Below are positions 1-64,000 of a stretch of DNA of 64,000 nt, piece by piece. Origin of the DNA: Victivallales bacterium (lineage in GTDB: Bacteria > Verrucomicrobiota > Lentisphaeria > Victivallales > UBA1829). Position numbers and translations under genes: made by a program. A model generated the notes under the pieces. That model ran no database searches, was not told the origin of the DNA, and saw only the letters and a program-made list of their open reading frames with translations. The stretch spans positions 66,190 to 130,189 of the forward strand of contig JAZNPK010000010.1 in the NCBI GenBank assembly GCA_045589595.1. Reading direction: 5' to 3'. Numbering within the stretch: position 1 is the stretch's first letter; the number at the start of each line of letters is the position of its first letter.

Positions 1-93
1 GGTCTGCGTCTCACCCGGCAGCGTAAAGTGATCCACAGAATAAACATAGTCCAGATTCAATGATCCGAAATTCAAAACAACAGGCATCTTCAT
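1..93 (-). CDS. PfkB/ribokinase-family sugar kinase, first 31 codons only (gene runs off the left edge)
   Basis: My own minus-strand translation from the ATG at 93..91 gives MKMPVVLNFGSLNLDYVYSVDHFTLPGETQT. This fits the ribokinase/PfkB N-terminal pattern (GS-x-N-x-D ... P-x-PGET). GGAG lies about 12 nt upstream. It is absent from the ORF track because it is under 60 aa. Confidence 0.5.
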   Translation of the reverse strand, partial: MKMPVVLNFGSLNLDYVYSVDHFTLPGETQT

Positions 94-208
94 AAGTCCG
101 GTAAACTCCAGTTATTGAACAGTTTTCAGTATCACTATACCACACAGCTGTCCGGAAAACAAGACGAACACCGGGAAAAATCACGGAAATCACAGTCAGT
201 CAGTCGAG

Positions 209-350
209 TACACACACGCCGCCGGGCGCGGCTCCGCGCGGCAACGCCGCGCACAATAAAAATGGCACAGCAGAAAATCTGCGTGCCATTTTTGTTGTCC
301 GGCATCCGTGCAGCGGATGCCGGGGAGCCGCGCCCGGCGGCGCGTGTGTA
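209..350. terminator. Branched (four-way-junction) inverted-repeat element containing a bidirectional intrinsic terminator, 14 nt downstream of the rho stop
   Basis: A 27-nt outer stem (209-235 pairs with 324-350, one mismatch) encloses three hairpins. These are 236-252 (GCGCGGC/GCCGCGC), 258-293 (AAAAATGGCAC...GTGCCATTTTT, A-run/T-run flanked) and 299-323 (CCGGCATCCG/CGGATGCCGG). Confidence 0.5.
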
Positions 351-363
351 TAGCTGTAGTGGA

Positions 364-2385
364 TCAGCCCTGAAGGGTCCAGAGGAACTCAGCGTTTGTC
401 TTCATCTTTTTCAATTTGGAGACGATCAGTTCCATAGCCTCGACGGGAGGCACGCCGTTCATCGCTTTTCTCAGGGTCCACATTTTCTGCAGTTCATCGG
501 GATGGAGCAGCAGTTCTTCTTTTCTGGTACCGCTGGCTTCGATATTGATTGCGGGATAGACGCGTTTATCCACGAGTCTGCGATCCAGATGCAGTTCCAT
601 ATTACCGGTACCTTTGAATTCTTCAAAGATGACTTCATCCATTTTGCTGCCGGTATCGATGAGAGCGGTTGCGATGATGGTGAGGCTGCCGTGTCCCTGA
701 ATATTCCGGGCTGCGCCGAAGAAGCGTTTCGGTTTATGGAGAGCGTTTGCGTCCACGCCGCCGGAGAGGATTTTTCCGCTGTGGGGCTGGAGAGTATTGT
801 ACGCGCGTGCGAGGCGTGTAATGGAATCCAGCAGAATGACAACATCTTTTTTGTATTCCACGAGCCGTTTTGCTTTTTCGATGACCATTTCTGCGATCTG
901 GACATGGCGTTCAGGGGGTTCATCGAAGGTGGAGCTGACGACTTCCGCGTTGCTGCTGACGCACCGTTTCATATCGGTGACTTCTTCCGGCCGTTCATCG
1001 ATGAGGAGGATGATCAGGGTCACATCGGGATTATTTTTGATGATGGAATTTGCCACTTTCTGCATGAGGACGGTCTTACCGGTTCTCGGCGGAGCCACGA
1101 TCAGACCGCGTTGTCCCATACCGATCGGGGTCACCAGGTCCACTACGCGTGTGGAAAGTTCTTCCGGATCGTTTTCCAGGATCAGTCTCCGTGTGGGGAA
1201 ATCGGGCGTCAGGTTGGTGAAGGGAATGATATTTTTCTTCTTTTCCACCGGCTCATGGTTGATGGATTCCACCTTGAGCATGGCGAAGAACCGTTCTTTT
1301 TCTCTGGGGGTGCGGATCTGACCTGCAACAAAGTCACCGGTTTTGACAGCGAAACGGCGGATCTGCTGGGGTGACAGATAGATGTCTTCGGAGGAGGGCA
1401 TATAGCTGTATGCGGGAGAGCGGAGGAAACCGTAGCCGTCGGGCAGGATCTCCAGATATCCGCTGCCGTACATGATGCCGTGTTTTTCGGCGTTGGCGCG
1501 GAGCAGTTCAAAAACCAGTTTGGATTTTTCCAGTGCGCCCACGCCTTCGATGCCCATTTCAATGGCGAGCTGCATCAGCTCTTCCATGGTCTTTTCCTGC
1601 AGTTCTGCAATGTTCAGACTGGGCAGATCGGGACGCGGCTGCTGGTCTGCCATGGCGGCTTCGCCGTTCTGCGGCAGCATACCGCCGTTCTGCTGTTCCA
1701 TGCGCTGATGACGGCGGAATTCGGCATAGACCTGTTCTTCGTAGGAACGCTGATTGTTCTGGTTATTGTTCCACTTGTTGTTATTGCGCTGATTATTGTT
1801 GCGCTGGTTGTTCTGCTGATTATTGCGCTGATTGTTGTTGCGCTGGTTGTTCTGCTGATTGTTACGCTGATTATTGTGATTATTCTGCTGATTATTGCGC
1901 CGCTGCTGCTGCTGAAATTCCGGAGAATTGTAAGCGCGGATCTCGGCGGCTTCCTGTTCTTCTTCGGAAAGGACCGGCGGCGGAGCGGTGATCGCCTGTT
2001 CCGGTTCCGGGGGCGGAACATAAGTATCTTTTTCGCCGTCATCCGGCAGTCCGGCAGGTGTTTGACGGATGGACGGTTCCTCCGCGGCAACAACGATCTT
2101 ATCCGGGCGGATGACTTCTTCGATTTCCTGCGGTGCGTCCTGATTGTACCGGCTGTTCAGAGTCATGGTGCGGACTTCTTTCACACCTTCATTGTCAGCG
2201 GGGGCAGGGGCGGGCTGTTCAACGGGAGCGGGAGCCGGAGCTGGTTGTTCTGCAGGGACAGCGTTTTCAGCGGCTTTTACCTCTTCCGCGGGGCGGGTTT
2301 TCGGGGGGCGGCCCCGTCTTTTCGGTGCGGGGGGCGGTGTTTCCTGATTATTTTCCTGGGGGGGGATCAGTTCATTGCTGTCCAT
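364..2385 (-). CDS. rho: Transcription termination factor Rho with a ~270-aa N-terminal extension
   Basis: Walker A motif APPRTGKT. Canonical Rho N-terminal domain ([14 protein letters not shown]..., GYGFLRSP) and C-terminal ATPase region. I moved the start to the ATG at 2385 (MDSNE...) because AGGAG lies 7 nt upstream. The ORF-track start at 2424 cannot be excluded. Confidence 0.95.
1791..1868. repeat. Two tandem 39-nt units inside the rho N/Q-rich tract
   Basis: 1791-1829 and 1830-1868 differ at 3 positions. Each encodes one [13 protein letters not shown]-type 13-aa unit on the minus strand. Confidence 0.8.
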
Positions 2386-2426
2386 ACACATCTCCTGTTT
2401 GCGATTGTTCGCACGATATTTCAACT

Positions 2427-3053
2427 TTAATTAGTTTCGTCTTCATTGAGGTTGAGATCTTTCCGGATCTGCAGCCATACGCGGCGGCATTGTTCTGCGA
2501 GAAACGCTTTATCGCCGCTGTTGATGATGCCGTAATCGGCGCGTTCCAGTTTTTCCTGTGCATCCATTTGTGCGGCACAGCGGCGCCGGATCTCCGTTTC
2601 GTCCCATCCTCTGTTCTGTTTCAATCTTTCATCCCGTATTTCCGGCGGGGTCCAAATTGCGATCACTTTATCAGCCAATGCGTCCCAACCGGCTTCGTAA
2701 AGCAGCGGAACGTCAAGCAGAACCACTTTTTCACCGTCAGCGCGGAACTGTTCCAGACGCCGTTCCGTTTCTTCTCTTGCCAACGGCTGGATCATATTGC
2801 CGAGTGCTTCCAGTTCCTTCTGATCCCGGAACACGATATCCGCAATGATTTTTCTGTCCGGCGAACCGTCCGCGGATAAAATATTTCTGCCCCATCTGGC
2901 GACCATCATGTTCAACAGACGCGAATCGGCGCTGCTGTAAAGCTCATGACACAGGGTATCGGCATTGATACAAGGCATACCTTCGTTCTGAAACAGTTCA
3001 GAGGCAGTTGTCTTTCCGCAACCGATACCGCCGGTGAGTGCGATCACTTTCAT
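2427..3053 (-). CDS. coaE: Dephospho-CoA kinase
   Basis: [17 protein letters not shown]-loop at the N-terminus, and the size is typical of CoaE. I set the start at the ATG at 3053, with GGAG 6 nt upstream. The longer ORF-track start adds a non-homologous 29 aa. Confidence 0.88.
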
Positions 3054-3296
3054 CTGGATCTCCGGAGGTGGTTGATGTTCTGCTGTATGATTGCAGTTTT
3101 CAATGAATGACCGGAATATACGCACAGACAAGCGGAACATGTCGGGGGTGACTGAAAAAATGTTCCGCGTGTGAAAAAATTTTCAAAAAAGTGAAAAAAA
3201 CAGCGGAAAACCGATCAATCCATGCTATATTATACCACAAAATCTGAATTTTTCAAGCGAAAAGACAAAAAATTTTGATTTCATCAGAGGTCAGAT

Positions 3297-3848
3297 ATGA
3301 AAAGAATATCAAAAACAACGATCGCTGCAGGTAAATGGCTCGCCTTGTCCCGGATCACTTATCTTGCTCACGATGGTGTGGAACGGACTTGGGAAACCGT
3401 TTCCCGGAACAACAGTAACGGCGCCATCGGGATCCTCGCCACGATGAAAGATACCGGTGAGATCATCCTTGTCCGTCAGTACCGTCCGCCGGTGGATTGT
3501 TTTGTGATCGAATTTCCAGCCGGACTCATTGATGACGGGGAAAGTCCCGCCGAAGCCGCCCTGCGTGAACTGCGTGAGGAAACCGGATATATCGGCACGG
3601 TTTCCGATATTTCCTCCAAAGGGTATTCCTCCCCCGGACTGACCAATGAATACATCATCCTCGCGAAAGTGGAAGTCGATCCCGCCAACCGGACCGATAC
3701 GGATTTTGATGAAACGGAATCCATTGAAACATTTCTGGTCAAACCTGCTGAATTGAATGCCTTTCTCGAAAATGCCCGGAACAATGGCGATGTGATCGAT
3801 GCCAAAGTTATGGCGTATGCGTTTGCGCTTTCCACCGTACAACCGTAA
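3297..3848 (+). CDS. Nudix hydrolase (ADP-ribose pyrophosphatase-like)
   Basis: Exact Nudix box G-x5-E-x7-REUxEExGU: GLIDDGESPAEAALRELREETGY. Confidence 0.85.
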   Translation: MKRISKTTIAAGKWLALSRITYLAHDGVERTWETVSRNNSNGAIGILATMKDTGEIILVRQYRPPVDCFVIEFPAGLIDDGESPAEAALRELREETGYIGTVSDISSKGYSSPGLTNEYIILAKVEVDPANRTDTDFDETESIETFLVKPAELNAFLENARNNGDVIDAKVMAYAFALSTVQP

Positions 3849-3863
3849 AAAGGAGATCTTACC

Positions 3864-5093
3864 ATGACATTGAGAGATGCCCTGAAAGAAATCTGTATTT
3901 CCTCCAGCTGCTCGGATGCAGATTTTGAAACCGAATTCAATCCCGAAATGCTGGATGCCGAATTCATTGAACAGGAAGATGATCTGCAGCTTGATGATGA
4001 AAGCACCCTTGAAAATATCCGTTACTGTTCCCTGCCGGCGGAACTGGAATCAGAGATCCTTGACGCAGTCAGGATCGTCCGGGAAAATCCCGCAATGCGC
4101 GTGATCGGTCTTTCCATTTACCGCAGCGTTTTTCTCTGTCAGAACGCGGAACCCTGGGCGTGGCGTCCCCTTGCCAATGTGATGCATGGCAAAGCCGGTT
4201 TGTTTTATCTGGCTGTCGCTGCCGGTTTTGTGCCCCGCATGAAAAAACTCCATGCCCGCCTCGGCATTGCGGAAGAGATCACAAAAAATACCTGCTATCA
4301 GGTTTGCGCATACTGTCACAATCATTTCGCCGGAACCGGATACTACGGCATCTACCCCAGACAACTTTCCTGGCTCCACAACTATCTGGATCCGGATCAC
4401 TTCATCGTGCGGCTGGGCAGATTCGAGTTCCGCCTGATGGAACATTATTACGATGGTCATGTTTACCGCCACAGGAAAACCGGCGAACTGGTCATCTTTG
4501 CCATTACCGGACTCGCTTTCGATATCAATGGTTTCGCGGTGGAAAGTACGCCCGACTCCCCGGAACGCGCCTTTGAATCCATTTACAGAGAGGAAAACGG
4601 CTTCGCCACCGGAAATACGGTCGATCCCTACGGCAGAACCGCTGCGGAACCCACAACGATCGACCTCGCGGAATACGACCTCGTCCTGAAAAAGGGGATG
4701 CCCATCCTTGATATGCACATCCCGTCCGGCGGCGGAATGACGCCCGCTGAAACCGAAAATTCCTTCCGGATGGCGAAAGAATTTTATTTCGCACACTTTG
4801 ATGAGGCACACCGCCCTGTTGCCGTGGTTTGTTCCTCCTGGATCTTCAATCCCAATCTGCCGGAGATCCTTGATCCGGAATCCAATCTGGTGCGTCTGCT
4901 CAAACGGGTGCATCCGGTTCCGAGAAGCAGCAAACCTACCGACGGACTCTGGTTCATCTTCCGTCATGAAGGCGCATTTGAACTGCTGAAAGCGCCCCGT
5001 AAAACAAGTCTGCAGCGCGCTGTGACAAAGTTTATCGAAAACGGCGGCAGGTGGCGTACCGGCGGTATGATCCTGATGATGGATGAAATTTGA
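3864..5093 (+). CDS. Conserved hypothetical protein (possibly an NAT_N/GNAT_C-type acyltransferase-like family; weak recollection)
   Basis: 409-aa ORF, close-packed after the Nudix gene. The motif LDMHIPSGG...VVCSSWIFNPNL resembles that family, but I cannot verify the assignment. Confidence 0.55.
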   Translation: MTLRDALKEICISSSCSDADFETEFNPEMLDAEFIEQEDDLQLDDESTLENIRYCSLPAELESEILDAVRIVRENPAMRVIGLSIYRSVFLCQNAEPWAWRPLANVMHGKAGLFYLAVAAGFVPRMKKLHARLGIAEEITKNTCYQVCAYCHNHFAGTGYYGIYPRQLSWLHNYLDPDHFIVRLGRFEFRLMEHYYDGHVYRHRKTGELVIFAITGLAFDINGFAVESTPDSPERAFESIYREENGFATGNTVDPYGRTAAEPTTIDLAEYDLVLKKGMPILDMHIPSGGGMTPAETENSFRMAKEFYFAHFDEAHRPVAVVCSSWIFNPNLPEILDPESNLVRLLKRVHPVPRSSKPTDGLWFIFRHEGAFELLKAPRKTSLQRAVTKFIENGGRWRTGGMILMMDEI

Positions 5094-5103
5094 TCCACAC
5101 CCC

Positions 5104-5132
5104 TTGATTTTTTGTCGATCCGGGTGTATAGT
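5104..5132 (+). promoter_or_regulatory. Sigma70-type promoter candidate for the kinase/regulator operon
   Basis: TTGATT (5104-5109), 17-nt spacer, TATAGT (5127-5132), about 57 nt upstream of the ATG at 5189. Confidence 0.35.
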
Positions 5133-5188
5133 GTAGCGAAACTGGGTAATTTTGTCTCACAAAAACAGCAGAAAGGAGTTGTGCCGTT

Positions 5189-6370
5189 ATGTCGTCCGGA
5201 AAACGCATTCAGCGCATTATGCCGAAGCTGAAAACTCTGGACCCCGGAAGTATGCACTCCTTTGTGCAGCATCTCGCGCGGGAACAGGGATTCCTTGATA
5301 CCGTGTTCAACACCATCCGCGAGGCTGTGATCGTGGTGGACAGCGCACGGAAGATCCTGTATCACAATGCCGCCGCCAAAGCCATGCTGGGGATCCCCGA
5401 TGATCTGGCTCATCTCACCATCGATAAACTGCTCAAAGGTGCAAACTGGGACGCCATCCTGCCGGACAGCGGCGATTCTCCGGCAAAACTCCTGCGGCAG
5501 GAACTTGAGATCTCTTATCCCCAACGGCGCATCGTTCAGGTCTATGCGCTGCCGCTGGGCGATTCCGAAGATCAGTTCGCCGTGTTCCTCAACGACATCA
5601 CCGATACCATGGACAAGGCGCACAGTGACGCAGAATCCGAGCGGAGCCGCCTCGTTTCCATGCTTGCTGCCGGAGTCGCGCACGAGATCGGCAATCCCCT
5701 GAACAGCCTTTATCTGCATCTGCAGTATCTTCAGCGCGTGGTTGACAGGGCAGAGAACAGCGGCGATCTGGATAAGGCGGGGCTGCTGGAGGAATTGGAC
5801 GAATCCCGGAAAGAAGTGGAGCGTCTGGATGTGATCATCAATCAGTTCCTTCACGCATTGCGACCGGGCAAACCGGATTTTCAACCCATTGATCTCAAAA
5901 CACTTGTGCTGGAATCTCTCAATTTTATGCGCCACGAGATCACGGCAAAAAAAGTCAATGTGGAATTTCTCTGGAACGATGATGTCCCGCTGGTGGATGG
6001 CGATGCCGGACAACTCAAACAGGCATTTTACAACCTTGTCCGGAACGCACTCCAGAGTATGACCTCCGGCGGCTCCCTCGGGATCCGCTGTTATGCAAAT
6101 GACGAATTCATCTCCCTTTCCGTGTCCGATACAGGAAAAGGGATCTGTCAGGAAAATCTCGCTCATATTTTTGAAGCCTATTTCACGACACGCCGCACCG
6201 GTACGGGGCTGGGATTGATGATCGTGGAACGGATCGTGCGGGAACACGGCGGCAGTTTGTCCGTCGGCGGCAGAGAAGGGGAGGGCGCAGTCTTTACCAT
6301 CAGCCTGCCGCGCCGGGGCAGATGCGTCCGCGTACTGCCGCCCCCTGAAACAAAAGGAGATGCCCAATGA
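5189..6370 (+). CDS. Soluble PAS-domain sensor histidine kinase (NtrB/AtoS-like)
   Basis: H-box AAGVAHEIGNPLNSL, N-box NLVRNALQ, G-boxes DTGKGI and GTGLGL. No transmembrane segment is evident. The stop overlaps the regulator start (ATGA). Confidence 0.9.
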   Translation: MSSGKRIQRIMPKLKTLDPGSMHSFVQHLAREQGFLDTVFNTIREAVIVVDSARKILYHNAAAKAMLGIPDDLAHLTIDKLLKGANWDAILPDSGDSPAKLLRQELEISYPQRRIVQVYALPLGDSEDQFAVFLNDITDTMDKAHSDAESERSRLVSMLAAGVAHEIGNPLNSLYLHLQYLQRVVDRAENSGDLDKAGLLEELDESRKEVERLDVIINQFLHALRPGKPDFQPIDLKTLVLESLNFMRHEITAKKVNVEFLWNDDVPLVDGDAGQLKQAFYNLVRNALQSMTSGGSLGIRCYANDEFISLSVSDTGKGICQENLAHIFEAYFTTRRTGTGLGLMIVERIVREHGGSLSVGGREGEGAVFTISLPRRGRCVRVLPPPETKGDAQ

Positions 6371-7734
6371 CAAAAAAAGATGTCCGCCCCACCGTTCTGC
6401 TGGTGGATGATGAACGGGGTACACGGGATGCCCTTTCCAAAATCATGATGCTGGATTATAAAGTCACCACCGCCGAAGACGGGGAAGTGGGGCTGAATCT
6501 GTTGGAACGCAACGACTACGATCTGGTGCTGACCGATATCCGTATGCCCGGCGCCGACGGTTTCGCCATTCTGGAAAAAGTCCTCTCAAAACCCAATCCG
6601 CCCCCCTGCATCATGCTGACCGCTTACGGGTCCATTGAATCCGCTGTCGATGCCATGCGGAAAGGCGCATTCGATTTTGTGACAAAGCCTGTCCGGTTCG
6701 ACCGTCTTGAGCTGATCATGAAAAAAGCCATTGAATCCAAACGCATTATCGAAGAAAATATTGAACTCAAAAAGCGGCTGGATCACAAGTTCGGTCTCCC
6801 TTCCATCATCGGCACATCCGCCGGGATCAAACGGGTGATCGAAACCGTGCAGCAGGTCGCACCCACCCGGGCAACCGTTCTCATCGAAGGGGAAAGCGGT
6901 ACCGGAAAAGAACTGATCGCTCAGGCGTTGCATCAACTCAGCGGACGGACCGGAAAATTTGTGCCTGTTCATTGCGCCGCATTGCCCGAAACATTGCTGG
7001 AAAGCGAACTTTTCGGACACGAGCGGGGCGCATTTACCGGAGCCGCTGAAGCCAGACCCGGCAGATTTGAAATGGCGGACGGCGGTACTTTGTTCCTGGA
7101 CGAGATCGGCGAGATCCCGCTCTCCATTCAGATCAAATTGCTCCGGGTGCTGGAAACCCGCTCCTTTGAACGGCTCGGCGGTACGGAAACGATCAAAGCC
7201 GATGTGCGGATCGTTGCCGCCACCAATAAAAATCTGGAACAGATGGTCGCAGCCGGGACCTTCCGGGAAGATCTCTTCTACCGGTTGAATGTCGTTTCCA
7301 TCGATCTGCCGCCTCTGCGCGAACGGAAAGATGATATCCCCCCGCTGGTTCATCACTATATCAATCTCTTCGCCGGGGAAAACGGAAAAGAAAATATGAC
7401 CATAGATGAGGCTGCCATGACCGCGCTCACGGCGTATGCGTGGCACGGAAATATCCGGGAATTGCGGAATTGTGTGGAGCGGATGGTCGTTCTCTGCCGC
7501 GGGCATGAACTCACCATCGACAATGTCCCTGCCAATATCCGGGAAAATGTTTCGCCCGGCATCACGAAAACCCTGCTCGTTCCCGCCGATGGATGCGATC
7601 TGGAAAAAAATGAAAAACTTCTCATCGAACGGGCATTGAACGAATGTGGCGGCAACCGCAGTCAGGCTGCCGTGAAACTCGGGATCAGCCGCCGCACCCT
7701 TCATCGCAAACTCAATCTCTACAACATAGAATAA
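6367..7734 (+). CDS. Sigma54-dependent response regulator (NtrC family)
   Basis: Receiver domain ([11 protein letters not shown]). AAA+ domain with GESGTGKE and the GAFTGA loop ([15 protein letters not shown]). C-terminal Fis-type HTH ([17 protein letters not shown]). Confidence 0.93.
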
Positions 7735-7747
7735 AGGAACAGACAAC

Positions 7748-8233
7748 ATGAAAAACTGTATCTTCTGCCGCATTATCGCCGGTGAGATTCCCAGCCTCAA
7801 AATCTATGAAGACGATCTCGTCCTCGCATTTATGGACATCGCTCCCATCAACTTCGGTCATGTTCTGGTGATCCCCAAAGAACACCACACCAGCGTCGCA
7901 ACCATCCCCGAAAATACTGCCGGACGCATGTTCCTTGTCGGTTCCCGTGCAGGTGTCGCCATGCGCCGCGGTCTGGGCGCGGACGGATTCAATCTCCATC
8001 TTTCCGACGGGACCGTTGCGGGGCAGGTCGTTATGCACGCTCATCTCCACATCGTCCCCAGATGGACCGATGACGGGTTCCACTGGAATTGGCGTCAGCT
8101 TCAGTATGAATCCGATGAAAAACGCGCGGAGATCCAGAACCTGATCAAGGCAAAGTTCCAGCTTGTGCGCGATGATGCCGAGCTGAAACTGAATGAAGAA
8201 GAAGCCGCCGTTCAGGGCGAACGCCACGACTGA
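7748..8233 (+). CDS. HIT-family (histidine triad) nucleotide hydrolase
   Basis: CIFCRI zinc-finger-like N-terminus and the histidine triad HAHLHIVPR. Confidence 0.9.
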   Translation: MKNCIFCRIIAGEIPSLKIYEDDLVLAFMDIAPINFGHVLVIPKEHHTSVATIPENTAGRMFLVGSRAGVAMRRGLGADGFNLHLSDGTVAGQVVMHAHLHIVPRWTDDGFHWNWRQLQYESDEKRAEIQNLIKAKFQLVRDDAELKLNEEEAAVQGERHD

Positions 8234-8382
8234 TCCCCGGATACCCCCTGCTTTTCGTCGGTCCCCCCTTACCCCCGATCATGAGCCCGCCGAAAAGCAG
8301 AAGATCCGGAACACGGAACACAGTTCCGCGTCCAGTATAGCGCGTCGCGTCAAAGAAAAATTGCCGGAAACGGACAGAAAAA

Positions 8383-8416
8383 TGCCACCGATGGATCACC
8401 GGTGGCTGTGATTTTT
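8383..8416. terminator. Bidirectional intrinsic terminator candidate
   Basis: Hairpin GCCACCG (8383-8389) / CGGTGGC (8399-8405). It is followed by TGTGATTTTTT on the plus strand and by ATTTTT on the minus strand. Confidence 0.45.
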
Positions 8417-8434
8417 TGCGGGGTTATTGTGCGG

Positions 8435-8695
8435 TCAAGCGGGCGTTCCGTTGAAGCCGTTGCCTTTGTTCTTGAGGTCGTCATTCAGCAGATCAACAGA
8501 CCCGGTGCTGTCCGGCAGAAATTCCGTCAATGCATCGCCGGTCTTGTCGGCAAGGGGAGTCACTTTGATGGACGCCTTTTTCGCCTTGGATTTGTTCCCG
8601 GCGGCGTCAACGGCGTACGCGCTGAACTGCAATTTTCCACCAAGGTCCTTGCGTTGTACATTGAATTGTATCGTAAAGCCGCGAACCTGGGACAT
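8435..8695 (-). CDS. Small ORF with an Ig-like-domain flavour (possible gene fragment)
   Basis: From the ATG at 8695: MSQVRGFTIQFNVQRKDLGGKLQFSAYAVDAAGNKSKAKKASIKVTP... The AVDAAGN-type strand pattern recalls bacterial Ig-like domains. No signal peptide and no clear RBS. The upstream part of the ORF-track ORF overlaps the SGNH gene and I discarded it. Confidence 0.3.
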   Translation of the reverse strand: MSQVRGFTIQFNVQRKDLGGKLQFSAYAVDAAGNKSKAKKASIKVTPLADKTGDALTEFLPDSTGSVDLLNDDLKNKGNGFNGTPA

Positions 8696-8765
8696 GAAAA
8701 TACAAAAAATCCTGTTCGCGGTTTGCTGCCGGGAACAGGATCGTTTTATCCGTCGGGGAGGGGGA

Positions 8766-9608
8766 TTATTTTTCGAGGGCATCCACCACACATTGCTGGA
8801 TGAATTTACCGACGGAGTATTCCTTCCGCCGTTCGACCTCTTTCTGTGCCGCTTCCAGTGTGGGGATGTTGAATAAGACCCGGTATTCTCTTGCAGGCAT
8901 GTAATACCAGACCTTCTTTTCGATCCCGTCGATCTGTTCCGCCGTGGCGCCGAACGCATTGAGAATACTGCGTGCGATCAGTTTATCGCCGGAAAATGCC
9001 GTATTGCGTCCGTTGTCCTGCATCAGTTTGTTTTTATAATCCCGGGGATTTTTGACGTTCTGATACGAGTTCGTGATGAACGCCATCATCTCCACATTGA
9101 CATCAGCAAGCCGGTATCCGCGTTCTTTGGCAAAGGAACGGAGCCATGCACTGTATTCCGCCAGACGCTTGTTGCTTTTGTATTTGGGATCTTCCGTAAT
9201 GATGCCCGGGGTGAGGACCATGATCTTGATCCCCGCTTTTTCCACTTTGAGCAGCAGATCCGCCATTTCTTTTTTATACTGTTCCAGCGGTGTATCCTTG
9301 CGCCAGATGGCATACCAGATATCGTTGACGCCGCAGCTGAGAAGCATCCAGTCCGGCTTTTTGGAGATGACATCTTTTTCCACACGGGCGTTCATCAGCG
9401 GGGCAGTCTGTCCGTTTCTCCCGGCATGGATCACTTTGATATCCACACCAATGGATTTCAGACCTTCTTTTATCAGGGGGATGTAGTTGCCGACATTGTC
9501 GTTAAAAAATGCGACGCTTTCGCCGTTTTTGATCGCAAGCCCTTCCGCCGCCGAGAGATGCAGAGCCGCAGCTGAAAACAAAGTAAAAAGGATGGTTTTG
9601 ATTTTCAT
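8766..9608 (-). CDS. Secreted SGNH/GDSL-fold protein, paralogue 1, with catalytic Ser and His apparently replaced
   Basis: Signal peptide MKIKTILFTLFSAAALHLSAAEG (start at the ATG at 9608). It aligns along its length with paralogues 2 and 3. Block I reads FFNDNV instead of GDS, and block V reads DNGR instead of DGxH. Block III GVND is kept. Confidence 0.85.
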   Translation of the reverse strand: MKIKTILFTLFSAAALHLSAAEGLAIKNGESVAFFNDNVGNYIPLIKEGLKSIGVDIKVIHAGRNGQTAPLMNARVEKDVISKKPDWMLLSCGVNDIWYAIWRKDTPLEQYKKEMADLLLKVEKAGIKIMVLTPGIITEDPKYKSNKRLAEYSAWLRSFAKERGYRLADVNVEMMAFITNSYQNVKNPRDYKNKLMQDNGRNTAFSGDKLIARSILNAFGATAEQIDGIEKKVWYYMPAREYRVLFNIPTLEAAQKEVERRKEYSVGKFIQQCVVDALEK

Positions 9609-10477
9609 TTCTGATCTCCCGTGTTGGAAATATTCAGGGCTTTGCCCACACATTCACGGATGAACTGATCCGGTGTGATGCCGCGCTCCGCACAGATTTT
9701 TTCCAGTTTTTCGATCTGGGGCGTATTGAGCGTGATCAGTTGGCTTTTGCAGGGGATGTAGCGCCATGTGTTTTCTTCTGTCTTTCTGATCTGTTCTTCC
9801 GTGACGCCGAACGCCCGGAGGATGCCGCGCGCCATCATCTTGTTGCCATCCACCCCCATGTGGGTGCCGTCACTGGTCAGGATATATCCGCGGCGGTCCG
9901 GTTCTTTCGCCTTGACTTCGGTAATGATCTTTATCATATCCGCGCTCAAGTCGGCAAGGAGATAACCCCGTTCCTTTGCGATCTGACGGAGCCAGTTATT
10001 GTACGGGATCATATTTTTATTGAATTCGCCATTGACATTTTCCGTGATCATGGTGGCGGTGAGGATCATGACCTTGATCCCGGCTTTGTCCACTTTGTCC
10101 AGAAGTTCAGTGATCTCTATTTTGAATTTATCCAGCGGGACGCCCCGTTTGCCGTGCCAGACATCGTTGACGCCGCAGCTCAATGTCATCCACGCGGGAC
10201 CTTTTGCGATCACATCCCGTTGGACTCTGCCGTTCATGTTGATGGATTTGTGTCCGGATACACCGGCGGGGATGGGGGTGACATTCACGCCCGCATCTTT
10301 CAAACCGGAAACGACCAGATGCAGGTAGCCGTAGGGATTTGACCAGCCGCCATAAGTGATACTGTCGCCGAGAAACGCAATACTGTCGCCATTTTTAATG
10401 GGCAGTTCCGCCGCGCTGACCGCACATGCCGCTGTCAGAAAAAGGAGCGTGGCGGAGAGAAAATTTCTGATTTTCAT
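9605..10477 (-). CDS. Secreted SGNH/GDSL hydrolase, paralogue 2
   Basis: Signal peptide, then block I FLGDSITYGG, block III SCGVND and block V SDGTHM. There is a 4-nt overlap with paralogue 1. Confidence 0.87.
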   Translation of the reverse strand: MKIRNFLSATLLFLTAACAVSAAELPIKNGDSIAFLGDSITYGGWSNPYGYLHLVVSGLKDAGVNVTPIPAGVSGHKSINMNGRVQRDVIAKGPAWMTLSCGVNDVWHGKRGVPLDKFKIEITELLDKVDKAGIKVMILTATMITENVNGEFNKNMIPYNNWLRQIAKERGYLLADLSADMIKIITEVKAKEPDRRGYILTSDGTHMGVDGNKMMARGILRAFGVTEEQIRKTEENTWRYIPCKSQLITLNTPQIEKLEKICAERGITPDQFIRECVGKALNISNTGDQK

Positions 10478-10498
10478 GATCCGTTTTTCCTGTTGATG

Positions 10499-11356
10499 TT
10501 ATTTGTTGATTTTCAGTTCTTTCAGTACACATTCGCGGATGAAGTCGGCAGCTGTGATCCCTCTTTCATTGCAGAGCTTTTCCATTGCCTGCAGTTCAAG
10601 ATTGCTCAAATGGACTTTGTTTTCCGCCGCGGGGAGATGATCCCAGACATTGCGCCGGACTTTTTCGATCCGTTCCCCGCTCACGCCCAGAGCGCGCAGA
10701 AGACCCGTTGCCATCATCTGATCGCCCAGATGATTCATGTGGACGCCGTCGCGGGTGTAGATGCGGCGCGGAGTCCCGTTTTTCTCCGCTTCTTCTTTTG
10801 CCGCAGTGACAGTGCGGATCATTTCCGCGTGCAGGTCCGCCAGAGGCAGATCCCGTTCTTTCGCAAATGCCCGGAGCCAATCGCAGTACAGCCCCAGTTT
10901 TTTGTTGTGTCCGTATGCCGGATTTTCCGTGATCATCGTGGGGGTGAGGATGATGACTTTGATCCCGGCAGCTTCACATTCATCCACAATGGCAGTCACT
11001 TCTTTCTTGTATTCGTCCAGCCCGACGCCCTTCGTATGCCAGACATCGTTGACGCCGCAGCTCAATGTCATCCACACGGGCTTTTTGGAAATGACGCTGC
11101 GTTTCAGGCGTGCGTGCATATCGGTTGATTTGTTTGCGGAAACACCGGCAGGTATGACCGAGATGTTGATCCCTGCATCTTTCAGCGCTTCCACCGTAAG
11201 CCGGATGTAGCCGCCCGGTCTGCTCCAGCCGTAGTTTGTAATGCTGTCGCCCATAAAAGCAACGCTGTCACCATCTTTGAAGAGGATTTTTTCTCCGGCA
11301 GCCAGCGGCAGAAGAAGCGCGCTGCACAGAACGACGGCAATTTTTTTCAACAACAT
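10499..11356 (-). CDS. Secreted SGNH/GDSL hydrolase, paralogue 3
   Basis: Signal peptide, then block I FMGDSITNYG, block III SCGVND and block V RDGVHMN. Confidence 0.87.
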   Translation of the reverse strand: MLLKKIAVVLCSALLLPLAAGEKILFKDGDSVAFMGDSITNYGWSRPGGYIRLTVEALKDAGINISVIPAGVSANKSTDMHARLKRSVISKKPVWMTLSCGVNDVWHTKGVGLDEYKKEVTAIVDECEAAGIKVIILTPTMITENPAYGHNKKLGLYCDWLRAFAKERDLPLADLHAEMIRTVTAAKEEAEKNGTPRRIYTRDGVHMNHLGDQMMATGLLRALGVSGERIEKVRRNVWDHLPAAENKVHLSNLELQAMEKLCNERGITAADFIRECVLKELKINK

Positions 11357-11565
11357 ATTCAGTCCTTTCTGATCGTTTTGTCATTGTGATGGGAGATTAT
11401 ACCACACTTTCCGTAATATTTCAACATAATAAAAGAAAATTCAGCGCATTTTCAAACTTCGTATCACAAATCTTCTTTTGCGGCTTGACAAATAAACAAA
11501 TGAGCGGTAGATTTAACGCAAATATATCAGAATAATAAAACAACCTGCAGAAGGAGAACCCCCAG

Positions 11566-13503
11566 ATGAACCTGAAAAAAATGTTCCTGACCTGTCTTGC
11601 CATCGGGACCGCGTTGACCGGAGCCGCCGGACAAAATGCGCCCGATGTGCCGGAAAATACCAAGATCGTCAAAGCCGCATTCGGCGATGCCCCGGCTGAA
11701 GTGCGGTCCGATTTTTATTCCATCCCGGAAGGAAAAGCCGTTCCGCCCAGTTCCTTTTCGGCGAAATGCGACATGACGGGCATCACGTTCTCCATCCGGT
11801 TTGCTTCTGCAGACGGATCCCCGATCCCGGATACCCGCAACGCCCTTGAATTTTATTTTCAGCCCATGGAACTGGAACATCCCCTGCAGTATTATCAGTT
11901 CTACGGTATTCTGCGCAACGAAGCGCCCTGTCCGGAATCGATCCGCGGCAGTCTGACGGATCTCGGGATCCCGTGGAATCCCAGCCGCGATATCGCGCCC
12001 TGTTACTACTATTATCAGGCTCCGCCGGAACAGTTTCCCTATCTGCGTCATTATCAGGTGCAGACGGTCTATCAGAAAGATGCAGTGGATATAACCATCT
12101 TTATTCCGTGGTGCGAATTTGTGACCGTTCTTCCCTTTGATGAAAACGGGAAAGGCAAAGCGTGGCGGTTCAATGTTGCCCGCGCTATCGGGAACGACCT
12201 CTTCACGTGGCAGGGAAATCTCCACAGACACAAAACATGGGGTTTGCTCCAGTTCCCCGATCTGACCGCGGATCAGGTCAAGGCTCTGTACCGGAACGCC
12301 ATTCTGCAGATCTGTGATGCCGGACCGTGGCTGCCGCGCTGGAACTTCAAACGGAGTTCCATTCCCGCCGGCAGAGAAAAACTTTCCGCCGAACTCAAAC
12401 AGCGCAAAGCACAGATCCCCGCCGATCCCGCCGCCCTTTCTGTGAAGGAATGGAAAGATCTTGCCGTGGATACCCGTTATGTGGCAGGCGGCAGACGACA
12501 TATCGTCAGCTGGAACAGCCGGGAGAAAGAACCGGAAAAATCCGGCTGGACAAAGTCTTACAACAAGGCGGAAAAGAAACTCACCTGGACTTATACTTTC
12601 ACCAAACCGGTCACAAACGGCTGGTTCTCCGATGTGGAACTGCACGCACACCGGAACAAAGAAGTCGGCGCTGTTGAGATCGAACTGGATGGAAAGAAAG
12701 CCCCTGCCGGTGCGCGGCATTGGCAGTTCGGTGCGGCAAAAGCCGGTTCTGTTCTCCGGATCACTTACTCCAATACGGTATCGAACGGTATCGGTGATAT
12801 CTGCGACCTTTACGGCGGTCTGCTCCCGGTGGATCCCTCAATCAGAGATTCCAGAACGGCGCTTGAACCTCTCCCGACACGCGGCGGCGGTATCCCGACT
12901 CCGGCGTTTATCTGTCATCATACAGAAAACAGTCTGACGATCCTGCGGAAACGCCCCAAAGTCATCTGGTACGGCGGCGCGATGCTGAACGGATTGGGGT
13001 TCCGTAAATCTCTGATCGAATTTGATAAAAAATACGGTTCCATCAACTGCGGCACTGTGAATGACGGCGGACAGCAGCGCAAGACCCTCTGGCGTATCGG
13101 CAACAGCGTGATCGATGAGGTCAAACCGGAATATATCGTGTTCCAGACCGATGTGTCGAAAGGCGCCGTTCCCGTTGTGGAAGAGATCTTCAAACTGATC
13201 CACAAGATGAGCCCCGATACAAAGATCATCGCCATTTCCTGTATGCCGGGCAAACGCAACGCTGCCATCCGCAAGCCGGATGAAGAATATATCGTCTTCA
13301 ATGAAGAAATGAAAGCCGTTGCCGGAAAACTCAAGGACTATGTGCGCTATATCGATCTCTCCGGAGATTTCTACGATAAGGACGGCAGACTGAAAACCGA
13401 ACTGATCGCGACACACTCCATCTATTACGCCGATTGCATCTATCAGCACTGGTGCGACGCCGTTGCTGAGATCATCGAGAGCGACAGAAAAAACGCGAAG
13501 TAA
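11566..13503 (+). CDS. Secreted 645-aa protein with an unassigned N-terminal region and an SGNH-like C-terminal region
   Basis: Signal peptide MNLKKMFLTCLAIGTALTGAAGQ. The C-terminal ~200 aa resembles an SGNH/PAF-acetylhydrolase-like fold (EYIVFQTDVSKG..., IIAISCMPG). I find YGGAML where a GDS block would be expected, so activity is uncertain. Confidence 0.65.
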   Translation: MNLKKMFLTCLAIGTALTGAAGQNAPDVPENTKIVKAAFGDAPAEVRSDFYSIPEGKAVPPSSFSAKCDMTGITFSIRFASADGSPIPDTRNALEFYFQPMELEHPLQYYQFYGILRNEAPCPESIRGSLTDLGIPWNPSRDIAPCYYYYQAPPEQFPYLRHYQVQTVYQKDAVDITIFIPWCEFVTVLPFDENGKGKAWRFNVARAIGNDLFTWQGNLHRHKTWGLLQFPDLTADQVKALYRNAILQICDAGPWLPRWNFKRSSIPAGREKLSAELKQRKAQIPADPAALSVKEWKDLAVDTRYVAGGRRHIVSWNSREKEPEKSGWTKSYNKAEKKLTWTYTFTKPVTNGWFSDVELHAHRNKEVGAVEIELDGKKAPAGARHWQFGAAKAGSVLRITYSNTVSNGIGDICDLYGGLLPVDPSIRDSRTALEPLPTRGGGIPTPAFICHHTENSLTILRKRPKVIWYGGAMLNGLGFRKSLIEFDKKYGSINCGTVNDGGQQRKTLWRIGNSVIDEVKPEYIVFQTDVSKGAVPVVEEIFKLIHKMSPDTKIIAISCMPGKRNAAIRKPDEEYIVFNEEMKAVAGKLKDYVRYIDLSGDFYDKDGRLKTELIATHSIYYADCIYQHWCDAVAEIIESDRKNAK

Positions 13504-13509
13504 AAACGC

Positions 13510-15492
13510 TTACTTTTCCTGCCGGAAACAGTGAACGACTGTGCATCCGGCAGGATAGACTGTTTCTGTGCCGCTGCAGCGGATCACCGTTCTTTCCCGG
13601 TCCGCGATCACATCAAAAACGTGTCCGAAAGCGTGGATGTTCCGGAGGCTGATCTCCGGACATTCCGCCGGGATCCGCGGTGTAACCTTGAAGGAACGGA
13701 AGGACATCGGTTCCAGTCCGAAAAGTCCTTCTGTAATGATCCGGCAGAAAAGGGCACTCTCTGCTGAAAGATGCCGTTTGTTGCCTTCCGGCCATGCTTC
13801 GATCGGGTAGGGGACGTGATCCCCCAGCAGACGGTGACAGGTGTACGACATCAGTTTTTCAAAAGTTTCGTCCACATTTCCGGCAATGAATGCGCCGCGC
13901 AATGCGTAAAGCAGACTGCGGTCCCAGTAAGTGGCGGCACCTTCTTCGCACATCATCCCGTCATTTGCCCAGAGATATTCCGAGTAAAGCGCCGCGACCG
14001 TATCATCCGCCCGGTTCAACAACCCCATGCAGAGCGGGATCCCGATCCACGACCGGAGCGTGGAGTTCCCCTCATAATAACGGTATGTGTTGAAGCCGTG
14101 CAGCTCCGCGCCGAAATACTGTTCCATATCTTCCGCCAGCTGTTGAGCCTGTTCACGGTACCGGATCACAACTTCCGGATCGGCGTTGAGTGATTCCGCC
14201 AGACGGGACGCGGAACAGAGCGCACCGTAATACAATGCCGATGTACAGAGATTGGCGGTCCCGCTCTGGAATCTGCCTTCCATTTCATCGGTATCGGAAC
14301 GGACAACACCCGCTTCGTTCCGGTTTCTGCGACAGTATTCCAGGCACCATTCCACTCCGGGAGCCAGTTTCAGCGCCCATTCCGGATTGCCGCATGTCAG
14401 GGCAAAACGGGATGCGCCGTACGCCCACATCGCGGCATCGCCCCGGTCTTTCGCCCCCTCCCAGATATCGAAACCTTCCGAGATCACAGAACTGGGAATA
14501 TGATAAAAATCCGGTCCCATAAAGGGCATGTAATGGTGATACGCGTTGCGGGATGCTTCCAGCACCAGCGCGTCACCGGTCCACGCGAACCACGGTCCGG
14601 CATATTCCACCTGATCGTTGCACCAGGTGGCGGCGTAATAACTTTCTCCGCCCGGACCGTGCATATAACCGCCGCGGGTCCGAAAAATACTTTCCCCGGC
14701 ACGGAGTTTGCAGAAATGAAATGCCGTATCCAGTTCAGCGATACCGGTTTCCAGTTGGATCGGCGCTGTCAGTTCCCGGATGCGTTCGAGCCGGTTGAGA
14801 TATTCCGCAACGCTGTCGAGGCGTTTTTTTTCCACATCGGCAGTTCTTGCTGTGATCTGCAGATACAGATCCGCTTTGGCATGCGGTGCGAGTTCAAGCG
14901 CATCTTCACCCATATCGCAATCGACAAGATACACGCCTCTGGCGCCGCGGCTGATCAGTTCGGTGTGATTGTTGCGGACTGTGATCCGGACCGGTTCTTC
15001 TCCCTCATTGGTAAGAATGAACCAGATGAAAGACGCCGGTGCATCGTTGGATGGATAAATGATGCGATCCACACGCAGTCCCGGCACATCGCTGCGGCTG
15101 TTGATCCGCATGATGCCGTTGAACATCACTTCTTCCGGATACTCCACAAGCGCCTTGTCATCGACTTCAAAATATGGCAGATAACCAGTGGGGCGTCCGC
15201 CTGATGAGACCGTTTTGCCGTCTTCCGGCGGGACTCCTGTTTTCAGGTTGGCCTGAAACGATGCGTGGGTCATATTCGGGATCAGACGCAGCATGGGGAA
15301 AACACAATGCAGTTCCTGAAATCCCGATCCGTCGCTGTTCACGCCGTAATAAATAACGAGCGCAGTTTCCTTCCCTGCCGTTTCCACATGATCGCTGTGA
15401 GGGATCGGCGTTTTGCCGACCTGCCAGCGGATCCCTTTGCCGTCATCGGTGATATGCCAGTAACGGTCTGTGTACCATTTTTCTTTATCCAT
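13510..15492 (-). CDS. Hypothetical 660-aa protein, possibly an (alpha/alpha)6-type glycoside hydrolase
   Basis: Long ORF in the glycan locus. The Trp/Tyr-rich C-terminal half (YYAATWCNDQVEYAGPWFAWTGD...) is reminiscent of six-hairpin glycosidases. The family was not recognised with confidence. Confidence 0.6.
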   Translation of the reverse strand: MDKEKWYTDRYWHITDDGKGIRWQVGKTPIPHSDHVETAGKETALVIYYGVNSDGSGFQELHCVFPMLRLIPNMTHASFQANLKTGVPPEDGKTVSSGGRPTGYLPYFEVDDKALVEYPEEVMFNGIMRINSRSDVPGLRVDRIIYPSNDAPASFIWFILTNEGEEPVRITVRNNHTELISRGARGVYLVDCDMGEDALELAPHAKADLYLQITARTADVEKKRLDSVAEYLNRLERIRELTAPIQLETGIAELDTAFHFCKLRAGESIFRTRGGYMHGPGGESYYAATWCNDQVEYAGPWFAWTGDALVLEASRNAYHHYMPFMGPDFYHIPSSVISEGFDIWEGAKDRGDAAMWAYGASRFALTCGNPEWALKLAPGVEWCLEYCRRNRNEAGVVRSDTDEMEGRFQSGTANLCTSALYYGALCSASRLAESLNADPEVVIRYREQAQQLAEDMEQYFGAELHGFNTYRYYEGNSTLRSWIGIPLCMGLLNRADDTVAALYSEYLWANDGMMCEEGAATYWDRSLLYALRGAFIAGNVDETFEKLMSYTCHRLLGDHVPYPIEAWPEGNKRHLSAESALFCRIITEGLFGLEPMSFRSFKVTPRIPAECPEISLRNIHAFGHVFDVIADRERTVIRCSGTETVYPAGCTVVHCFRQEK

Positions 15493-15496
15493 CGGA

Positions 15497-16801
15497 TCAC
15501 TTGACGGTCAGGAGCGTAATGGAATAGGGGTTCAGGCTGCCGGTAAAATTACAGAGTCCGTAGTTGTAAGCTTCGTCTGTCAGACGGCAGGATGTGATTT
15601 CTTTTCCGCCGAGATCAAGATCCAGTTCCACTGTTTCGTTGCTGTAATTTACGATCATAACAGCGCCTTCCGGATCGCCGTCAGCGGCAGCAACAAACAG
15701 ATCTTCCGTATCAGAAATCGCTTCCACCTGCACTTTGCGGCGGTAAAGTTCATTGAAGGCGGGGAACGCCCAATAGGATTTCAGCGGGAGCTGCGACATC
15801 GGATCGAAGAGACCGCCGTAAATACTGGTGCCGATGCGTGCATCGTAGAACATCCCGATATCCACGGGCGAGTTCTGCATGGAGAGAATGAATCCTGCCG
15901 TTGCCGCCGCGTGACATGCCGTGCCGCGTTTTGCGGGCATACAGTTCCATTCATTCAGGTGCTGTTCTGCGTGACCGTAGCCGTATTCTTTCAGTTTTTC
16001 CGCCACATAATTGGCGTAAAGCCCCGTCTGTTTCGGTTCATCGTAAGAGTGCCAGGAGAAGAAATCCAGCGGCGTGTTGTGGTCTTTGATATACTGCATG
16101 AACTTGAGGAAGGCATCCAGAAAACTCTGATCTTTCTCAAGCCTTTTGATGTTTGTATCGTTCACCGGTCCATGATCTTTCAGGATGTAGAAGCCGCAGG
16201 ACGCGTAACCGCCGATCATGATCTCCGGAAATTCTTCTTTCAGAAGTTTTGCTGTAACATCGTAAAGTTCCATATACTGTTCCCACGTGCCGGTCCACAT
16301 GCACCGTCTGCCGTATTCACATTCCGGCTCGTTCCAGATTTCCCAGTATTTGATATTGTAATGATAACCGTTCGCCCAGCCTTTTGTGTAGTGGCGGATC
16401 ACTCCGGCACAGATCTTTGCCCATTTGTGGAAATCTTTGGGGGGATTGACATGGTATGCTTTCCGCCAGACTTCGTTTTCAATGGTCACGCCCAGACGGA
16501 AATAAGGTTCAACTTTCGCCTTGAAAAGACTTTCGATCAGGGGATCGGTCCAGGTGAAATCGTAAGATTCAGGATCGTCCGGGTCTGCATCAAAATTACG
16601 GAAAACATTGGGGATATCCACAAATTTTCCGCCGCCGAAGCCGCCGCCCACATCGTGCAGACGGGAGTAGGGAATACCCGCTTCCGTGAGATAGTGGAAC
16701 AGTTTATCGCTTGTCCAGCCGAGGATCGGGGGCTGACCGACAGCGTGAACGGGTTTGATTTTTCCGGTTGTTTTTGAGAAATCGACGGTGATTTTAGCCA
16801 T
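15497..16801 (-). CDS. Clan GH-A glycoside hydrolase (GH39-like)
   Basis: YWEIWNEPE acid/base motif and a later LNEWN candidate nucleophile region. The (beta/alpha)8-type length fits. No signal peptide. Confidence 0.75.
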   Translation of the reverse strand: MAKITVDFSKTTGKIKPVHAVGQPPILGWTSDKLFHYLTEAGIPYSRLHDVGGGFGGGKFVDIPNVFRNFDADPDDPESYDFTWTDPLIESLFKAKVEPYFRLGVTIENEVWRKAYHVNPPKDFHKWAKICAGVIRHYTKGWANGYHYNIKYWEIWNEPECEYGRRCMWTGTWEQYMELYDVTAKLLKEEFPEIMIGGYASCGFYILKDHGPVNDTNIKRLEKDQSFLDAFLKFMQYIKDHNTPLDFFSWHSYDEPKQTGLYANYVAEKLKEYGYGHAEQHLNEWNCMPAKRGTACHAAATAGFILSMQNSPVDIGMFYDARIGTSIYGGLFDPMSQLPLKSYWAFPAFNELYRRKVQVEAISDTEDLFVAAADGDPEGAVMIVNYSNETVELDLDLGGKEITSCRLTDEAYNYGLCNFTGSLNPYSITLLTVK

Positions 16802-17039
16802 GGCGTTTCATCCTTCATCTGTTAAAGTTGCAGGTCGCTGAATGTCACTATAATATCTCAACCGGAAAAAACAAGATGTAAAATCGCAGCGACACCCCGT
16901 TTTTTACAAAAATATTTTATTCCGGATTTGATTTGTGATGATGATTTTTTGCCGCTTTTTCTCCGGTTTGAGGTTGCTTTTCTATTCTGCTGTATTATGT
17001 TAAGAAAGTTTCCCACCAAAACGATACAGGAGTTCCTTT

Positions 17040-18386
17040 ATGATCTGTAACATTTGTGATTACGGTGCTGTTCCCGACGGCGTTACCATGAACACGGCAG
17101 CGATCCAGTCCGCCATTGATACCTGCGCTGAAAACGGCGGCGGAACGGTTCTTGTTCCTGCCGGACTTTTTATGACGGGCAGTCTTTTCCTCCGTTCCCA
17201 TGTGGAACTGCATCTCGCCCACGGCTCTGTCCTGAAAGCAAGTTCCGATCTGGCAGATTACAATGCTTTGGATGCCTATCCGCAGAATATGTCATCCGAA
17301 GCAGAACGCTGGAAGGGACATCATGTTGTGATGGGGATCGAGATTGAAGATGCCGCCATTACCGGTACCGGTTGTATTGACGGAAACGGTGTTGCATTTT
17401 TTGCGGAACTGCGTCCGGATTCCTATCGCGGCGAACTCTCGTGGCGCGACGGATACTGCAATGTGAAAGATAATGAGATCCGCCGTCCCGGACAGATGAT
17501 CGTTTTTGCGGAAAGCAAAAATATTGTGATTCAGGATGTATTCTTCCGTGATTCCACCTGCTGGACGATCCTGATCCACGGCTGTGAAGAAGTCCGGATC
17601 CGTGGCGTGAAAATCAAAAATCCCGGCTGGAATGCCAATACGGACGGGATCGATATTGACTGCAGCCGGAATGTGACCATCAGCGACTGTCTGATCGATA
17701 CGGGGGATGATGCACTGACGTTGCGCGGTTCGTTCCGCACGCTCAAGGATCAGACCCGGATCTGTGAAAATATTGCTGTTTCCAATTGCGTCTGCCATGC
17801 CAGAGCATGCGGTATCCGGATCGGCGTCGGGAACGGTACGATCCGCAATGCGGTCTTTTCCAATATCACTTTTGCCGGCAGCGGTGCGGGGATCCAGATC
17901 CAGAGCAGTTATTGGGCGCAGGGGAAGGGTGTGGATATTTCCAATCTGCGTTTCGTCAATATCAACTGCCGCGGCGCGGCGTATCCGGTGAATATCGGAC
18001 CGGGCATGGAAACCGCCACCGCACAAATCGAGGATATCGTTTTTTCACAATGCACATTTGAAGTGTTCTATCCTCTGACGCTTTCCGGGAATGCACAGAC
18101 GCGCCCGCGGAACATCCGTTTTGAAAATGTAGATTTCATCGTTGCCGATGCGCCTCATCCCTTCCGTGAATATCCCGCGCCGGAAATCTTTTTGCGTCTG
18201 TCCGCGGTGGACGATATTACATTCCGTGCGTCCCGCATCCATTGGAAAACGAAAGATCCGTGGTGGAAACAGACGCTTGCCGTTCAGGATGTGAACGATC
18301 TTGAGATCGCTCCCGACTGCCGTTTCCCCGAGCCGGAAAATCATACCGGAACACTGTCTTTGGATGAACGCCCTTTTGCCACCTGA
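17040..18386 (+). CDS. GH28-family glycoside hydrolase (polygalacturonase-like beta-helix)
   Basis: NTDGIDIDCSRNVTISDC and DTGDDALTL motifs typical of GH28. No signal peptide. Confidence 0.85.
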   Translation: MICNICDYGAVPDGVTMNTAAIQSAIDTCAENGGGTVLVPAGLFMTGSLFLRSHVELHLAHGSVLKASSDLADYNALDAYPQNMSSEAERWKGHHVVMGIEIEDAAITGTGCIDGNGVAFFAELRPDSYRGELSWRDGYCNVKDNEIRRPGQMIVFAESKNIVIQDVFFRDSTCWTILIHGCEEVRIRGVKIKNPGWNANTDGIDIDCSRNVTISDCLIDTGDDALTLRGSFRTLKDQTRICENIAVSNCVCHARACGIRIGVGNGTIRNAVFSNITFAGSGAGIQIQSSYWAQGKGVDISNLRFVNINCRGAAYPVNIGPGMETATAQIEDIVFSQCTFEVFYPLTLSGNAQTRPRNIRFENVDFIVADAPHPFREYPAPEIFLRLSAVDDITFRASRIHWKTKDPWWKQTLAVQDVNDLEIAPDCRFPEPENHTGTLSLDERPFAT

Positions 18387-18428
18387 TCGTTTGTCGCAGA
18401 GTTGCAATATAATGAAAGAAAACAGAAG

Positions 18429-19526
18429 ATGGATTCTGAAAAAGTTTTGAGATTGAGCGCAACGGAAGAACACAACCGCAATTCGGAAGGCTCTTTCGTC
18501 GAGTTGAAAGACGGCACGATTCTTTTTGCATATTCCCGCTACAGCAGCGAAGGGTGGAACGATCACGCCAAAGCAGATATCGTCCTGATCCGGTCGGAAG
18601 ACTTCGGCAGAACCTGGAGCGAACCGGAAGTGCTGGTGGAACGCCCCGCCGGTCCCGGCAACGTGATGAGCGTTTCTATGCTCCGTCTTCAAAGCGGCAG
18701 GATCTGTATGTGTTACGGAAAAAAACAATATATCGGAAATTGTATCGACGCCCGTCCCCTTCTGAAATATTCCGATGATGAAGGCAGGACTTGGAGCAAG
18801 CCGGAATATATCGTTGCCATGCCCGGATATTATGTGACGAACAACGACCGCCTGATCCAGTTGAAATCCGGCAGACTGCTCCTGCCGACTGCAAATCACC
18901 GTTGGGCAGGGGTGGATAATCAGCCGGACAATTTCACGATCGATCATCGCGCGGTGGATTATGTCTTTTACTCCGATGATGACGGCGTAACGTGGCACGA
19001 AGCGCCGGACTGGATCCTGCCCGGTACCGACAGCGGATACAGCGGACTTCAGGAGCCGGGCGTGATCGAACTGGAAAACGGAAATGTCATGCTCTGGGCG
19101 CGGACCGATCGGGGATGTCAATACAAAGCCTTTTCTTACGATGGCGGTATGAACTGGACAGGTGCCGTTCCCGCCCCGGAATTTCTCAGCGGCTGTTCCC
19201 CATTGAGCATGAAGCGGGACCCCGTGTCCGGTGACCTTGTGGCTGTCTGGAACGATCAGAAACCGCGCTACGGAATGAAACAGGATCCAAGCGTCATGGA
19301 AGCGTGGGCGTGGGACCGGACGCCTTATGTGATCGCATTCAGTTCCGATAACGGTGTGACGTGGACCGGACATCAGGCGTTTGAAACTGAGCCGGACAGC
19401 GGGTTCTGTTATTGTGCCATTCATTTCAACAGTGACGGATCATTTCTTCTGGCGTACTGCTCCGGCGGGCGCCGTTACGGCACAGGGATCCTGCAGGATA
19501 TCACGATCCGCCGCTGCACCCGATAA
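18429..19526 (+). CDS. BNR/Asp-box beta-propeller protein (sialidase-like)
   Basis: Five Asp-boxes: SEDFGRTW, SDDEGRTW, SDDDGVTW, SYDGGMNW and SSDNGVTW. I set the start at the first in-frame ATG (the ORF-track start at 18402 is TTG). No signal peptide and no obvious FRIP motif. Confidence 0.8.
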   Translation: MDSEKVLRLSATEEHNRNSEGSFVELKDGTILFAYSRYSSEGWNDHAKADIVLIRSEDFGRTWSEPEVLVERPAGPGNVMSVSMLRLQSGRICMCYGKKQYIGNCIDARPLLKYSDDEGRTWSKPEYIVAMPGYYVTNNDRLIQLKSGRLLLPTANHRWAGVDNQPDNFTIDHRAVDYVFYSDDDGVTWHEAPDWILPGTDSGYSGLQEPGVIELENGNVMLWARTDRGCQYKAFSYDGGMNWTGAVPAPEFLSGCSPLSMKRDPVSGDLVAVWNDQKPRYGMKQDPSVMEAWAWDRTPYVIAFSSDNGVTWTGHQAFETEPDSGFCYCAIHFNSDGSFLLAYCSGGRRYGTGILQDITIRRCTR

Positions 19527-19538
19527 GGAGTTTTCTTT

Positions 19539-20699
19539 ATGAGATTTATCGCTGATGAACGGATGATCTATCATTCGCCGTATCCTCAGGATCTTTATTG
19601 TTATACCCCGTGGCTGGAACATGCGTTCAACGGCAGGATCATTGCATCTTTTGATGTTTCCGGCAGCGCATTGAAACTGGAGAAGGGACCCAGATCCGGC
19701 AGAGGTGATTACTCCGGAAATCAGCTGCGGATCTATGTGTCCGACGATCACGGCGCAACGTGGCGCGAAACCGGCAGACTCCCGATGCTTCACGCCCGGG
19801 TGATCCCTGCGGGAAAATGTCTTTACGCCATCGGACACGCCGGAAAACTTCTCGTTTCCAAAAGCACGGACAACGGAGAGACCTGGGGCGAACCTGTCTG
19901 TCTTGAGGATCAGGCGCCGTGGCATCAGAGCGCCTGTGCTTATGAGCGGATCGACGGCAGGATCTATATCACGATGGAGCAGATCCCGAACAACAAAGCC
20001 GGAGCCGGTGATCCCGTACTGATGTGCGCAGATGAAAACGATGACCTTACCGATGTGAAGAACTGGCGTTTTTCCAACATCGCTGAATTTCAGACCATTG
20101 CCAAAGCCGCGCCCCCTCTCGGAACACGGCATCCCGGCGCGTGGCTGGAATCAAATGTGGTGCTGGAACGCAATCCGGAAAGCCGTTTTTACGGTCAGCT
20201 TCTGGTCTTTCTGCGGACGCTTGATCCCATTCATCCCGACACTGCCGCCATGCTGGTCGCAGGTGAACGGGAAGACGGAACGCTCTATCTGGAACGGAAC
20301 ACTGAACCTTATTTCGATTCCGTTTATCTGCCGTTCCCCGGCGGTTATATGAAATTCCATATCCTGTGGGACGAAAAAAGCCGTCTTTACTGGATGATCG
20401 CCTCACGCGCACGGAAATATTCCATGATCGCGGAGGATGCCCGGTATATGGAACTCAACTGTTTTCAGGAACGGCGTCAGCTGGAACTGTTCTATTCCGG
20501 CAATGCGTTCGACTGGTGTTCTGCGGGCGTGGTCGCATGCGGCGAAACGGAACACGAATCACGCCATTACGCCTCGATCCTGATCAATGGCGACGATATG
20601 CTGGTCCTGAGCCGTTCCGGTGATAAAAATGCCAAAAACACCCACGATACGGATATGATCACGCTTCACCGGATCAAAGATTTCAGAACTTTTGCCTGA
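19539..20699 (+). CDS. Second BNR/sialidase-like beta-propeller protein
   Basis: Asp-boxes SDDHGATW and STDNGETW. AAGGAG RBS upstream of the ATG. No signal peptide. Confidence 0.75.
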   Translation: MRFIADERMIYHSPYPQDLYCYTPWLEHAFNGRIIASFDVSGSALKLEKGPRSGRGDYSGNQLRIYVSDDHGATWRETGRLPMLHARVIPAGKCLYAIGHAGKLLVSKSTDNGETWGEPVCLEDQAPWHQSACAYERIDGRIYITMEQIPNNKAGAGDPVLMCADENDDLTDVKNWRFSNIAEFQTIAKAAPPLGTRHPGAWLESNVVLERNPESRFYGQLLVFLRTLDPIHPDTAAMLVAGEREDGTLYLERNTEPYFDSVYLPFPGGYMKFHILWDEKSRLYWMIASRARKYSMIAEDARYMELNCFQERRQLELFYSGNAFDWCSAGVVACGETEHESRHYASILINGDDMLVLSRSGDKNAKNTHDTDMITLHRIKDFRTFA

Positions 20700-20756
20700 T
20701 TGCAAAAAATCCCGGTGCGGTGATGCCGACCGGGATCCATTTTCATTGAAAACAGA

Positions 20757-21764
20757 TCAGAATCTGATCACTTCTCCGTTTTCTGCCGAATCCATCATGC
20801 CGAGACAGAAGGTCATGGCATCGATCGCCGCGTCTGTTCCGGCAAGGGGTGCTTTCTTGTTGACGACGCAATCCACAAGATACGCCATCTCCTGCGCGTA
20901 CATATTGCCGGAGATGTCATCCTGCAAATGTCCGGTTACGCCTTCATCGATCTCAATGTGTGTTTCTGCACCGCCGATATCATAAAAGATCACGCCCTGT
21001 TGGTCGGAAAATTTCAATGCGCCTTTTTCGCCGTGCAGTGTCATAAAGGTTTCGGATGGACCGCCCCGGAGCCAGGAACATTCAAGATTGCAGATGACTC
21101 CCCCTTCATAAACTGCCGTTGCGCTTACATAATCCCGCGGTTTCTCAGCATCTTTTGCGAGTTTGAGACTCCGGGCATACACGCTTAACGGTTTGCCGAG
21201 AAACAGGTTCTGCAGATCGCAATGATGTGCGAGCATATCCAGCATAACGCCGCCGGATTTGTCATAGTCTGCAAACCAGTCGCCCCATTCCCGTTTGAAT
21301 CCGCCGAAAAGACAGGTGACGGACGAACTGATGATCCTGCCGATCTTGCCTTCTTTCAGCAGTTTTTCCAGCATGAGCGTTGCGGCGGAGTAGCGGCGGA
21401 CAAAACCGATGGCAAAAAGATTTTTGTAACTTCGGAGCAGAGGCACAAGTTCCTTGAAATCTTCTTTCGAGCGGCAGAGCGGCTTTTCGCAAAAAATGGG
21501 CTTGCCGGTCGCCATGGCGGCAAGAAGACCTTCTTTGTGACAGTATGTGGGGGAGGCGATGATGATCAGATCCACTTCCGGGGCATTGGCAAGTGACGCC
21601 GCTGAATCCTTGATCTCCATGCCGGGGTATGCCGCTTTCAGACTCTCACTCCTGGCTGGATCAATATCATAGACCGCAGTCAGTTTCACATTTTTCAGTT
21701 TTGCCAGATTGGCGGCATGGTTCATTCCCATACGCCCCGCTCCGATGATACCGGCTTTCAACAT
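20757..21764 (-). CDS. Gfo/Idh/MocA-family NAD(P)-dependent oxidoreductase
   Basis: N-terminal Rossmann motif MLKAGIIGAGRMGMNHA. I set the start at the ATG at 21764, with AAGGAGG 8 nt upstream. Confidence 0.88.
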   Translation of the reverse strand: MLKAGIIGAGRMGMNHAANLAKLKNVKLTAVYDIDPARSESLKAAYPGMEIKDSAASLANAPEVDLIIIASPTYCHKEGLLAAMATGKPIFCEKPLCRSKEDFKELVPLLRSYKNLFAIGFVRRYSAATLMLEKLLKEGKIGRIISSSVTCLFGGFKREWGDWFADYDKSGGVMLDMLAHHCDLQNLFLGKPLSVYARSLKLAKDAEKPRDYVSATAVYEGGVICNLECSWLRGGPSETFMTLHGEKGALKFSDQQGVIFYDIGGAETHIEIDEGVTGHLQDDISGNMYAQEMAYLVDCVVNKKAPLAGTDAAIDAMTFCLGMMDSAENGEVIRF

Positions 21765-21765
21765 T

Positions 21766-22596
21766 TCAATTTCCTCCTTCAAGCGTTGATTTGATCAATT
21801 CCGTTGCGTTTTTGATGTCGGATTCCTGTTCCGGGCCGGGCAGGATTTCCCGTTCGATGATCAATGGACCGCAGAACCCGTTGGAAACAAGTCGTTTCAG
21901 TAGAGATGTAAAGTTTGTTGAGCCGGAGCCGAGTACCGTTTCTCTGCCCCGGATGGCATCTCCGATCGGGGGATCGGCATCTTTGCAGTGCATGACTTTG
22001 ATCCGGTCGCCGAGCAGATCCGCGATCTCTGCGGGGGTGCCGTTGTTGTAGATCAGCATATTGGCGGGATCGAAGTTGACGCCCACATTGGGTTCATTGA
22101 TGTCGTCTATGATCTGCTTCAGATGAATTGCCGTTTCGGTTCCCGTTTCAAAAAGAAAATCCAGTCCGAGTGTGGCGGCAAATCTTGCAAGCTGCCGGAT
22201 ATCAAGAATAAAGCGGTCATAAAACGCGTTCTTTTCTTCCGGGACAAAGCCCACATGGCAGGACACGGAGTTGATGCCGTAACGTTTGCACCATGTCATC
22301 AGACGGCAGGAGATCACCATCCTTTCGCAGCGGGTGGTGAGGGGAACGATGCCGACACCCTCCCGCGGGTTCGTCCAGTCCTGATCGGGATAGGAAAGAA
22401 ACATAGACGGAACGGAAATTCCGTATTTGTCGAGCAGTTCAAAGAGTGCATCCGATTTTTTCACCGCTTCAGCGGTCGGCGCAAGATATTCCTCATAAAC
22501 ACCGGCGATCTGAATGCAGTTAAGCCCGATCTCTCTGAAAAACGCAATGCGCCGTTCATCGATATCCGTACATCTGATAAGTGCTCCGATATTCAT
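21766..22596 (-). CDS. Sugar phosphate isomerase/epimerase (xylose-isomerase-like TIM barrel)
   Basis: Its size and pattern are typical of the AP-endonuclease-2/xylose-isomerase-like TIM barrel family (e.g. VNFDPANMLIYN, VMHCKD). It is separated by 1 nt from the downstream oxidoreductase gene. Confidence 0.75.
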   Translation of the reverse strand: MNIGALIRCTDIDERRIAFFREIGLNCIQIAGVYEEYLAPTAEAVKKSDALFELLDKYGISVPSMFLSYPDQDWTNPREGVGIVPLTTRCERMVISCRLMTWCKRYGINSVSCHVGFVPEEKNAFYDRFILDIRQLARFAATLGLDFLFETGTETAIHLKQIIDDINEPNVGVNFDPANMLIYNNGTPAEIADLLGDRIKVMHCKDADPPIGDAIRGRETVLGSGSTNFTSLLKRLVSNGFCGPLIIEREILPGPEQESDIKNATELIKSTLEGGN

Positions 22597-22797
22597 TTTT
22601 GATCCTTTTGATGTGTTGAAAAGTTATCCAACATCACTTACTATACAGCAGTAAAGATCATTTGCAATGAACAAAACGAACTGAATTCAGCATAAAACGA
22701 ACATCGTGATCTTGCAGCGCAAACCTTCAGCGGCACTTCATCTTTTATTCCGTAACGGAACTCTCGCCTGACCGCATAATAAACCCATAAAAAATTA

Positions 22798-22817
22798 CAG
22801 CCGCCGTCCGGCGGCTG
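22798..22817 (-). terminator. Intrinsic terminator candidate after the beta-helix gene
   Basis: CAGCCGCC-GTCC-GGCGGCTG hairpin. The minus-strand transcript would continue with TAATTTTTTA. Confidence 0.45.
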
Positions 22818-22864
22818 TTTTCTGCGGGGCAGGGGGGTGTTTTTCCGTAAATGCGTAACGGATC

Positions 22865-24244
22865 TTATTTCAGGGGGATCAGCGTGAAATCTGTTTCGTG
22901 CAGGACCCTTTCCAGAAACTCCTCCGCGCCGGACATGGGGATACAGTTGTCCTGTCCCCACATTGCAAATTGTCCGTCTGCGTGCTGGATATAAGTGTTT
23001 CCGCGGAACTGCAGAGCGCCTTCCGGCTCGACAAAATGGGAGTGATAATAAATGTATCCGGTACTCCGTTCAAAGATATTGTTTTCGGTCCGGTAATTTT
23101 CCGTATGCTCTGCCGGTTGAGCGAAACTGTACATGGGGATACGCTCTTTCCGGAGGGGGCATCCCCAGCCATCGCCGCCGAAACGGCAGAAGTTGTCGTG
23201 TACGTATATGTTACGCGTGATACTGGTGCGGTTCCGCTGATTGTAATACTCAATGGACCAGAAACAATATTCGATCAGGTTGTCGTGATACTCCACATCT
23301 TCCTGGATCACATCCCATTTTTTCATATCGTTGCACTGATGCGTGATGCCGGTATCATAAATCTGATAGATCCAGTTGTGATGTACATGGTAGCCGTGGC
23401 AGCCGCCGAAGATCTCCACTGCATTGCCGTAACGGATCAGTCTGTTCCAGTTCCAAAGGGAGCCGCCGATGTAGTCAAAGATACAGTTTTTAACCTCAAG
23501 TCCGTGAATATCAGAAACACCGCTGACGCCATGCGCTCCCGTGACGGTGATATGCAGATTATCGATCGTCACATGTCCGATATCGCCCCAAAGTGAAATA
23601 ATATGATAATTTTCCGCGATCTCGATCCGTTTGAACCGTTCCCCCGGATTCCCTCCGGCACATTTGAGATAAAGCGTATCCGTATCGCCGCTGCACCAGA
23701 ATTCCAGATCCTTTGCGTTTTCCAGATGCCGGTATCCATCCGCCGTATGTCCGGGCAGCAGCCAGCCGAGAAGAGCATCATATTTGCCGATGCTCCGCGG
23801 GTCGTGATCAAATGTGATCAGCCCTGCATTTTTCAGGGGCAGGGTACACCGCCAGACATCCGGCAGAGCTGTTTCCACCCACAGATCCGGATCTGCATAG
23901 TTCTGTCTGGAAGCGCAGATCACCGGCTTTCCGCCGTTTCCGTAAGCGGAATAAGTCACGCCGGTGGACGCCACAAATGTTCCGCGGAACAGATCGCCCC
24001 GTTTGAAAAGAACGGCATCCCCCGGCTGCAGCGGCAGTGATCCGATCCGTTTCAGTGAACGGACCGCCGTTTCCGGCGTCAATCCGTCCTGCGCATCATC
24101 ACCGTTTTCGCTGACATAGTAGCAGGTGCCGGAAATGGCTGCCGGATCTGTGTTTTTTGCGTTCAGACAGGCTTCTTTCATGGCATCTGCTTTTGCCTGA
24201 CAGTATGCAGTTACGGCAGATTTTTCAGCGGGAATATTTTTCAT
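22865..24244 (-). CDS. Right-handed beta-helix (pectin-lyase-fold) protein
   Basis: Repetitive beta-helix-like sequence (ITVTGAHGVSGVSDIHGLEVKNCIFDYIGG...). I set the start at the ATG at 24244 (MKNIPAEK). Its C-terminal ~85 aa is paralogous to the partial ORF at 63725-64000. Confidence 0.7.
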   Translation of the reverse strand: MKNIPAEKSAVTAYCQAKADAMKEACLNAKNTDPAAISGTCYYVSENGDDAQDGLTPETAVRSLKRIGSLPLQPGDAVLFKRGDLFRGTFVASTGVTYSAYGNGGKPVICASRQNYADPDLWVETALPDVWRCTLPLKNAGLITFDHDPRSIGKYDALLGWLLPGHTADGYRHLENAKDLEFWCSGDTDTLYLKCAGGNPGERFKRIEIAENYHIISLWGDIGHVTIDNLHITVTGAHGVSGVSDIHGLEVKNCIFDYIGGSLWNWNRLIRYGNAVEIFGGCHGYHVHHNWIYQIYDTGITHQCNDMKKWDVIQEDVEYHDNLIEYCFWSIEYYNQRNRTSITRNIYVHDNFCRFGGDGWGCPLRKERIPMYSFAQPAEHTENYRTENNIFERSTGYIYYHSHFVEPEGALQFRGNTYIQHADGQFAMWGQDNCIPMSGAEEFLERVLHETDFTLIPLK

Positions 24245-24312
24245 GATCGTCTTGACTTTCAGTTGATTTGTTCGATATGTTTGAAGATAATATATCCACA
24301 CGGAAACAAAAT

Positions 24313-25272
24313 TCAATGGGATCTATTCTTTATGATCTCATTTTCGATTTTGTATGCCAGTGTTTCTCTCGCATCGGTTTGTACCGGAACACCGGGCGGA
24401 AAATCCTCTTCATTTTCTTTCAAATCGGATAAAATCCTCCGCACTTCGTACAGCAAATCTTTATAACGGAATCGCCATTCTGATTTGAACGGAATATCCG
24501 TTTCCTCTGTGGGCAGCGGTTCAAAAAATGTCAGGATAATAAAGTCTTCCTCCCGTCGGCTCCGAACCTGAAACAGCGGTGGTTCGTCTGTTTTTTTGCC
24601 GAAGAAAAATGGCGCACATTCACAATGCGAAAACAACAGGCAGTCCATTTCAGTAAAGTCGATCCACAGTGACTGCAGAACGATTCCATTCAAGGTTGCT
24701 TTGATCGATATTGAAGTGGATATACTGCCGTGGATATTATCGCGCTCCATCAACTCCCGGTGAGGGGGCAAATGAAAATGAGTTACCGGATGAAGTTTGA
24801 TGATGTCAACCGCATTACCGGAATTTTGATCCCAGAACTGCCACATTTTTTTCGCGCAGCATCCTTCCCGCCAGAAACGGAGCATTTTGTATGCGGTGTC
24901 ATCAAAACGGATCTGTCTGTCTCTGTGAGTTTGCATAAAAACTTTTTCCGGTGCTGTCAGGCAGTCGCGCGGTTTGGATTCCAGCAATTTGAGGCGTTTT
25001 ATATGTGCCGACCGCAATTCATCGCAACTGTTGTAAAAGATCTTGCGGTCAGGATCATTTTCAAGTAATGACCAGTTCGTGCTGCCGTTTTTGCGAAATT
25101 CTGTTTCGGCATCAGAGAGTGGAATATTATGTTTTTCCTTTTTAACGATGATGCCGCTCAGGGAATTTTGATGCAGGATCGTCGCCCTGTCCGGATCTTT
25201 TGGGTCGAAGTAACCATGAAAGTTGCTTTTTCCGGTGAAACAGTCGTAAATAAATATATCGCCCTGTGGCAT
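24313..25272 (-). CDS. Hypothetical protein (319 aa), no recognisable motif
   Basis: Long ORF co-oriented with and abutting the beta-helix gene. GC looks lower than the core by eye. Confidence 0.5.
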   Translation of the reverse strand: MPQGDIFIYDCFTGKSNFHGYFDPKDPDRATILHQNSLSGIIVKKEKHNIPLSDAETEFRKNGSTNWSLLENDPDRKIFYNSCDELRSAHIKRLKLLESKPRDCLTAPEKVFMQTHRDRQIRFDDTAYKMLRFWREGCCAKKMWQFWDQNSGNAVDIIKLHPVTHFHLPPHRELMERDNIHGSISTSISIKATLNGIVLQSLWIDFTEMDCLLFSHCECAPFFFGKKTDEPPLFQVRSRREEDFIILTFFEPLPTEETDIPFKSEWRFRYKDLLYEVRRILSDLKENEEDFPPGVPVQTDARETLAYKIENEIIKNRSH

Positions 25273-25742
25273 AACAACGCTCCTTTTTTGTTTTACTGCA
25301 GTATCGCAATTATTTATCTATCAGCCTCGTCAGAAAAGGAAAATGAAACAGCGGCATCCGCGGGATCAGGGCATTGGAATTATAATTCAACAAGCCGATC
25401 TGCGAAATATTCCCGCCGGATTTGTCAATAAAATTCGCCGCTCCGATGGATACACTGTCATACTCCCGGACAAGTGTTTTGTATCTTTCACCTTTCCACA
25501 GGCAATATAATGCAGATAGTGATATATTGCAAACGGCTAAACACTCATTTTTCATTTTTACATCACGCAAACAGAAAGCGAATGCTTTACCTGTCAGGCG
25601 GAAATAAAGTACGGCTCCGGTGATTTCAGTGCCACTCCGTTAATAATCAGAAAAAAAGCGTTTTACAGCCTTGTCTTTTTCAGAAAATAGCTATCTTCTG
25701 AAAAACAAGGTGGTTATTTGTCAATCAAAAAGGAGAAGTATA

Positions 25743-25964
25743 ATGAGTTTGTCTAAGAAGATTCTGGTGCTTTTTGCACTCCTGGTATGCGGCGCTTTGT
25801 GTGCTGGCGTTGAAAGCGATCCGAAAGAAACCGTAAAGAGGTATCGTAAAGCCGCAGAACAGGGAGATGCAAAGGTACAATACAATTTAGGGGTTCGCTA
25901 CCAAAATGGCATTGGCGTTGAAAAAGACCCGCAAGAAGCAGAGAAATGCTGGAGGGTGTTTTAA
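25743..25964 (+). pseudogene. Truncated Sel1-repeat (SLR) secreted protein, one repeat only
   Basis: AAAGGAG RBS plus the ATG at 25743. Signal peptide MSLSKKILVLFALLVCGALCAG, then one Sel1 unit (AAEQGDAKVQYNLGVRYQNGIGVEKDPQEAEKCW). The frame stops 3 codons after entering repeat family D at about 25950. Confidence 0.55.
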
Positions 25965-26162
25965 TTCATCGGAATATTTCTCTCAAGCTCAAAATGGTTG
26001 CTGACAATGCAAACTTGCTGAACTATGCCGTTTCTTCGGAAAATATCTCCAAAAGCATAAAAATAAAAACAGAGAACGGCTTTTACCTCAAACGAAATAT
26101 CTGTAAATTCCGCAGAAATAAAAACCGCCCCGGAAAATAGTCGCACCACCGACATTTATTTA
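25950..26162. repeat. Repeat family D, copy 1 (~213 bp)
   Basis: It aligns with 33952-34165 at roughly 75-80% identity by eye, with two 3-nt indels. It starts with (T)GGAGGGTGTTTTAATTC and ends with CCGACATTTATT. Confidence 0.7.
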
Positions 26163-26183
26163 AATCCGGCTTTTTCCAACTCC

Positions 26184-26378
26184 AATGTCCGGGAACTCGC
26201 CCGTGCCATCGGCAAGGATATGGCGTATGTTTCCCGGATTACCCGGCTCACGCTGCTGTCGCCGGAAATCATCCACGGCGTCCTCACCGGGCAGTTGGAC
26301 CAAATCGGCGTGGAAAAGTGCAAGCAGCCTTTTCCGATTTTATGGGATGAACAGAAAAAGTTTTTCGGCATCGAGTAA
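26184..26378 (+). pseudogene. C-terminal HTH fragment of a recombinase/ParB-like protein
   Basis: My own translation: NVRELARAIGKDMAYVSRITRLTLLSPEIIHGVLTGQLDQIGVEKCKQPFPILWDEQKKFFGIE*. It resembles the ...SYISRVLRLTLLAPDIVEAILDGRQ...LPxxWxEQR tail that I recall from serine-recombinase-family proteins. No N-terminal catalytic part is present. Confidence 0.4.
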
Positions 26379-26425
26379 CGCGCCCAGCGTTTTGCGGTAG
26401 GAATTATCCTGCCGCCCTTTTTTGT
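26358..26425 (+). repeat. Repeat family A, copy 1 (last codons of the recombinase-type gene plus its terminator hairpin)
   Basis: AAGTTTTTCGGCATCGAGTAACGCGCCCAGCGTTTTGCGGTAGGAATTATCCTGCCGCCCTTTTTT matches 30874-30938. Confidence 0.7.
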
Positions 26426-26463
26426 CGTACAGCATTTTTTTGCATTTTTTATGATATACATAC

Positions 26464-26492
26464 TTGACAATGCAATTCGTGGAAGGTACAGT
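26464..26492 (+). promoter_or_regulatory. Near-consensus sigma70-type promoter
   Basis: TTGACA (26464-26469), 17-nt spacer, TACAGT (26487-26492). Confidence 0.45.
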
Positions 26493-26529
26493 AACTGCGC
26501 GTGCGAATAAATTTAAGAGGAGAGCAACA

Positions 26530-26934
<405 letters not shown>

Positions 26935-26955
26935 CACACAAAGGAGCTTGAAATA

Positions 26956-27885
26956 ATGGCAACCCCAAAAAAGCAAAAAAACATTGCTGCTGCAACAAAT
27001 GCAGGTACACCTGAAAAAGATGCAGGTACACCAGCAAAACGTGCAAGAGATAGTATCCAGGAAGAAGTTGATCAAATCCTTAAATTTAAGAGCGAAAAAG
27101 ATTGGGGCGATTTCCTCCGAAAGAAGGGCGAGGGACACAAAATTTATTATCATTACACCACGCTGAAAACATTGAAGGCGATCTTTACAAGTTCCGCTTG
27201 GAAACTGAAACGGGCTGATCTTTCCAATGATCCGCTGGAAAATCCGGTGCATAATACCTCTTTTGTCAGCAGATCTTTGAGTTCCATGGGGATGTGGGAA
27301 ATGTATTCCAAACTTTCTGCGGATGATGATATCGGGGTACGGATCGGGATCCCGCAAAAGGAGTTCCGGGAAATTTTTGCCGAAGATTCTGTTTTTTACA
27401 CGATGGATCCCAACGGAAACCTGCAGCCGTTCGGCAGTAATACACCTGTTATTTGTGACATGGCATATTGGCATTTCGGAAAAGATACAGGAAGTTCTCT
27501 TGCGTTCTACCGCAACTATGAATTCCCGGGCAACGCTTTGAATTTTCATTTTGAAAATGAAGATCAAATGCAGCAGATCGGTAAGAAACTGCCGCCGTTT
27601 TTCAAAACTGCGGTCTGGCGGAAAGAGGATGAAGTCCGGGTTTATGCAGATTTTTCCAATGAAAGAAATGTTCCGGATGAACTTTTCGTAAAAATCAAAC
27701 CGGAGCATTTCAAGGAAATGTCCTTCCGCCTCTCTCCGGCAGTTAAGAATTCAAAAAAGATGGCAGAAATACTGAAAAAGCAGGAAATGACTGAAGTATT
27801 ATTTTTCCTGATGTTCAAATTGCTTTGCAACGAATTGAAAGTCAGTCAATTTCAAATGCCGAACCAGTATGAAGCCTGGCAGTGA
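26956..27885 (+). CDS. DUF2971-like protein
   Basis: KIYYHYTTLKTLKAIFTSSAWKLKRADLSNDPLE matches the DUF2971 N-terminal signature as I recall it (YHYTs...l.a..l..NDP.E), with a later WRKEDEVRV element. AAGGAG RBS. Confidence 0.65.
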   Translation: MATPKKQKNIAAATNAGTPEKDAGTPAKRARDSIQEEVDQILKFKSEKDWGDFLRKKGEGHKIYYHYTTLKTLKAIFTSSAWKLKRADLSNDPLENPVHNTSFVSRSLSSMGMWEMYSKLSADDDIGVRIGIPQKEFREIFAEDSVFYTMDPNGNLQPFGSNTPVICDMAYWHFGKDTGSSLAFYRNYEFPGNALNFHFENEDQMQQIGKKLPPFFKTAVWRKEDEVRVYADFSNERNVPDELFVKIKPEHFKEMSFRLSPAVKNSKKMAEILKKQEMTEVLFFLMFKLLCNELKVSQFQMPNQYEAWQ

Positions 27886-27949
27886 TGAAACTTTTGAACA
27901 AAAAAATAACACATACAAAAAAATGTAAGATAGGAGTTGTTTCTGTAAA

Positions 27950-29473
27950 ATGAACTGCAAAGTAAAAAAGACATTGGTCCTGCTGGGGCTTGCTCTGGCG
28001 GTGACGCTCGGGTTCTGCGGATGCGGTCCCTCGGAAGAGGAAGTGTATGAGATCCTTGGTCGCGTCGAACAAAAGCAGAAAAAGATCAAAGAAGCAAATC
28101 TGAGTATGGATCAGGGATTTCAGGAAAAATTGGACCTGTTGGAACGGCAGTTTACATCTGCAAACCGTGCTTTTTCCAAAGGGGATTACAGTGCCACCGC
28201 AAAATTTCTGCAGGATGCGGAATCCGCCGCAGACTGGATCATGAGTCGCGGTCCTCTCCGTTACGAAGCGGATGAAAAATACAGCGAACTGCAAAGCCGG
28301 AAGAGGTACAGCAATTCTAACGAGATCAATGCTCCGAAATATGCCTCCACAATTTATGCGGAAGCGGAAAAATACGAACAGCAGGGACGGGAAGCCTACG
28401 AAAAAATCGAATTCGAGGAAGCGACCCGGTTGTATGTTCTTGCCACAAACGAATACAAAAAAGCTACTTCCACCGCCTCGGCATTTCATGCGGCAGTGTA
28501 TGAAATGAATGCCGCCAAAGAAAAAGCGGATAAAGAAAAAGCGTCTCAGTTTGCCTCCACGATTTATCAGCCCGCTTTATCTCAGGTACTGTCGGCGATC
28601 AAAGCAAATGCACAGGGGCGTTATGATGAAGCTTTGCAGCTGTTGGAATCAGCTGAAAATAAACTTGAAAACGCAGCAGCAACTGCATCACGGTTCACCG
28701 CAGCTCAACAAAAAGCCAATTCCGCCAAAGAAAAAGCAGAAAAGGTGAATGCTTTTCTGTGGGCATCTGCGATTCATCAAGAGGCTCTTTCTTATTCGCA
28801 ACGAGCAGCGAAAGCACATGCACAGGGAAAATATGATGAAGCATTGCAGTTGCTGGATGCGGTAGAAGGGACTTTTGAAAAAGCAGAAAAAGAAGCTAAA
28901 AAAAATATTTCGTTGCCTATTATCAAATCCCTTGTAAAAATTGAAGAAAAAGACTATTACATTGGCAAATACGAAGTAACTCAGGCGCAGTGGAAGGCGG
29001 TAATGGGGAACGATCCCGCTCACTTCAAAGGTGCAGACCGTCCCGTGGAGAACGTCAGTTGGCACGATGCTATGGAGTTTTGCGAGAAACTGAATGATTA
29101 TGGTTATGCACCCCGCGGTTACAAGTTTTCTCTGCCCACAAAAGCCCAGTGGGAATTTGCCGCCCGTGGGGGGAACTTGAGCAAGGGGTATGAATACAGC
29201 GGCAGTAATGATATCAATGAAGTTGCATGGTATCGTGATAATTCCGGCAGGCAGACCCATGATGTGGGCGGAAAAAAGCCCAACGAACTCGGTTTGTATG
29301 ATATGAGCGGAAATGTACAGGAGTGGTGCTTTGGCGGCTTCAACCCCTGCCATATACGCGGGGGCAGTTGGCGCGACGGCGCGGGCGGCTGCCAAGTGGC
29401 GCACGGCGACTACGACCCGGGCTACGAGTACCCCTACCGCGGCTTCCGGCTCGCCCTTGTCCCGGTTCAATAA
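27950..29473 (+). CDS. Lipoprotein with three ~90-aa helical repeats and a C-terminal FGE-sulfatase (SUMF1/C-type-lectin-fold) domain
   Basis: Signal/lipobox ...AVTLGFCGCG. The motif [AS]S[TA]I[YH]...A.G.YDEALQLL is repeated. The FGE domain shows YYIGKYEVTQAQW, PVENVSWHDAMEFCEKLN, LPTKAQWEFAARGG, YDMSGNVQEWC, RGGSW...GFRLA. Confidence 0.85.
   Translation: MNCKVKKTLVLLGLALAVTLGFCGCGPSEEEVYEILGRVEQKQKKIKEANLSMDQGFQEKLDLLERQFTSANRAFSKGDYSATAKFLQDAESAADWIMSRGPLRYEADEKYSELQSRKRYSNSNEINAPKYASTIYAEAEKYEQQGREAYEKIEFEEATRLYVLATNEYKKATSTASAFHAAVYEMNAAKEKADKEKASQFASTIYQPALSQVLSAIKANAQGRYDEALQLLESAENKLENAAATASRFTAAQQKANSAKEKAEKVNAFLWASAIHQEALSYSQRAAKAHAQGKYDEALQLLDAVEGTFEKAEKEAKKNISLPIIKSLVKIEEKDYYIGKYEVTQAQWKAVMGNDPAHFKGADRPVENVSWHDAMEFCEKLNDYGYAPRGYKFSLPTKAQWEFAARGGNLSKGYEYSGSNDINEVAWYRDNSGRQTHDVGGKKPNELGLYDMSGNVQEWCFGGFNPCHIRGGSWRDGAGGCQVAHGDYDPGYEYPYRGFRLALVPVQ
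29357..29455 (+). other. DGR variable-region-like segment at the 3' end of the FGE lipoprotein gene
   Basis: Composition switches abruptly to a very GC-rich, A-poor stretch. 18 of the 24 codons between GGSW and GFRLA are NNC (cgc gac ggc ... tac cgc ggc), as expected for diversified AAC codons. No template repeat or RT was found in the window. Confidence 0.4.
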
Positions 29474-29740
29474 AAAGATATCCTCATAATCTTTGAGCTA
29501 AAACGGAGTGTCTGAAAACGCTCCAGATCCGGGCAATAGCGGGAGCTGCATCGGGGATTTGTATTGCATTCCCAGCAGTCAAGTCAGTCTGTGTTTTTTA
29601 TGAGTCTTATAAGTCCTGATAAGTCTTATTTGGGTAATGCAAGCTTCAAACGAGCGATACACCCAAAAAAACGGGGGCGGACAGGTGCGGCAGAGCAGCT
29701 CATCCGCCCGCCCTCAGGCGTCTGTGCAAACATTGATATT

Positions 29741-30217
29741 ATGGAGAGAAAAATGAAACAAGCGATCCTGTTATCGGGGGTATCTCTGGTTGTGTCGGTC
29801 TTTTTCTGCGGATGCGGAAATGAAGCCGAAAAAACGGAAGGGAACGGCGTTGATACCGTTGAGATCAATAAAAAGTGGAAGGAGATGGTCCGACCGGCAG
29901 CACGCCGCAGCCGTCTGGAACGGGATTCGGTATCTGTGGTCAATCAAATCATCAGAGAAAATCCCGGAAAGATCAGAGGTCATTGTACCCGGGTGGAGTT
30001 AACAGAAAAACTTTCAGATAAAAAATGGAAGGGGTTCGCCCACCTCGATAACGGAAAAAAGTTGACCTGTTATGTGACCGAATCCTTTTCCGGAATCGAG
30101 GTGGAAGTGGAATACGAGGAGAAAGTAGAATACATGGAGAAATACGAGGAGAAAGTAGAATACGAGGAGAAAATGGAATACGAGGTGAAAGTTGCTGTTC
30201 CCGTCTGGACATGGTAA
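29741..30217 (+). CDS. Small lipoprotein with an acidic VEYEEK-type C-terminal repeat
   Basis: I chose the ATG at 29741 (or 29753). Signal/lipobox ...VVSVFFCGCG, the same F-C-G-C-G as the neighbouring gene. The C-terminus reads EVEYEEKVEYMEKYEEKVEYEEKMEYEVKV. Confidence 0.55.
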   Translation: MERKMKQAILLSGVSLVVSVFFCGCGNEAEKTEGNGVDTVEINKKWKEMVRPAARRSRLERDSVSVVNQIIRENPGKIRGHCTRVELTEKLSDKKWKGFAHLDNGKKLTCYVTESFSGIEVEVEYEEKVEYMEKYEEKVEYEEKMEYEVKVAVPVWTW

Positions 30218-30285
30218 AAAAGGTTTTTCGGAGGGTAACGATTGCTTTCTCAACAGCACGCTGAAGGCGTGCGGGAGATCTCCGG

Positions 30286-30885
30286 TCAGAAGTTGAAGTA
30301 GATAAAGGGGGAGACCTTCACGAAGAAGAACATCGGCACGATCAGCAGAAGGATCGTCAGGATGGCGTTGACCCATGTGGGGCGGAATTTTTCCTCCATA
30401 TCCACCGCCGGTTTCAGGAAGACAATAATAAATCCGCCCGCGATCAGAAACAGCAGACCGCGTACATCAAACGGTGCGGGCAGACTCCATGATTCGGGGC
30501 AGAACATAGCGGAAAGCAGCTGCTTCACCTGACTCATATCCGTTGCCCGGAAGGGGATCCACGCCAACAGCACAAAAAGGAACGTGATCAGCTTTGCGGG
30601 GATGCGGTGCATCTTCAAGCCCAGGAACTTACTCCAGATCCGGTGGATCACCAGCGCCGTCCCGTGGAGCATCCCCCACAGAACAAAGAGCCAACTCGCC
30701 CCGTGCCACAACCCGCTCACAAAGAACGTGATCAGCAGGTTCAGACAGTTCGGAACTTACCGCAGCGGTTGCCGCCGAGGGGAATGTAAAGTCCGGTCAT
30801 GAGGAAGCGTCCCAGCGTGATATGCCACCGCCGCCAGAAGTCGGCAATATTTTCAGAAAGATACGGCGAATGGAAGTTTTTCGGC
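30286..30885 (-). pseudogene. MBOAT-family (AlgI/DltB-like) O-acyltransferase remnant, 5'-truncated and frameshifted
   Basis: My own translation gives ...MPKNFHSPYLSENIADFWRRWHITLGRFLMTGLYIPLGGNRCGK. A 1-nt frame change near 30725-30745 follows, then NLLITFFVSGLWHGASWLFVLWGMLHG (conserved MBOAT His) to the stop at 30286. Everything N-terminal of this is missing at the junction with repeat family A. Confidence 0.75.
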
Positions 30886-30938
30886 ATTGAGTAACGCGCC
30901 CAGCGTTTGGCGGCAGGAGAAATCCTGCCGCTTTTTTG
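30874..30938 (+). repeat. Repeat family A, copy 2 (orphan gene tail plus terminator hairpin)
   Basis: AAGTTTTTCGGCATTGAGTAACGCGCCCAGCGTTTGGCGGCAGGAGAAATCCTGCCGCTTTTTT. It contains a perfect hairpin GCGGCAGGA/TCCTGCCGC followed by T6. Confidence 0.7.
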
Positions 30939-30957
30939 CGTTTTAAGAAAGATAAAC

Positions 30958-30987
30958 CATCATCTGCAGGCGCTTACAACTGCGGAA
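30958..30987. repeat. Repeat family B, copy 1 (30 bp) downstream of the radical-SAM pair
   Basis: CCATCATCTGCAGGCGCTTACAACTGCGGA compared with 33205-33234 gives 26/30 identical, in the same orientation. Confidence 0.65.
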
Positions 30988-31004
30988 AAGTAAATTAGCA
31001 AAAA

Positions 31005-32261
31005 TTAAAGTTTCATGCTACGGGGGAATGCTTCATGGCGTAACAAGCCCCACATTTTGTCAATATACGCCAATGTATAAAAACTTTCATAGTAGTGAAA
31101 GTAAAATGCTCCTTTATCCGTCAGCTCCAATACGCCATTTTTTTCAATAATCATGCCGGTAAGCCGGGCAATTGTCAACTCTGCACCAAATGCTTTTTTC
31201 AACGGAACTCCAAAGAATTTTTCAAAATCAGCAATTACAACTTTCGTCGTGTACGCCCGCCAGAAAAGCCAATAAATCATCCTTTGCCGTACGGAAAAAT
31301 CACAATGTAATGCCGTCGGTAACAAGCCATGATCAATTCTTTTGCAGTATTCTTCGACGGAGAAAGTATTGATCCTGAATTGATCTTTAAGCAGTGAGGT
31401 CGCAGAACAGCCGAATCCGATAAAATTATCTCGGGTCATGGATGAATATTTATGTGTCCTGCTTTTGGCAAATGTCCAAATCGAATCCCGGTGACAGCCA
31501 ATAGAACGGAAATATTCTGTGATTTCGTTCAAAAGATGCCTTTTTTCATTTTTTCTCATTTCCTTTAACGGTGTCGATGTAAAAGAAAAGTCAATAAATG
31601 GATAAATGGCTGTATGATTTGCGCCACAGTCAAATGCCCTTTGGATGTCGAGTTTCAAGTCTGTTGCCTTTTGCCCCGGTAACGCAAAAATAAAATCCAT
31701 CGATATGGTTTCAAATTCAGTTGACGACAAAACTTTTTTCATTTCCTGAATATCAATGACTGATCGACCTAATAAATCCTGAAAATGTTTCTGAAAAGAT
31801 TGTATGCCGATACTGATGCGGGTAACTCCGGCAGCTTTTAACTTTTGCAACGTGTCCGTATTGACATCCTGCGGATGAAGCTCAACACCGATGCCTTCCG
31901 TGATCCGGTAATATTTCTGCAAATGCGTGATGATCTCACCGAGCCTGTCTGCCGCCAGTGCCGGAGAGCCTCCGCCAAAATAAAGTGATGATACCTCTTT
32001 AGGAATGCTTATTTCTGCTGAAACAAGATCGATTTCGGTTTTCAATGCATCAATATAACGGTTGTATAAATCCCGATCATAAACAACTTTGCAATATGGA
32101 CAAAAGTTGCAGAGTGTACGGCAAAATGGGATATGGACATATAATCCGGGTTTTTCAACTGCTGCAAGATCAATTTTTCTTCTTCCGTCATCCGGAGCGA
32201 AGGTAAACGGCTTGAATGAACGGGTAAGGTACATCCTGGTTGCAGTAGTGATCATGCTCAT
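31005..32261 (-). CDS. HemN-like radical SAM protein (coproporphyrinogen-III-oxidase-like / class C family)
   Basis: GLYVHIPFCRTLCNFCPYC (CxxxCxxC in the HemN context GxYxHxPFC). The ~420-aa length includes a HemN-type C-terminal region. Confidence 0.82.
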   Translation of the reverse strand: MSMITTATRMYLTRSFKPFTFAPDDGRRKIDLAAVEKPGLYVHIPFCRTLCNFCPYCKVVYDRDLYNRYIDALKTEIDLVSAEISIPKEVSSLYFGGGSPALAADRLGEIITHLQKYYRITEGIGVELHPQDVNTDTLQKLKAAGVTRISIGIQSFQKHFQDLLGRSVIDIQEMKKVLSSTEFETISMDFIFALPGQKATDLKLDIQRAFDCGANHTAIYPFIDFSFTSTPLKEMRKNEKRHLLNEITEYFRSIGCHRDSIWTFAKSRTHKYSSMTRDNFIGFGCSATSLLKDQFRINTFSVEEYCKRIDHGLLPTALHCDFSVRQRMIYWLFWRAYTTKVVIADFEKFFGVPLKKAFGAELTIARLTGMIIEKNGVLELTDKGAFYFHYYESFYTLAYIDKMWGLLRHEAFPRSMKL

Positions 32262-33163
32262 CAGATGTACCTCAAATATGTTTTGAGCATATCAAACATG
32301 ATCCGGAGATTTCCCCGGAAAAGCAAGGTATATTCTGCCACAAAGAAATAGCCGCATTGCTCACACAATCCCGGGATCTCAATGCATCTGCCGCATGTGC
32401 TGATCTTGCCGTTCTCGATAACAACGCACTGATGACACGGTGTGGGGAAAGAATTATTGACAAGATAAGGCAATGCGCTTTTCAGATTGAAGATCGGAGA
32501 GCCTTTCTCAATCGCATCTCTGATCACAGATGCACATTGTTGTTTTTCATCCAGAGAAAGCATCAAATCCGCAGTATCCGGATATGGCGTATGAAAATTG
32601 AAGGAAACCGCCCGGATATTGCAGTCTGTTTCGGCTGTTTTTATGACATCCTGAACGGTTGATACGTTCAATTTGTTGATTGCCATATATAAAACAATAT
32701 TATCAGAAGCGGCACTTCTGATGTTTTTCATAATCGTGTCATAGGTTTCGCCTCTGATCAGATTATGTCTTTCCCGATCGCCATCAAGAGAGAGCAGAAT
32801 AAGATCGGCTTCCGGCAGATCAAGAGTAAAGGTTCCGTTGGTTACCACATTGACGATGAGAAAACCCATTTGCTTCGCTTCGATGACCAGGTCGCGCACA
32901 GATTTTTCGCCATCCCGCCACAGAAAAGTTTCTCCTCCGCAAAAGAAAAGGATGCGGCAGCCCATACTGTAAAGGGTCTGCATTTCATTGCGGATTTGAG
33001 AATAAGGATGTATGACAGCTGTAATGTTATTGACAGAGCAATGCTTACACTTCAAGTTGCATTTATCTGTAAGAATCACTGTCCCGAGAATCGGTTTTTT
33101 CTGCCGGAATAAAATCGTTTTTATTCCAAAAGCTGCAAAATATGTAAATGCAGAAAGTTTCAT
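32261..33163 (-). CDS. Radical SAM protein with a Cys-rich (SPASM/twitch-like) C-terminus
   Basis: ILTDKCNLKCKHC (CxxxCxxC). C-terminal PCHQCVVIENGKISTCGRCIEIPGLCEQCGY. The stop/start overlaps the HemN-like gene by 1 nt. Confidence 0.82.
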   Translation of the reverse strand: MKLSAFTYFAAFGIKTILFRQKKPILGTVILTDKCNLKCKHCSVNNITAVIHPYSQIRNEMQTLYSMGCRILFFCGGETFLWRDGEKSVRDLVIEAKQMGFLIVNVVTNGTFTLDLPEADLILLSLDGDRERHNLIRGETYDTIMKNIRSAASDNIVLYMAINKLNVSTVQDVIKTAETDCNIRAVSFNFHTPYPDTADLMLSLDEKQQCASVIRDAIEKGSPIFNLKSALPYLVNNSFPTPCHQCVVIENGKISTCGRCIEIPGLCEQCGYFFVAEYTLLFRGNLRIMFDMLKTYLRYI

Positions 33164-33204
33164 ATTTCAATACCGTTATAAATTAATCACTCACCGGTAA
33201 TATA

Positions 33205-33234
33205 CCATCTCCCGCAGGCGTTTACAACTGCGGA
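33205..33234. repeat. Repeat family B, copy 2 (30 bp) upstream of the radical-SAM pair; contains a promoter-like element on the minus strand
   Basis: CCATCTCCCGCAGGCGTTTACAACTGCGGA. The minus strand reads TTGTAA, 17 nt, TATATT, pointing into the radical-SAM operon. Confidence 0.6.
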
Positions 33235-33563
33235 TTACAAATTTTCGATAATTTTCTGTAAGTGTCGGGGATTGTGGTATTTTCAGTTTGTAGCAAACTT
33301 TTTGAGATTTTTTCAAGGTTCAAGTATGGTCATTTTTAGTGTATTTGACTCGACCCCCGACTATTGTTTTTGATGATTTTACGCTCAAAAGTATGATTTT
33401 TGAGAATTTTTCCACAGTTTTTTATAAAGGTCTTTGCAAAGGTCGGATGGGAAATTCTCTGTTTTTTATGGCACGAAACGGAGAATTTGGCTCTATTGCA
33501 CCGTGTGTTTCTGTAACTTTTTAATCTCTAAAATCTTACATATAAAGCAATACATAAAGGTCG

Positions 33564-33660
33564 CCGACCTTTACATAACAGAGAATTTTCGCAAGATTTA
33601 TGCAAAACACACCCGATTTTGAGAATTTACCGTTTGATGAAAGCTCTGCCGCAATGGGTT
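33564..33660. repeat. Repeat family C, copy 1 (~97 bp)
   Basis: CCGAC.TTTACA.AACAGAGAATTT.CGCAAGATTTATGCAAAACACACCCGATTTTGAGAA..TACCGTTTGATGAAAGCTCTGCCGCAATGGGTT is almost identical to 36226-36321. Confidence 0.78.
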
Positions 33661-33729
33661 TTCAAGTAAAAGAAATTAAGCGGCAAAGCCGCGCTGTAAA
33701 GGTAACACATCCTCCCGCCGGAGGCGGCA

Positions 33730-33950
33730 ACTTCACACGCGGAGCGGCTTCACAAGTGCAATGAAGCGACAGCGTAATGAAACGACTTCATCCGCCGTCG
33801 CTGAAGGCTATGGCGGGACAAGCAAGCGAGGCTTCCCGGAATTCGTGAAGATGTGAAGAAAACCTTTGGTTTTGAGTGAAGAGCGGCTGGCGCCGCGTGA
33901 AGAGAAGCCTTGCGGCTTCGTGTTTTTTGCCTTGTGATCAAGGCAAAAAA
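33730..33950. repeat. Hairpin-array element (family E), copy a, GTGAAGA variant
   Basis: A short motif (GTGAAGA four times, plus CTTCAC/ATGAAGC variants) alternates with unrelated perfect hairpins (AAAACC/GGTTTT, GCGGC/GCCGC, GAAGCC/GGCTTC). It ends in an A/T-clamped hairpin TTTTTTGCCTTG-TGAT-CAAGGCAAAAAA. Confidence 0.7.
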
Positions 33951-33951
33951 A

Positions 33952-34165
33952 TGGTGGAGGGTGTTTTAATTCTTCGGAATACTTCTCTCAAGCTCAAAAC
34001 GGTTGTCAACAATACAATCTTGTTGAACCGTTTCACTTCTTCGAAAAACATCTCCGAAAGCATAAAAATCAAAACAGAGAACAGTTTTTACCTTAAAGTA
34101 AATGTCTGCAAATTCCGATGAAATAAAATCCGCCCCGGAAAACGGTCGCATCGCAGACATTTATT
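33952..34165. repeat. Repeat family D, copy 2
   Basis: See 25950-26162. This copy directly follows hairpin array a. Confidence 0.7.
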
Positions 34166-34298
34166 ATTAGGCTCTGTTCCCCATTACAGTTGATAGACAG
34201 TAAAGATGTTGGATCATATTTTTTTACCATTAATGGTGATTGATCCTTTTTTGGAAACAGATCATTTCAAAAAACTTACCGATAAATCATATAATCGG

Positions 34299-35891
34299 TT
34301 ATTCCTGAATTTTTGTATATATCGAAAGGCATGACGAACCGGTAATAATCGTATTTCTGCAAATTTTTGCACTTGTCTGCAATGCCTGCAATCCCCTTTG
34401 GTTGGTGTGTACATGAAAATGCGGCGCACATGATGAGGAAATGTCCACACGCAAACGGTCTCCGGCAAGCAGTTTGAAAGCGTGGGGCGCAAAAATAAAA
34501 TTGACAATACGTTCAGTTCCCGGAGTATAATTTTTTTCCAGACGGCACAGCGAATCTATATCATCCCGCAAAGGAAGCGTTTTCCCATTGCGCTCAAAAC
34601 TGATCCTTGCATAAAAACAAGTATCTTCTGCGGTGGAACTGCAATGAAGTTCAAGTTCCATATGTCCCTCACAGATCAAATCATTTTCAAGCGGTTCGGA
34701 GAGAAATGAAATGATGTCATAACGGGAATTCGGAGGATCCTGCAGCTGCATTCCACCGAAATTATTGCATAGGCCGCCGGCAAAAAATGCCGGATCATAA
34801 GGATTACTTGTATAGGTGATCTTTCCCGGTGCCGATGATGCAGCAAGAGTCCGTCCCGAGGTCAGAAAAAACTGATTCCTCTGCGGGGCATTGGTCAATT
34901 CCGGCGTGGAGTGCCAACAGTTGTCCCATAAGCGGTAATAGACTGTTTTGCCTTTTTGAACAAAGGGCAAAACAGTGCCAAGCCGGAAATGATCGAACCA
35001 TACATACTTCAAATCAGGTACACATTTGTCAAGCACAGCATCTTGGAAATCCTGCATTTCAGCCGGGAGAACAGTGGGATTATATGCGTGATCAAACGGC
35101 GTAACCACAAGCGCACAATTTTTTTTACGCACCGGGGAAAGTTTTTTCCACATATCAAATATACCTTCGGTATAAATATCATACATCGAAGTTATCAGCA
35201 GAATCGGGATGTCGCATTTATTACAGGCATCCTGATAATCGCTGCCGCCTTCCGGAGTACTCCAGTAAGGATCGTCAGGATCCGGATGACTGAAACTTTC
35301 CTCAATGTAGGGAACATATTCATTGAAAATAGTTTGGGTTATACCGGCAAGAGGCATTGTCCGGAAAGTTGCTGCAGTAAAGTTCCTTTCGACAGGCTGA
35401 TTTTTTTTATGCATTTTCATTACCCAGCTGCCATGCAGACCGCTCTTAAAAAATCCATGCCGGAAACAGATGTTGTATCTGTTACTGTCTTGAACTGCCA
35501 GCAATGCAGCTTTCACATCCGGCGGATTTGTATTCAGATAAGAAAGATGCACTGAAGCAGTATAGCTGCCTCCGAAAAGATAAATTTCTCCATTATAAAA
35601 AGTTTGCTGCCTGACCCATTCCAGCAGATCAAGACCATCGTTGCGTTCATTCAAATAAGCATTACATTCTCCTTCACTGCGTGCGGTTCCCCGGCACTGT
35701 TGGCTGACCACCGCATATCCATGAGTATTTTCCTGCCGCAGCTGTTCAAAGTCGATTTGTTCTGACTGATAAGGACTTCTTGAAATAATCACCGGAAAAG
35801 AACCGCTTTTTTCCGGGAGCTGGACGATGGTATAAAGTTTTATTCCGTCACGCATGGGGACAAGATATTCAAGAACAGTGTTGGCTGCCAT
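34299..35891 (-). CDS. CocE/NonD-family (S15 X-Pro dipeptidyl-peptidase-like) hydrolase
   Basis: N-terminal VPMRDGIKLYTIVQLPE...PVIISRSPY pattern, a GGSY nucleophile-elbow-like motif (LFGGSYTAS), and a ~530-aa length with a C-terminal beta-sandwich region. Confidence 0.78.
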   Translation of the reverse strand: MAANTVLEYLVPMRDGIKLYTIVQLPEKSGSFPVIISRSPYQSEQIDFEQLRQENTHGYAVVSQQCRGTARSEGECNAYLNERNDGLDLLEWVRQQTFYNGEIYLFGGSYTASVHLSYLNTNPPDVKAALLAVQDSNRYNICFRHGFFKSGLHGSWVMKMHKKNQPVERNFTAATFRTMPLAGITQTIFNEYVPYIEESFSHPDPDDPYWSTPEGGSDYQDACNKCDIPILLITSMYDIYTEGIFDMWKKLSPVRKKNCALVVTPFDHAYNPTVLPAEMQDFQDAVLDKCVPDLKYVWFDHFRLGTVLPFVQKGKTVYYRLWDNCWHSTPELTNAPQRNQFFLTSGRTLAASSAPGKITYTSNPYDPAFFAGGLCNNFGGMQLQDPPNSRYDIISFLSEPLENDLICEGHMELELHCSSTAEDTCFYARISFERNGKTLPLRDDIDSLCRLEKNYTPGTERIVNFIFAPHAFKLLAGDRLRVDISSSCAPHFHVHTNQRGLQALQTSAKICRNTIITGSSCLSIYTKIQE

Positions 35892-36225
35892 AAGGGGATT
35901 TTCCTTTTAGATACGTTTTGTTAATGTCCCAAATTTTGTGATGGGACGGGTTATTTGACAAAAGTGCATCTGACCTTTATTTTTTAGTGACCAAACAAAA
36001 AAATAAAAGGCAGCATCAGATACGCAGTAAAACTACTATGAAAAAGCCGATTTGTCAAGCGGAAAATGAAATTTTTGGGGGACGAATTGGTAAAAAAGTG
36101 GCAGATTCTTATAAAAAGAAGGCTTTCGCCGATATTTTGAAGATGAACTTGCAGTTAACTCAAGAGGTTTTGATGTACTGTATTTTTAACTAACGCTTAA
36201 CAAAAGAACTCCGCATAAATGACTG

Positions 36226-36321
36226 CCGACATTTACAAACAGAGAATTTCCGCAAGATTTATGCAAAACACACCCGATTTTGAGAAAATACCGTTTGATG
36301 AAAGCTCTGCCGCAATGGGTT
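36226..36321. repeat. Repeat family C, copy 2, abutting the stop codon of the four-helix-bundle gene
   Basis: See 33564-33660. Its last bases overlap the TAA (36322..36320 on the minus strand). Confidence 0.78.
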
Positions 36322-36680
36322 ATTTAAGATTCTGATTCGTGGTGTTGATTGAGGCGATCAGAGTTATTCTGATTTCCCGGCAGAGAGTTTCCAACCGATC
36401 ATATTCTGCAGAAGAGAGGATATTTGTTTTTCCCAATAGCAGCAGCCAGTAGCTTGTTTCATTGGCTTCTTTCAAGGCAATTTGCAGTTTTGAAACAAAA
36501 TCAGCTTTCCCGTGAGCATATTGCGCTTCGTGGATGTTGGCTCCGATACTTGTTCCGGCTCTGCCGATTTGATTGCAGATGATCGTTTCTCTCTGTTCTT
36601 TCAGATATTTTACAAGATTCAATAATTTCAACTGCAAATGCAATTGAAAGATCGACAAGTTTGTTTGACGATTTTTCCAT
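36320..36680 (-). pseudogene. Four-helix-bundle protein (23S rRNA IVS protein / DGR Avd family), apparently frameshifted
   Basis: The ATG at 36680 gives MEKSSNKLVDLSIAFAVEIIE... in one frame. A second frame gives ...LVKYLKEQRETIICNQIGRAGTSIGANIHEAQYAHGKADFVSKLQIALKEANETSYWLLLL... to the stop at 36320. The frames must be joined near 36610-36625 to give a normal family member. Confidence 0.7.
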
Positions 36681-36799
36681 GACAGATTTTTCCTTTCCAC
36701 TGAATAATGTAGCATTGGTAAGGAATATTTGCAAACACAGCTCTCATTTTTCATTTTTTCATCATCCGTCGCACGAAGTGCTATGGATGACAGGTCATA

Positions 36800-37063
36800 C
36801 GGAGCGTGAGCGGAGTGCTTCATATCGGAATGAAATGAAGATGCTTCATATTGTGGAGTGAAACGAAACAATGCTTCATCTGAAAAGGCGTTTTTATGAA
36901 GCACGTTGTGTCTTGCACGCCTCTGGCGTGTCAAGCACACAAAAGTATGAAGCACATTTTGTGCTTGCGAGCTTTGCTCGTCAAGCATCAAAATATATGA
37001 AGCGCACCTTCGGTGCATGAAGCGAAGCCTTAGGCTTCATTCACCATTTTTGCTCAGCAAAAA
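36800..37063. repeat. Hairpin-array element (family E), copy b, between tRNA-Val and the four-helix-bundle gene
   Basis: ATGAAGC occurs 4 times forward (36896, 36947, 36997, 37017) and GCTTCAT 4 times inverted, with TCAAGCA twice. Unique hairpins are interleaved (ACGCC/GGCGT, AGCAC/GTGCT, CGAGC/GCTCG, GCACC-TTCG-GGTGC, GAAGCC/GGCTTC). The terminal hairpin CCATTTTTGC-TCA-GCAAAAATGG overlaps the tRNA CCA end. Confidence 0.72.
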
Positions 37064-37140
37064 TGGTGGGCGTTGAGGGACTCGAACCCCCGACATTCAC
37101 GGTGTAAACGTGACGCTCTAACCAACTGAGCTAAACGCCC
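37064..37140 (-). tRNA. tRNA-Val (anticodon TAC), CCA encoded
   Basis: Hand-folded cloverleaf: GGGCGTT/AACGCCC acceptor, GCTC/GAGC D-stem, TCACG-TTTACAC-CGTGA anticodon arm, GGGGG-TTCGAGT-CCCTC T-arm, and ACCA tail. Confidence 0.95.
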
Positions 37141-37309
37141 GATCGTAAGAAAAAATGATCTTTTCGGTAAATTTCTTATAAGATACTCCATTTTTTTTAC
37201 TTTTCAAGTGGGAATTTGCGGAAAATGGTGTATATTATGTGATGATTCTATCAAAAATGAACATTTTTCCGGCACGCGTGCCGGTATCAAACAAGAAGGA
37301 TTGTAGAAG

Positions 37310-39172
37310 ATGCATCAGTTTAGAACGCATACCTGCGGCGAACTCCGCAAGGAAAATGTGGGTGAAAAAGTCCGGATCTCCGGCTGGGTAAACAGTGTCC
37401 GCGACCACGGCGGCGTTATTTTTATCGACCTGCGCGACCACTACGGTAAAACTCAGGTCGTCATCGATCCCAAGATGGATTTTTATCAGGAACTGGAACG
37501 GTGGCGTGTTGAAACCTGCCTGAGCTTCACCGGTTCCGTTGTTGCCCGCGCACCCGAAACCGTGAACCCGAAACTGGAAACCGGCGAGATCGAACTCTTT
37601 GCCGAAACCATGGATGTTCTCGGCGAAACGGAGCAGATCCCCTTCCAGATCGTGAAAGATGAAGATGCGCCCGAAGCGACCCGTCTGAAATACCGGTTTC
37701 TCGATTTGCGCCGCGATGATCTCCACAAAAAGATCGTCATGCGTTCCAATCTGATCCGCGAGATCCGCAAAAAAATGTGGGATATGGGCTTCAATGAATA
37801 TCAGACCCCGATCCTGACCAGCAGTTCTCCCGAAGGCGCCCGCGACTATCTGGTGCCCAGCCGTGTTCATCCCGGCGAATTTTATGCGTTGCCCCAGGCT
37901 CCCCAGCAGTTCAAACAGCTGCTCATGGTTGCCGGTTTCGACCGCTATTTCCAGATCGCGCCCTGTTTCCGTGACGAAGACGCACGCGCCGACCGGTCTC
38001 CCGGCGAATTTTATCAGCTCGACTGCGAAATGAGTTTCGTTACGCAGGACGACGTCTTTGCCGTGATGGAAGAACTGCTCACCACGATCTTCCCGAAATT
38101 TACCGATAAGAAGATCAGTGCCGCTCCGTTCCCGCGTATCCCCTTCAAGGAAGCAATGAACAAATACGGCAGCGACAAGCCGGATCTCCGCAACCCGCTG
38201 TTCATGGTGGATCTCTCCGATATTTTTGCAAAATCCGGATTCAAAGCCTTTGCTGCAACAGTCGCCAACGGCGGCAGCGTGAAGGGGATCCGCGTTCCGG
38301 GCATCGTGGGCGTTCAGCCCCGTGCGTGGTACGATAAGATGGAAGCCTTTGCAAAAGAAAACGGTTCCAAAGGTCTCGGTTACATCACCTGGAGCAAGGA
38401 AGGCGAACTCAAAGGACCGATCGCCAAGTTTATGAATGAAGCGGAACTTGCTGAACTGAAAGCTGCAGCAGAAATCGAAAACGGCGATGCGCTCTTCTTC
38501 ATTGCCGATAAAACTGCACTGGCAAACCAGATCGGCGGCAAAGTCCGCACGAAATTTGCGGAAACGCTCAACCTCATTGCAACGGATGAATTCCGTTTCT
38601 GCTGGATCGTGGACTTCCCCATGTTCGAGCTGGATGAAGAAACCAACAAGATCATCTTCAGTCACAACCCGTTCTCCATGCCCCAGGGCGGTATGGATGC
38701 GCTCCTGACCAAAGATCCGCTGGATGTTCTGGCGTATCAGTATGACATTGTCTGCAACGGCATTGAACTTTCTTCCGGAGCGATCCGTAACCACATGCCG
38801 GAACTGATGTACAAGGCGTTTGAGATCGCCGGTTACGATCCGTCTGTTGTCGATGAAAAATTCGGCGGCATGATCCAGGCGTTCAAACTCGGTGCGCCCC
38901 CGCACGGCGGTATTGCTCCCGGTATCGACCGTATGGCGATGCTGCTGGCAGATGCACCCAACATCCGCGAAGTCATTGCGTTCCCCTTCAACCAGCAGGC
39001 TCAGGACCTGATGATGAATGCGCCCGCGAACGTGGATATGAAACAGCTGCGTGAACTGCGTATCGTGCCGATCCCCCATGAACTCAAGTATGAAGAAACA
39101 TACAAGAAGATCATGGCGGAAGCTGAAAAGATCCGTGCGGCAGAAGCCGCCGCAGCCGCCGCACAGGCGTAA
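37310..39172 (+). CDS. aspS: Aspartyl-tRNA synthetase
   Basis: Class IIb motifs: [19 protein letters not shown] (motif 2) and [10 protein letters not shown] (motif 3), with an N-terminal OB anticodon-binding domain. An Ala-rich C-terminal tail is present. Confidence 0.97.
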
Positions 39173-39195
39173 TATCGCACTGAAAGGGGTGGACA

Positions 39196-39834
39196 TTGCA
39201 ACAGCGGTACAGACCCTACGGCAGAAAAAGGATGACCAGCGGAAAAGCTGCGTTGATCCTTTTTTCTGTTGCATTTCTGGCTGTTGTGGTGTCCATGGCT
39301 GTATGGATGCTGTGCCGCTACATTGCGGAGCGCAGCTCCATGGAGGAACGTTATACTGCTCTGATCCTTGCGGCATCGCGCAGAAATGAAGTCGATCCCG
39401 ATCTGATCAAGGCTGTGATCTGGCGTGAGAGCGGTTTTGACCGTACGCAGATCGGCGGAAAAGGTGAAGTCGGGTTGATGCAGATCATGCCGGATCTGGC
39501 GGCGGCGGACTGGGCAAGGATCAAAAAGCGTCCGTTGCCGTCCAGAGCGTCATTGAGTGATCCTGAACTGAATATCGAGATCGGATCATGGTATCTGGGC
39601 AGGGCGTTGCGTCACTGGTCAAAATATCAGGAGCGCATCACACTGGCTTTGTGTGAATACAACGCAGGACGCAGTCGTGCCAATGCCTGGAAGCCCCATC
39701 AGTTCAACGGATCTATGGAAGGCAGGATCCGTATTGAATCCACGCGGAAATATGTTACGGACATCCTGCGGAAATATGCGCAGTACCGACAGGAAACAGA
39801 AGAAGCCCGTGCTGCTGCGGCAGCCGCAAAATAA
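39196..39834 (+). CDS. Membrane-anchored lytic transglycosylase (Slt-domain)
   Basis: RESGFD ... GEVGLMQIMP catalytic-Glu motif, and an N-terminal TM helix ALILFSVAFLAVVVSMAVW. The ORF-track start is TTG; an in-frame ATG at 39232 is an alternative. Confidence 0.8.
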   Translation: MQQRYRPYGRKRMTSGKAALILFSVAFLAVVVSMAVWMLCRYIAERSSMEERYTALILAASRRNEVDPDLIKAVIWRESGFDRTQIGGKGEVGLMQIMPDLAAADWARIKKRPLPSRASLSDPELNIEIGSWYLGRALRHWSKYQERITLALCEYNAGRSRANAWKPHQFNGSMEGRIRIESTRKYVTDILRKYAQYRQETEEARAAAAAAK

Positions 39835-39836
39835 AA

Positions 39837-41291
39837 TCAGTTTTTGAGTTGTCCGGCAATGATGTCCGCTTCTGCCATGTAAGCGGCAAAAAGCCGTGAC
39901 GCCGTTTCTTTCAGGACTTCCGGTACATCCGGGAGTCTTTTTGTATGTACCATTTTTGTCTGTGCGTCATGGAATGAATCGGCAGAACCAGTGGCGACAG
40001 CGGCGATCACTGCAGCTCCGAGGAGGGATGCTTCGGGATTGACAGGCAGGGATTTTTGCTGACGGAACAATGCCGCTGCAGTTTTCCGGACCGCGTTTTC
40101 CCGGTATGCCAACGATTGCAGAACGACATTCCGGTAACGGCAGTTCAGCAATTTTTCGAGCAGGACTGCGGACTGACAGAGGGCGGAAAGTGTGCCGGTG
40201 ACTGCGCCCAGTGCCAGTTGATCGCTGTTGTGATGAGCGGAAAGTCTGCACCATTTTGCGCAGGGCGTATAATCCATATAAGGTGCGCCGCGTCCCAGAA
40301 GATAAGGCATGAACAACGGCAGATCCTCCTGCAGTTCCGCACGGTCAGCCATACTGAAAAATTGATCCAAGGTACAGTGGAACATATTTTTCGACAGCCA
40401 TTCAAAGGTGAATCCGCCGCCCGGAACGGAGCCGAGGTAAAGGTCTTCTGTTGGATCGGCATGAGCAAATGCAAAAAGTTTTCCGGCAAGCAGGGGATAA
40501 GAGCCGCGCGGTCCTGCAGCGAGAAGTTGTCCGGCAGTTCCCAGCGTCAGGGACAACGTTCCGGGTCCGGTCCCGCTGCCGAGGGCGGCACTGGAAAGAT
40601 CTCCGGCTCCGGCAACGACCGGCAGCCCCGTATCAAGTCCGGTTTCTGCGGCAGCTGCGGGTGTGACTTTTCCGCAAATGGAAGCCGATGGGCGGATCTC
40701 CGGAAAACAGGTTTGTTTCAACCCCAGTTCCGTGATCATATCCTGATCCCATTCGTGGGTATCAAGACGGCAGAGCAGGGTGCCGGTGGCGTCTGTCGGT
40801 TCTGTTGTGAGTTCGCCGGTGAGACGCAGGGCGATATAATCCTTGACCTGTAAAAAAGCGACAGTCTTCCGGTAGAGATCCGGCTGATCCTGTTTCAGTT
40901 TCAGGATCTTCGGCAGGGAAAAAACAGGTGTTGATACATTCCCGAACCGTTTCAGAAATTCTCCGGCATATCGGCGGTTCAGCAGATCCGATTCCGATGC
41001 GGCTCTGTTGGAACACCATAACTCCGCATCCATCAAGGGGATACCATCTTTATCGATGGGGAGCAGGGCGTGCATGTTGCCGGTCAGGGAAATCGCATCG
41101 GGTTTGGGGGAGGCGGGCAGATCCCGGATCAGTTCCGCCGTGATGGCGTACCATTCTTCCGCATTCTGGAAATCGGGAGACGATGCCCGGTCGAGACGCC
41201 GGGAACGCTCCGCGATCATACTGCCGCGGTCATCGATCAATGCCGTTTTTACCCGGCTGGTCCCGATGTCGATACAGAGAAAAACTGCCAT
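39837..41291 (-). CDS. FGGY-family carbohydrate kinase
   Basis: MAVFLCIDIGTSRVKTA N-terminal ATPase motif and a ~485-aa length. I preferred the ATG at 41291 over the TTG at 41309. Confidence 0.85.
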   Translation of the reverse strand: MAVFLCIDIGTSRVKTALIDDRGSMIAERSRRLDRASSPDFQNAEEWYAITAELIRDLPASPKPDAISLTGNMHALLPIDKDGIPLMDAELWCSNRAASESDLLNRRYAGEFLKRFGNVSTPVFSLPKILKLKQDQPDLYRKTVAFLQVKDYIALRLTGELTTEPTDATGTLLCRLDTHEWDQDMITELGLKQTCFPEIRPSASICGKVTPAAAAETGLDTGLPVVAGAGDLSSAALGSGTGPGTLSLTLGTAGQLLAAGPRGSYPLLAGKLFAFAHADPTEDLYLGSVPGGGFTFEWLSKNMFHCTLDQFFSMADRAELQEDLPLFMPYLLGRGAPYMDYTPCAKWCRLSAHHNSDQLALGAVTGTLSALCQSAVLLEKLLNCRYRNVVLQSLAYRENAVRKTAAALFRQQKSLPVNPEASLLGAAVIAAVATGSADSFHDAQTKMVHTKRLPDVPEVLKETASRLFAAYMAEADIIAGQLKN

Positions 41292-41305
41292 TTCCGCACC
41301 TGTGA

Positions 41306-42040
41306 TCAAGGCAGTAAAAATGCTTCGCGGACCGCTTCACGGGCGAGGAGTTCCTCATTCCGTTCTCTGCCGCCGGGCGCGTTTGAACTGAGGAAAACGG
41401 GGGCATCGGCACCTGCCGCCTGAAGTTTTTCAATGGCGAGCGCGGAAATCGTATGCATGATGAAAGATCCGGCAATGGTGGAGAGCGGTCCCATGGGGGT
41501 GACTCCGCCCGCTTTGACGGAGGCATCGCCCAGAGGCACATGGTTATCGATCATCAGCAATCCCTGCATATTCCAGAGGGAGGGAGATGTATTTTTGTAC
41601 GCGGAGGACGAGACTGCAATGAGTCTGACGCCTTTCTGCAATGCCGTTTCCGCCACAGCCAGAGGCGCTTCATTTTTGCCGGATGTGGAAATCACAACAA
41701 GCACATCGTCCTGTTCGATCCGGGAACACCGGATCACATCGGCGCCCAGTTGCGCGTTGTGTTCGGCAGCGCTGGTCAGAAATCCGGGCGTCTGGGCAAT
41801 GCTCATACCGGGACCCCAGAGCGGACGCCAGAAAACAGGTGCCCCGGCGCGATAAAAAACATCTTCCGCAAGAATGGCGGAGTGCGTGCATCCGAAGATA
41901 TAAATATGTTTTCCGGCAGCATAAGCATCTGCGATCAACTGAGCGGCGCGGTCAAGATTTTGCTGTTCGGTTTCAGCGATCTTATGCAGAATAAGATCTG
42001 TTGCTGCAAGATATTCAGAGATAAAACGGGACATAATCAT
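41306..42040 (-). CDS. SIS-domain (sugar isomerase-like) protein
   Basis: The IYIFGCTHSAILAEDVFYRAG and VLVVISTSGKN patterns are typical of SIS/UPF0309 proteins. Confidence 0.72.
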   Translation of the reverse strand: MIMSRFISEYLAATDLILHKIAETEQQNLDRAAQLIADAYAAGKHIYIFGCTHSAILAEDVFYRAGAPVFWRPLWGPGMSIAQTPGFLTSAAEHNAQLGADVIRCSRIEQDDVLVVISTSGKNEAPLAVAETALQKGVRLIAVSSSAYKNTSPSLWNMQGLLMIDNHVPLGDASVKAGGVTPMGPLSTIAGSFIMHTISALAIEKLQAAGADAPVFLSSNAPGGRERNEELLAREAVREAFLLP

Positions 42041-42185
42041 CCTTTCAACTGTTATTTTTCTACTAATGTAACTTTTATTTTCAGAAAATCAACCGGAAAG
42101 CATTGAAAGTGACTTGCAAAAAAGAAAAAAAACAAGTAGATTACAGAAAGTTCAGCAAAAAACCATAAGATAGGATCAGAAAACA

Positions 42186-42845
42186 ATGAACGAAGATTTT
42201 TGCAAGAGAAGTATCGAAGCCGCCGAAAAACTTTCAGCGATCCGGATCGTTCCCGTACTTGTGTTGAATTCCGAAACGAAAGCACTGAAACTCAGTGAAC
42301 TTCTGCTGAAACACGGTCTCGGTGCAGCCGAGATCACGTTCCGTACGGCAGAAGCGGCAGATATTATCGAAAGCCTTTCCAATCACTTCCCCGAACTGTA
42401 TATCGGGGCAGGGACCATTCTGAATGTTGCCGACTTGAACCGTGCGTTTTCATCCGGTGCGCGCTTTGCTGTTGCTCCCGGTTTCAATCCCCGTGTTGTC
42501 AAGGCTGCCATTGAAAACGGTTATGCGTTCTCACCGGGCGTCTGTACGCCCTCCGAAATCGAACAGGCTTGTGAGCTTGGCTGCCGTTTTCTCAAGTTCT
42601 TCCCTGCAGAAGCTGCGGGCGGGATCAATATGCTCAAGGCAATGGCTGCGCCGTACAAACATCTGGGACTCCGCTTTATGCCCACCGGCGGCGTGACCAG
42701 CAAGAATGCGGCAGATTATCTTGCCATCAAGGAAGTTGCAGCTGTGGGCGGAACCTGGCTGGGCAAGGCTTCTGATCTGGATGCCGATAACTGGGATGTG
42801 ATCGAAAATTACATCAAAGAAGCGGCAGCCATCGCCAAAGGATGA
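42186..42845 (+). CDS. eda: KDPG / 4-hydroxy-2-oxoglutarate aldolase
   Basis: RIVPVLVL..., EITFRT, and the catalytic-Lys context FLKFFPAEAAGG. Size ~220 aa. Confidence 0.85.
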   Translation: MNEDFCKRSIEAAEKLSAIRIVPVLVLNSETKALKLSELLLKHGLGAAEITFRTAEAADIIESLSNHFPELYIGAGTILNVADLNRAFSSGARFAVAPGFNPRVVKAAIENGYAFSPGVCTPSEIEQACELGCRFLKFFPAEAAGGINMLKAMAAPYKHLGLRFMPTGGVTSKNAADYLAIKEVAAVGGTWLGKASDLDADNWDVIENYIKEAAAIAKG

Positions 42846-42851
42846 TTGCTC

Positions 42852-43424
42852 ATGAAACGGAAGGCGTGTTTCATTGACCGGGACGGCGTCCTGATCGAAG
42901 AAAAAAACTACCTTTCCGATCCGGCAAATGTGGTGTTGATACCCGGTGCAGTTGAGGCAGTGAAAAAACTGCACGCCGCCGGGTATCTTGTGATCATGAT
43001 CTCCAATCAGGCGGGGATCGCAAAAGGATATTTCAAACCGGAAGATCTGCAGGCAGTCGAAACAAAACTCGATGAATTGCTGTCACTGGAAGGGATCGCT
43101 CTGGATGGGAAATATCATTGTTATCACCACCCGCAGGGGGTCGTGCCGGAATATACAAAAGTTTGTGAATGTCGCAAACCGGCACCGGGTATGCTGTTGA
43201 GAGCAGTGGCGGATTTTGATCTTGATCCTGCAGAATGTTTTATGATCGGAGACCGGACAAGTGATCTTGAGGCGGGCTTCAATGCCGGGTGCGGTGCTGT
43301 TGCCCAGGTTTATACCGGACACGGCACAAAAGAACAGTTTGAAAACTGGAAAAAAGAACACAGGATCAAAACCTGCGAAGCCGCATCTATCGGCGGTGCG
43401 GTGGATCAGCTCCTGAATTTCTGA
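42852..43424 (+). CDS. gmhB: D,D-heptose 1,7-bisphosphate phosphatase (HAD-IIIA)
   Basis: FIDRDGV (DxDx nucleophile motif) and CECRKPAPGML. I set the start at the ATG at 42852. Confidence 0.8.
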   Translation: MKRKACFIDRDGVLIEEKNYLSDPANVVLIPGAVEAVKKLHAAGYLVIMISNQAGIAKGYFKPEDLQAVETKLDELLSLEGIALDGKYHCYHHPQGVVPEYTKVCECRKPAPGMLLRAVADFDLDPAECFMIGDRTSDLEAGFNAGCGAVAQVYTGHGTKEQFENWKKEHRIKTCEAASIGGAVDQLLNF

Positions 43425-43450
43425 TGCAACAAAAAACAATGGAGGTCGTG

Positions 43451-43873
43451 ATGAAAAAAACAATGATGATCGGAATTACTCTGGCGGCGATCTTTTCCGC
43501 CGGAACCCTTGCCGCACAACAGACAACCTACCGCAGCGGCTCCGGCTCCTTCACCGGAACTGCCACAAAACAGGGCTCACAGACCACATACCGCGGTTCC
43601 TCCGGACAGTTCAAGGGAACTGCTACTGAACGGGGAAATACAACGACCTACCGCGACAGTTCCGGGCGTTTGAAAGTGACCGCCACCAAACAGGGAAATA
43701 CAACGACCTACCGCGACAGTTCCGGGCGTCTGAAAGCGACTGCCACCAAGCAGGGAAATATGACGACTTACCGCGATGCGTCCGGTAAATTGATCAAAAC
43801 AGAGACCCGGTCCGGCAGACAGACCATTTACCGCGATGCATCCGGCAGAGTGATCGGCACCGCGACAGACTGA
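43451..43873 (+). CDS. Small secreted protein made of ~6.5 tandem 20-aa repeats (YD-repeat-like)
   Basis: GGAGG RBS plus the ATG at 43451. Signal peptide MKKTMMIGITLAAIFSAGTLAAQ, then repeats of TTYRDSSGRLK.TATKQGN. The DNA period is exactly 60 nt (43621/43681/43741 in register). Confidence 0.65.
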   Translation: MKKTMMIGITLAAIFSAGTLAAQQTTYRSGSGSFTGTATKQGSQTTYRGSSGQFKGTATERGNTTTYRDSSGRLKVTATKQGNTTTYRDSSGRLKATATKQGNMTTYRDASGKLIKTETRSGRQTIYRDASGRVIGTATD

Positions 43874-43918
43874 TCAGTAGAATTTTCTGATCACGGTAAA
43901 AAAGGGAGAAAAACGGGG

Positions 43919-44665
43919 TCAGACGTCATCACGGACGGTTGAGACGCAACCGTTCTTCACGTGCCACGCTACGATATAATCTCTGGCTTCTTCCGCACTG
44001 TCCGCCAGATGGAAAAGATCCATATCTTCCGGCGAGATCAAATGCTGTTCCAGCAGCGAGTTTTTGAACCAGTCGATCAGGGGCGACCAGAATTCTCTGC
44101 CCACCATCACAAGTGGCACACGGTTGACTTTCCGTGTCTGGATCAGCGTCAGGGCTTCCGAGAGTTCGTCCAATGTTCCGAACCCGCCGGGATACGCCAC
44201 CACCGCCACGGAATATTTCATAAAACAGACTTTGCGGATGAAGAAATAACGGAAATCCAAAGATTCCGTCTGATACTGATTTTCGTGCTGTTCCATCGGC
44301 AGTTTGATGTTCAGCCCGACAGATGTTCCTTTTTTCTGCCACGCCCCGCGGTTGGCGGCTTCCATAATGCCGGGGCCGCCTCCGCTCAGAACGCCGTATC
44401 CGGCTTCGGCGAGCATTTCGCCCAGCCGGACACAATCGCGGTACCACGGTGAATCCTCTTTCAGGCGCGCAGACCCGAAAATGGGAACCAGTTTGCGGTA
44501 TTTGGACATGGTGTCAAAGGAGTCGATAAATTCCGCCATAATGCGGAAGATGCGCCACGGCTCAGCTTTTGTAAAATCGCACATATATGCGTCATTGGCG
44601 TGATCCTGCGGATTCAGATAAAATGCGCGGACATCGGGGATATTTTCAAAAGTGATCTTTGTCAT
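43919..44665 (-). CDS. LOG-family (TIGR00730) nucleotide phosphoribohydrolase
   Basis: GGGPGIMEA and PGGFGTLDEL motifs. Confidence 0.85.
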   Translation of the reverse strand: MTKITFENIPDVRAFYLNPQDHANDAYMCDFTKAEPWRIFRIMAEFIDSFDTMSKYRKLVPIFGSARLKEDSPWYRDCVRLGEMLAEAGYGVLSGGGPGIMEAANRGAWQKKGTSVGLNIKLPMEQHENQYQTESLDFRYFFIRKVCFMKYSVAVVAYPGGFGTLDELSEALTLIQTRKVNRVPLVMVGREFWSPLIDWFKNSLLEQHLISPEDMDLFHLADSAEEARDYIVAWHVKNGCVSTVRDDV

Positions 44666-44686
44666 GGCTGCACCTGTTTTTTCTGC

Positions 44687-45067
44687 TCAATCCAGTGTTT
44701 CGAGATACTTCAGGTAATCGTCCTCTTCCATAAGGTCGCCCAGTTCCGTATCGTCAATGTTATCCAGTCTGTAGAGCCAACCGTGTTTTTCCGGCGAGCG
44801 TGTAACGATCCCGGGGTCATCATCCAGATGCCGGTTGATGGCGCAGACGGTTCCGCTGACCGGGGAATAGACTTCGGAAGCCGCATTCACTGTTTCGACC
44901 GTGGCAACCGTATCACCCACGATCACATCGGTTCCTTCTGACGGCAGTTCCACATAGGTGATGTCGCCCAGACCGTCGATTGCGTATTTCGTAATGCCGA
45001 TAATGGCGATCTCGCCATCTGTCTGCACCCACTCATGGGTCCTTGAATAATATTTTTCCATTTCCAT
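44687..45067 (-). CDS. Glycine-cleavage H-protein-like lipoyl-domain protein with Asn at the lipoyl-lysine position
   Basis: YSRTHEWV start region and VATVETVNAASEVYSPVSGTV. This aligns to the canonical ESVKAASD motif with N (AAT, plus-strand 44885-44887) in place of K. Confidence 0.78.
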   Translation of the reverse strand: MEMEKYYSRTHEWVQTDGEIAIIGITKYAIDGLGDITYVELPSEGTDVIVGDTVATVETVNAASEVYSPVSGTVCAINRHLDDDPGIVTRSPEKHGWLYRLDNIDDTELGDLMEEDDYLKYLETLD

Positions 45068-45208
45068 TGAATCTGACTCCGAAATTACTGTCATGTTCTC
45101 TGTTTTTGAGGAAACATGCACGGTATAATCACATTTTTCAAGTCATTTTTGAAAAAAAATGCAAAAAATATGAAAAAAATGTAAGATTTTGGACTGTTTG
45201 TGCCTGAA

Positions 45209-45850
45209 TCACTTCTTTTTTGTGCCGATAATCTGCACAAGAAGGATTTCCTGATCGGCGGGAAGCTGGAGTTCTTTTTTCAGCGGAGGACCGTCAAAAC
45301 TGCCGCAGATCACCGTGGCAAGACCGCGGGATGTACACGCGAGATAAAGGTTCTGCATCACCGCGCCCGCGTGGGTGTACATATATTTTTCCGCGCCGGG
45401 CATATTTTTCCATTTGCCTTTGTCGCCGCAGATCACGATGGAGATGGAACCCGCTTCCCCCATACCGGGGCGTTTTGTGGCGTATTTGCGCAGATCTTTT
45501 TCAGCGCAGACCACAAGCGATTTGCCATCGTCGCTGTACCGGTATGCTTTTTCAGGCGTGAGCACATAGATCACAAGGTCCTGCCGGTTCAATGCTGTGG
45601 GGATCGTGCGTTTGCCGTCGGGGGAAGAAACGCCCCATGCCGCGTAGAGAAGATCGGAGATCGTCTGCATATCCAGTTTGCCCGGCGTGAAATCCCGTTC
45701 AGTTCTCCGTTTGGCGATCGCTTCGTTCAGGGGCATACCGCCGGTGATCGCAGGTTCAGGCAGGGCGATCTTTTCCTGTGCGGAGATGTCACCGCAGAAA
45801 GCGGCGGATGCAAAAAGGGCGGCTGTAAAAATGGTTTGTTTCAAATTCAT
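45209..45850 (-). CDS. Secreted nitroreductase-family protein
   Basis: Signal peptide MNLKQTIFTAALFASAAFCG, the RRTERDF motif, and the size typical of the family. Confidence 0.72.
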   Translation of the reverse strand: MNLKQTIFTAALFASAAFCGDISAQEKIALPEPAITGGMPLNEAIAKRRTERDFTPGKLDMQTISDLLYAAWGVSSPDGKRTIPTALNRQDLVIYVLTPEKAYRYSDDGKSLVVCAEKDLRKYATKRPGMGEAGSISIVICGDKGKWKNMPGAEKYMYTHAGAVMQNLYLACTSRGLATVICGSFDGPPLKKELQLPADQEILLVQIIGTKKK

Positions 45851-47151
45851 TTCCGTTCTCCTTGTTGTGACGGGGTGAAGGTTATCTTGAGAATACGTTT
45901 CGTTTCGTGTGTGACCGGTGCTTCTGCCGAATGTCTGACGCCGGGTGCGAGGAAGATCCTGTCGTCTCCGGCTTCTCCCCGCAGAACGACGCGTTTTTCA
46001 GCTGGGATATGCTGATCGCAGAACAGGCGTTTCAGGTTTTTCCGTTTGCCGTCAAATGAAAGGATCGTATCGCCGCTGCGCCACGGTGTCAGACGGAAAT
46101 ATTCCGGGAGTTCTGCCGCATCAAAATAAGCGGCGCCGTCTGTCAGATCCGGGGCAGGGGATGCCGGAATCAGTTCGGCAGTCAGATCACCGCAGACCGA
46201 CTCCGTGCGCCAGAACCATTGCTGTTCAGGCGCGTCTCTGTATTCTGCAAGGCTTACGCCCTGTTTGTTCACGCGTAGAAAATATCTGCCATTGACGGGG
46301 ATCTTTTCCGTTTTATTGTTTCGCAGCGCAGACCGGAGCCGTTCCGCCAGATTCCGTGAAGGCAGGATCTCTGCCGGTTCCAGCAGAAGCCGGAGGACCC
46401 GGATCAGCAGAGCGGGATGCAGTTCCTTCCATGCAGAAAGACCTTCGGTCCGGCACGACTCGTACGCCTGAAACGCTGCGTCTTCCAGATATGCCGCATC
46501 GTCCGCCAGCGACAGAATTGCCTGACGCAGTCCGCCGGGCGCAAAGGGCGCATGTTCCGCCAGAGACGGCAGCAGATCGTTCCGCAGATAGTTCCGGAAA
46601 TAAATATCCTGTTCATTGGTCCGGTCCGTACACCATTGCCGGATGCCCTGCTGCCGCAGAAAATCTTCGATCTCTTTCCGTGTCATATCCAGCATGGGAC
46701 GCCGGAACCTGATCCCCTGAACGGTCCGTTCCTCCCGGAGCGCTGTCAAGCCGGAAACATTGGAGCCGCGACACAGGCGGATCAGCATCGTCTCAACGGC
46801 ATCGTCGCCGTGATGACCGAGCAGGACCACGGCATTTTTTCTGCCGTTGATGATCTTCTTCCATGCCTCAAGCCGGAGCCGCCGTGCTGCAGCTTCATCG
46901 CCTTCGCCGTGCCGACGGTTTGCCGGGACATCCAGCGGTACAAGCAGAAAAGGGATCTCTCTTGATTCACAGAACTCTTTGCAGAAATCGGCGTCCGCAA
47001 GTGATTCGCCGCCCCGCAATCCGTGTTCAAAATGTACGGCACAGATGCGGCTGACAGGATACATTTGTACCGCCTTCAGCAGCAGTGTCAGAGAATCCGC
47101 ACCGCCGCTGAAAGATACAAAGATTGTTTCCTGTTCCGTAATGCCGGACAC
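45847..47151 (-). CDS. tilS: tRNA(Ile)-lysidine synthetase
   Basis: PP-loop VSFSGGADS and a ~430-aa length. There is a 4-nt overlap with the downstream gene. Confidence 0.85.
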   Translation of the reverse strand: MSGITEQETIFVSFSGGADSLTLLLKAVQMYPVSRICAVHFEHGLRGGESLADADFCKEFCESREIPFLLVPLDVPANRRHGEGDEAAARRLRLEAWKKIINGRKNAVVLLGHHGDDAVETMLIRLCRGSNVSGLTALREERTVQGIRFRRPMLDMTRKEIEDFLRQQGIRQWCTDRTNEQDIYFRNYLRNDLLPSLAEHAPFAPGGLRQAILSLADDAAYLEDAAFQAYESCRTEGLSAWKELHPALLIRVLRLLLEPAEILPSRNLAERLRSALRNNKTEKIPVNGRYFLRVNKQGVSLAEYRDAPEQQWFWRTESVCGDLTAELIPASPAPDLTDGAAYFDAAELPEYFRLTPWRSGDTILSFDGKRKNLKRLFCDQHIPAEKRVVLRGEAGDDRIFLAPGVRHSAEAPVTHETKRILKITFTPSQQGERK

Positions 47152-47155
47152 CGTG

Positions 47156-47470
47156 TCAGGCTTCCATCAATGCGTTCAACAGCGTTTCTTTTGTCTGGAC
47201 GCCCATGAATGAACGGACGATTTTACCATCCTTGACAATGAAGATGGAGGGGATGCTTCTGACGCCGAAACGGGCTGCCAGCGCGGGGAACTGATCTACA
47301 TCGATCTTCCCAACCAGCACATCGTCCGGCAGGTCGGCGGCAGTTTCTTCCAGAATGGGGGTGAACATTTTGCAGGGACCGCACCAGGTTGCCCAGAAGT
47401 CAAGCAGGCAGAGTTTGCCCTGTGTTTCAGCGTCGAAATCTGCATCCGTCAAATTTTTGATTGTACTCAT
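47156..47470 (-). CDS. trxA: Thioredoxin
   Basis: WATWCGPCK active site, 104 aa. Confidence 0.93.
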   Translation of the reverse strand: MSTIKNLTDADFDAETQGKLCLLDFWATWCGPCKMFTPILEETAADLPDDVLVGKIDVDQFPALAARFGVRSIPSIFIVKDGKIVRSFMGVQTKETLLNALMEA

Positions 47471-47591
47471 CGTTGTTTTTCCTTTTTCAGTTTGCTGTTC
47501 ATACCAGTCCGCAAGGCGGACACAATTCTACCGTATTATACAACGACAAGCGGGGAAATCAACAGGTTTGCCGGAAAAAGAACAAAAAAAA

Positions 47592-47667
47592 TGGCATCCC
47601 CAACGGGATTCGAACCCGTGTTACCAGGATGAGAACCTGGTGTCCTGGGCCTCTAGACGATAGGGAC
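47592..47667 (-). tRNA. tRNA-Glu (anticodon CTC), CCA encoded
   Basis: Hand fold: GTCCCTA/TGGGGAT acceptor (with G-U pairs), TCTAGAGGCCCAGGA D-region typical of tRNA-Glu, CCAGG-TTCTCAT-CCTGG anticodon arm, ACGGG-TTCGAAT-CCCGT T-arm, and GCCA tail. Confidence 0.92.
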
Positions 47668-47728
47668 GCGCGATAAAATAATATAGCCCGCCCCGATCAT
47701 AAATGCAAGGCGGGCTGCGAAAAAACGG

Positions 47729-48751
47729 TTATTTTTCCGGCTGGATGTTTTCAAAAATGAAGCCGAACTGGAAATACCTGGATTCGCCGGGCATCAGCTT
47801 ATCCGCAGTTCCGTCTGCGATCTCGGCATTTCTGCCTTTCAGATAGGTATTGGTCGGTTCCAGACCGAGAACATAGCGGCTCTGATGAATGTTTTTCCAC
47901 TGGACCAGACGGGGCAGGGTATTGGTGTTGTACACGATGGAAACGCGGATGCCGAGCGCGGGATTCTCCACGGAAAAAATAGCATCGCCGCCTTCATTCG
48001 CCGGTTCCAGTTCATGGAAGAAACACTGTTCCGGCGGATTGCTCGCGTCCGGCGGCGGCATGACATTCCATTGATCCAAACCTTTTTCCGCATGGATGTC
48101 TCGGGGCGTGATCTTGTGTTCCGGCAGGGGGAACCGGATGTCGGGGGAAATAAAAGGATAACCGAAGTTGCAGTGATACAGGATCTGAACATAATCTTCC
48201 GCCGGTCCCAGATTGGTGACACGGTCCGTGACCATGATCATATTGCTGCCGAGAGATGTTGTAATGGAGCGCTCCAACTGCATATTTTCACCGAAAATGG
48301 CGGCTTCACGCACCACGCCGCTGATACGGATCCGGTACTCGGAACCTTCTTCGTTCCAGCCGCGGGATATGGAAACATCTTCCGCAGGTTGCGCGGAGAT
48401 CCTGCCGTGCAGACCGAATTCATCGTCGGGCGTGCCGGTACTGCGCAGACCGCAGGTCGTCATCAGACCGCCCTGCCAGGTGCGGAGCCACGCCGCGCCC
48501 GCCGGATCGTATTCCATCCGGGAACGGTGGATGCCCGGCGTCCGGAACACCAGCGGCAGACCGTTGAAACTCGCTTCCACAATATCCATGGCACGATCCG
48601 GCGCAATGGTGAAATGCAGACCGGAACCGTTGTCAACATCGATGATCCGGTTGCCTCTGCCGTGGCCGCTGGTCAGTTCCGATTCGCGCACCCACGCAAT
48701 CTGATCCATTGTCGCAAGAAATGGTGTAAGTTCTTCTCTCAGGGATGCCAT
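47729..48751 (-). CDS. Aldose-1-epimerase-like (DUF4432-type) protein
   Basis: The length and pattern (GLHFTIAPDRAMDI..., GLHGRIS) recall DUF4432/mutarotase-fold proteins. Moderate certainty. Confidence 0.6.
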   Translation of the reverse strand: MASLREELTPFLATMDQIAWVRESELTSGHGRGNRIIDVDNGSGLHFTIAPDRAMDIVEASFNGLPLVFRTPGIHRSRMEYDPAGAAWLRTWQGGLMTTCGLRSTGTPDDEFGLHGRISAQPAEDVSISRGWNEEGSEYRIRISGVVREAAIFGENMQLERSITTSLGSNMIMVTDRVTNLGPAEDYVQILYHCNFGYPFISPDIRFPLPEHKITPRDIHAEKGLDQWNVMPPPDASNPPEQCFFHELEPANEGGDAIFSVENPALGIRVSIVYNTNTLPRLVQWKNIHQSRYVLGLEPTNTYLKGRNAEIADGTADKLMPGESRYFQFGFIFENIQPEK

Positions 48752-48774
48752 GTTTTACCTCCGTTCAGGTTTTT

Positions 48775-49656
48775 TTATTGTGTCGCAAGGATCACCGTTG
48801 CCATATCGCCGGACAGTTTATAATTGCCCAGTTGTGCCGGTATCAGACAGGAATGTGCCGCCGGCAGCGTACAGGTGTTGCGGCTTGTGTGGATTTGTAC
48901 AGGTTTATTGGTTGCGGTGAGAACATGATAGGTTTCGTGTCCCGTGGAAAGTTCCATCTCACCGTTTACTTCAAGTTTCAGAACACGGAACGGCATGGAC
49001 GCATCCATGTCTTCCGGATGAAGCCGGACGTGCTGTTTTTCAGATGTGTCAAGAATGGATAACGCCTGTTCCACATGAAGCGGACGCTCCGGCTTTCTGT
49101 TCCAATCGGAAAAACGGTACGTGATATTGCAGTTCGTCTGGATTTCAAGCAGCAGGATCCCGCCGCCGATGGAGTGGACTCTGCCGGGATGGATACAATA
49201 CATATCCCCGGGGACCGCTTTATGGACCTGCATCAACTTCATCAGAGAATCGTTGTCCGGCAGCGCAGCCACAAGATCGCCGGAGGTGACGCCTTCCGCG
49301 AGTCCGGCAAGGATCACCGCATCCGGCTCGGCTTCCATAATGTACCAGACTTCCGTCTTTGATTCCGGATGAAGCTGCAGAGAAAGCATGTCGGCAGTAT
49401 CGATCAGTTTGACGATCAGGGGGAACCGCATACCGGGGACCCAGGAGGACCCCACGATCTCCGCTCCGGCAACACTCATCAATGAATGGAGCGTCATACC
49501 CGCAAGCGGTCCGTTGCAGATCCTTGCACGGTCAGCGATCTCCCACGCTTCCCCGATCCGTTCTTTGCCTTTACGCAACAGACAACCGCCCCAGGGCGCA
49601 GAGCAATACTCCGTCTCGAACATGAGCGGATAAAGTTCTCTATACTGAGAATCCAT
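48775..49656 (-). CDS. Class I mannose-6-phosphate isomerase
   Basis: LSLQLHPE and PGDMYCIHPGRVHSIG cupin/zinc-ligand motifs. Confidence 0.75.
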   Translation of the reverse strand: MDSQYRELYPLMFETEYCSAPWGGCLLRKGKERIGEAWEIADRARICNGPLAGMTLHSLMSVAGAEIVGSSWVPGMRFPLIVKLIDTADMLSLQLHPESKTEVWYIMEAEPDAVILAGLAEGVTSGDLVAALPDNDSLMKLMQVHKAVPGDMYCIHPGRVHSIGGGILLLEIQTNCNITYRFSDWNRKPERPLHVEQALSILDTSEKQHVRLHPEDMDASMPFRVLKLEVNGEMELSTGHETYHVLTATNKPVQIHTSRNTCTLPAAHSCLIPAQLGNYKLSGDMATVILATQ

Positions 49657-49830
49657 AGTACAACAATTTTTTTCCTGGCGAAAGAAAGTTTTGGGGACGC
49701 CGACGTTGCTAATATAAATGTAATGTTTGCCGAATTCCAGTAAAAAAACAGTTTTTTTGCAAGTTTTTTGCGAAAAACAGTTTCATTTTCCATAAAATGC
49801 GCTATAATACAGGCGTATCAACCCGAAAAT

Positions 49831-50478
49831 ATGAAAGGAAAATCAAAAATGGCAGTCGAATTGAAAAACGATCAGGATAAGCTGAGCTACACACTCGGCA
49901 TGAACATTTCTTTATCCATCCTCCAGCTTCCTCTGGAACTGAACAAAGAAGTGGTGATCGCTTGCGTGGCAGATCTTCTCCGCGGCGGTCAGCCCCAGAT
50001 CGAACAGCAGGAATATCAGAAGATCATGCAGGATTTCCAGAAACAGCTTCAGACCATCGCCGCTGAACAGAAAAAGAAAGCCGGCGAAGCCAATGCCGAG
50101 ATCAGCCGCAAATTCCTGGAAGAAAACGCAAAGAAAGAAGGCGTGAAAGTGACGAACAGCGGCTTGCAGTACATCGTGCTGGAAGAAGGCAACGGCGAAA
50201 ACCCCAAAGCCACCGATACCGTGAAAGTCCATTACGAAGGTACCCTCATCAATGGTCAGATCTTCGACAGCTCCATCAAGCGCGGCGAACCCGTTGAGTT
50301 CCCCCTGAATCATGTGATCCCGGGCTGGACCGAAGGTCTCCAGCTGATGAGACCCGGCGCAAAATACCGCTTCTTCATCCCCTCCGATCTGGCATACGGC
50401 GAACACGGCGCCGGTGATATGATCGCTCCCAATTCCGCACTGATCTTTGATGTGGAATTGATCGAAGTCAAAGGATAA
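49831..50478 (+). CDS. FKBP-type peptidyl-prolyl isomerase (FkpA/Mip-like)
   Basis: N-terminal dimerisation-helix region plus the FKBP core VHYEGTLINGQIFDSS...IPGWTEGLQLM...FDVELI. The start is either the ATG at 49831 or the one at 49849. Confidence 0.88.
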   Translation: MKGKSKMAVELKNDQDKLSYTLGMNISLSILQLPLELNKEVVIACVADLLRGGQPQIEQQEYQKIMQDFQKQLQTIAAEQKKKAGEANAEISRKFLEENAKKEGVKVTNSGLQYIVLEEGNGENPKATDTVKVHYEGTLINGQIFDSSIKRGEPVEFPLNHVIPGWTEGLQLMRPGAKYRFFIPSDLAYGEHGAGDMIAPNSALIFDVELIEVKG

Positions 50479-50508
50479 GATCCGGGATACCGCTTACGCT
50501 CCGTACAA

Positions 50509-50639
50509 GGCTGCGGGCGGGACCGTGGCAGACGCACGCGCGTCTGCCGAAAAAAACCAGGCACAGTTCAAGCGTGAACTGTGCCGTTTTTTTTTACGCC
50601 GCACCTCCCGGTGGCGGCGTTACGGTCCCGCCCGCAGCC
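50509..50639. terminator. Second branched (four-way-junction) element containing a bidirectional intrinsic terminator, 30 nt after the FKBP gene
   Basis: An 18-nt outer stem (50509-50526 / 50622-50639) encloses three hairpins. These are 50527-50548, 50560-50585 (preceded by A7, followed by T9) and 50596-50620. Confidence 0.5.
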
Positions 50640-50669
50640 AAAAAATGCTGTTTTTTTACAATTTCCGTA

Positions 50670-50698
50670 TTGACTTTACGCAGAACTTGAAGTAAAAT
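50670..50698 (+). promoter_or_regulatory. Sigma70-type promoter candidate for the HlyD/M50/CapA operon
   Basis: TTGACT (50670-50675), 17-nt spacer, TAAAAT (50693-50698). Confidence 0.4.
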
Positions 50699-50729
50699 AC
50701 AGGTGAATCATATTTAACTATTTAAAATA

Positions 50730-51563
50730 ATGAAAGAAGGTCAACTGATGAGAAAGAGTATGATCCCTCTGCTGGCGGCGGCGCTGTTCAGCGGTTCAGT
50801 TTATTTGTCGGCACAGAATGCGGAGAGTGGACTGGTCCCTTCCGCGGCGGTGCAGAAGAAGCAAGTTGTGAAAGTTGTGTTTTTCCCGTTCCGGGAAGCG
50901 ATCCTTGCATCCCGTATTGACGGCGTTGTGCTGGAAAACAATTTAAGGATCGGGCAGCGTTTCAAACAGGGCGAAGTCCTTGTCCGGCTGGATGATGTCC
51001 GGTTCCGTGTGGAACTGGAGCGTGTTCAGGCGTTGGAGAAGGAAAGTATTGCGTTGTGTGATTTTGCCAAAGAAACGCTGAAGGCGCAGGAAGATATGTT
51101 CAAACAGGCAATGATCAGTGAGATCGACTTCAAGAAAGCGAAGCTGGATGTGGAAACATCTGCCGCCCGTCTTCTGGCGATCCGCGCCAATCTGAAAGAA
51201 GCCCAGAACCAGTTGTCTTACTGCGTGATCTCGGCACCGATCGCAGGGCGTATCGAAGAAATCGCCACACGTTCCTTTGAAAACCTCCGGGCGGGGCAGC
51301 CTCTTGTGCGGATCATTGACGACAATCTGCTGAAAGCTGTGATGTTTGTGCCGGTCTCCCTGCTGGAACAGCTCAAGCCCGGAACGGATGTGGATCTTTT
51401 CTGCACCGATACGAAAAAAGCGATCAAGGGAAAAGTGTATGAAATCGCGCCCCGCGCCGATCACCGGAGCGGAACGATCGAGATCCATGCAGTTGTTGAC
51501 AACAGAGACGGCGGTATCACTGCCGGTATGACAGGAGAATTTTCTTATGCCGGGACCCGCTGA
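50730..51563 (+). CDS. HlyD/membrane-fusion-protein-family periplasmic adaptor
   Basis: Signal peptide (MRKSMIPLLAAALFSGSVYLSAQ). Lipoyl-like hairpin (GQRFKQGEVLVRLD ... ISAPIAGRIEE), a coiled-coil segment and a beta-barrel (GKVYEIAPRAD). Confidence 0.8.
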   Translation: MKEGQLMRKSMIPLLAAALFSGSVYLSAQNAESGLVPSAAVQKKQVVKVVFFPFREAILASRIDGVVLENNLRIGQRFKQGEVLVRLDDVRFRVELERVQALEKESIALCDFAKETLKAQEDMFKQAMISEIDFKKAKLDVETSAARLLAIRANLKEAQNQLSYCVISAPIAGRIEEIATRSFENLRAGQPLVRIIDDNLLKAVMFVPVSLLEQLKPGTDVDLFCTDTKKAIKGKVYEIAPRADHRSGTIEIHAVVDNRDGGITAGMTGEFSYAGTR

Positions 51564-52956
51564 TCAACTTCAGGAAATGGCTGCACGCCTCAAGGCGTTC
51601 GGCGTAATTATGCGTTTGGGACATGACATCTTCAACGCAAATGATTTTCAGACTGCCGCCGTCATGGCGGTGAACAATGCCCGTCCGGTGGTCGGATTCC
51701 GCAGTTCCACACTGTTGCGGATCCAGGACCGCAAAGCGGATGTGATCGCCCAGTATGCACAGCCGAATGTGAATGCGCACAGCCGTCAGGCGGTTCTTCA
51801 ACGCAACATTCTGGAAATGACGGGTCCGCTGGATGATATTACGGAAATTTCTTCTGCGGTCGCAAACCAGTACGGCGACGGCTCCGCGGTCCGCGAACTC
51901 TGTCCGGATGATGTGACGATCGTTCTCGTTCCGTTGAAACCGCCCCCGTTCCTGAAGAAACCTGCGTTCCAGTTGGTCTGGCTGCTTGAATTTGACGGCA
52001 AACCGCCTGCATATTCCATGACATCTGCAAAGCTGCTGGCATCCAGTTATTCGGAAGCGTTGTACTGTCAGCGGCTTGGTGGTTCCCGCGTCAGAAATTT
52101 CGGCAGACGGAAACTGATCAACTTCAAACGCATTTTCTGGATCCTTGTCCTTGCGGCTACGATCTATGTGATGTTCCAGCCGATCCCGGAAAAAGTCAAT
52201 GCCGAATTTGAATTGAAAGCACCGGAGATCACAACGGTATATGCCTGGTTTGACGGTCCGGTGGCAGACTGCCGCAGACCCGACGGACGCCTCTGGAAAG
52301 ATGGTGATCAGGTGAAAGCCGGAGATGTGATCGCACGCTACGAGACCAGTCAGCTGGAATACCGTCTGGCAGCCGCACAGGCGGCAGTCCGTGAAACCGA
52401 GGCGGAACTTCAGTTGAAACAGGATGCCTCTTTCACTGAGAAAGAAAAACTCGGCGAAGTGAAATTGCTGGAAGCCCGTCTTCAGTCTGCAAAAGTTGCC
52501 GTGGCAGAAGCCCAATGGTATCTGGATCATGCGGAAATGAAAGCGCCCTGCGCCGGTATCCTTCAGTTGGCAGACCAGCGTGCGGAAGCGTTGATCGGGA
52601 AAGCGGTCCGTACCGGTGATAAGATTTTTGATGTGCTTGGCGGCGAAGGTATGGATGTGAAGGTGCCGATCAATGAACGGGAATCCTCCATTCTGCTGCA
52701 GAATCCGGAGATCATCACGCTGTTTCTGCATACATCGCCCGACACCCCGATCCTGGCGAAAGTCCGCGAGATCAGCCCGTCACCGGAGTTGACCGAACAG
52801 CGTACCTACTGCTATAATCTGATCGCAGAACTGCCTCCGACACAGACCCGTGACCTGAAATACGGTATGCGCGGTATTGCCAAAGTGGAAGGTTCGGAAG
52901 TCTCCATCGGTTACTTCCTGTTCAAGAGTGTGATCCTTTACTTCCGGGGGCTGTAA
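51547..52956 (+). CDS. Bitopic protein: unassigned ~190-aa cytoplasmic domain, one TM helix, HlyD-like periplasmic domain
   Basis: AGGAG RBS. The start lies 17 nt inside the upstream gene. TM helix IFWILVLAATIYVMF. HlyD-like segments (GDQVKAGDVIARYE, coiled coil, MKAPCAGIL). Confidence 0.75.
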   Translation: MPGPADQLQEMAARLKAFGVIMRLGHDIFNANDFQTAAVMAVNNARPVVGFRSSTLLRIQDRKADVIAQYAQPNVNAHSRQAVLQRNILEMTGPLDDITEISSAVANQYGDGSAVRELCPDDVTIVLVPLKPPPFLKKPAFQLVWLLEFDGKPPAYSMTSAKLLASSYSEALYCQRLGGSRVRNFGRRKLINFKRIFWILVLAATIYVMFQPIPEKVNAEFELKAPEITTVYAWFDGPVADCRRPDGRLWKDGDQVKAGDVIARYETSQLEYRLAAAQAAVRETEAELQLKQDASFTEKEKLGEVKLLEARLQSAKVAVAEAQWYLDHAEMKAPCAGILQLADQRAEALIGKAVRTGDKIFDVLGGEGMDVKVPINERESSILLQNPEIITLFLHTSPDTPILAKVREISPSPELTEQRTYCYNLIAELPPTQTRDLKYGMRGIAKVEGSEVSIGYFLFKSVILYFRGL

Positions 52957-52959
52957 ATC

Positions 52960-55122
52960 ATGGCGGAAGAACAGAAAATCCAGGCGGGCGAAAACGCATC
53001 GGCATCTGCCGCGTCCAGCCCTGCCGGGCAGCCGCCCCAGATGCCGAAGCCGGAACTGCAGACCGGTATGCTGCGTCAGGACATTGAATTGATCCGTCCG
53101 GGAGAGCATGGGGACTACGCCATGTTGTTTGACCCGGCGGCGGATGCCTATTACAAGATCAGTGAGCGTTCACTTGATATTATTTCCCGTATCGACCGCA
53201 GCTATCCGCTGATGGAATTTCTGGAAATGCTGAACAACTGCGGGATGCAGGTGACGAAAGATGAAATGCTGCAGTTGATCTCATTTCTGCATCAGAGCAA
53301 TCTTATTGCGCCGGAATACGGTCAGATGGAGCGCAAGTACGCCCAATATGTGAAGATGCGTGAAGATACGATGTTCCTGCGTTTTTCAGCGGCGTATCTG
53401 TTTTTCAAACTGCCGCCGATCCGGCCGGAAAAATTTTACCGCTGGATCCGTCCGGCGGTTTCCTGGATGGCGTCCAAAGCCTTTGTGCTGATGCTTCTGA
53501 TCCCTGCGGTGATCGGCTATGTGCTGATGATGCGGAACTTTTCGGAAGTCCGGTCCACGTTCCTCGACTCTCTGTCGTGGGCGGGATTGGCGAAATACTT
53601 TGTGGCGATCCTTGTAATGAAAGTGGTCCACGAAGCGGCGCACTCGTTGTCTGCGATCCACTTCAACTGCCGGGTACGCGGGGTAGGGCTCGGGTTCATG
53701 GTTTTTTATCCCCGTCTGTTTACGGATACCACCGATTCGTGGCGTCTGCCGCGTCGTCAACGGCTGTTGATCGATGCTGCCGGTATCATCATTGAGCTGC
53801 TGGTTGGCGGTATTGCGGCATTGATCTGGGTATATTCGCCGCCCGGAGCGTGGAAATCCACCATGTTCTATCTGTTTGCGGTAAGTACCATCAGTACATT
53901 GTTCGTCAACGGCAACCCGTGTATCCGTTACGATGGTTACTACATTTTGTGTGACGTGATGAACATTGAGAACCTGATGACCCGTTCTTCGGAATATGTG
54001 AAACAGTTCTGGCGTTGGCATTTTCTGCGTCTGGGCACGAGTCCGAAAGAGGAGCGCGGTGGTTTTCTTCTGTTCTTCGGTATTATTTCCTTTATTTACC
54101 GTATTTTCCTTTACACGTCCATCATCATCATTATCTACAACCAGTTTGTGAAAGCGGTCGCTCTGGTGCTGCTGGTGCTGGAATTGTACAGTATCTTTAT
54201 TTATCCGATGTATAAAGAGATCAAAACGATCCGGATGCTTTCCAAAAAATCGGCAAACAAAGCGCGTCTGTATCTGTTTCTGATTTTGGCGGCGGTGATC
54301 TCGGCGGTTCTGTTTGTGCCGTTGTCCTGGAATCTGCATCTCGACGGTGTGGTGGTCCCGGCGTCACAGGTGCAGCTTGCGGTCCAGGAGGGCGGTTATC
54401 TGAAAGCTGCGCTGCCGGACCGACCGACGGAAGTGAAACCCGGCGACAATATTTTTGGCTTGTCCTCGCCGTTCCTTGATTTCGGTATTGAACGGAATCT
54501 CCGCGATGCGGAATATACGAAACAGCTTCAGGATCTGCAGTTGTCCGGCAAAGAAACGCTGGGTGCTGCGCAGGTGAGTCAGCAGAAACTTGTTACGGTC
54601 GATTCCGTATTGAAGGAACTGAACCGCCGGAAAGGTGAATTGTCCGCAGTCTCGCCCATCGACGGTATTTTCATTCCGAAACTGCCGGGACATGTTTCCG
54701 CCGGTATGTTCCTGCCGAAGGGCGCATTGATCGGGGAGATCATTTCCCGCGAAAAGATGATTTATGCTTATGCGGACGACCGCGACATTCCCAAGCTGAA
54801 GATCGGGGAACGGGTACAGATCCGCGCCCACGACAGTCTGGAAGATCATTTCGGCACGATTACTGCCATCAATCCGGTTCCGTCCAAACTGAAAAATTCG
54901 CCATTGCTTCAGCAGTTCGGCGGACCGATCCCGGTTTACATCGATGAAAAGCAGGTCGGGGAATACACTTCAGTTCTGCCGTTGTACCGGGTGGAAATCA
55001 ACTTTGATCTGCCGCCGCCGATCCAGGTCGGGCGGACATTGAAATTGGAAGTCATCCATACGGAGCGGCTTTACGATACACTGAAACAATATGCAATCTC
55101 TATTATCCGCAAGGAGTTCTGA
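52960..55122 (+). CDS. Fusion protein: PqqD/RRE-like N-domain, M50 (site-2-protease) membrane metalloprotease, HlyD-like C-domain
   Basis: HEAAH zinc motif inside a TM region and NGNPCIRYDG (NxxPxxxxDG S2P signature). The N-terminal 60-120 region has a PqqD-like pattern. The C-terminal ~270 aa has a lipoyl-like hairpin, a short coiled coil and a beta-barrel. Confidence 0.85.
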   Translation: MAEEQKIQAGENASASAASSPAGQPPQMPKPELQTGMLRQDIELIRPGEHGDYAMLFDPAADAYYKISERSLDIISRIDRSYPLMEFLEMLNNCGMQVTKDEMLQLISFLHQSNLIAPEYGQMERKYAQYVKMREDTMFLRFSAAYLFFKLPPIRPEKFYRWIRPAVSWMASKAFVLMLLIPAVIGYVLMMRNFSEVRSTFLDSLSWAGLAKYFVAILVMKVVHEAAHSLSAIHFNCRVRGVGLGFMVFYPRLFTDTTDSWRLPRRQRLLIDAAGIIIELLVGGIAALIWVYSPPGAWKSTMFYLFAVSTISTLFVNGNPCIRYDGYYILCDVMNIENLMTRSSEYVKQFWRWHFLRLGTSPKEERGGFLLFFGIISFIYRIFLYTSIIIIIYNQFVKAVALVLLVLELYSIFIYPMYKEIKTIRMLSKKSANKARLYLFLILAAVISAVLFVPLSWNLHLDGVVVPASQVQLAVQEGGYLKAALPDRPTEVKPGDNIFGLSSPFLDFGIERNLRDAEYTKQLQDLQLSGKETLGAAQVSQQKLVTVDSVLKELNRRKGELSAVSPIDGIFIPKLPGHVSAGMFLPKGALIGEIISREKMIYAYADDRDIPKLKIGERVQIRAHDSLEDHFGTITAINPVPSKLKNSPLLQQFGGPIPVYIDEKQVGEYTSVLPLYRVEINFDLPPPIQVGRTLKLEVIHTERLYDTLKQYAISIIRKEF

Positions 55123-55124
55123 GC

Positions 55125-56345
55125 ATGACAAAGTTTGAAAAACTGACAACATTCCGTCCGTCGGCAGGGAAGACATTCTCTGTTGCGATCACAGGGGACT
55201 TCTGTCCCTACAGCGCCATCAAAGTTGAAGATGTGGCATCGATCTGTTCCGACATCGCCCCCACACTGGCGGCGGCAGATTACCGGATCATGCAGTTTGA
55301 AACTGTACTGACCAAAGGTGATCCGGAGCCGATCCACAAATGCGGTCCGAACATCAAGTCCGATGTGGCATCCTCTCTTGAATTTCTCAAGACGCTGAAC
55401 ATTGATCTGACGCTGCTGGCGAACAATCACACCGGCGACTTCGGACCTGATGCCGCAATAGAAACCCGGTCCATTCTCCGGGATGCCGGTTATGCCACGG
55501 TCGGTATGGGAGTTGATCCGGAAGATGCGGCAAAACCCCATTGTTTTGAACTGGGCGGCAAAAAGATCGCGGTGCTGAACTTCTGCGAAAATGAATTCGG
55601 TATCGTCCGGGAAAAAGATTATGCCGGTTCAAATCCGCTGCAGCCCTATGTCAATATGGAACAGATCCGCGAAGCGAAGAAAACGGCGGATTTTGTGATC
55701 GTGACGGTTCACGGCGGACATGAATTTTTCCCCTATCCCTCCCGCCGGATGATCGATACCTACCGTGCGTTTGTTGATGCCGGAGCGAATCTTGTGTTCA
55801 ACTGCCACACCCACTGTGTGCTTGGCACGGAATATTACAAAGGTGTTCCCATTTTCTATTCTCCGGGCAACTTCTTCTTCCCGGAAAAATGCAACGAACT
55901 GCCGGATATGTGGAGCGGCGGCGTACTGCCCACATTCCATTTTGATGAGCAGGGCGTTTGTGCCATGGGACTCCAGCCCTACACCTTCACGTTTGAAAAA
56001 ATCGCCCCGCTGTCTCCGGAAAAAGAAGCGATCTTCTTCAAGGATTACAACGAACTTTCCGAAGTGATCCAGCAGCCGGAAGAACTGAAACGGCTCTTCA
56101 ATATCTGGTCCGTTTACGCAACCGACAGACTTGCGGCGTACATCTTTGAAGGTTATTTCCCCATGGGATTCCCGCCCGACAACAAAGTCAAAGGCTGGTT
56201 GCTGTTCCGCAATCTCTTCAACTGCGAAACCCATGACGATGCCACGCGGACCTATCTGCGGCTGGTGGAGCAGGGGCGTATTGAAGAACTCAAGCCGCTT
56301 TTTGATCAGGTGATCAAACCCCTGCAGACTCCTGCCTGGCTCTGA
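55125..56345 (+). CDS. CapA/PgsA-family metallophosphoesterase-like protein
   Basis: LLANNHTGDFG, VTVHGGHE and NCHTHC motifs of the PGA_cap family. It starts 2 nt after the M50 fusion gene. Confidence 0.83.
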   Translation: MTKFEKLTTFRPSAGKTFSVAITGDFCPYSAIKVEDVASICSDIAPTLAAADYRIMQFETVLTKGDPEPIHKCGPNIKSDVASSLEFLKTLNIDLTLLANNHTGDFGPDAAIETRSILRDAGYATVGMGVDPEDAAKPHCFELGGKKIAVLNFCENEFGIVREKDYAGSNPLQPYVNMEQIREAKKTADFVIVTVHGGHEFFPYPSRRMIDTYRAFVDAGANLVFNCHTHCVLGTEYYKGVPIFYSPGNFFFPEKCNELPDMWSGGVLPTFHFDEQGVCAMGLQPYTFTFEKIAPLSPEKEAIFFKDYNELSEVIQQPEELKRLFNIWSVYATDRLAAYIFEGYFPMGFPPDNKVKGWLLFRNLFNCETHDDATRTYLRLVEQGRIEELKPLFDQVIKPLQTPAWL

Positions 56346-56353
56346 TGAAAAAT

Positions 56354-56381
56354 GTGCCGGAAAAATAAAACCGGCACTTTT
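56354..56381 (+). terminator. Intrinsic terminator after the CapA-like gene
   Basis: GTGCCGG-AAAAATAAAA-CCGGCAC followed by TTTT. Confidence 0.55.
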
Positions 56382-56446
56382 AAATTTTCTGCTTTATGCT
56401 ATATTATATGGATCATAGCAAACTGTAATTTGTAAGGAAGCAGAAA

Positions 56447-58588
56447 ATGAACACCATCAGGGAAAACGCGATCGCCGCGGTGGCTGCCATGCCGCCGGTA
56501 CTGGAAGAAGATATCCGTCCCGTTGAAGACATTACCGGAGCGTTCGGCTCGGATGTCTTCAGCATCGGGACGATGCAGACCGTGCTTCCCCGGCAAGTCT
56601 TCGAGACCCTGATGAAGACCATCCGTGACGGTGCGCCCCTTGATCCTGCCATCGCAGATGCTGTGGCGTCCGCCATGAAAGACTGGGCTGTTTCCAAAGG
56701 CGCCACCCATTATACCCACTGGTTTCAGCCCATGACCGGGGCAACGGCGGAAAAACATGAGTCGTTTCTGGAGCCGGACGGCAACGGTGAAGCGATCCTG
56801 AAATTTTCCGGCAAGAACCTGATCGTCGGCGAATCGGATGCCTCCAGTTTTCCCTCCGGCGGATTGCGTTCCACCTTTGAGGCGCGCGGTTATACTGCGT
56901 GGGACCCCACAAGCCCCGCCTTCCTCCGCCGCAGCCGCAACTGTGTGACGCTTTGTATTCCCACTGCGTTCTGCAGTTACACCGGGGAAACGCTCGATAA
57001 AAAGACGCCGCTGCTCCGTTCCATTCAGGCGTTGTCCGGGGCGGTCACGAAACTGATGCGGGCATTTCAGGAAGAAAAAGAAGATGCCCGGTTCAGTGTC
57101 AGTCTGGGCGCGGAACAGGAATATTTTCTTATTGACCGCCATTTTTATTATGCCCGTCCGGACCTGATCCAGTGCGGGCGGACGCTGTTCGGTGCTGCAC
57201 CCCCGAAGCATCAGCAGCTGGATGACCATTACTACGGCGCGATCCGCCCCCGTGTCCTTGCATTCATGGCGGATGTGGATCAACAGCTCTGGCGTCTGGG
57301 GATCCCCGCAAAGACCCGTCACAACGAGGCGGCTCCGGCACAGTTTGAAATCGCGCCCCTGTTTGAAGAACTGAACCTGGCGGTTGACCACAACATGGTC
57401 ATGATGGAAGTGCTGCGTCTGACGGCTGAAAAACACGGCTTTGTCTGTCTGCTTCATGAAAAACCCTTTGCCGGTGTCAACGGTTCCGGTAAACATAACA
57501 ACTGGTCCATTGCCTATGGCAAGAAAAATCTGCTCAATCCGGGTGATGATCCGCATCAGAACGCTCTGTTCCTGACGACGCTCTGTGCTGTGATCCGGGC
57601 TGTTGACCGCCACGCGGATCTGTTGCGTGTGGCGGTTGCAGGACCGGGGAACGATCACCGTCTCGGTGCGTGCGAAGCGCCGCCTGCCATCACATCCATT
57701 TTTCTTGGCGAACAGTTGACGGATGTGATCGAACAGATCGAAGCGGGTACCCGCACATCCAGAGGTAAAGCCGGAGTTTTGAGCGTGGGCGTGGATCGTC
57801 TGCCGCCGCTGCCCAAAGATGCCACGGACCGGAACAGAACCAGTCCTTTTGCTTTCACCGGAAATAAATTTGAGTTCCGCGCGCCGGGAGCAAGTCAGTC
57901 CTGCGCAGGTGTGAATATGATCCTCAACACCATCGCCGCTGAATCCATTGAGGATATTGCGGAAAAGATCGAAGCATTTTCACCGGATGAGGATTTCCAT
58001 ACCCAGCTTCAGGCGCTGTTGCGGAAGATCATCAAAAAACACAAACGGATCATTTTCAACGGCAACGGCTATGATCAGGCGTGGATCGATGAGGCGGAAC
58101 GGCGCGGATTGCCTAATCTCAAAAACACTCCGGCGGCGTTGAAGCGTTTTATCGCGCCGGAAAATATTGCCATCTTTGAGCGTTTCGGCGTGCTTTCCGA
58201 GGCGGAAGTTCTTTCGCATCACGAGATCATGATGGAGGAATACGACCGGAAGATCCGGATCGAAGCGGAACTTTCTCTGCTGCTGTCCCGTACTGTGATC
58301 ATGCCCGCCGCATCCAAAGAACTCAAGGAACTGTTCCAGACCATCCGGGATGCCGGTGACAGTGTCGCGCTCCGGTCTTTGCAGAAGACTGCCAACTCCA
58401 TTGCGGTCCTGCTGGATGCCATCGACACCAAGAATGATATTCTGGAAGAGCTGATCGCGCAGGAACGCTCCGAAGATATGGTGGATGCCATGCGGTCTCT
58501 GCGGGAGGAAGTGGATCAACTGGAACGGATCCTTGCCGATGCCACGTGGCCGCTCCCCAAATACCGCGAACTGCTGTTCCTCTACTGA
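56447..58588 (+). CDS. glnN: Glutamine synthetase type III
   Basis: 713-aa length and an N-terminal [16 protein letters not shown] region characteristic of GSIII. The central GS catalytic core shows [10 protein letters not shown]. Confidence 0.9.
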
Positions 58589-58768
58589 CCGGCAACTTTC
58601 CGACGGAAAACATGACGCTGCGTCCGTGGCGTCATTGCCGGAAAAGCAGACTTTCTTTTATATCATATTTTTTGCAAAAAAATGTGTCATTCTCTTGAAA
58701 ATCTGTATATTCTGTACTAAATTACAGATAACAGTTTTATTCAATTCTAACATGAGAGAATATCAGGT

Positions 58769-60271
58769 ATGGAAAACACAACCAACTACAGTATCCGCAG
58801 CCTTGCAGCGGAAATCGGCAAATCCCCCAAAGATTTTACCAAGAGCGACATTATCCGGTACATCTGCGATAATGAGATCCGCCATATCAATTTCCAATAT
58901 CCCGCCGGTGACGGCAGACTGAAAACCCTGAACTTTGTCATCAATGATCTGGAATATCTGGAAGAGATCCTTTCCTGCGGCGAACGCGTGGACGGCTCCA
59001 GTCTGTTCCCCTTCATCGAAGCAAACAACAGTGACCTTTATGTGGTTCCCCGTTTCAGAACTGCCTACATGGATCCCTTCTGCGAACTGCCCACCATCAA
59101 CTTCCTCTGCGCGTTCTTCAACAAGGACGGCAATCCGCTGGAAAGTTCTCCGGAATACACGCTCCACAAAGCATGTGAAGCATTCCGCAAATCCACCGGC
59201 AGAGAATTTCAGGCAATGGGCGAACTGGAATATTATGTGATCGCGCCCGATGAAAATATGTATCAGGCAGTTGACCAGAAAGGTTATCACGAATCTGCAC
59301 CCTATGCAAAATTCGGCGAATTCCGTCAGCTCTGCATGAACTTTATCGCCCGCACCGGCGGACAGATCAAATACGGCCACTCCGAAGTCGGCAATTTTAC
59401 CCTTGACGGCAAAATCTACGAACAGAACGAAATCGAATTTCTCCCCGTCGATGCGGAAGAAGCCGCCGAACAGCTCACCATTGCAAAATGGATTATCCGC
59501 AACCTCGCATACCGCGAAGGTCTGGATGTGACCTTTGCCCCGAAAATCACGGTCGGCAAAGCCGGATCCGGACTCCATGTCCATTTCCGCGTGATGAAAG
59601 ACGGCTTGAACCAGATGCTCAAGGACGGCGTCCTTTCCGATGATGCAAAACGCGCCATCGCCGGTCTGATGATGCTTGCTCCCTCCCTGACCGCATTCGG
59701 CAACACCAATCCCACATCCTACTTCCGCCTCGTTCCGCATCAGGAAGCCCCCACCAACGTTTGCTGGGGCGACCGCAACCGGTCCGTGCTGGTCCGTGTT
59801 CCTCTGGGCTGGACGAGCAAAAAAGATCTCTGCTCCCAGGCGAATCCGGGCGAACCTTCCGCCCATTACGATACGACCCAGAAGCAGACAGTTGAAATGC
59901 GTTCTCCGGACGGCTCCGCCAATGTGTATCTGCTCATTGCCGGTTTGGCTGTTGCATGCCGTTACGGGTTTGAATGTGAAAATGCGCTGGATGTTGCCGC
60001 AAAAACTTATGTGAATGTGAATATTCACAAAGACGAAAACCGCAGCATCCTTGAAACCCTGAGCGTCCTGCCCGACAGCTGTGCGGCATCTGCCGATTGC
60101 CTTGCGGAACAGCGTGCCATCTATGAAGCGGAAGGCGTGTTCTCCCCCGCCATGCTGGATGGTATCATTGCCGGTCTCAAAGCGTTCAATGACCGTACTC
60201 TGCGCAGCGACATCAACAACGATCAGAAAAAGATCCTTGCTCTGGTGGAAACGTATTTCCACTGCGGCTGA
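58769..60271 (+). CDS. Glutamine synthetase-family protein (~500 aa GlnA-like)
   Basis: GS beta-grasp N-domain pattern (RHINFQYPAGDGRLK) and a catalytic-domain HSEVG motif (KYGHSEVGNF), plus SGLHVH. Confidence 0.8.
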   Translation: MENTTNYSIRSLAAEIGKSPKDFTKSDIIRYICDNEIRHINFQYPAGDGRLKTLNFVINDLEYLEEILSCGERVDGSSLFPFIEANNSDLYVVPRFRTAYMDPFCELPTINFLCAFFNKDGNPLESSPEYTLHKACEAFRKSTGREFQAMGELEYYVIAPDENMYQAVDQKGYHESAPYAKFGEFRQLCMNFIARTGGQIKYGHSEVGNFTLDGKIYEQNEIEFLPVDAEEAAEQLTIAKWIIRNLAYREGLDVTFAPKITVGKAGSGLHVHFRVMKDGLNQMLKDGVLSDDAKRAIAGLMMLAPSLTAFGNTNPTSYFRLVPHQEAPTNVCWGDRNRSVLVRVPLGWTSKKDLCSQANPGEPSAHYDTTQKQTVEMRSPDGSANVYLLIAGLAVACRYGFECENALDVAAKTYVNVNIHKDENRSILETLSVLPDSCAASADCLAEQRAIYEAEGVFSPAMLDGIIAGLKAFNDRTLRSDINNDQKKILALVETYFHCG

Positions 60272-60300
60272 TCCAGCCTGATCACTGATCTGTAATTGCC

Positions 60301-60339
60301 ATACACCCCGGTGCGTTTTGTTCCGGGGTGTATTTTTTT
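60301..60339 (+). terminator. Intrinsic terminator after the GS gene
   Basis: 11-bp stem ATACACCCCGG / CCGGGGTGTAT followed by a T-run (TTTTTT, 60334-60339). Confidence 0.72.
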
Positions 60340-60442
60340 ATCCGTGCGCAAAACCTTTTCCCGGAAAATGTTGTCAGAATGACCGGCGGCTTGAAATCAG
60401 CCGGAAGAACAGAACAACAAAATCAAAAAGGAGGGTACGCAC

Positions 60443-61009
60443 ATGAGATCTTTCACAACGCTGCACATCCAGTACGCACACAGATTCTACAACTTCAAGG
60501 GCGAAGCACAGTATCTCCACGGACATACCGGCACCTTGACCATTGAGGTGGAAGACTCCATCAATGACGGAGTCAATATGGTGTTTCCCTGCAACGAGAT
60601 CCAGAAAATCGCGTGGAACATCATCAAAAATTTTGATCACGCTCTGGTCCTGCGCAAAGATGATCCGCTGCTGCCGGCGATCCTTGATGTGTACGAAAAA
60701 CAGGGAATCAAAAACGGCGCTCCGACCAACTGCATGAAGGGACCGGCGTTTGATATCGAACTCTGCAAGGCTTATCCCGATTGCCGTCTGGTCGTCACAA
60801 AAGAGACGATGACGGTGGAAGGAATGATCAAGATGGTCTATGAACTGCTCAAAGACAAACTCAATATCGCAAAACTTGTCTTCACCAGCGGCGATAATGC
60901 GGCATGTCAGGAGTACACCCCCACTTGTACCCGTGACCGCTGTCCCTGCTGTGGGATCCTGCTGGATCACAACGGCGTCTGCCCCAAATGCGGATGCCGC
61001 AAAAAATAA
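60443..61009 (+). CDS. 6-pyruvoyl-tetrahydropterin/6-carboxytetrahydropterin synthase (QueD-like) fused to a C-terminal zinc ribbon
   Basis: AHRF...LHGHTGTLTIEVE matches the PTPS/QueD His motif. The C-terminal CPCCG-x9-CPKCGC forms a four-Cys ribbon. AAAGGAGG RBS. Confidence 0.72.
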   Translation: MRSFTTLHIQYAHRFYNFKGEAQYLHGHTGTLTIEVEDSINDGVNMVFPCNEIQKIAWNIIKNFDHALVLRKDDPLLPAILDVYEKQGIKNGAPTNCMKGPAFDIELCKAYPDCRLVVTKETMTVEGMIKMVYELLKDKLNIAKLVFTSGDNAACQEYTPTCTRDRCPCCGILLDHNGVCPKCGCRKK

Positions 61010-61083
61010 ATTGAGCGTGTGATCCCGGAAGGCGTTGACATCGACAGGATTGTTCTCATGCCGGATCAACGCCTTTTTTGCCT

Positions 61084-62016
61084 TTACGGAGCCGGCTGAT
61101 AAGAGAACTGATCTTTGCAGCTGCTTTTGATTTTTCTCATAATTTCAATTCTGCCGGGGAAGGGGATATGTGCGCCGAGCCACGTGCCGCCGCGCAGCAG
61201 CAGTTGATTCCGTGACGCAACCGCCTTCTGCCGGTCCATATCATACCGGGCGCAATAGCCGGGATATGGGATCTGAAGATCCGCCGCATGGACGATGTCG
61301 CCCACGAATGCCACCGTTTTGCCATCGCCGCTCACCTTCATCCGGAACACGGTATGTCCGGGCGTGTGACCCGGCAGAAATTCCGGCGTCAGATCAAAAT
61401 TCCGGATCGTTTTATTGTATGGCAGCAGCACCAGACGATTCTGATACGGTGCAAGATGTTTGCCGAGTCCGGCTCTGCCGCGATCTTTCTGCCAGGCTTC
61501 GTATTCCGTGCGGGTGATACAGAGTTTTGCCTTCGGGAACGCCGCATCCGTGCCGCCGGGAAGCGTCAGACCGCCCACGTGATCGGGGTGGATATGCGTG
61601 ATAAATACCGCATCGATCATCTCCGGCGTGATCCCTGCCGCCTGAAGCCGTTTCAACAACTGACTTCTTCCGTTGCCGAATCCGGTATCGATAAGAAAAT
61701 GTTCTCCGCTCTTTTTGATTTTTACCAGAAAAATATTGTGGGAGGCGTCATATTCTTTCTGCAGTTTGACCGGGGCAACGGGATAAAGATTCTGGAAAAG
61801 TGAGCCGGACATTCCGCCGGTCTGATCCTGAATGGATACGATGTAACGGTCCGGATATTCAAAAACGCAGATCCCGTCCATCGGTTTTTCAAGCAGATCC
61901 TGCAGCATATCTTCCGCAGCAGTGAGATGGGGCAGGGCAGCCGGGAAAATAATTGAAAGACAGCCCGTCAGGAGATACCATAATCTTTTTATGCAGATTT
62001 CTTTTGTTGATTGCAT
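61084..62016 (-). CDS. Secreted MBL-fold metallo-hydrolase
   Basis: ITHIHPDHVGG (HxHxDH). I set the start at the ATG at 62016, giving a signal-peptide-like MQSTKEICIKRLWYLLTGCLSIIFPAALPHLTAAE and removing the overlap with the upstream gene. Confidence 0.82.
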   Translation of the reverse strand: MQSTKEICIKRLWYLLTGCLSIIFPAALPHLTAAEDMLQDLLEKPMDGICVFEYPDRYIVSIQDQTGGMSGSLFQNLYPVAPVKLQKEYDASHNIFLVKIKKSGEHFLIDTGFGNGRSQLLKRLQAAGITPEMIDAVFITHIHPDHVGGLTLPGGTDAAFPKAKLCITRTEYEAWQKDRGRAGLGKHLAPYQNRLVLLPYNKTIRNFDLTPEFLPGHTPGHTVFRMKVSGDGKTVAFVGDIVHAADLQIPYPGYCARYDMDRQKAVASRNQLLLRGGTWLGAHIPFPGRIEIMRKIKSSCKDQFSYQPAP

Positions 62017-62027
62017 CAGGGGTTCTA

Positions 62028-62855
62028 TCAGCAGAGATCGATTTGTGATGGGAAGTACTGAGCCAGCATATCGGGAGTTCCCGATGGCATGAACATCTGA
62101 AATCCGGTGACCCCGCATTTGACGGCCGTTGATATCGCTTCAATGGTCTTAAGCCCCCAACACCAGATGTGGATGCCGGTCGCTTCTGCCCTTTCTGCAA
62201 GTCTTTTATCAAATATTCCATTGGTAAGACCACACAAACAAATAATGCTGTATCCTCCGGCAGCAGAGTCGTCAATGAGCTGTTCCGAAAGCGGCGTATT
62301 CGGAACCAGCGTGTGACAGTATTTCAAGCCCGGACAAAGCGAATCGATCAGCTGTACCGCTCCGGGCTGCGGCGGATAAAAGTTTACAACAGTACGCCCG
62401 GTCATTTCATACTGGCGCAATAATTCCACCATGCGCGCCACAACTTCCGGACGCCATGGGTCATCCCGCAGCGTCAGATAGGCGAAGCGATTATGATCCC
62501 GGCAGAGTTGAAGCATCGTTTCAAGCTGACAGGGACGATGGTGTTCTCCTCCCCAAGCTTGCGCAAACCGGAGATCGTTGATCTCTCCTGCAGTCAAATC
62601 GTGGATCGCAGTGAATTTATCCGGAGCAAAACTTGTGATCATGCCATTCTCATCAAATGTGTAACCGTCATCGTGACAGAGAATGATTTTGCCATCCTTT
62701 GAAAGTTGCATATCCGCTTTCATCCCGTGATAGCCATTGCGGATCGCTTCCTTGAAATGAATCTCAGAATTGCCGGGTATTCCGGGAAATACGGAATAGG
62801 CAATGTCCATAATTTTCTGATTGTCTGCAAAATCGAAATATGTTTTGAAATCCAT
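62028..62855 (-). CDS. Glycerophosphodiester phosphodiesterase-family protein
   Basis: GMKADMQLSKDGKIILCHDD matches the GDPD E/D-x-D...HD pattern. Confidence 0.75.
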   Translation of the reverse strand: MDFKTYFDFADNQKIMDIAYSVFPGIPGNSEIHFKEAIRNGYHGMKADMQLSKDGKIILCHDDGYTFDENGMITSFAPDKFTAIHDLTAGEINDLRFAQAWGGEHHRPCQLETMLQLCRDHNRFAYLTLRDDPWRPEVVARMVELLRQYEMTGRTVVNFYPPQPGAVQLIDSLCPGLKYCHTLVPNTPLSEQLIDDSAAGGYSIICLCGLTNGIFDKRLAERAEATGIHIWCWGLKTIEAISTAVKCGVTGFQMFMPSGTPDMLAQYFPSQIDLC

Positions 62856-63260
62856 CTATACCTCCATTGACTACGGTTCCGCCGCAGCAACATTATTATT
62901 TGTTTATTTCTTCCGAATGATCGGCAGAAAAGGGGATCCCTGCAATCTTTCCAATTTTTCTTTTGACGGTCTCCCGTATTACAAAAGCAGTTTTACAATG
63001 GGTACATATTGTTCCGTGAAGTTGAAACTGACAACACCTTATCATATCACCGGAATATGATTTTTTCAATCCCCCGATGAGTTTTTGTGCATAATTTCAG
63101 GAGAAACAACACAAAAAAAAGAATGATGCACACCAACGCCAGCCCTCTAACATGTAGTCTACTCGTAACATCAGCGCACATCACTGATCTTAATTTACTG
63201 CTGCAAAACACTTTTTTCAAGCGGAGAAATTAAAAAATGCAAATAATTTTTGAGGCCGGG

Positions 63261-63483
63261 GGCACATATGAGCGGAGCGAATGATTCATATTTGGAGTGA
63301 AACGGAAAATGCTTCATAACGAAGTTGCTTCATCTGAAAAGGCTTCATTTTTATGAAGCACGCCTGTCGGCGTATGAAGCATTTTGCGGCATTGCCGCAA
63401 AATATGAAGCACCGCAGATGCGGTATGAAGCAAAGCCTTTTCAGGCTTCATATTTTTTTGCCTTGAACAAGGCAAAAAAAATG
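63261..63483. repeat. Hairpin-array element (family E), copy c (cleanest copy)
   Basis: GCTTCAT at 63311, 63327, 63342 and 63445. ATGAAGC at 63353, 63374, 63404 and 63425. The forward copies are separated by perfect unrelated hairpins (ACGCC/GGCGT, ATTTTGCGGC/GCCGCAAAAT, ACCGC/GCGGT). The element ends in TTTTTTTGCCTTG-AA-CAAGGCAAAAAAA followed by ATGGCGG. Confidence 0.72.
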
Positions 63484-63724
63484 GCGGCTGGCTTTTTTAT
63501 CTTTCCCCGCCATTCTGAAGCGCATTTTGAGGTAAAAAACTCAGAATTTCGCTGTGAAATAAAATTCTGAAAATCACTTCACTTTTATATAAGGTTCCGG
63601 AAAATTATTGTATAAATGGAAATATTTGATACTTTCCGATCATCTTTGACCGGTTGTTTTTTGAAGGACGGCAGAGAGAGTTTTTATACCGGAAAAACGC
63701 TGAAATTACATAGAAAAACAGTTG

Positions 63725-64000
63725 TCAAACAGTTTTTTCTGCTTCGTAAATGGAGCAGTCTTCTTCCTTCAATGTGCTGCTGAGAAATTCAGTTACTTCT
63801 TCCCGGTTGAATGGTACTGAAATATCATCCCATAAGGCAAATTTTGCGTCTGCATATTGGATGTAAATATTTTCTCTAAAAATCAGACTGTTTTCCGGAG
63901 GAACAGGGGGGAAGTGTTTATAGATAACGCCATGAGTGAATTGAAAAATGTTTTTTTCAGTCAGATAATTTTCTGTTTCGTCTGCTTTTTTCATAAAACT
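63725..64000 (-). CDS. C-terminal part of a second beta-helix protein (paralogue of 22865-24244); gene continues beyond the right edge
   Basis: ...ENYLTEKNIFQFTHGVIYKH...LIFRENIYIQYADAKFALWDD...EEVTEFLSSTL aligns with ...ENYRTENNIFERSTGYIYYH...LQFRGNTYIQHADGQFAMWGQ...AEEFLERVL of the first gene. No stop codon lies between 63994 and the window edge. Confidence 0.6.
   Translation of the reverse strand, partial: SFMKKADETENYLTEKNIFQFTHGVIYKHFPPVPPENSLIFRENIYIQYADAKFALWDDISVPFNREEVTEFLSSTLKEEDCSIYEAEKTV

Follow-up and report, generated by a model that had tools for sequence, protein, structure and literature searches.

A variable region of a diversity-generating retroelement in a Victivallales genome, probably orphaned by deletion of its adjacent cassette and now eroding

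RESULTS

The target gene and its surroundings

The DNA analysed here, called the window throughout, is a stretch of 64,000 nucleotides (64 kb) from a Victivallales bacterium. It holds a gene of the kind targeted by diversity-generating retroelements (DGRs), whose 3' end resembles a variable region (VR). The interpretation of this gene depends on its relatives, which are close gut Lentisphaeria metagenome-assembled genomes (MAGs; ruminant gut) with loci labelled L001, L004–L013, L015 and so on. In several of these, HRDC and reverse transcriptase (RT) genes and a template repeat (TR) form a cassette. The features of the locus are as follows:

27950..29473, + strand: DGR target gene, an intact open reading frame of 507 aa encoding a probable lipoprotein with a signal peptide, a helical-repeat stalk and a C-terminal FGE/C-type-lectin domain
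27950..28030, + strand: N-terminal signal sequence, MNCKVKKTLVLLGLALAVTLGFCGCG, closing with a conserved FCGCG, the probable lipobox
28508..28886, + strand: alpha-helical stalk repeats, 2 copies of 210 nt (70 aa) each; repeat families D9 and D10
28919..29470, + strand: FGE-sulfatase/C-type-lectin-fold domain (Pfam PF03781); the TvpA alignment takes in the RGGSW...GFRLA tail
29336..29470, + strand: relic VR from a TR1-type template, aligned to TR1 of L009 and L015
29474..29549, + strand: conserved post-VR segment, holding the 5' arm of a long interrupted inverted repeat
29550..29738, no strand: probable deletion scar, about 190 bp without counterpart in any relative, standing for about 1.8 kb (HRDC, RT and TR; positions 11552–13369 of L009)
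29741..30217, + strand: small lipoprotein gene, the conserved downstream neighbour of the cassette, with a 136-aa homologue in relatives
30289..30887, - strand: MBOAT gene remnant, truncated and frameshifted, which closes the syntenic block
about 36320–36715, - strand: four-helix-bundle gene, intact and generic (TIGR02436 and PF05635)

By position, the first of these genes is orthologous to the targets beside the cassette in L008–L012 and L015. Pfam places the FGE-sulfatase domain (PF03781) at aa 324–487 of the 507-aa protein (E = 3e-29), and the top match among the sequences of solved structures is TvpA, the DGR variable protein of Treponema denticola (2y3c, E = 5.9e-32), with the VR tail inside the alignment. 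Both matches agree with an earlier sequence-only reading of this DNA, which had placed a DGR signature at the C-terminus of an FGE/C-lectin-fold lipoprotein; the C-terminal FGE-sulfatase/C-type-lectin fold is here predicted from sequence. The signal sequence is almost invariant among homologues, and its FCGCG motif recurs in the neighbouring small lipoprotein (29741..30217). Judging from signal sequence and motif, the target protein is a probable lipoprotein at the cell surface. The stalk region gives weak TPR and YfdX matches in Pfam, and its repeat copy number differs between alleles, with insertions and deletions of repeat units among homologues.

Composition of the 3' end of the target gene

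Positions 29357–29455 translate as RGGSW RDGAGGCQVAHGDYDPGYEYPYRG FRLA. Between W and F, 18 of the 24 codons are NNC, compared with 21.7% of the remaining 469 codons of the gene (binomial P(≥18/24) = 4e-8). The GC fraction is 0.73 at 29350–29449 versus 0.32–0.55 in 100-nt intervals farther upstream in the target gene, and the adenine fraction is 0.15 in the VR block versus 0.32 upstream. These figures confirm the GC-rich, adenine-poor block of NNC codons reported in the sequence-only reading, including its count of 18 out of 24. Two of its details need correction: the gene, described as AT-rich for about 1.4 kb, has a GC content of about 45–50%, and the limits given for the VR (29357–29455) are too narrow, since homology to the relatives' template repeat extends it to 29336–29470.

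Such a block could reflect nothing more than ordinary conservation or codon bias of an FGE C-terminus, with no retroelement involved. RGGSW and GFRL are general in FGE-sulfatase domains and are aligned in FGE-family structures, and the window has about 17 further sites where, in some frame, at least 16 of 24 codons are NNC. The sharp break in GC and adenine content from the rest of the target gene speaks against this explanation. However, because NNC enrichment is not unique in the window, the case for a VR rests on adenine-specific mismatches against a relative's TR.

Relatives carry an intact HRDC-type cassette next to the target gene

In L008–L012 and L015 the syntenic slot holds, in order, the target gene, an HRDC gene, an RT gene and a template repeat (TR1), and after these the small lipoprotein and MBOAT genes that also occur in the window. 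The HRDC accessory gene (PF00570, 3e-15) overlaps the RT gene, whose product (RVT_1, 8e-23) has IGNLTSQ and YMDD motifs. TR1 is rich in AAC codons and is placed at the 3' end of the RT gene, where it is read in-frame; every TR1 cassette seen adjoins the target gene directly. Of the mismatches in the cognate VR/TR pair of L009, 21 are at adenines and 1 is not. A second DGR, with a kinase-FGE target and its own template (TR2), is found at a different locus in the clade.

An alignment of 44 distinct canonical tails shows a mean column entropy of 2.86 bits where the codon has a TR adenine at position 1 or 2 and of 0.63 bits elsewhere (Mann-Whitney P = 9e-9). Within a cluster whose members share >90% identity, the last 60 of 490 columns account for 21 of the 38 variable ones, so that the differences are mainly in the VR. 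Variation in the 44 tails is restricted to template adenine codons, the within-cluster variants are concentrated in the VR, and the lipoprotein target family is, on the strength of these alignments, DGR-diversified.

The tail of the window gene is a TR1-derived variable region

The window VR aligns with TR1 at 13051–13185 of L009 and 1747–1881 of L015. It differs from TR1 at 22–24 of about 40 adenines and at 8–10 of 94 other bases (Fisher P = 8e-8). The gene thus ends in a VR that departs from a template repeat almost only at adenines, the template being TR1 of the relatives and not a TR of the same genome. Residues at the AAC positions of the template are all NNC-encoded in the window VR, which also keeps the unmutated TR1 codons ATA and CAA. 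This adenine skew identifies the tail as a TR1-derived VR. TR2, the template of the kinase-FGE DGR, was considered as the donor and rejected, since the window VR has 20 non-adenine mismatches to it versus 10 to TR1; at sites that separate the two templates, the window VR has the TR1 states. With adenine-specific mismatches against a real TR of syntenic relatives, and with variability across the family confined to TR adenine codons, ordinary codon bias or conservation of the FGE C-terminus is effectively refuted and has to be regarded as exceedingly improbable.

The cassette is absent from its canonical site

No template repeat or RT had been noticed in the window in the sequence-only reading, and all searches of the 64 kb gave the same result. 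Short-word blastn and a degenerate VR-or-A pattern (3 mismatches allowed) returned the VR alone, so that the window contains no TR-like partner, that is, no cognate TR of equal length and identical at non-adenines. When the relatives' proteins were used as tblastn queries, no remnant of RT or HRDC was detected in the window (best E = 0.7; positive control, E = 0). The window likewise has no accessory gene (Avd or HRDC) beside a TR and an RT, and no cassette remnant, DNA or protein, anywhere. A DGR-type RT is missing from the window, where the canonical site is occupied by the deletion, and none of the RT homologues and their cluster members lies on the source contig (132,760 bp).

The search was also extended to other genomes. 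Among 185,579 species-representative genomes (GTDB) scanned for a pattern fitting the window VR or a TR1-type template, the sole match was L015. JGI metagenomes scanned for any VR/TR of the window codon architecture gave 0 matches, a negative that is weak evidence because most relatives come from ENA/Logan assemblies and not from JGI; a deletion junction of the 29549/29550 type found in the window also had 0 matches in JGI metagenomes. The protein cluster of the window target has 1 member, a single sequence of this allele.

The place where the cassette is missing can be mapped to the nucleotide. Colinearity between the window and L009 ends at 29549 and picks up again at 29750 (at 29739 with L013). 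The post-VR segment (29474..29549) is 95.7–98.6% identical to the VR–HRDC interval of L004–L012 and L015, and this homology to the cassette-bearing arrangement indicates that the window locus descends from one with a cassette. Furthermore, the breakpoint 29549/29550 splits the inverted repeat in half: the full element of L009 folds with -34.3 kcal/mol (z = -7.4) and the window version with -14.7 kcal/mol (z = -1.1). The half-palindrome left at the breakpoint argues for a deletion in the window rather than an insertion in the relatives.

Beyond the scar, the small lipoprotein gene is recognized by tblastn with the 136-aa protein of L009 (E = 1e-61) and has 97.7% DNA identity to L013. The MBOAT remnant aligns only with aa 258–457 of 457 and switches from one frame to another near 30750; both L009 and L013, the closest relative, have the gene intact. 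The 450-aa gene found at the cassette position of L013 was examined as a candidate degenerate RT and turned out to encode a Sel1-repeat protein.

The inverted repeat was also considered as a DGR hairpin/cruciform recognition element. Hairpins of the BPP-1 type have 7–10 bp stems and 4-nt GRNA loops and lie 4–34 bp from the VR (PMC3240598). The Lentisphaeria element does not conform to this rule in distance or loop, and a similar inverted repeat follows the unrelated Sel1 gene in L013; the candidate was rejected on these grounds, and a role in homing is unproven.

Mosaicism of the FGE module

Identity between the window and L013 is 93–100% until about 28680, 79–88% through the FGE domain, 62–67% in the VR and 98% downstream. 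Given 79–88% identity in the FGE module as opposed to 98–100% in its flanks, the VR may have been written in another lineage and then imported. In its full form this explanation holds that the VR was never diversified in the window lineage, and that homologous recombination brought the FGE domain and VR into a cassette-less locus, with a relative carrying a DGR as the donor. It would also fit the mosaic appearance of FGE-domain segments among alleles (for example, EKLNDYGYAPRGYKFSLPT is common to P0018 and P0022 and missing from P0004) and the position of the syntenic 4.2-kb target block, which in the window is bracketed by direct repeats of about 70 nt, made up of a terminator and the 3' end of what may be a recombinase-like gene, in a non-syntenic, rearranged context. 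Yet no donor allele with the window VR was found, the protein cluster having a single member, and the post-VR segment, by matching the cassette-bearing arrangement, indicates that the locus once had a cassette. We consider import into a cassette-less locus very unlikely; it would in any case alter the history alone, leaving the sequence an orphan DGR VR. A related but broader view, which we also judge unlikely, is that DGR target genes of this clade have been repeatedly uncoupled from the cassette and moved as separate modules, or that the window VR is served in trans by an unseen cassette with a variant TR1.

Erosion of the window VR and the question of targeting in trans

Compared with TR1, the window VR shows 10 non-adenine mismatches and 6 gap columns, whereas the VRs next to a cassette (L009 against TR1; L016 and L020 against TR2) are free of gaps and show no more than 1 non-adenine mismatch. 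The window VR carries two 3-nt indels: TGC is inserted near 29348, and a scaffold CGG codon is missing near 29405. Two Arg codons conserved in 43/44 and 35/44 family tails are absent. Set against the cassette-adjacent VRs, the 8–10 non-adenine mismatches, the two indels and the two missing Arg codons indicate that the window VR is eroding. The non-adenine differences and indels could in principle derive instead from an unseen variant TR in the lineage and not from decay after loss.

The sequence-only reading had proposed a current or former VR whose cassette lies elsewhere in the genome or has been lost. A DGR VR on a TvpA-like fold, with no cassette in the window, is what was found; between the two options, a deletion mapped at the normal site of the cassette together with VR erosion favours a former VR whose cassette was lost over a current VR with its cassette elsewhere. 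Some precedent exists for targeting in trans, from a TR/RT cassette at a distant site of the genome: T. denticola, the closest system, has remote targets (PMC4891356), and a second DGR occupies another locus in this clade. In addition, L001 has a nearly perfect TR1-type VR (2 non-adenine mismatches) with no cassette within 10 kb, which implies either trans-targeting or very recent loss in the clade, and of the source genome the search for a cassette covered the 64 kb of the window, on a contig of 132,760 bp. Several observations count against an active VR of this kind, however. TR2, the only other template found in the clade, fits worse, all TR1 cassettes seen lie directly beside the target gene, and no close RT homologue was found on the same contig. 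The VR and TR1 are of unequal length at two places and scaffold codons are missing from the VR, changes that homing would undo, and the inverted repeat downstream of the VR is halved. The GTDB and JGI scans point in the same direction. Diversification in trans thus appears quite unlikely, and the genome probably has no cognate cassette elsewhere. The explanation that we consider most probable is that 29336–29470 is an orphaned, eroding DGR VR from which the adjacent HRDC gene, RT gene and TR have been deleted in the window.

Non-adenine mismatches number 10 in both the window and L013 and 19 in L004. The clade offers a natural decay series at one locus, from alleles with an active cassette and VRs that vary within a cluster (L008–L012, L015) through a freshly orphaned one (L001) to progressively eroded ones (window, L013, L004), and different deletions seem to have removed the cassette independently on several occasions.

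A possible history of the locus and its place among known DGRs

In the relatives the RT copies TR RNA into cDNA, misincorporating opposite adenines, and the cDNA then replaces the VR. About 20 codons of a TvpA-like C-type-lectin/FGE domain are rewritten in this way, on its ligand-binding face; a helical stalk would hold the domain out from the cell surface. The window VR was written by mutagenic homing of this kind from a TR1-type template. A later deletion of about 1.8 kb would have taken the HRDC gene, the RT gene and the TR, leaving the breakpoint at 29549/29550 inside the inverted repeat. Since then the VR would have been fixed, ordinary coding sequence gathering normal mutations, namely non-adenine substitutions, the two in-frame 3-nt indels and the loss of the two scaffold Arg codons. 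With its reading frame intact, the window protein presumably serves for binding at the cell surface, with a single specificity that is now frozen.

The closest known system is the DGR of T. denticola, with TvpA as target and an HRDC accessory gene ('Architecture C' of Wu et al., PMC5758913). Shared features are a lipoprotein target with a C-terminal FGE-type C-lectin fold, a VR at the extreme C-terminus, the RGGSW...GFRLA scaffold and, in the relatives of the window, an HRDC accessory gene overlapping the RT gene. The two differ in phylum (Spirochaetes versus Lentisphaerota gut MAGs) and in gene order: the accessory gene of T. denticola lies between TR and RT (PMC4891356), whereas the relatives have the order target–HRDC–RT–TR with the TR in-frame at the 3' end of RT. 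The Lentisphaeria target, unlike that of T. denticola, also bears a stalk of 70-aa helical repeats. T. denticola isolates without RT and TR keep their target genes, and their VRs differ from the TR of other isolates mostly at adenines (Nimkulrat et al. 2016, PMC4891356), which is the situation of the window. The phenomenon of orphan-VR relics is accordingly already published and no new mechanism is shown here; in contrast to those relics, the window locus resolves the breakpoint and the erosion after loss (indels, Arg codons) to the nucleotide.

The DGR of Bordetella phage BPP-1 (Mtd/Avd/TR/Brt) is a more distant parallel. In both, a C-terminal VR is overwritten from the TR by mutagenic retrohoming specific to adenines; also shared are a C-type-lectin fold, an AAC-rich template and, when intact relatives are considered, an inverted repeat downstream of the VR (PMC3240598). 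However, the Lentisphaeria accessory gene is of the HRDC and not the Avd type, the locus is chromosomal and not phage-borne, and the inverted repeat begins about 50 nt past the stop codon and has an 11-nt loop.

For annotation, the consequence is that a DGR-style codon signature without TR and RT should not be recorded as an active DGR target. In this case gene order in the relatives pinpoints what the window lost and where. The locus would give a nucleotide-level view of the death of an HRDC-type DGR, in which deletion of the cassette is followed by ordinary decay of the VR scaffold, and the sister alleles form a graded series usable to estimate the erosion rate of orphan VRs and the frequency of cassette loss in gut bacteria.

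The four-helix-bundle gene at 36.3 kb

A frameshifted Avd-family gene with no TR or RT beside it had also been reported in the sequence-only reading (36320–36680). A family member does exist there, and neither TR nor RT lies beside it, but the gene is not visibly frameshifted and is not a DGR Avd. A single-frame reading of 131 aa scores 86.5 bits with TIGR02436 ('four helix bundle protein'), covering profile positions 8–108 of 109, and the gene matches PF05635 (23S_rRNA_IVP) with E = 8e-22; the alternative-frame peptide matches nothing. With the DGR Avd model NF033474 the gene scores 16.5 bits, below the cut-off of 80. This score, and the fact that the DGR of the clade has HRDC and not Avd, rule it out as a DGR Avd. 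It belongs to the wider family that includes Avd (TIGR02436/PF05635) and is unrelated to the HRDC-type DGR of the clade.

The orphan variable region and its gene family

The tail of the FGE target gene in the window is a genuine and well-resolved orphan variable region (VR) of a DGR. The gene carrying it is:

27950–29473 (+): FGE target ORF, 507-aa protein

Its product has an N-terminal signal sequence ending in FCGCG, a middle stalk built from helical repeats of 70 aa (families D9 and D10; weak TPR and YfdX matches) and a C-terminal FGE-sulfatase domain (aa 324–487, E = 3e-29). The last ~135 nt break sharply in composition with the remainder of the gene: GC content is 0.73 across 29350–29449 versus 0.32–0.55 further upstream, the adenine fraction is 0.15 versus 0.32, and 18 of the 24 codons from W to F are NNC, compared with 21.7% across the other 469 codons (binomial P = 4e-8). 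The sequence-only reading had described the tail correctly in these respects; its statement that the gene is AT-rich was wrong, the gene being ~45–50% GC. Because at least 16 NNC codons out of 24 occur in some frame at ~17 further places in the window, such richness is not unique and the case for a VR needs more than composition.

By sequence, the closest solved structure is TvpA, the DGR variable protein of Treponema denticola (2y3c, E = 5.9e-32), and the alignment extends through the RGGSW...GFRLA tail. Homologues of the target are strongly conserved as far as RGGSW and from GFRLALVPVQ onwards, and the intervening stretch varies at nearly all positions save a fixed scaffold. When 44 distinct tails with canonical spacing were set against the template, mean column entropy was 2.86 bits at codons with a template adenine in position 1 or 2 and 0.63 bits elsewhere (P = 9e-9). 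In one cluster of >90% identity, the last 60 of 490 columns hold 21 of the 38 variable ones, which shows that part of the family has diversified recently or still does so.

DGR cassettes in relatives

Contigs L008–L012, from gut Lentisphaeria MAGs, bear the paralogous or orthologous target P0133 in a shared gene order: a 293-aa gene, the FGE target, an HRDC gene, an RVT_1 reverse transcriptase (RT), a 136-aa lipoprotein gene and MBOAT (minus strand). The template repeats (TRs) of the clade are placed as follows:

L009 13050–13185: TR1, at the 3' end of the RT reading frame, encoding GSNRVIRGGSWNNNANNCQVANRNNNNPDNRNNNNGFRLALVPAQ
L016 6596–11110 (also L017–L020): second DGR of the clade, at a separate locus, with a 928-aa Ser/Thr-kinase-FGE target, HRDC, RT and TR2

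The cassette proteins match HRDC (PF00570, 3e-15) and RVT_1 (8e-23, with IGNLTSQ and YMDD motifs), and the cassette belongs to the HRDC-type 'Architecture C' of DGRs, represented by a Treponema element (PMC5758913). The cognate VR of L009 differs from TR1 at 21 adenines and one other base. Species-representative genomes were scanned with one pattern designed to match the window VR and an AAC-type template alike; a single contig matched (JAGAPM010000345.1, L015, a Lentisphaeria MAG from water-deer cecum), in which TR1 is identical and the cassette complete. The RT of the second DGR is 84% identical to that of the first, TR1 and TR2 differ at 12 sites, and VRs cognate to TR2 show one non-adenine mismatch. 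On L008 (4473–13194) the unit of target, HRDC and RT is present twice, inverted, reflecting a genuine inverted duplication or else an error of assembly.

The system resembles the TvpA/HRDC DGR of T. denticola in fold, lipoprotein target and accessory gene, and also in the persistence of target genes without RT and TR, their VRs differing from the TR mainly at adenines; T. denticola strains lacking both keep target genes that the authors term remnants (PMC4891356). It differs in phylum, in gene order (with the relatives' TR placed behind the RT and sharing its reading frame) and in the repeat stalk of the target.

Origin of the variable region

The segment 29336–29470 aligns with TR1, from which it differs at 22 adenine and 10 non-adenine positions (Fisher P = 8e-8); a codon-aware alignment by hand gave 24 adenine and 8–9 other differences. 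The TR1 codons ATA and CAA are unmutated in the window VR, and residues at AAC positions are all NNC-encoded and all reachable from AAC. The segment is thus a TR1-derived VR. TR2 was rejected as donor (20 non-adenine mismatches versus 10 to TR1). Against the closest relative, L013, the window flanks are 98–100% identical, whereas the whole FGE module from about 28680 is just 79–88% and the VR 62–67% identical. Given this drop, the module may have been exchanged by recombination, which would alter the history of the VR but not its identity as one.

Probable deletion of the cassette

Correspondence between window and L009:
26704–28286: L009 8758–10376, 88% identity
28948–29329: L009 10891–11272, 83% identity
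29353–29549: L009 11350–11551, 85% identity
29550–29738: no counterpart among the fetched loci
29750–30121: L009 13370–13741, 82% identity
30163–30886: L009 13717–14441, 93% identity

The stretch of L009 holding HRDC, RT and TR (11552–13369) has no counterpart in the window. Agreement ends at ...ATCCGGGCAATAGCGGGAGCTGC, and the window departs exactly there. In L009 the sequence goes on to complete an interrupted inverted repeat, after which come a terminator and the start codon of HRDC. Over the 145 nt past the stop codon, folding gave −34.3 kcal/mol (z = −7.4) for L009 versus −14.7 kcal/mol (z = −1.1) for the window. The half-palindrome left at the junction is typical of a deletion and would not arise from insertion of the cassette in the relatives, which argues for loss from the window. 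By tblastn, the relatives' RT and HRDC proteins had no match in the window (best E = 0.7; positive control, E = 0), and the VR was the only part of its 64 kb matched by cassette DNA.

Other alleles also lack the cassette. In L001 the target is followed by 146 bp and MBOAT, in L004–L007 by about 500 bp including a partial second VR 3' end, and in L013 and L014 a Sel1-repeat gene occupies the cassette position. Since the junctions of these three groups are all different, loss appears to be recurrent.

The L013 gene (2920–4272) encodes a 450-aa protein with 10 Sel1 repeats, precisely at the cassette site of other relatives; a 97-aa ORF of the window at 25671–25964 (+) matches one Sel1 repeat and is possibly a fragment. 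In L004 the partial second VR 3' end, together with the post-VR element, follows the target at 11930–12035, apparently as the scar of a rearrangement. TR2-like bases (GGG TTC ... CTC GTC CCA GCT CAA) at the 3' end of the main L004 VR hint that cross-homing or recombination once took place.

We do not claim the post-VR inverted repeat as a recognition element, because it misfits the published DGR hairpin rule (7–10 bp stems, 4-nt GRNA loops, 4–34 bp from the VR; PMC3240598) and a similar element lies behind the unrelated L013 gene.

Erosion and probable freezing

VR erosion, as non-A mismatches to the nearest TR plus gap columns:
L009, TR1 cassette adjacent: 1 mismatch, 0 gap columns
L016 and L020, TR2 cassette adjacent: 1 mismatch, 0 gap columns
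L001, no cassette: 2 mismatches, 0 gap columns
Window, no cassette: 10 mismatches, 6 gap columns
L013, no cassette: 10 mismatches, 3 gap columns
L004, no cassette: 19 mismatches, 3 gap columns

The window VR has two indels of 3 nt each (an extra TGC and a lost CGG codon). An Arg kept in 43 of 44 family tails is absent from it, and Glu stands at a position that is Arg in 35 of the 44. Homing from TR1 would wipe out these indels and Arg-codon changes. That a cognate cassette sits elsewhere in the genome of the window is improbable, on indirect evidence: JGI metagenomes yielded neither a VR or TR of window-type codon architecture nor a carrier of the window's junction allele, and none of the RT homologues or their cluster members lay on a contig of 132,760 bp, the length of the one bearing the window.

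The cassette-less alleles P0014 and P0005/P0007 each keep one unchanged VR in numerous contigs and samples, including those in which the remainder of the protein differs, and the cassette-bearing cluster shows several VR variants. This constancy, under uneven sampling, fits freezing after loss.

The four-helix-bundle gene

~36320–36715 (−): four-helix-bundle gene (TIGR02436, PF05635)
37067–37140 (−): adjoining tRNA

This gene, previously assigned to the Avd family, does belong to the four-helix-bundle proteins (TIGR02436, positions 8–108 of 109, 86.5 bits, in one frame of 131 aa) but is not a DGR Avd (NF033474, 16.5 bits versus a cut-off of 80). Nor is it visibly frameshifted, as had been proposed: it is intact as 131 aa, and the alternative-frame peptide matches nothing. 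As reported before, neither TR nor RT was found near it. The accessory gene of the window-type DGR family is HRDC, and the four-helix-bundle gene is unrelated to the VR finding.

Surroundings of the locus

Only a ~4.2-kb block (26640–30886) is syntenic with the DGR locus of the relatives. The other neighbours at the L009 locus (DUF4910, HD, 379-aa and 487-aa genes, GNAT) were found nowhere in the window, so the block lies in a rearranged context. It is flanked on both sides by ~70-nt direct repeats (26358–26428 and 30874–30941, 88% identical), each comprising the final 21 nt of a plus-strand ORF (...KKFFGIE*) and an intrinsic terminator (GCGGCAGGA-loop-TCCTGCCGC, then a T run). The frame ending at the stop of copy 1 (upstream ...ITRLTLLSPEIIHGVLTGQLD...) may encode a recombinase-like C-terminus. 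Copy 2 lies exactly at the end of MBOAT homology:

30289–30887 (−): MBOAT remnant, aa 258–457 of 457 present, frame change near 30750

As MBOAT is intact in L013 at 98.5% DNA identity over the remnant, the truncation is recent.

Ahead of the 309-aa gene lies a (GCAA)n microsatellite (26650–26765) with some 29 units; its counterpart in L009 (8758–8825) occupies the corresponding position with some 17. The array is a candidate simple repeat for phase variation. In L001, L004 and L013, the small lipoprotein gene or MBOAT is likewise preceded by short tandem arrays, of other units. In the window itself, the small lipoprotein gene after the target (29741–30217, +) carries additional tandem repeats of 18 nt (EYEEKV-type) relative to the 136-aa homologue. 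Two dispersed intergenic repeat families lie in ORF-poor stretches: 25938–26160/33943–34165 (223 nt, 83%) and 33553–33660/36214–36321 (about 108 nt, 93%), the latter abutting the 3' end of the four-helix-bundle gene. Further repeats in the window are three tandem paralogous units at about 850–880 bp spacing (9189–11184), a coding array of 9–15-nt periodicity (1748–1892) and a coding repeat of 60-nt period (43522–43866).

Follow-up and report, generated by a model that had tools for sequence, protein, structure and literature searches.

In type I secretion and tripartite efflux, an inner-membrane pump is combined with an adaptor of the HlyD or membrane-fusion (MFP) type and a TolC-type outer-membrane channel (OEP). 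The Lap system (LapA, LapB-C-E, LapD and LapG) serves the retention and release of a giant adhesin, with LapG as a periplasmic cysteine protease that cuts at a di-alanine site and LapD, of HAMP-GGDEF-EAL architecture, as a c-di-GMP receptor. Proteases of the M50 family classically cut transmembrane segments. For the daptides, a site-2 protease with an RRE domain fused to its N-terminus has been described to remove a leader with a conserved N-terminal motif (bioRxiv 10.1101/2023.03.08.531785). YydH, encoded in B. subtilis yydFGHIJ, is a membrane protease of the M50 family with a presumed role in the processing of a ribosomal peptide (PMC7026026). A paper assigning a function or partner system to the LEPR-XLL domain (NF012209, 'LEPR-8K'), which is represented by a model of 24 positions, was not found.

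The locus studied here lies in a 64-kb stretch of DNA (the window) and comprises four open reading frames on the + strand: g1 (50730-51563, 277 aa), g2 (51547-52956, 469 aa), g3 (52960-55122, 720 aa) and g4 (55125-56345, 406 aa). Recomputation of the reading frames and of their junctions (g1 and g2 overlap by 17 nt, and gaps of 3 and 2 nt follow) gave the same values as an earlier reading made from the letters alone (the sequence-only reading). A strong hairpin resembling a terminator, with 11 pairs and a T-run on each strand (50560-50585, strand unspecified), ends the upstream FKBP gene and sets it apart from the g1-g4 operon. The promoter-like element proposed earlier, TTGACT-17-TAAAAT (50670-50698, + strand), is present about 30 nt upstream of g1 as a consensus match only. 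Since such matches are no commoner than in shuffles (7 found against 5.5 expected), a promoter for g1-g4 at this position is only plausible.

The product of g1 is a short, soluble periplasmic adaptor of the MFP/HlyD type. It matches the RND_mfp model TIGR01730 (2e-46, above the model cutoff) and HlyD_3 (1.3e-20), and hydropathy reveals a single signal-like hydrophobic segment at residues 10-28, in line with its previous description as a signal-peptide membrane-fusion protein. Its homology to the g1 proteins of Azospirillum and Pseudohongiella is at 1e-22. An alternative start of g1 lies at 50748.

In g2 a cytoplasmic domain (residues 1-188, 51547-52110, + strand) is followed by a single transmembrane segment assigned by hydropathy (about residues 190-208, 52114-52182, + strand) and a periplasmic HlyD-like adaptor domain (52183-52956, + strand), the latter recognized by HlyD_3 (7.8e-6, residues 332-440) and TIGR01730 (7.9e-16, residues 249-451). 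This arrangement had been seen before, with the cytoplasmic domain of about 190 residues left unassigned. Domain-profile searches gave no sequence-level GAF match for this domain. When its AF2 model (pLDDT 86) was compared with the PDB by Foldseek, 160 matches with E<=1e-3 were obtained, and all 50 listed matches are GAF-containing structures (e.g. 3cit, 4g3v and 3p01). Judged from the model, the domain has a GAF fold, and in a distant g2 homologue (P0232) Pfam recognizes both GAF and HlyD domains. A regulatory role is probable for the GAF protein.

The third protein, g3, unites an RRE-like domain, a protease and an adaptor-like domain. Its N-terminal cytoplasmic domain (residues 36-120, 53065-53319, + strand) is predicted to fold into three strands followed by three helices (AF2 model, pLDDT 85). 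The top 11 Foldseek matches in the PDB are all PqqD/RRE structures, among them PqqD (5sxy), CteB (5why), TbiB1 (5v1u), TfuB1 (6jx3) and TigE, with TM-scores of 0.5-0.67 and modest E-values (7e-3 to 6e-2). The Pfam PqqD family matches two of 14 g3 homologues at 2e-4 and does not match the g3 of the window itself. The membrane core of the M50/site-2-protease type (residues 140-455, 53377-54324, + strand), supported also by NF041824 and by hydrophobic segments, scores 33.1 bits with Peptidase_M50 (PF02163, 4.5e-8) against a cutoff of 27.2. A search for Pfam domains found no PDZ domain in g3. The zinc motifs HEAAH (residues 224-228, 53629-53643, + strand) and NGNPCIRYDG (residues 317-326, 53908-53937, + strand) are invariant in the 14 homologues, as are Leu38, Arg39, Asp41, Phe57, Asp58 and Tyr64 of the RRE domain, both in orphan copies and in copies linked to a giant gene (see below). 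After the last transmembrane segment follows a periplasmic adaptor-like (MFP) domain (residues 456-720, 54325-55122, + strand). It matches TIGR01730 weakly (1e-4), a profile of g3 homologues finds MacA/MexA (4dk1, 2e-3) and EmrA (8zar, 4e-3) in the PDB, and proteobacterial homologues have precomputed Pfam matches to barrel-sandwich MFP families. The sequence-only reading had proposed an RRE-like domain, an M50 core with these two motifs and adaptor-type domains in three proteins, and all of these assignments hold.

The protease and RRE motifs of g3 are invariant across phyla, which argues that both domains are functional. This invariance does not fit ordinary efflux adaptors serving a pump encoded elsewhere, with the protease fusion as an incidental feature. 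Such a role would agree with the match of g1 to the RND_mfp model and with the NCBI name of the homologues, 'efflux RND transporter periplasmic adaptor subunit', but in about 160 loci the conserved neighbours include no RND, MFS or MacB-type pump, and we consider this explanation extremely improbable.

MpaP, the RRE-dependent intramembrane leader peptidase of the daptides, resembles g3 in that its M50/site-2-protease core is preceded by a fused RRE domain, and residues 55-422 of g3, spanning the RRE and protease region, align to positions 19-373 of the 379-position MpaP model NF041824 (3e-42). With 145 bits against a cutoff of 300, g3 is therefore not an MpaP equivalog. It differs from MpaP by an extra transmembrane segment and the adaptor domain of about 265 residues, and its loci lack daptide genes and short precursors, the likely substrates being giant proteins. 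YydH, from which the KEGG/JGI name 'putative peptide zinc metalloprotease protein' of the g3 homologues derives, is linked to them by annotation name; unlike g3 it has no adaptor domain or OEP partner and belongs to a Gram-positive host.

The genes g1, g2 and g3 form a conserved triad, with g1 beside g2-g3 in 60 of 63 Lentisphaerota loci. Among those with 8 kb or more of flanking sequence to either side, g1 occurs in 31/31 and g2 in 28/31; in comparable well-flanked metagenome loci the counts are 19/23 and 21/23. The g3 architecture occurs in Lentisphaerota, Alpha- and Gammaproteobacteria (4179 cluster representatives at E<=1e-30), and the three proteins of the window match those of the Azospirillum triad at 7e-22, 4e-18 and 2e-68, respectively. 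We found no curated family or paper that covers this architecture or describes a characterized member, in agreement with the sequence-only reading. On the basis of sequence conservation, the triad is a widespread, uncharacterized three-protein envelope module. It shares adaptor-type domains, present in all three proteins, with type I secretion and tripartite efflux systems. However, it has three different adaptors instead of one, of which one carries a protease and another a GAF domain, and its conserved core includes no pump; in the window only the adaptors are found.

The fourth gene encodes a CapA/PGA_cap-family protein (PGA_cap, 4.8e-48) without a transmembrane segment. This family assignment agrees with the earlier one, but the inclusion of g4 in the system does not stand: none of 84 related Lentisphaerota loci has CapA next to the triad, and only the window has it. 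The closest relatives show the order FKBP-g1-g2-g3-glnN, and in the two closest syntenic ones (L084 and L085) CapA is absent and g3 is directly followed by GSIII. From this gene order, g4 is a lineage-specific insertion between g3 and glnN, outside the conserved module, and CapA is a co-transcribed passenger of the window triad. The closest and only solved relative of g4 is the lasso-peptide epimerase MslH (8gq9, 2.8e-13). This relationship could suggest a RiPP-type machine, akin to the peptide-processing or export machine envisaged earlier: the RRE domain would bind a small precursor, the M50 protease would cut it, the adaptors would export the product, and CapA would be a tailoring enzyme. 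The RRE fold, the similarity to the daptide protease and the JGI annotation that names the family after YydH, a RiPP-associated M50 protease, would be compatible with that role. Yet g4 scores only 54 bits with the MslH model against a cutoff of 700, there is no short conserved ORF next to the triad in the window, RiPP enzymes are absent from the neighbourhood conserved among 160 related loci, and the conserved partner is a giant protein. A RiPP-type machine is thus very unlikely.

Most genomes with the module encode a TolC-like OEP and a giant protein beside it. Of 23 well-flanked metagenome loci, 18 have the OEP and 22 an ORF of 900 aa or longer. The gene order is OEP-g1-g2-g3-giant or giant-OEP-g1-g2-g3, and Pseudohongiella, Azospirillum picis and A. 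canadense are examples with OEP and giant beside the triad. The giant partner is adhesin-like, with DUF4347 plus cadherin, Ig and PMP repeats, and the likely substrates of the triad are between 1,000 and over 8,000 residues long. Starting no more than a few residues from the initial Met, these proteins carry a motif of the LEPR-XLL type, LE(P/D)RxLF(D/E)AA, followed by a low-complexity linker of about 70-100 residues rich in Ala, Gln, Glu and Pro, and then by DUF4347. The motif was found in 48 ORFs, always N-terminal and always beside the triad. The N-termini of the Azospirillum giants match positions 5-24 of the NCBIfam LEPR-XLL model below its cutoff (16.0 and 15.5 bits against 17), whereas LEDRVLF(E/D)AA, the Lentisphaerota form of the motif, follows this pattern but does not match the model. 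Such neighbours suggest that the triad processes giant surface proteins, not the small peptides considered at first. Across the family, the OEP and the giant LEPR/DUF4347 protein, and no small precursor peptide, are the partners that recur. In some loci a type I ABC/HlyD pair is present too.

The 64-kb window contains no OEP, type I ABC, DUF4347 protein, LEPR-type motif or giant gene, consistent with the earlier remark that no pump, TolC-type channel or precursor gene is adjacent. For this reason the window triad is an orphan copy and would act on partners from other parts of the genome. About 14 of the 31 well-flanked Lentisphaerota loci are orphans too. That roughly half of the Lentisphaerota triads have no substrate gene nearby might suggest regulated intramembrane proteolysis as by RseP, in which the M50 protease cuts a membrane-anchored regulator upon a signal received through the GAF protein or the periplasmic adaptors; the protease core with both zinc motifs and the sensor-type domain of g2 would suit this function. 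On the other hand, the conserved neighbours of the triad include no sigma, anti-sigma or other regulator gene, no PDZ domain was detected, and the tight linkage to OEP and giant secreted proteins is unexpected for a pure signalling protease. We regard such a signalling device as quite unlikely.

The explanation that we find best, and to which we would give an even chance, is that the triad works as an intramembrane peptidase which is guided by its RRE domain, is docked through three adaptor domains to a TolC channel, and recognizes and cuts the leader at the N-terminus of giant adhesins. In g3, the cytoplasmic RRE domain would bind the leader in the way RRE domains bind RiPP leaders, and the M50 active site, on the inner side of the membrane, would cut it, as MpaP does with daptide leaders. 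The adaptor domains could hold the protease against the channel where the giant protein exits, and the process is likely gated by a cytoplasmic input through the GAF domain of g2. That the leader is not hydrophobic counts against its cleavage by an M50 protease.

The same parts could instead serve regulated shedding, not maturation during export. An adhesin exported by a type I system would then remain leashed by its leader to the RRE-M50 protein, with the linker of roughly 80 residues enclosed by the adaptor tube and the TolC-like channel, until cleavage under GAF control releases it, similar to the Lap system. As in Lap, a giant repetitive adhesin with an N-terminal site for processing would leave through a TolC-like channel, and a dedicated protease would be accompanied by an inner-membrane protein whose cytoplasmic domain senses small molecules. 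The low-complexity linker would agree with this, the Ala-rich stretch after the motif resembles the LapG site, and the giants of Lentisphaerota have in common an amphipathic C-terminus, a possible type I secretion signal. The likeness to Lap would be functional only, however: none of the proteins shows homology to LapD or LapG (C93), the triad having an intramembrane metalloprotease with an RRE domain and a sensor of GAF fold. Moreover, a cut directly after the motif would leave DUF4347 on the adhesin, and the polypeptide would have to span the inner membrane at rest. Retention and release is a rather unlikely purpose, and leader processing during export is preferred.

For leader processing, energy is probably supplied by the type I ABC pump present in some loci. 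A type I ABC was detected in only 4 of the 23 metagenome loci; in the others it may lie on the far side of the giant gene or at another place in the genome. The protease may also take the place of the pump, as the sequence-only reading suggested. In several Lentisphaerota loci a complete type I set precedes the triad in the order ABC-HlyD-OEP-giant-g1-g2-g3, and in Victivallis-type loci an HlyB-type ABC (4e-177) and a type I HlyD (6e-89) lie in one gene string with the triad.

The operon under study comprises four genes on the plus strand, g1 (50730-51563, 277 aa), g2 (51547-52956, 469 aa), g3 (52960-55122, 720 aa) and g4 (55125-56345, 406 aa). The ORFs and the tight junctions described in the sequence-only reading were confirmed: g1 and g2 overlap by 17 nt, and gaps of 3 nt and 2 nt separate g2 from g3 and g3 from g4. 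At 50560-50585 a terminator-like hairpin of 11 pairs with T-runs marks the end of the upstream FKBP gene; it is followed by a promoter-like consensus match, TTGACT-17-TAAAAT (50670-50698), and these signals fit a separate transcription unit for g1-g4. Because consensus matches were no more common in the sequence than in shuffles (7 observed versus 5.5), the operon promoter is plausible but not demonstrated. A search for precursor ORFs at 50479-50729 gave only chance ORFs lying over the terminator and promoter, none of which is conserved. The strongest promoter-like match of the region (TTGACC-18-TATAAT, 11/12, with extended TG) is located inside the 3' end of g2 at 52789-52818, some 140 nt before g3 begins, where it may have arisen by chance or may serve g3-g4 as an internal promoter. 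Long antisense ORFs on the minus strand at 51517-52731 (404 aa), 53386-54339 (317 aa) and 56399-57658 (419 aa), which overlap g2, g3 and the glnN gene, respectively, are probably spurious. Downstream, a tandem pair of glutamine synthetase genes occupies 56447-60271; the first encodes a type III enzyme of 713 aa (GSIII) and the second is a 500-aa ORF read as a glutamine synthetase from its sequence.

The first two proteins of the operon match adaptor profiles of the HlyD/MFP family. In g1 an N-terminal signal-like hydrophobic stretch was found by hydropathy, and the protein passes the RND-type adaptor model TIGR01730 (2e-46, 158 bits against a cutoff of 94.9). In g2 a single TM segment is followed by a C-terminal HlyD-type domain, which scores 27.0 bits with Pfam HlyD_3 (cutoff 22.2) and 57.9 bits with TIGR01730, the latter under the cutoff. 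The N-terminal domain of g2, about 190 residues long, gave no meaningful match in Pfam, NCBIfam or PDB profile searches, so its identity was resolved by fold search only. An AlphaFold2 model (pLDDT 86) retrieved 160 PDB matches at E<=1e-3 with Foldseek, and all 50 of the matches listed were GAF domains or GAF-containing sensors, which indicates that the modelled domain has a GAF fold. The most distant sequence homologue of g2, P0232, carries tandem Pfam GAF domains in front of its adaptor domain. At three related loci (L163, L145 and L155) the g2 homologues are 589-608 aa, some 150 residues longer. The size of the sensor part differs from one family member to another.

The third protein, g3, combines three parts. 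Its central region matches Pfam Peptidase_M50 (PF02163) at 33.1 bits, above the gathering score of 27.2. It contains HEAAH at residues 224-228, in a segment that is hydrophobic by hydropathy, and NGNPCIRYDG at residues 317-326, which fits NxxPxxxxDG. Both motifs are invariant across 14 homologues with identities down to 48%. By these sequence features g3 belongs to the M50/site-2 protease (S2P) family and is a predicted protease. The N-terminal domain was modelled from residues 30-138 (pLDDT 85) as three strands followed by three helices. The best 11 Foldseek matches in the PDB were all RRE or PqqD domains, with probabilities of 0.99-1.00 and TM-scores of 0.5-0.67 at E-values of just 7e-3 to 6e-2; they include PqqD (5sxy), CteB (5why), TbiB1 (5v1u/5v1v), TfuB1 (6jx3) and TigE (8vpo). 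The model thus points to a PqqD/RRE fold. Sequence support for this domain is weak: Pfam PqqD (PF05402) matches two of the 14 homologues (best 2e-4) and not g3 of the window, and a TfuB1 profile match had an E-value of 0.49. The C-terminal 265 residues come after the last TM segment and match TIGR01730 weakly (1e-4, 21 bits). A profile of g3 homologues retrieved MacA/MexA (4dk1) at 2e-3 and EmrA (8zar) at 4e-3 from the PDB, and precomputed barrel-sandwich MFP families are assigned to the proteobacterial homologues.

Among characterised proteins, MpaP, the RRE-dependent intramembrane leader peptidase of daptide biosynthesis (bioRxiv 10.1101/2023.03.08.531785), is closest to the RRE-M50 part, and residues 55-422 of g3 match the corresponding NCBIfam model at 3e-42. 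A fusion of RRE and S2P domains has a characterised precedent and is not new in g3. Equivalence with the daptide protease (NF041824) was rejected, both on score (145 bits against a cutoff of 300) and because daptide enzymes and short precursor ORFs were found neither in the window nor at the related loci. A role of the g1-g2-g3 triad in the maturation of small peptides of the RiPP type, to which this kinship might point, fits poorly with the conserved neighbourhood described below.

The arrangement of the triad is widely conserved. At 79 loci from Lentisphaerota genomes g3 is preceded nearly everywhere by g1 and g2; where at least 3 kb of upstream sequence was available these were found at 60/63 and 58/63 loci, and at loci flanked on either side by 8 kb or more at 31/31 and 28/31, respectively. 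ORFs at related loci were called mechanically and neighbour statistics were taken from all ORFs with phmmer, as greedy longest-ORF calling at some loci let long antisense ORFs displace real genes (cluster 3 and the rows with no g3). Close homologues of g3 are all from Lentisphaerota, which places the source organism in this group (Victivallales), but the family as a whole reaches far beyond the phylum. With the g3-homologue profile, 13,707 cluster representatives were found at E<=1e-3 and 4,179 at E<=1e-30, and nearly all of the best 150 matches are about 700 residues long and span the RRE, protease and adaptor parts. Its named members belong to Thiomargarita, Marithioploca, Skermanella, Azospirillum, Pseudohongiella and Magnetococcales. 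Automatic annotation calls these proteins 'HlyD family efflux transporter periplasmic adaptor subunit', 'peptidase M50', 'site-2 protease family protein' or 'putative peptide zinc metalloprotease protein'. NCBIfam holds no model dedicated to the family, and literature searches retrieved no paper describing the M50/HlyD/RRE fusion; one 'M50' match in Chem Rev refers to a residue, M507.

The sequence-only reading listed g4 as the fourth gene of the operon; membership of g4 in the system did not survive comparison of the loci. The protein belongs to the CapA family, matching Pfam PGA_cap (PF09587) at 4.8e-48 with 164.3 bits against a gathering score of 27, and has no TM segments. Only one relative has a solved structure, the lasso-peptide epimerase MslH (8gq9, 2.8e-13), and against the MslH model g4 scores 54 bits, far under the cutoff of 700. 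The gene was seen in the window only; none of the related loci has it, the two closest syntenic ones included. These two relatives lie on long contigs, their g3 proteins are 82% and 79% identical, and both show the gene order FKBP-g1-g2-g3-GSIII, so that the GSIII gene is a conserved downstream neighbour of g3. These flanking genes also border the operon in the window, where g4 sits between g3 and glnN; g4 is therefore a lineage-specific addition. Although g4 is probably co-transcribed with g1-g3, CapA was rejected as a component of the system for lack of conserved co-occurrence.

Two kinds of genes do accompany the triad in other genomes: a TolC-like outer-membrane channel (OEP) and a giant adhesin-like protein. 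In Pseudohongiella sp. O18 the order is giant (>3,578 aa)-OEP-g1-g2-g3, and in Azospirillum picis and A. canadense g2-g3 is accompanied by a divergent g1-OEP pair and then by a giant DUF4347 protein. Among 80 metagenome loci collected with a proteobacterial alignment, OEP-g1-g2-g3-giant and giant-OEP-g1-g2-g3 are the usual orders. Considering only the 23 of these flanked on either side by 8 kb or more, an OEP gene is present at 18 and an ORF of at least 900 aa at 22, although some of these ORFs may be antisense artefacts of GC-rich contigs; DUF4347 was detectable at nine and an N-terminal motif visible at ten. The giants resemble adhesins: DUF4347, at about residues 100-265, precedes cadherin, Big_9, Big_12, YDG/MBG or PMP repeats. 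At many Lentisphaerota loci the order is ABC transporter (HlyB-type, 4e-177)-type I HlyD (6e-89)-OEP-giant-g1-g2-g3, and L040, L025 and L120 each have the HlyB-type ABC, the HlyD-type adaptor and the TolC-type OEP. A type I ABC transporter was found at 11/31 well-flanked Lentisphaerota loci and at 4/23 well-flanked metagenome loci. That the three proteins are ordinary efflux adaptors, as one of the automatic names implies, fits poorly with this neighbourhood. The window itself contains no ABC, RND or MFS pump gene in its 64 kb, and no type I ABC, type I HlyD or OEP gene that would indicate type I secretion.

At the 31 well-flanked Lentisphaerota loci DUF4347 or the motif was detected at 14 and N-terminally truncated giant homologues at three more, while about 14 are orphan triads like the window copy, which has no channel or giant gene nearby. 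The giant-linked g3 copies range from 57% to 34% identity to g3 of the window and so cover the whole divergence range of g3, which suggests that linkage to a giant is the ancestral condition and that the orphan copies derive from it. Orphan and giant-linked copies do not differ in the RRE residues or in the zinc motifs, all of which are invariant. The window copy, an orphan triad whose CapA gene is an unrelated passenger, is therefore probably functional and would act on partners encoded elsewhere. Adjacency of a giant gene alone does not make a partner, as follows from Thiomargarita, where the neighbouring giant was rejected as a Sec-signal RHS/YD protein without the motif.

All giant partners with a visible start carry an N-terminal tag, in the best-defined cases 2-15 residues past the Met. 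Its Lentisphaerota form is L-E-(D/E)-R-(V/I)-L-F-(E/D)-A-A-A-A-A-E-I and that of the proteobacterial set A-L-E-(P/S)-R-x-(M/L)-F-D-(G/A)-A. A search of ORF starts with a pattern in which L, E and R were fixed gave 48 occurrences, against about one expected by chance according to a rough estimate, and all 48 are in a large ORF adjoining a triad. Positions that the pattern did not require were conserved as well, with F at +6 in 47/48, D/E at +7 in 48/48 and Ala at +9 in 44/48. The Azospirillum N-termini score 16.0 and 15.5 bits with the 24-position NCBIfam model LEPR-XLL (NF012209; cutoff 17), whereas the Lentisphaerota N-termini do not match this model, though they share the motif pattern. The tag occurs in no frame of the window. 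RTX repeats were not detected in the giants. Four Lentisphaerota giants (L025, L032, L040 and L001) share an amphipathic C-terminus of approximately F-(K/R)-x-D-(F/L)-E-K-L-L-(D/E)-E-(L/V), and proteobacterial giants end in similar acidic helices; this C-terminus may be a type I secretion signal.

From homology and gene context we propose the following mechanism. The RRE domain of g3 would bind the LE(P/D)RxLF leader of the giant protein, which would be cut at the M50 site. The three adaptor-type domains of g1, g2 and g3 would couple this cutting to the TolC-like channel, and the GAF domain of g2 would supply a cytoplasmic input. The analysis itself establishes the folds, the homology, the conservation and the gene linkage; binding and cleavage of the leader, the link to export, the regulation and an action in trans are inferred. 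A more far-reaching reading, offered with a confidence clearly short of even, is that the triad and the TolC-like channel form an unrecognised envelope-spanning machine for giant LEPR-leader adhesins, with an RRE-guided intramembrane protease as its inner-membrane part in place of a pump. In this reading cleavage could either gate or finish secretion, or it could sever a leash upon a GAF-sensed signal, by which the adhesin is shed. Regulated shedding, in which the adhesin is first held by a Lap-like leash and then released, is a close rival to leader removal during export; it uses the same parts, and the present data do not separate the two. The resemblance to LapD/LapG is functional only: neither a LapG-type C93 nor a LapD-type HAMP-GGDEF-EAL match to Pfam or NCBIfam was found in g1-g4. 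Pure signalling through intramembrane proteolysis fits poorly with the conserved neighbourhood.

The adaptor, M50, RRE, GAF and TolC partner are each of a known kind. What is new is that an RRE-S2P peptidase is fused to an adaptor domain, that it is obligatorily accompanied by a TolC-type channel and by two further adaptors, of which one is GAF-linked, and that it is linked to giant LEPR/DUF4347 proteins. There is a substantial chance that the system represents a distinct mechanism. Few bacterial proteins are larger than the giant repetitive adhesins, and to our knowledge the control of their export and release is known for few systems, such as Lap. The analysis defines a conserved partner set for a very large unnamed family (the 4,179 representatives at E<=1e-30) that is spread over three or more major lineages, and this set provides a testable hypothesis for the unexplained LEPR-XLL N-terminal tag. 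If the proposal is true, RRE-guided leader recognition reaches past small natural-product peptides, this would be the first RiPP-style leader recognition on proteins thousands of residues long, and TolC-type channels gain a protease-based inner-membrane partner. Culturable hosts of the module include Azospirillum, Pseudohongiella and Victivallis vadensis DSM 14823. The last has at least three g3 paralogues (L016, L019 and L052), each with its own motif-bearing giant, which suggests one module per adhesin.

Some further features were observed. In a MAG labelled Planctomycetota (L003, L004 and L009) a solo g3 homologue of 841 aa, with a long low-complexity N-terminal extension, occurs without g1 and g2; directly after it lies a giant called at >8,700 aa that starts with an LEDRVLF motif. 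In the window, the stretch at 24000-37200 has a low GC content (0.42-0.46 versus about 0.52 elsewhere) and may be a horizontally acquired island, for which no link to the g1-g4 operon was found. It contains an FGE-sulfatase-domain protein (27950-29473), two tandem radical SAM genes on the minus strand (31005-33163), the smaller with a Cys-rich C-terminus, an S15 X-Pro dipeptidyl-peptidase (34299-35891), a 23S rRNA IVS-type protein (36320-37018) and several further ORFs without Pfam match, and it ends at a tRNA-Val gene on the minus strand (37064-37140). Adjoining one Victivallales triad (L001/L002), a minus-strand gene string at 12081-19408 encodes two PqqD-domain proteins, a ScmC-family protein, an NTP_transf_5 protein, HemolysinCabind and AIDA proteins and a Wzt-type ABC, and looks like a separate peptide-modification or export cluster.

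Follow-up and report, generated by a model that had tools for sequence, protein, structure and literature searches.

Inverted arrays of a conserved 7-mer and exchangeable perfect hairpins form a modular repeat family at tRNA operon ends in Victivallaceae

Three copies of a composite repeat in the window

The window (the whole 64,000-nucleotide stretch of DNA that was analyzed, from contig JAZNPK010000010.1 of a Victivallales bacterium) carries three copies of a composite element (Table 1). The element is built as two inverted arrays, (GCTTCAT + hairpin)n followed by (ATGAAGC + hairpin)n, each of which reads towards the center, and a palindrome made of a T-run, a stem, and an A-run shuts it against the CCA of the tRNA. 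Two families can be told apart by their words: family A, with GCTTCAT/ATGAAGC, and family B, with CTTCAC/GTGAAG. A sequence-only reading of this DNA had pointed out the three copies, and all are present as it described them, with the words and the three hairpins of copy 1 exactly where it had placed them. It had also listed four inverted GCTTCAT copies in copy 1; their positions hold, but these words are likewise spaced by abutting hairpins, so that the 5′ part is a mirror-image array rather than a set of bare words.

Table 1. Features of the three elements and of their neighbors, in window coordinates
Feature	Position	Strand	Description
Copy 1, ATGAAGC words	63353, 63374, 63404, 63425	+	pattern count
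Copy 1, GCTTCAT words	63311, 63327, 63342, 63445	+	pattern count
Copy 1, 5′ half	63270..63348	+	GAGCGGAGCGAAT, then three units (GATTCAT/GCTTCAT + abutting hairpin)
Copy 1, 3′ half	63353..63431	+	four ATGAAGC, three perfect hairpins between
Copy 1, tail	63432..63459	+	AAAGCCTTTTCAG + GCTTCAT + A + T7
Copy 1, closing palindrome	63453..63481	.	T7-GCCTTG-AA-CAAGGC-A8
Copy 1, neighbor (conserved ~110-nt unit X)	63482..63600	-	ends in hairpin TGGCGG...CCGCCA + T8
Copy 2 (family A), whole	36802-37063	+	4 + 4 copies of the word
Copy 2, body	36802..37040	+	5′ half, array, tail
Copy 2, closing palindrome (type b)	37041..37068	.	T-CACCA-T5-GC-TCA-GC-A5-TGGTG
tRNA-Val(TAC)	37064..37140	-	convergent with and abutting copy 2
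Sequence left of copy 2	36690..36765	-	conserved A/T-rich block ATGATGAAAAAATGAAAAATGAGAG (minus strand) + sigma-70-like promoter
Copy 3 (family B), whole	~33705-33951	+	GTGAAGA at 33845, 33853, 33876, 33897
Copy 3, body	33705..33922	+	5′ part, array, tail
Copy 3, closing palindrome	33923..33957	.	T6-GCCTTG-TGAT-CAAGGC-A7, then TGGTGG

The 5′-half units of copy 1 include a hairpin, ATTT-GGAGTGAAACGGA-AAAT, with a conserved loop, the mini-hairpin AAC-GAA-GTT, and the segment CTGAAAAGGC. Each of the three hairpins in the 3′ half (ACGCC-TGTC-GGCGT, ATTTTGCGGC-ATT-GCCGCAAAAT, and ACCGC-AGAT-GCGGT) abuts 7-mers on both sides. The tail contains GCCTTTTCAG, the reverse complement of CTGAAAAGGC, and the hairpin AAGCCT-TTTC-AGGCTT, which together with the T-run behind it is scored as an intrinsic terminator on the + strand. 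Read on the opposite strand, the A-run of the closing palindrome becomes the T-run behind the CCA of the neighbor. Here that neighbor is unit X, which occupies the place taken by a tRNA 3′ end at other copies. The string ATGG(C/T)GG, previously taken for the end of the element, belongs instead to the 3′ end of the neighbor and corresponds to the CCA of a convergent tRNA.

In copy 2, three GCTTCAT words (36817, 36843, and 36873) make up the 5′ half, the array has four ATGAAGC words (36896, 36947, 36997, and 37017) with hairpins of 44, 43, and 13 nt between them, and the tail reads GAAGCC-TTA-GGCTTCAT. The right arm of its closing palindrome is the last 5 nt of tRNA-Val, and TGGTGGGCG is the CCA end of this tRNA. 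The putative promoter to the left, TTGCAA-17-TACATT, was read by eye and points away from the element, towards a PF05635 gene; the equivalent promoter at another locus (L133), TTGCAA-17-TATATT, was detected by a promoter scan. The 5′ part of copy 3 has CTTCAC twice and hairpins with AUGAAAC/AUGAAGC in their loops. Its array holds four GTGAAGA words with the hairpins AAAACC-TTT-GGTTTT and GCGGC-TGGC-GCCGC, and its tail, GAAGCC-TTGC-GGCTTC + T6, is scored as a + strand terminator.

ATGAAGC and GCTTCAT together match 33 times in the window against 12.0 ± 3.7 expected, a number reached by none of 100 shuffles. Outside the elements, about 16 copies of the 7-mer remain against 12 expected in the window, which is no enrichment, and a DNA uptake or Chi-like word was rejected. 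We also rejected a coding reading: the ATG AAG C words of copy 1 stay in frame (spacing 21, 30, 21), but copy 2 and most other copies have spacings of 20, 50, and 51, and the putative peptides differ in length and frame across copies.

Stem compensation and the tRNA boundary across the family

Applied to 635 kb (the window plus related loci), a generic detector of a 7-mer, an abutting perfect hairpin, and the identical 7-mer found 257 such units, compared with 9 in shuffled sequence; 215 of the 257 carry ATGAAGC or GCTTCAT. The palindrome content thus lies well above randomized controls, and the array observation is real and far from chance. The family comprises about 65 copies of about 200 bases each, several per genome, and among the sequences searched it was seen in Lentisphaeria/Victivallaceae gut metagenome-assembled genomes only. 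BLAST searches of phages and plasmids with the repeat family gave no match. In viral contigs, the matches listed for the three-word pattern ATGAAGC-N-ATGAAGC-N-ATGAAGC lacked the array architecture and included two isolated chance units, while the leader pattern matched once, at a provirus border beside a truncated tRNA-Ser fragment; in metagenome contigs, it added only 4 further true copies.

The hairpins are 13 to 44 nt long and fall into about 10 cassette families that occur in varying combinations across copies and species; their sequences differ, and the flanking 7-mer is what stays conserved. The stems consist almost wholly of Watson-Crick pairs (249 of about 265), G.T-type pairs are no more frequent than other mismatches, and between variants the stems show compensatory double changes while the loops are free to vary. 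Hairpin stems are maintained by compensatory change, and the earlier suggestion that it is the layout, not the hairpin sequences, that is conserved is supported. A 10-nt segment of the 5′ half also changes in step with the complementary segment of the 3′ tail: long-range pairing takes the form CTGAAAAGGC/GCCTTTTCAG in 29 copies, CGTCAGGC/GCCTGACG in 10, and CTGATAAGGC/GCCTTATCAG in 1, with 2 discordant, and in family B GCAAGGCTTC pairs with GAAGCCTTGC. The word pair likewise covaries between families (GCTTCAT/ATGAAGC versus CTTCAC/GTGAAG).

The three loci of the window fold far more stably than shuffled sequence (z = −5.3, −6.7, and −2.8), and they do so on both strands; in the minimum-free-energy folds, the 7-mers are mostly paired, in nested order. 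RNAalifold on the leader and tail of family A found no compensatory change in these 7-mer rungs because the 7-mers are invariant. Two leader loops (GGAGUGAAACGGA and GGAAUGAAAUGGA) are nearly invariant as well, and conservation has a sharp 5′ boundary at CATATGAGCG. Measured as a structured noncoding RNA, the element has compensatory changes in the cassettes, the 5′/3′ helix, and the closing palindrome, with G.U pairs almost absent and the rungs invariant. As to strand, the array loops read T..C on the + strand and G..A on the other, the distal half does the opposite, and this loop bias goes with word orientation, so that the loop test points to opposite strands for the two halves; G.U-type mismatches (8 on the + strand versus 3 on the - strand) do not differ significantly.

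Among the 42 complete, parsable copies used for right-end statistics, all 42 end in an A-run + TGG, and in 29 this TGG is, with zero offset, the CCA of a convergent tRNA encoded on the other strand. The abutted tRNA (Ser, His, Val, Gln, Pro, Leu, or Ala) is always the last of its operon; the remaining copies lie against a 3′ fragment of a tRNA or against a terminator whose sequence ends in CCGCCA. All copies have one orientation, and none is inverted nearby. Transfer RNAs without an element also have CCA + T5-8, and the T-run is therefore native to the tRNA. This strict link to tRNA 3′ ends had escaped the earlier reading. The same subfamily is found at the same tRNA in different species; copies at tRNA-His, for example, have modules in common, and at most of them an intact or truncated PF05635 gene comes next. 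This Avd-like gene was rejected as a general partner, as it adjoins only about 10 of about 45 loci.

The closing palindrome follows its neighbor. Its T-run and A-run lengths correlate (r = 0.77), and in 14 copies it reaches 5 to 7 nt into the neighbor and varies with the kind of neighbor: TCACCA/TGGTG at Val and Ala, a truncated tRNA-Val fragment among them, and TCCGCCA/TGGCGGA at Ser, with one CCGCCA-terminator site in addition. This A/T-clamped palindrome does not qualify as a canonical terminator whichever way it is read, since on both strands the T-run lies 5′ and the A-run 3′ of the stem. In type-a copies, the tail hairpin and T-run form an intrinsic terminator on the + strand, with the G+C-rich stem and immediately following U-tract that define one; in type-b copies (14 of 42), 6 to 7 nt separate hairpin and T-run, and the terminator scan finds none. 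No terminator closes the element on the tRNA-sense strand. A promoter scan found no sigma-70 promoter on the + strand, and a strong separate promoter lies beyond the distal end of the element.

Between strains whose flanking proteins are identical, cassettes have been replaced, modules swapped, and stretches deleted at microhomologies, and some strains have lost the whole 3′ half, terminator included. Several copies have truncated tRNA 3′ fragments of the kind typical of island att junctions; integrated islands push the element away together with the tRNA 3′ fragment and do not carry it, and both islands and IS elements displace or delete it. Neither terminal inverted repeats nor target site duplications were found at the outer ends (CATATGAGCG... 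and ...A-run/TGG). Empty and filled versions of a site were not found among strains, whose differences are swaps and deletions. The inner array has 10-bp inverted repeats at its borders, with direct copies of GCTTCAT outside them, an arrangement that looks like terminal repeats with a target duplication; we set this reading aside as ambiguous because the apparent duplication is the generic word.

Comparison with known repeats and RNAs

With the gathering threshold of each family as the membership cutoff, the arrays match none of the Rfam 15 covariance models (including rtT, csRNA, Flavo-1, Acido-Lenti-1, and CsrB/RsmZ), and only two tRNAs pass in the whole window. Even with a permissive E value, the best scores at the three loci were 15 to 20 bits against thresholds of 42 to 97, so no family reaches its threshold there. 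Together with the phage and plasmid searches, this agrees with the earlier view that no described RNA or repeat family accounts for the arrays, and this modular repeat family of about 200 bases is previously undescribed.

In construction, the elements resemble the BIMEs of Escherichia coli or the BOX elements of pneumococci, without sequence in common. Like REP/BIME sequences, they are extragenic, lie after the 3′ ends of transcription units, and are mosaics of palindromes in both orientations with short conserved linkers and a variable number of units. For REP/BIME sequences, roles as structured RNA or DNA have been proposed, in mRNA 3′ protection, attenuation, and gyrase/IHF binding. The conserved, imperfect REP palindrome (about 35 nt, 5′ GTAG) is absent from the elements, however: in BIMEs the palindrome is conserved and the linkers are of several types, whereas here the linker is invariant and the palindromes vary. 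The elements also number a few per genome rather than hundreds and are tied, in one orientation, to tRNA or CCA-T-run ends. The pneumococcal BOX, boxA-boxB(n)-boxC, is likewise composite and strain variable, with 5′ and 3′ modules that pair and internal modules that vary in number, and the elements share this plan. Internal BOX modules fold independently, so that copies can gain or lose modules without upsetting the rest (PMC3049150). BOX modules are, however, one repeated 45-nt sequence, where the elements have different short hairpins with a 7-mer between them, and BOX copies are dispersed in both orientations and MITE-like, with terminal inverted repeats resembling those of an IS element. 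The transposon traits of MITEs and BOX (outer terminal repeats or target duplications, dispersed sites, presence/absence) were not seen in the elements. BIME and BOX each number in the hundreds and occupy many kinds of sites, in contrast to the few-copy, site-specific Victivallaceae family.

A repeated structured sequence after the last tRNA of an operon recalls the 178-bp repeats of E. coli tyrT with their rtT RNA and the glyW-cysT-leuZ 3′ETS sponge. The rtT repeats contain a copy of the tRNA 3′ end; in contrast, type-b copies repeat the last 5 to 7 nt of the tRNA inverted, not direct. Further differences from rtT and 3′ETS are that the other strand carries the best terminator, that the 7-mer and hairpin design has no counterpart there, and that there is no match to the rtT model. 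As in the sponge RNAs CsrB/RsmZ, several hairpins display a repeated short motif, the genes form multicopy families, and an intrinsic terminator ends the unit. Unlike in CsrB/RsmZ, there is no family match, the complementary motif is present in equal numbers in cis, GGA occurs in two leader loops only, and no promoter was identified at the array elements.

Other classes differ more deeply. CRISPR arrays have direct repeats of about 23 to 50 nt, unique nonpalindromic spacers of similar length, a leader, and usually cas genes. Here the repeat is 7 nt and the spacers are palindromes, as the sequence-only reading had said in setting CRISPR aside, and they come from about 10 recurring families; no cas genes were found among the element neighbors, and CRISPR-like acquisition was rejected, the cassettes coming from a small repertoire common to several species. 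Integron attC sites are imperfect hairpins of 60 to 140 nt with R″/L″/L′/R′ boxes, extrahelical bases, open reading frame cassettes, and intI nearby, whereas the elements have perfect hairpins of 13 to 44 nt with no open reading frames between them, the word ATGAAGC and not GTTRRRY, and no consistently adjoining integrase. Type III toxin-antitoxin ToxI loci have tandem identical repeats of about 34 to 36 nt, a terminator, and an endoRNase toxin gene on the same strand; the units here are nonidentical, and downstream on the + strand lies tRNA antisense.

Possible roles at tRNA operon ends

The sequence comparisons establish the architecture, the maintenance of hairpin stems by compensatory change, the covariation of the 5′ half with the 3′ tail and of the closing palindrome with the 3′ end of its neighbor, the fixed position and orientation, and the exchange and loss of modules. 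We tentatively favor a resident, multicopy, mosaic palindromic element, BIME/BOX-like, whose structure marks off the end of a tRNA operon (or of a small transcription unit ending in ...CCA + T-run) from the promoter of the next gene. In single-stranded form, whether extruded DNA or RNA made by read-through or convergent transcription, the element would pair its complementary 7-mers as stacked 7-bp rungs and the hairpins would become side arms, giving a ladder of perfect four-way junctions. Such a very stable block may act in cis, stopping or insulating transcription between a heavily transcribed tRNA operon and the neighboring promoter, and possibly blocking exonucleases. The identical 7-mers would let copies recombine, shuffling the cassettes.

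Some observations sit less easily with a stable block: the near-invariant leader loops are unneeded there and suggest a partner that reads their sequence, an invariant 7-mer likewise suggests recognition and not pairing alone, and the + strand terminator with its antiterminator-like complement fits a dedicated RNA gene equally well. Such a gene, a separate structured small RNA on the + strand, convergent with the tRNA, is the chief rival, though rather unlikely. It would start near GAGCG, fold as a ladder, end at the GAAGCC hairpin + U7, and, working in trans, soak up protein or RNA by means of its RUGAARY/GCUUCAU words and conserved GGA-containing loops, and pairing of the 5′ segment with the 5′ arm of the terminator could allow regulated read-through into tRNA antisense. 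The correctly placed canonical terminator of type-a copies, the sharp 5′ boundary, the invariant leader loops, the covarying complement, z-scores of −5 to −7, and, weakly, the excess of + strand G.U-type mismatches (8 versus 3) all fit such a gene, as does GAAC-N17-CATCAT/CATAAT upstream of most copies, which by eye suggests an ECF-like promoter; window copy 1 and several other copies, however, have unrelated sequence upstream, and the + strand scan gave no sigma-70 promoter. The missing terminator of type-b copies, the T..C array loops on this strand, the near absence of G.U, and the strains without the 3′ half speak against it too, and a separate gene would not need base-exact tRNA abutment or a palindrome that reaches into the tRNA. 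A sponge presenting single-stranded motifs, as once suggested, is disfavored further, since GCTTCAT is as numerous as ATGAAGC, the two can pair, and most folds pair them. A larger claim, which we hold to be unlikely, is that the elements are genes for a structured RNA of a new class, linked to tRNA genes, with a ladder of perfect four-way junctions whose 7-bp rungs are identical and whose hairpin arms can be exchanged, and with either a 5′ segment that competes with its own terminator to regulate read-through into tRNA antisense or pairing of the CCA end as a regulated step; a riboregulator of this kind, governing how tRNAs are expressed or matured, would have no known relative. The array could also be transcribed in the tRNA sense, by read-through of a weak CCA + U-run, as a processed 3′ external transcribed spacer or a control of 3′ maturation by pairing with the CCA end. 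Transfer RNA trailers of this kind have precedents in rtT and 3′ETS-leuZ. The element always comes after the final tRNA of an operon and in its orientation, its closing palindrome pairs with the last 5 to 7 nt of the tRNA and follows tRNA identity, and the tRNA-proximal half has GNA or GNNA loops on this strand; but in the distal half the G..A loops are on the other, the element lacks a closing terminator in this direction, a strong separate promoter comes next, the T-run after CCA at all tRNAs probably ends most transcripts, and neither rtT nor any other Rfam family matches, all of which makes a trailer decidedly unlikely.

At the DNA level, ATGAAGC and its near copies (RTGAAAY in the leader loops) might serve as operators or iteron-like sites at which a regulator or nucleoid protein binds to control the adjacent promoter, with the hairpins as mere spacers. 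Invariant 7-mers in both orientations (8 to 12 sites per 200 bp) just upstream of a strong promoter would suit this, and the array spacings of 20/21 (111 cases), 30 (33), and 50/51 (10) lie near multiples of about 10.3 bp. With three independent size classes only, however, the phasing could be chance; the 5′-half spacings (16, 26, 28, and 30) lack helical phasing, and the neighbor survey found no DNA-binding gene consistently near the elements. A protein-binding array also leaves the perfect, abutting palindromes, their compensatory changes, and the G..A loop ends unexplained, and we consider it very unlikely. The iteron-like array proposed earlier fares no better: plasmid and phage iterons are direct repeats of 17 to 22 bp with a rep gene or origin, and here the word is 7 nt, in both orientations, on the chromosome, with no replicon or rep gene nearby. 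The elements might be site-specific, nonautonomous, and mobile, or single-stranded "hairpin + word" substrates at which an HUH/Y1 (RAYT-like) enzyme or other recombinase inserts or shuffles cassettes at the 7-mer. Multiple mosaic copies, cassettes swapped between strains, the inner-array resemblance to terminal repeats, and a loop bias tied to word orientation, as expected of a unit read on one strand, are consistent with mobility. Yet the outer ends lack its marks, site polymorphism and phage or plasmid matches were not found, the hairpins are too different for one transposase, and no transposase or Y1 gene is consistently linked, nor was a RAYT gene among the neighbors surveyed. Synteny of subfamilies at the same tRNA across species, the single orientation, and islands that displace the element without carrying it contradict the earlier notion of a mobile element end, and mobility seems to us highly improbable.

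As a boundary element or otherwise, the family represents a new repeat grammar, an invariant 7-mer with exchangeable perfect hairpins in two inverted arrays, and joins a small catalogue of bacterial intergenic structured repeats. It joins the CCA end of tRNA operons exactly to the base, which is an unusual site specificity. It is a Lentisphaeria/Victivallaceae-specific marker that breaks metagenome assemblies, and contigs often end inside the multicopy element. To our knowledge, this phylum has essentially no described noncoding RNAs. If the element acts as DNA, it would offer a clean system for how palindromes stay perfect while loops and order turn over between strains; if it acts as RNA, its stacked four-way junctions would make a natural fold of unusual regularity, and it would be a candidate for regulation at tRNA loci.

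Element architecture

We show here that the three arrays of the window are copies of a modular element built of palindromes, which is new, multi-copy, and restricted to one lineage. Its helices are maintained, and relative to the 3′ ends of tRNA operons its position and orientation are fixed. The 7-mer words (ATGAAGC and its complement GCTTCAT) that a sequence-only reading had placed in copy 1 were all recovered, and the hairpins it described are perfect and touch the 7-mers at either side. Copy 3 contains four GTGAAGA words. The two words occur 33 times in the window (12.0 ± 3.7 in shuffles), clustered at these loci. In a randomized control, a detector for an abutting perfect hairpin flanked by the same 7-mer, run on 635 kb (the window plus related loci), found 257 units versus 9 in shuffled sequence; 215 of the 257 contain ATGAAGC or GCTTCAT. 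The three regions also fold far better than shuffles (z = −5.3, −6.7, and −2.8). As first judged, the arrays are not CRISPR arrays and match no described class: an Rfam search of the array loci returned no family at gathering thresholds or permissive E values, and phage and plasmid databases gave no match to the element. An attC array, an iteron set, and a ToxI-like RNA were each rejected as its identity.

In family A (copies 1 and 2), two 5′-half hairpins carry nearly invariant 13-nt loops (GGAGTGAAACGGA and GGAATGAAATGGA), and a third is the mini-hairpin AAC-GAA-GTT. The GCTTCAT words once listed as inverted copies keep their positions but are read differently here: because abutting hairpins separate them, they form a mirror-image array. 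The same plan, with the words CTTCAC and GTGAAG(A), recurs in family B (copy 3 and the related loci L157, L164, L187, and L008). The segment that follows the final leader word and the tail segment are exact reverse complements of each other and covary (GCAAGGCTTC with GAAGCCTTGC in family B). The tail hairpin and T-run score as an intrinsic terminator on the + strand, and the 5′ segment is complementary to the 5′ arm and loop of this terminator.

The proposal that the layout is kept while hairpin sequences are not was borne out. Stems are preserved through compensating double changes (GCGGC/GCCGC to GCGGT/ACCGC, ACCGC/GCGGT to ACTGC/GCAGT, and GCATC/GATGC to GCAGC/GCTGC), with 249 of ~265 stem pairs being Watson-Crick, and loop interiors vary freely. 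The 45 distinct cassettes (hairpins between words) fall into ~10 stem families and vary in order. Loop ends are constrained according to word orientation: on the + strand they are G...A between GCTTCAT words and T..C between ATGAAGC words, the latter being GNA or GNNA on the tRNA-sense strand.

Features of the element and its neighborhood (window coordinates unless an L handle, denoting a related locus from another genome or metagenome, is given)
Feature	Location	Strand	Sequence or occurrence
ATGAAGC words, copy 1	63353, 63374, 63404, 63425	+	
GCTTCAT words, copy 1	63311, 63327, 63342, 63445	+	
Family A start		+	GAGCG(A/G)AGCGAAT
Family A 5′ half		+	two to four GCTTCAT words, abutting hairpins between
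Family A 5′ segment		+	8-11 nt after 5′ half: CTGAAAAGGC or CGTCAGGC
Family A 3′ half		+	usually four ATGAAGC words, hairpin cassettes between
Family A tail		+	RAA-GCCTTTTCAG-GCTTCAT
Family A end			T-run, short G+C stem-loop, A-run
5′ segment/tail pair			CTGAAAAGGC/GCCTTTTCAG, 29 copies
5′ segment/tail pair			CGTCAGGC/GCCTGACG, 10 copies
5′ segment/tail pair			CTGATAAGGC/GCCTTATCAG, 1 copy
5′ segment/tail pair			discordant, 2 copies
Conserved ~110-nt unit	63482-63600	−	also L137, L187, L190, L194, L201, L224-L231
Promoter + 5′ UTR	L133 2530-2645		equivalents in ~20 loci, including L137, L150, L155, L164, L168, L169, L187, L190-L192, L199
PF05635 gene	36320-36734	−	also L132, L139, L152, L156, L184, L195, L198, L224, L225
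tRNAs with CCA + T-run	47580-47667, 37059-37140		also L133, L151, L152, L159, L178, L191, L196
Truncated tRNA 3′ fragment	L234 13340-13400		
sau-5949 match	35958-36013	−	
Perfect palindrome	33551-33577		TATGTAAAGGTCGGCGACCTTTATGTA
PF23023-matching gene	61084-62118; L224 3340-4272	− (window)	

Neighboring genes

The ATGG(C/T)GG previously taken as the element's own end is instead the 3′ end of an opposite-strand gene, which at copy 2 is tRNA-Val(TAC). All 42 copies whose right end is complete and sufficiently flanked terminate in an A-run plus TGG; for 29 of them, a convergent tRNA gene encodes its CCA at precisely this TGG (offset 0). The abutting tRNA (Ser [all isoacceptors], His, Val, Gln, Pro, Leu, or Ala) is always the last in its operon. 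Every tRNA gene seen in these genomes encodes CCA followed almost directly by 4 to 8 T, which suggests that the acceptor stem and U-run act as a terminator or processing signal. Since element-free tRNAs (e.g., tRNA-Glu at 47592-47667) likewise carry T5-8 directly after CCA, the A-run of the "clamp" is the tRNA's own T-run. The T-run and the A-run of the closing palindrome correlate in length (r = 0.77), and in 14 copies the palindrome extends 5 to 7 nt into the neighbor, with a sequence that depends on which neighbor it is (TCACCA/TGGTG for tRNA-Val and tRNA-Ala; TCCGCCA/TGGCGGA for tRNA-Ser).

Most other right ends carry a truncated tRNA 3′ fragment or the terminator-like hairpin TGGCGG...CCGCCA + T8. 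The fragments (22 to 30 nt) separate the element from foreign DNA at L148, L189, L131, and L234; these sites are att-type junctions, at which an island or provirus integrated into the tRNA originally next to the element. L137 and L155 each have a tyrosine-integrase-like N terminus at a distance of ~0.9 kb. The hairpin, which adjoins copy 1, L137, L187, L190, and L194, is part of a conserved ~110-nt unit (…TTTTCAGAATTT…AAATTCTGA…TTCAGAATGGCGGGG…CCAGCCGCCA + T8) that may represent a leader or a small RNA lacking annotation; its sole match is a weak one to csRNA (20 bits, E 3.5).

The left flank has, on the other strand, a conserved sigma-70-like promoter (TTGCAA-17-TATATT) directed away from the element; a conserved ~85-nt 5′ UTR follows it up to the ATG of differing small secreted-protein genes. 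These genes, for signal-peptide proteins or lipoproteins, are quite unlike one another, a pattern resembling a shared expression platform joined to varied cargo. In ~10 loci the left neighbor is instead a PF05635 gene (23S rRNA intervening-sequence protein/Avd-like four-helix bundle); that of the window is split over two frames and may be a pseudogene. Between it and the hydrolase gene lies a subthreshold match to the Staphylococcus sRNA sau-5949 (37.8 bits, E 0.0018; gathering score, 56). A 12-bp perfect palindrome, terminator-like on the − strand, sits inside the 570-nt noncoding stretch left of copy 3. The gene beside the GDPD gene matches PF23023 (anti-Pycsar Apyc1) and a metallo-beta-lactamase (MBL) fold and is probably a housekeeping MBL nuclease, not an antidefense gene.

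Distribution and strain variation

Scanning one genome per GTDB species with the leader pattern TGGAGTGAAACG-N5-10-GCTTCAT gave 72 loci, ~60 with the full architecture. Nearly all of the latter are in Lentisphaeria/Victivallaceae MAGs of animal guts, a single MAG contributing up to 5 element-bearing contigs; the few in bins titled Clostridia or Lachnospiraceae, including L198 with copy-2-type sequence, look like misbinned contigs. About 10 matches in other phyla, without arrays, were dismissed as chance. JGI metagenomes yielded 4 further copies and IMG/VR one, at a provirus border. Judged by this distribution, the window most likely derives from an uncultured member of the Victivallaceae.

The tRNA-Val locus (L001-L010, strain variants of window 33700-37310) is a strain-variation hot spot. 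Among strains sharing an identical AspRS protein, a copy 2 cassette is replaced (a 43-nt hairpin versus GGCACTGCGTGCC), copy 2 loops vary, and one strain has lost 3.1 kb between copies 3 and 2. In L002, L005, and L007 the repeat's place next to tRNA-Val is taken by an IS3-family (rve) element; L008 has copy 3 fused to tRNA-Val and the CocE-like hydrolase and PF05635 genes deleted; and L001, L003, and L010 contain an IS4-like DUF4372 gene. Among identical-GDPD strains, copy 1 varies by module swaps and by loss of the 3′ half through microhomology deletions. Across species, subfamilies track tRNA type; tRNA-His copies, for example, have common modules, and after most of them comes a PF05635 gene, intact or truncated. 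Together, the swaps, deletions, and tRNA-tracking subfamilies indicate an old resident of its sites, homogenized and shuffled by recombination, single copies of which are dispensable.

Possible roles

When single-stranded, the complementary 7-mers would pair: most minimum-free-energy folds pair them in nested order, and from family A to family B the two words of the pair change together. Paired words would stack as 7-bp rungs from which the abutting hairpins project as side arms, forming perfect four-way junctions. Within the invariant rungs, RNAalifold found no compensatory change.

We rank highest, if tentatively, a structured boundary element of the BIME/BOX kind that would act in cis and lie where a heavily transcribed tRNA operon meets the next promoter. 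This reading is favored by the exact abutment, the palindrome invading the tRNA end, and the near-absence of G·U pairs, and likewise by mosaicism, dispensability, and the lack of a recognizable promoter for the element. The element is like BIME and BOX composite repeats in build and putative working (PMC3049150) but fails their defining sequence features, with a conserved palindromic unit, GTAG, TIR/TSD, and dispersal all absent.

The main rival, a convergent + strand sRNA gene, is somewhat unlikely; the canonical terminator, antiterminator-like complement, sharp 5′ boundary, and invariant loops argue for it. G·U-type mismatches (8 on the + strand versus 3 on the − strand) lean slightly to the + strand, and loop ends point to a different strand in each half. 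The reverse strand of the array regions folds as well as the forward strand. A tRNA-sense 3′ trailer RNA, rtT- or 3′ETS-like, is improbable. A double-stranded DNA binding array, in which the words themselves would be recognized, is very unlikely, and so is a site-specific mobile or HUH-substrate element. Beside the boundary reading stands the doubtful prospect of a ladder RNA with a link to tRNA expression; if both parts of it were true, the element would be categorically new.
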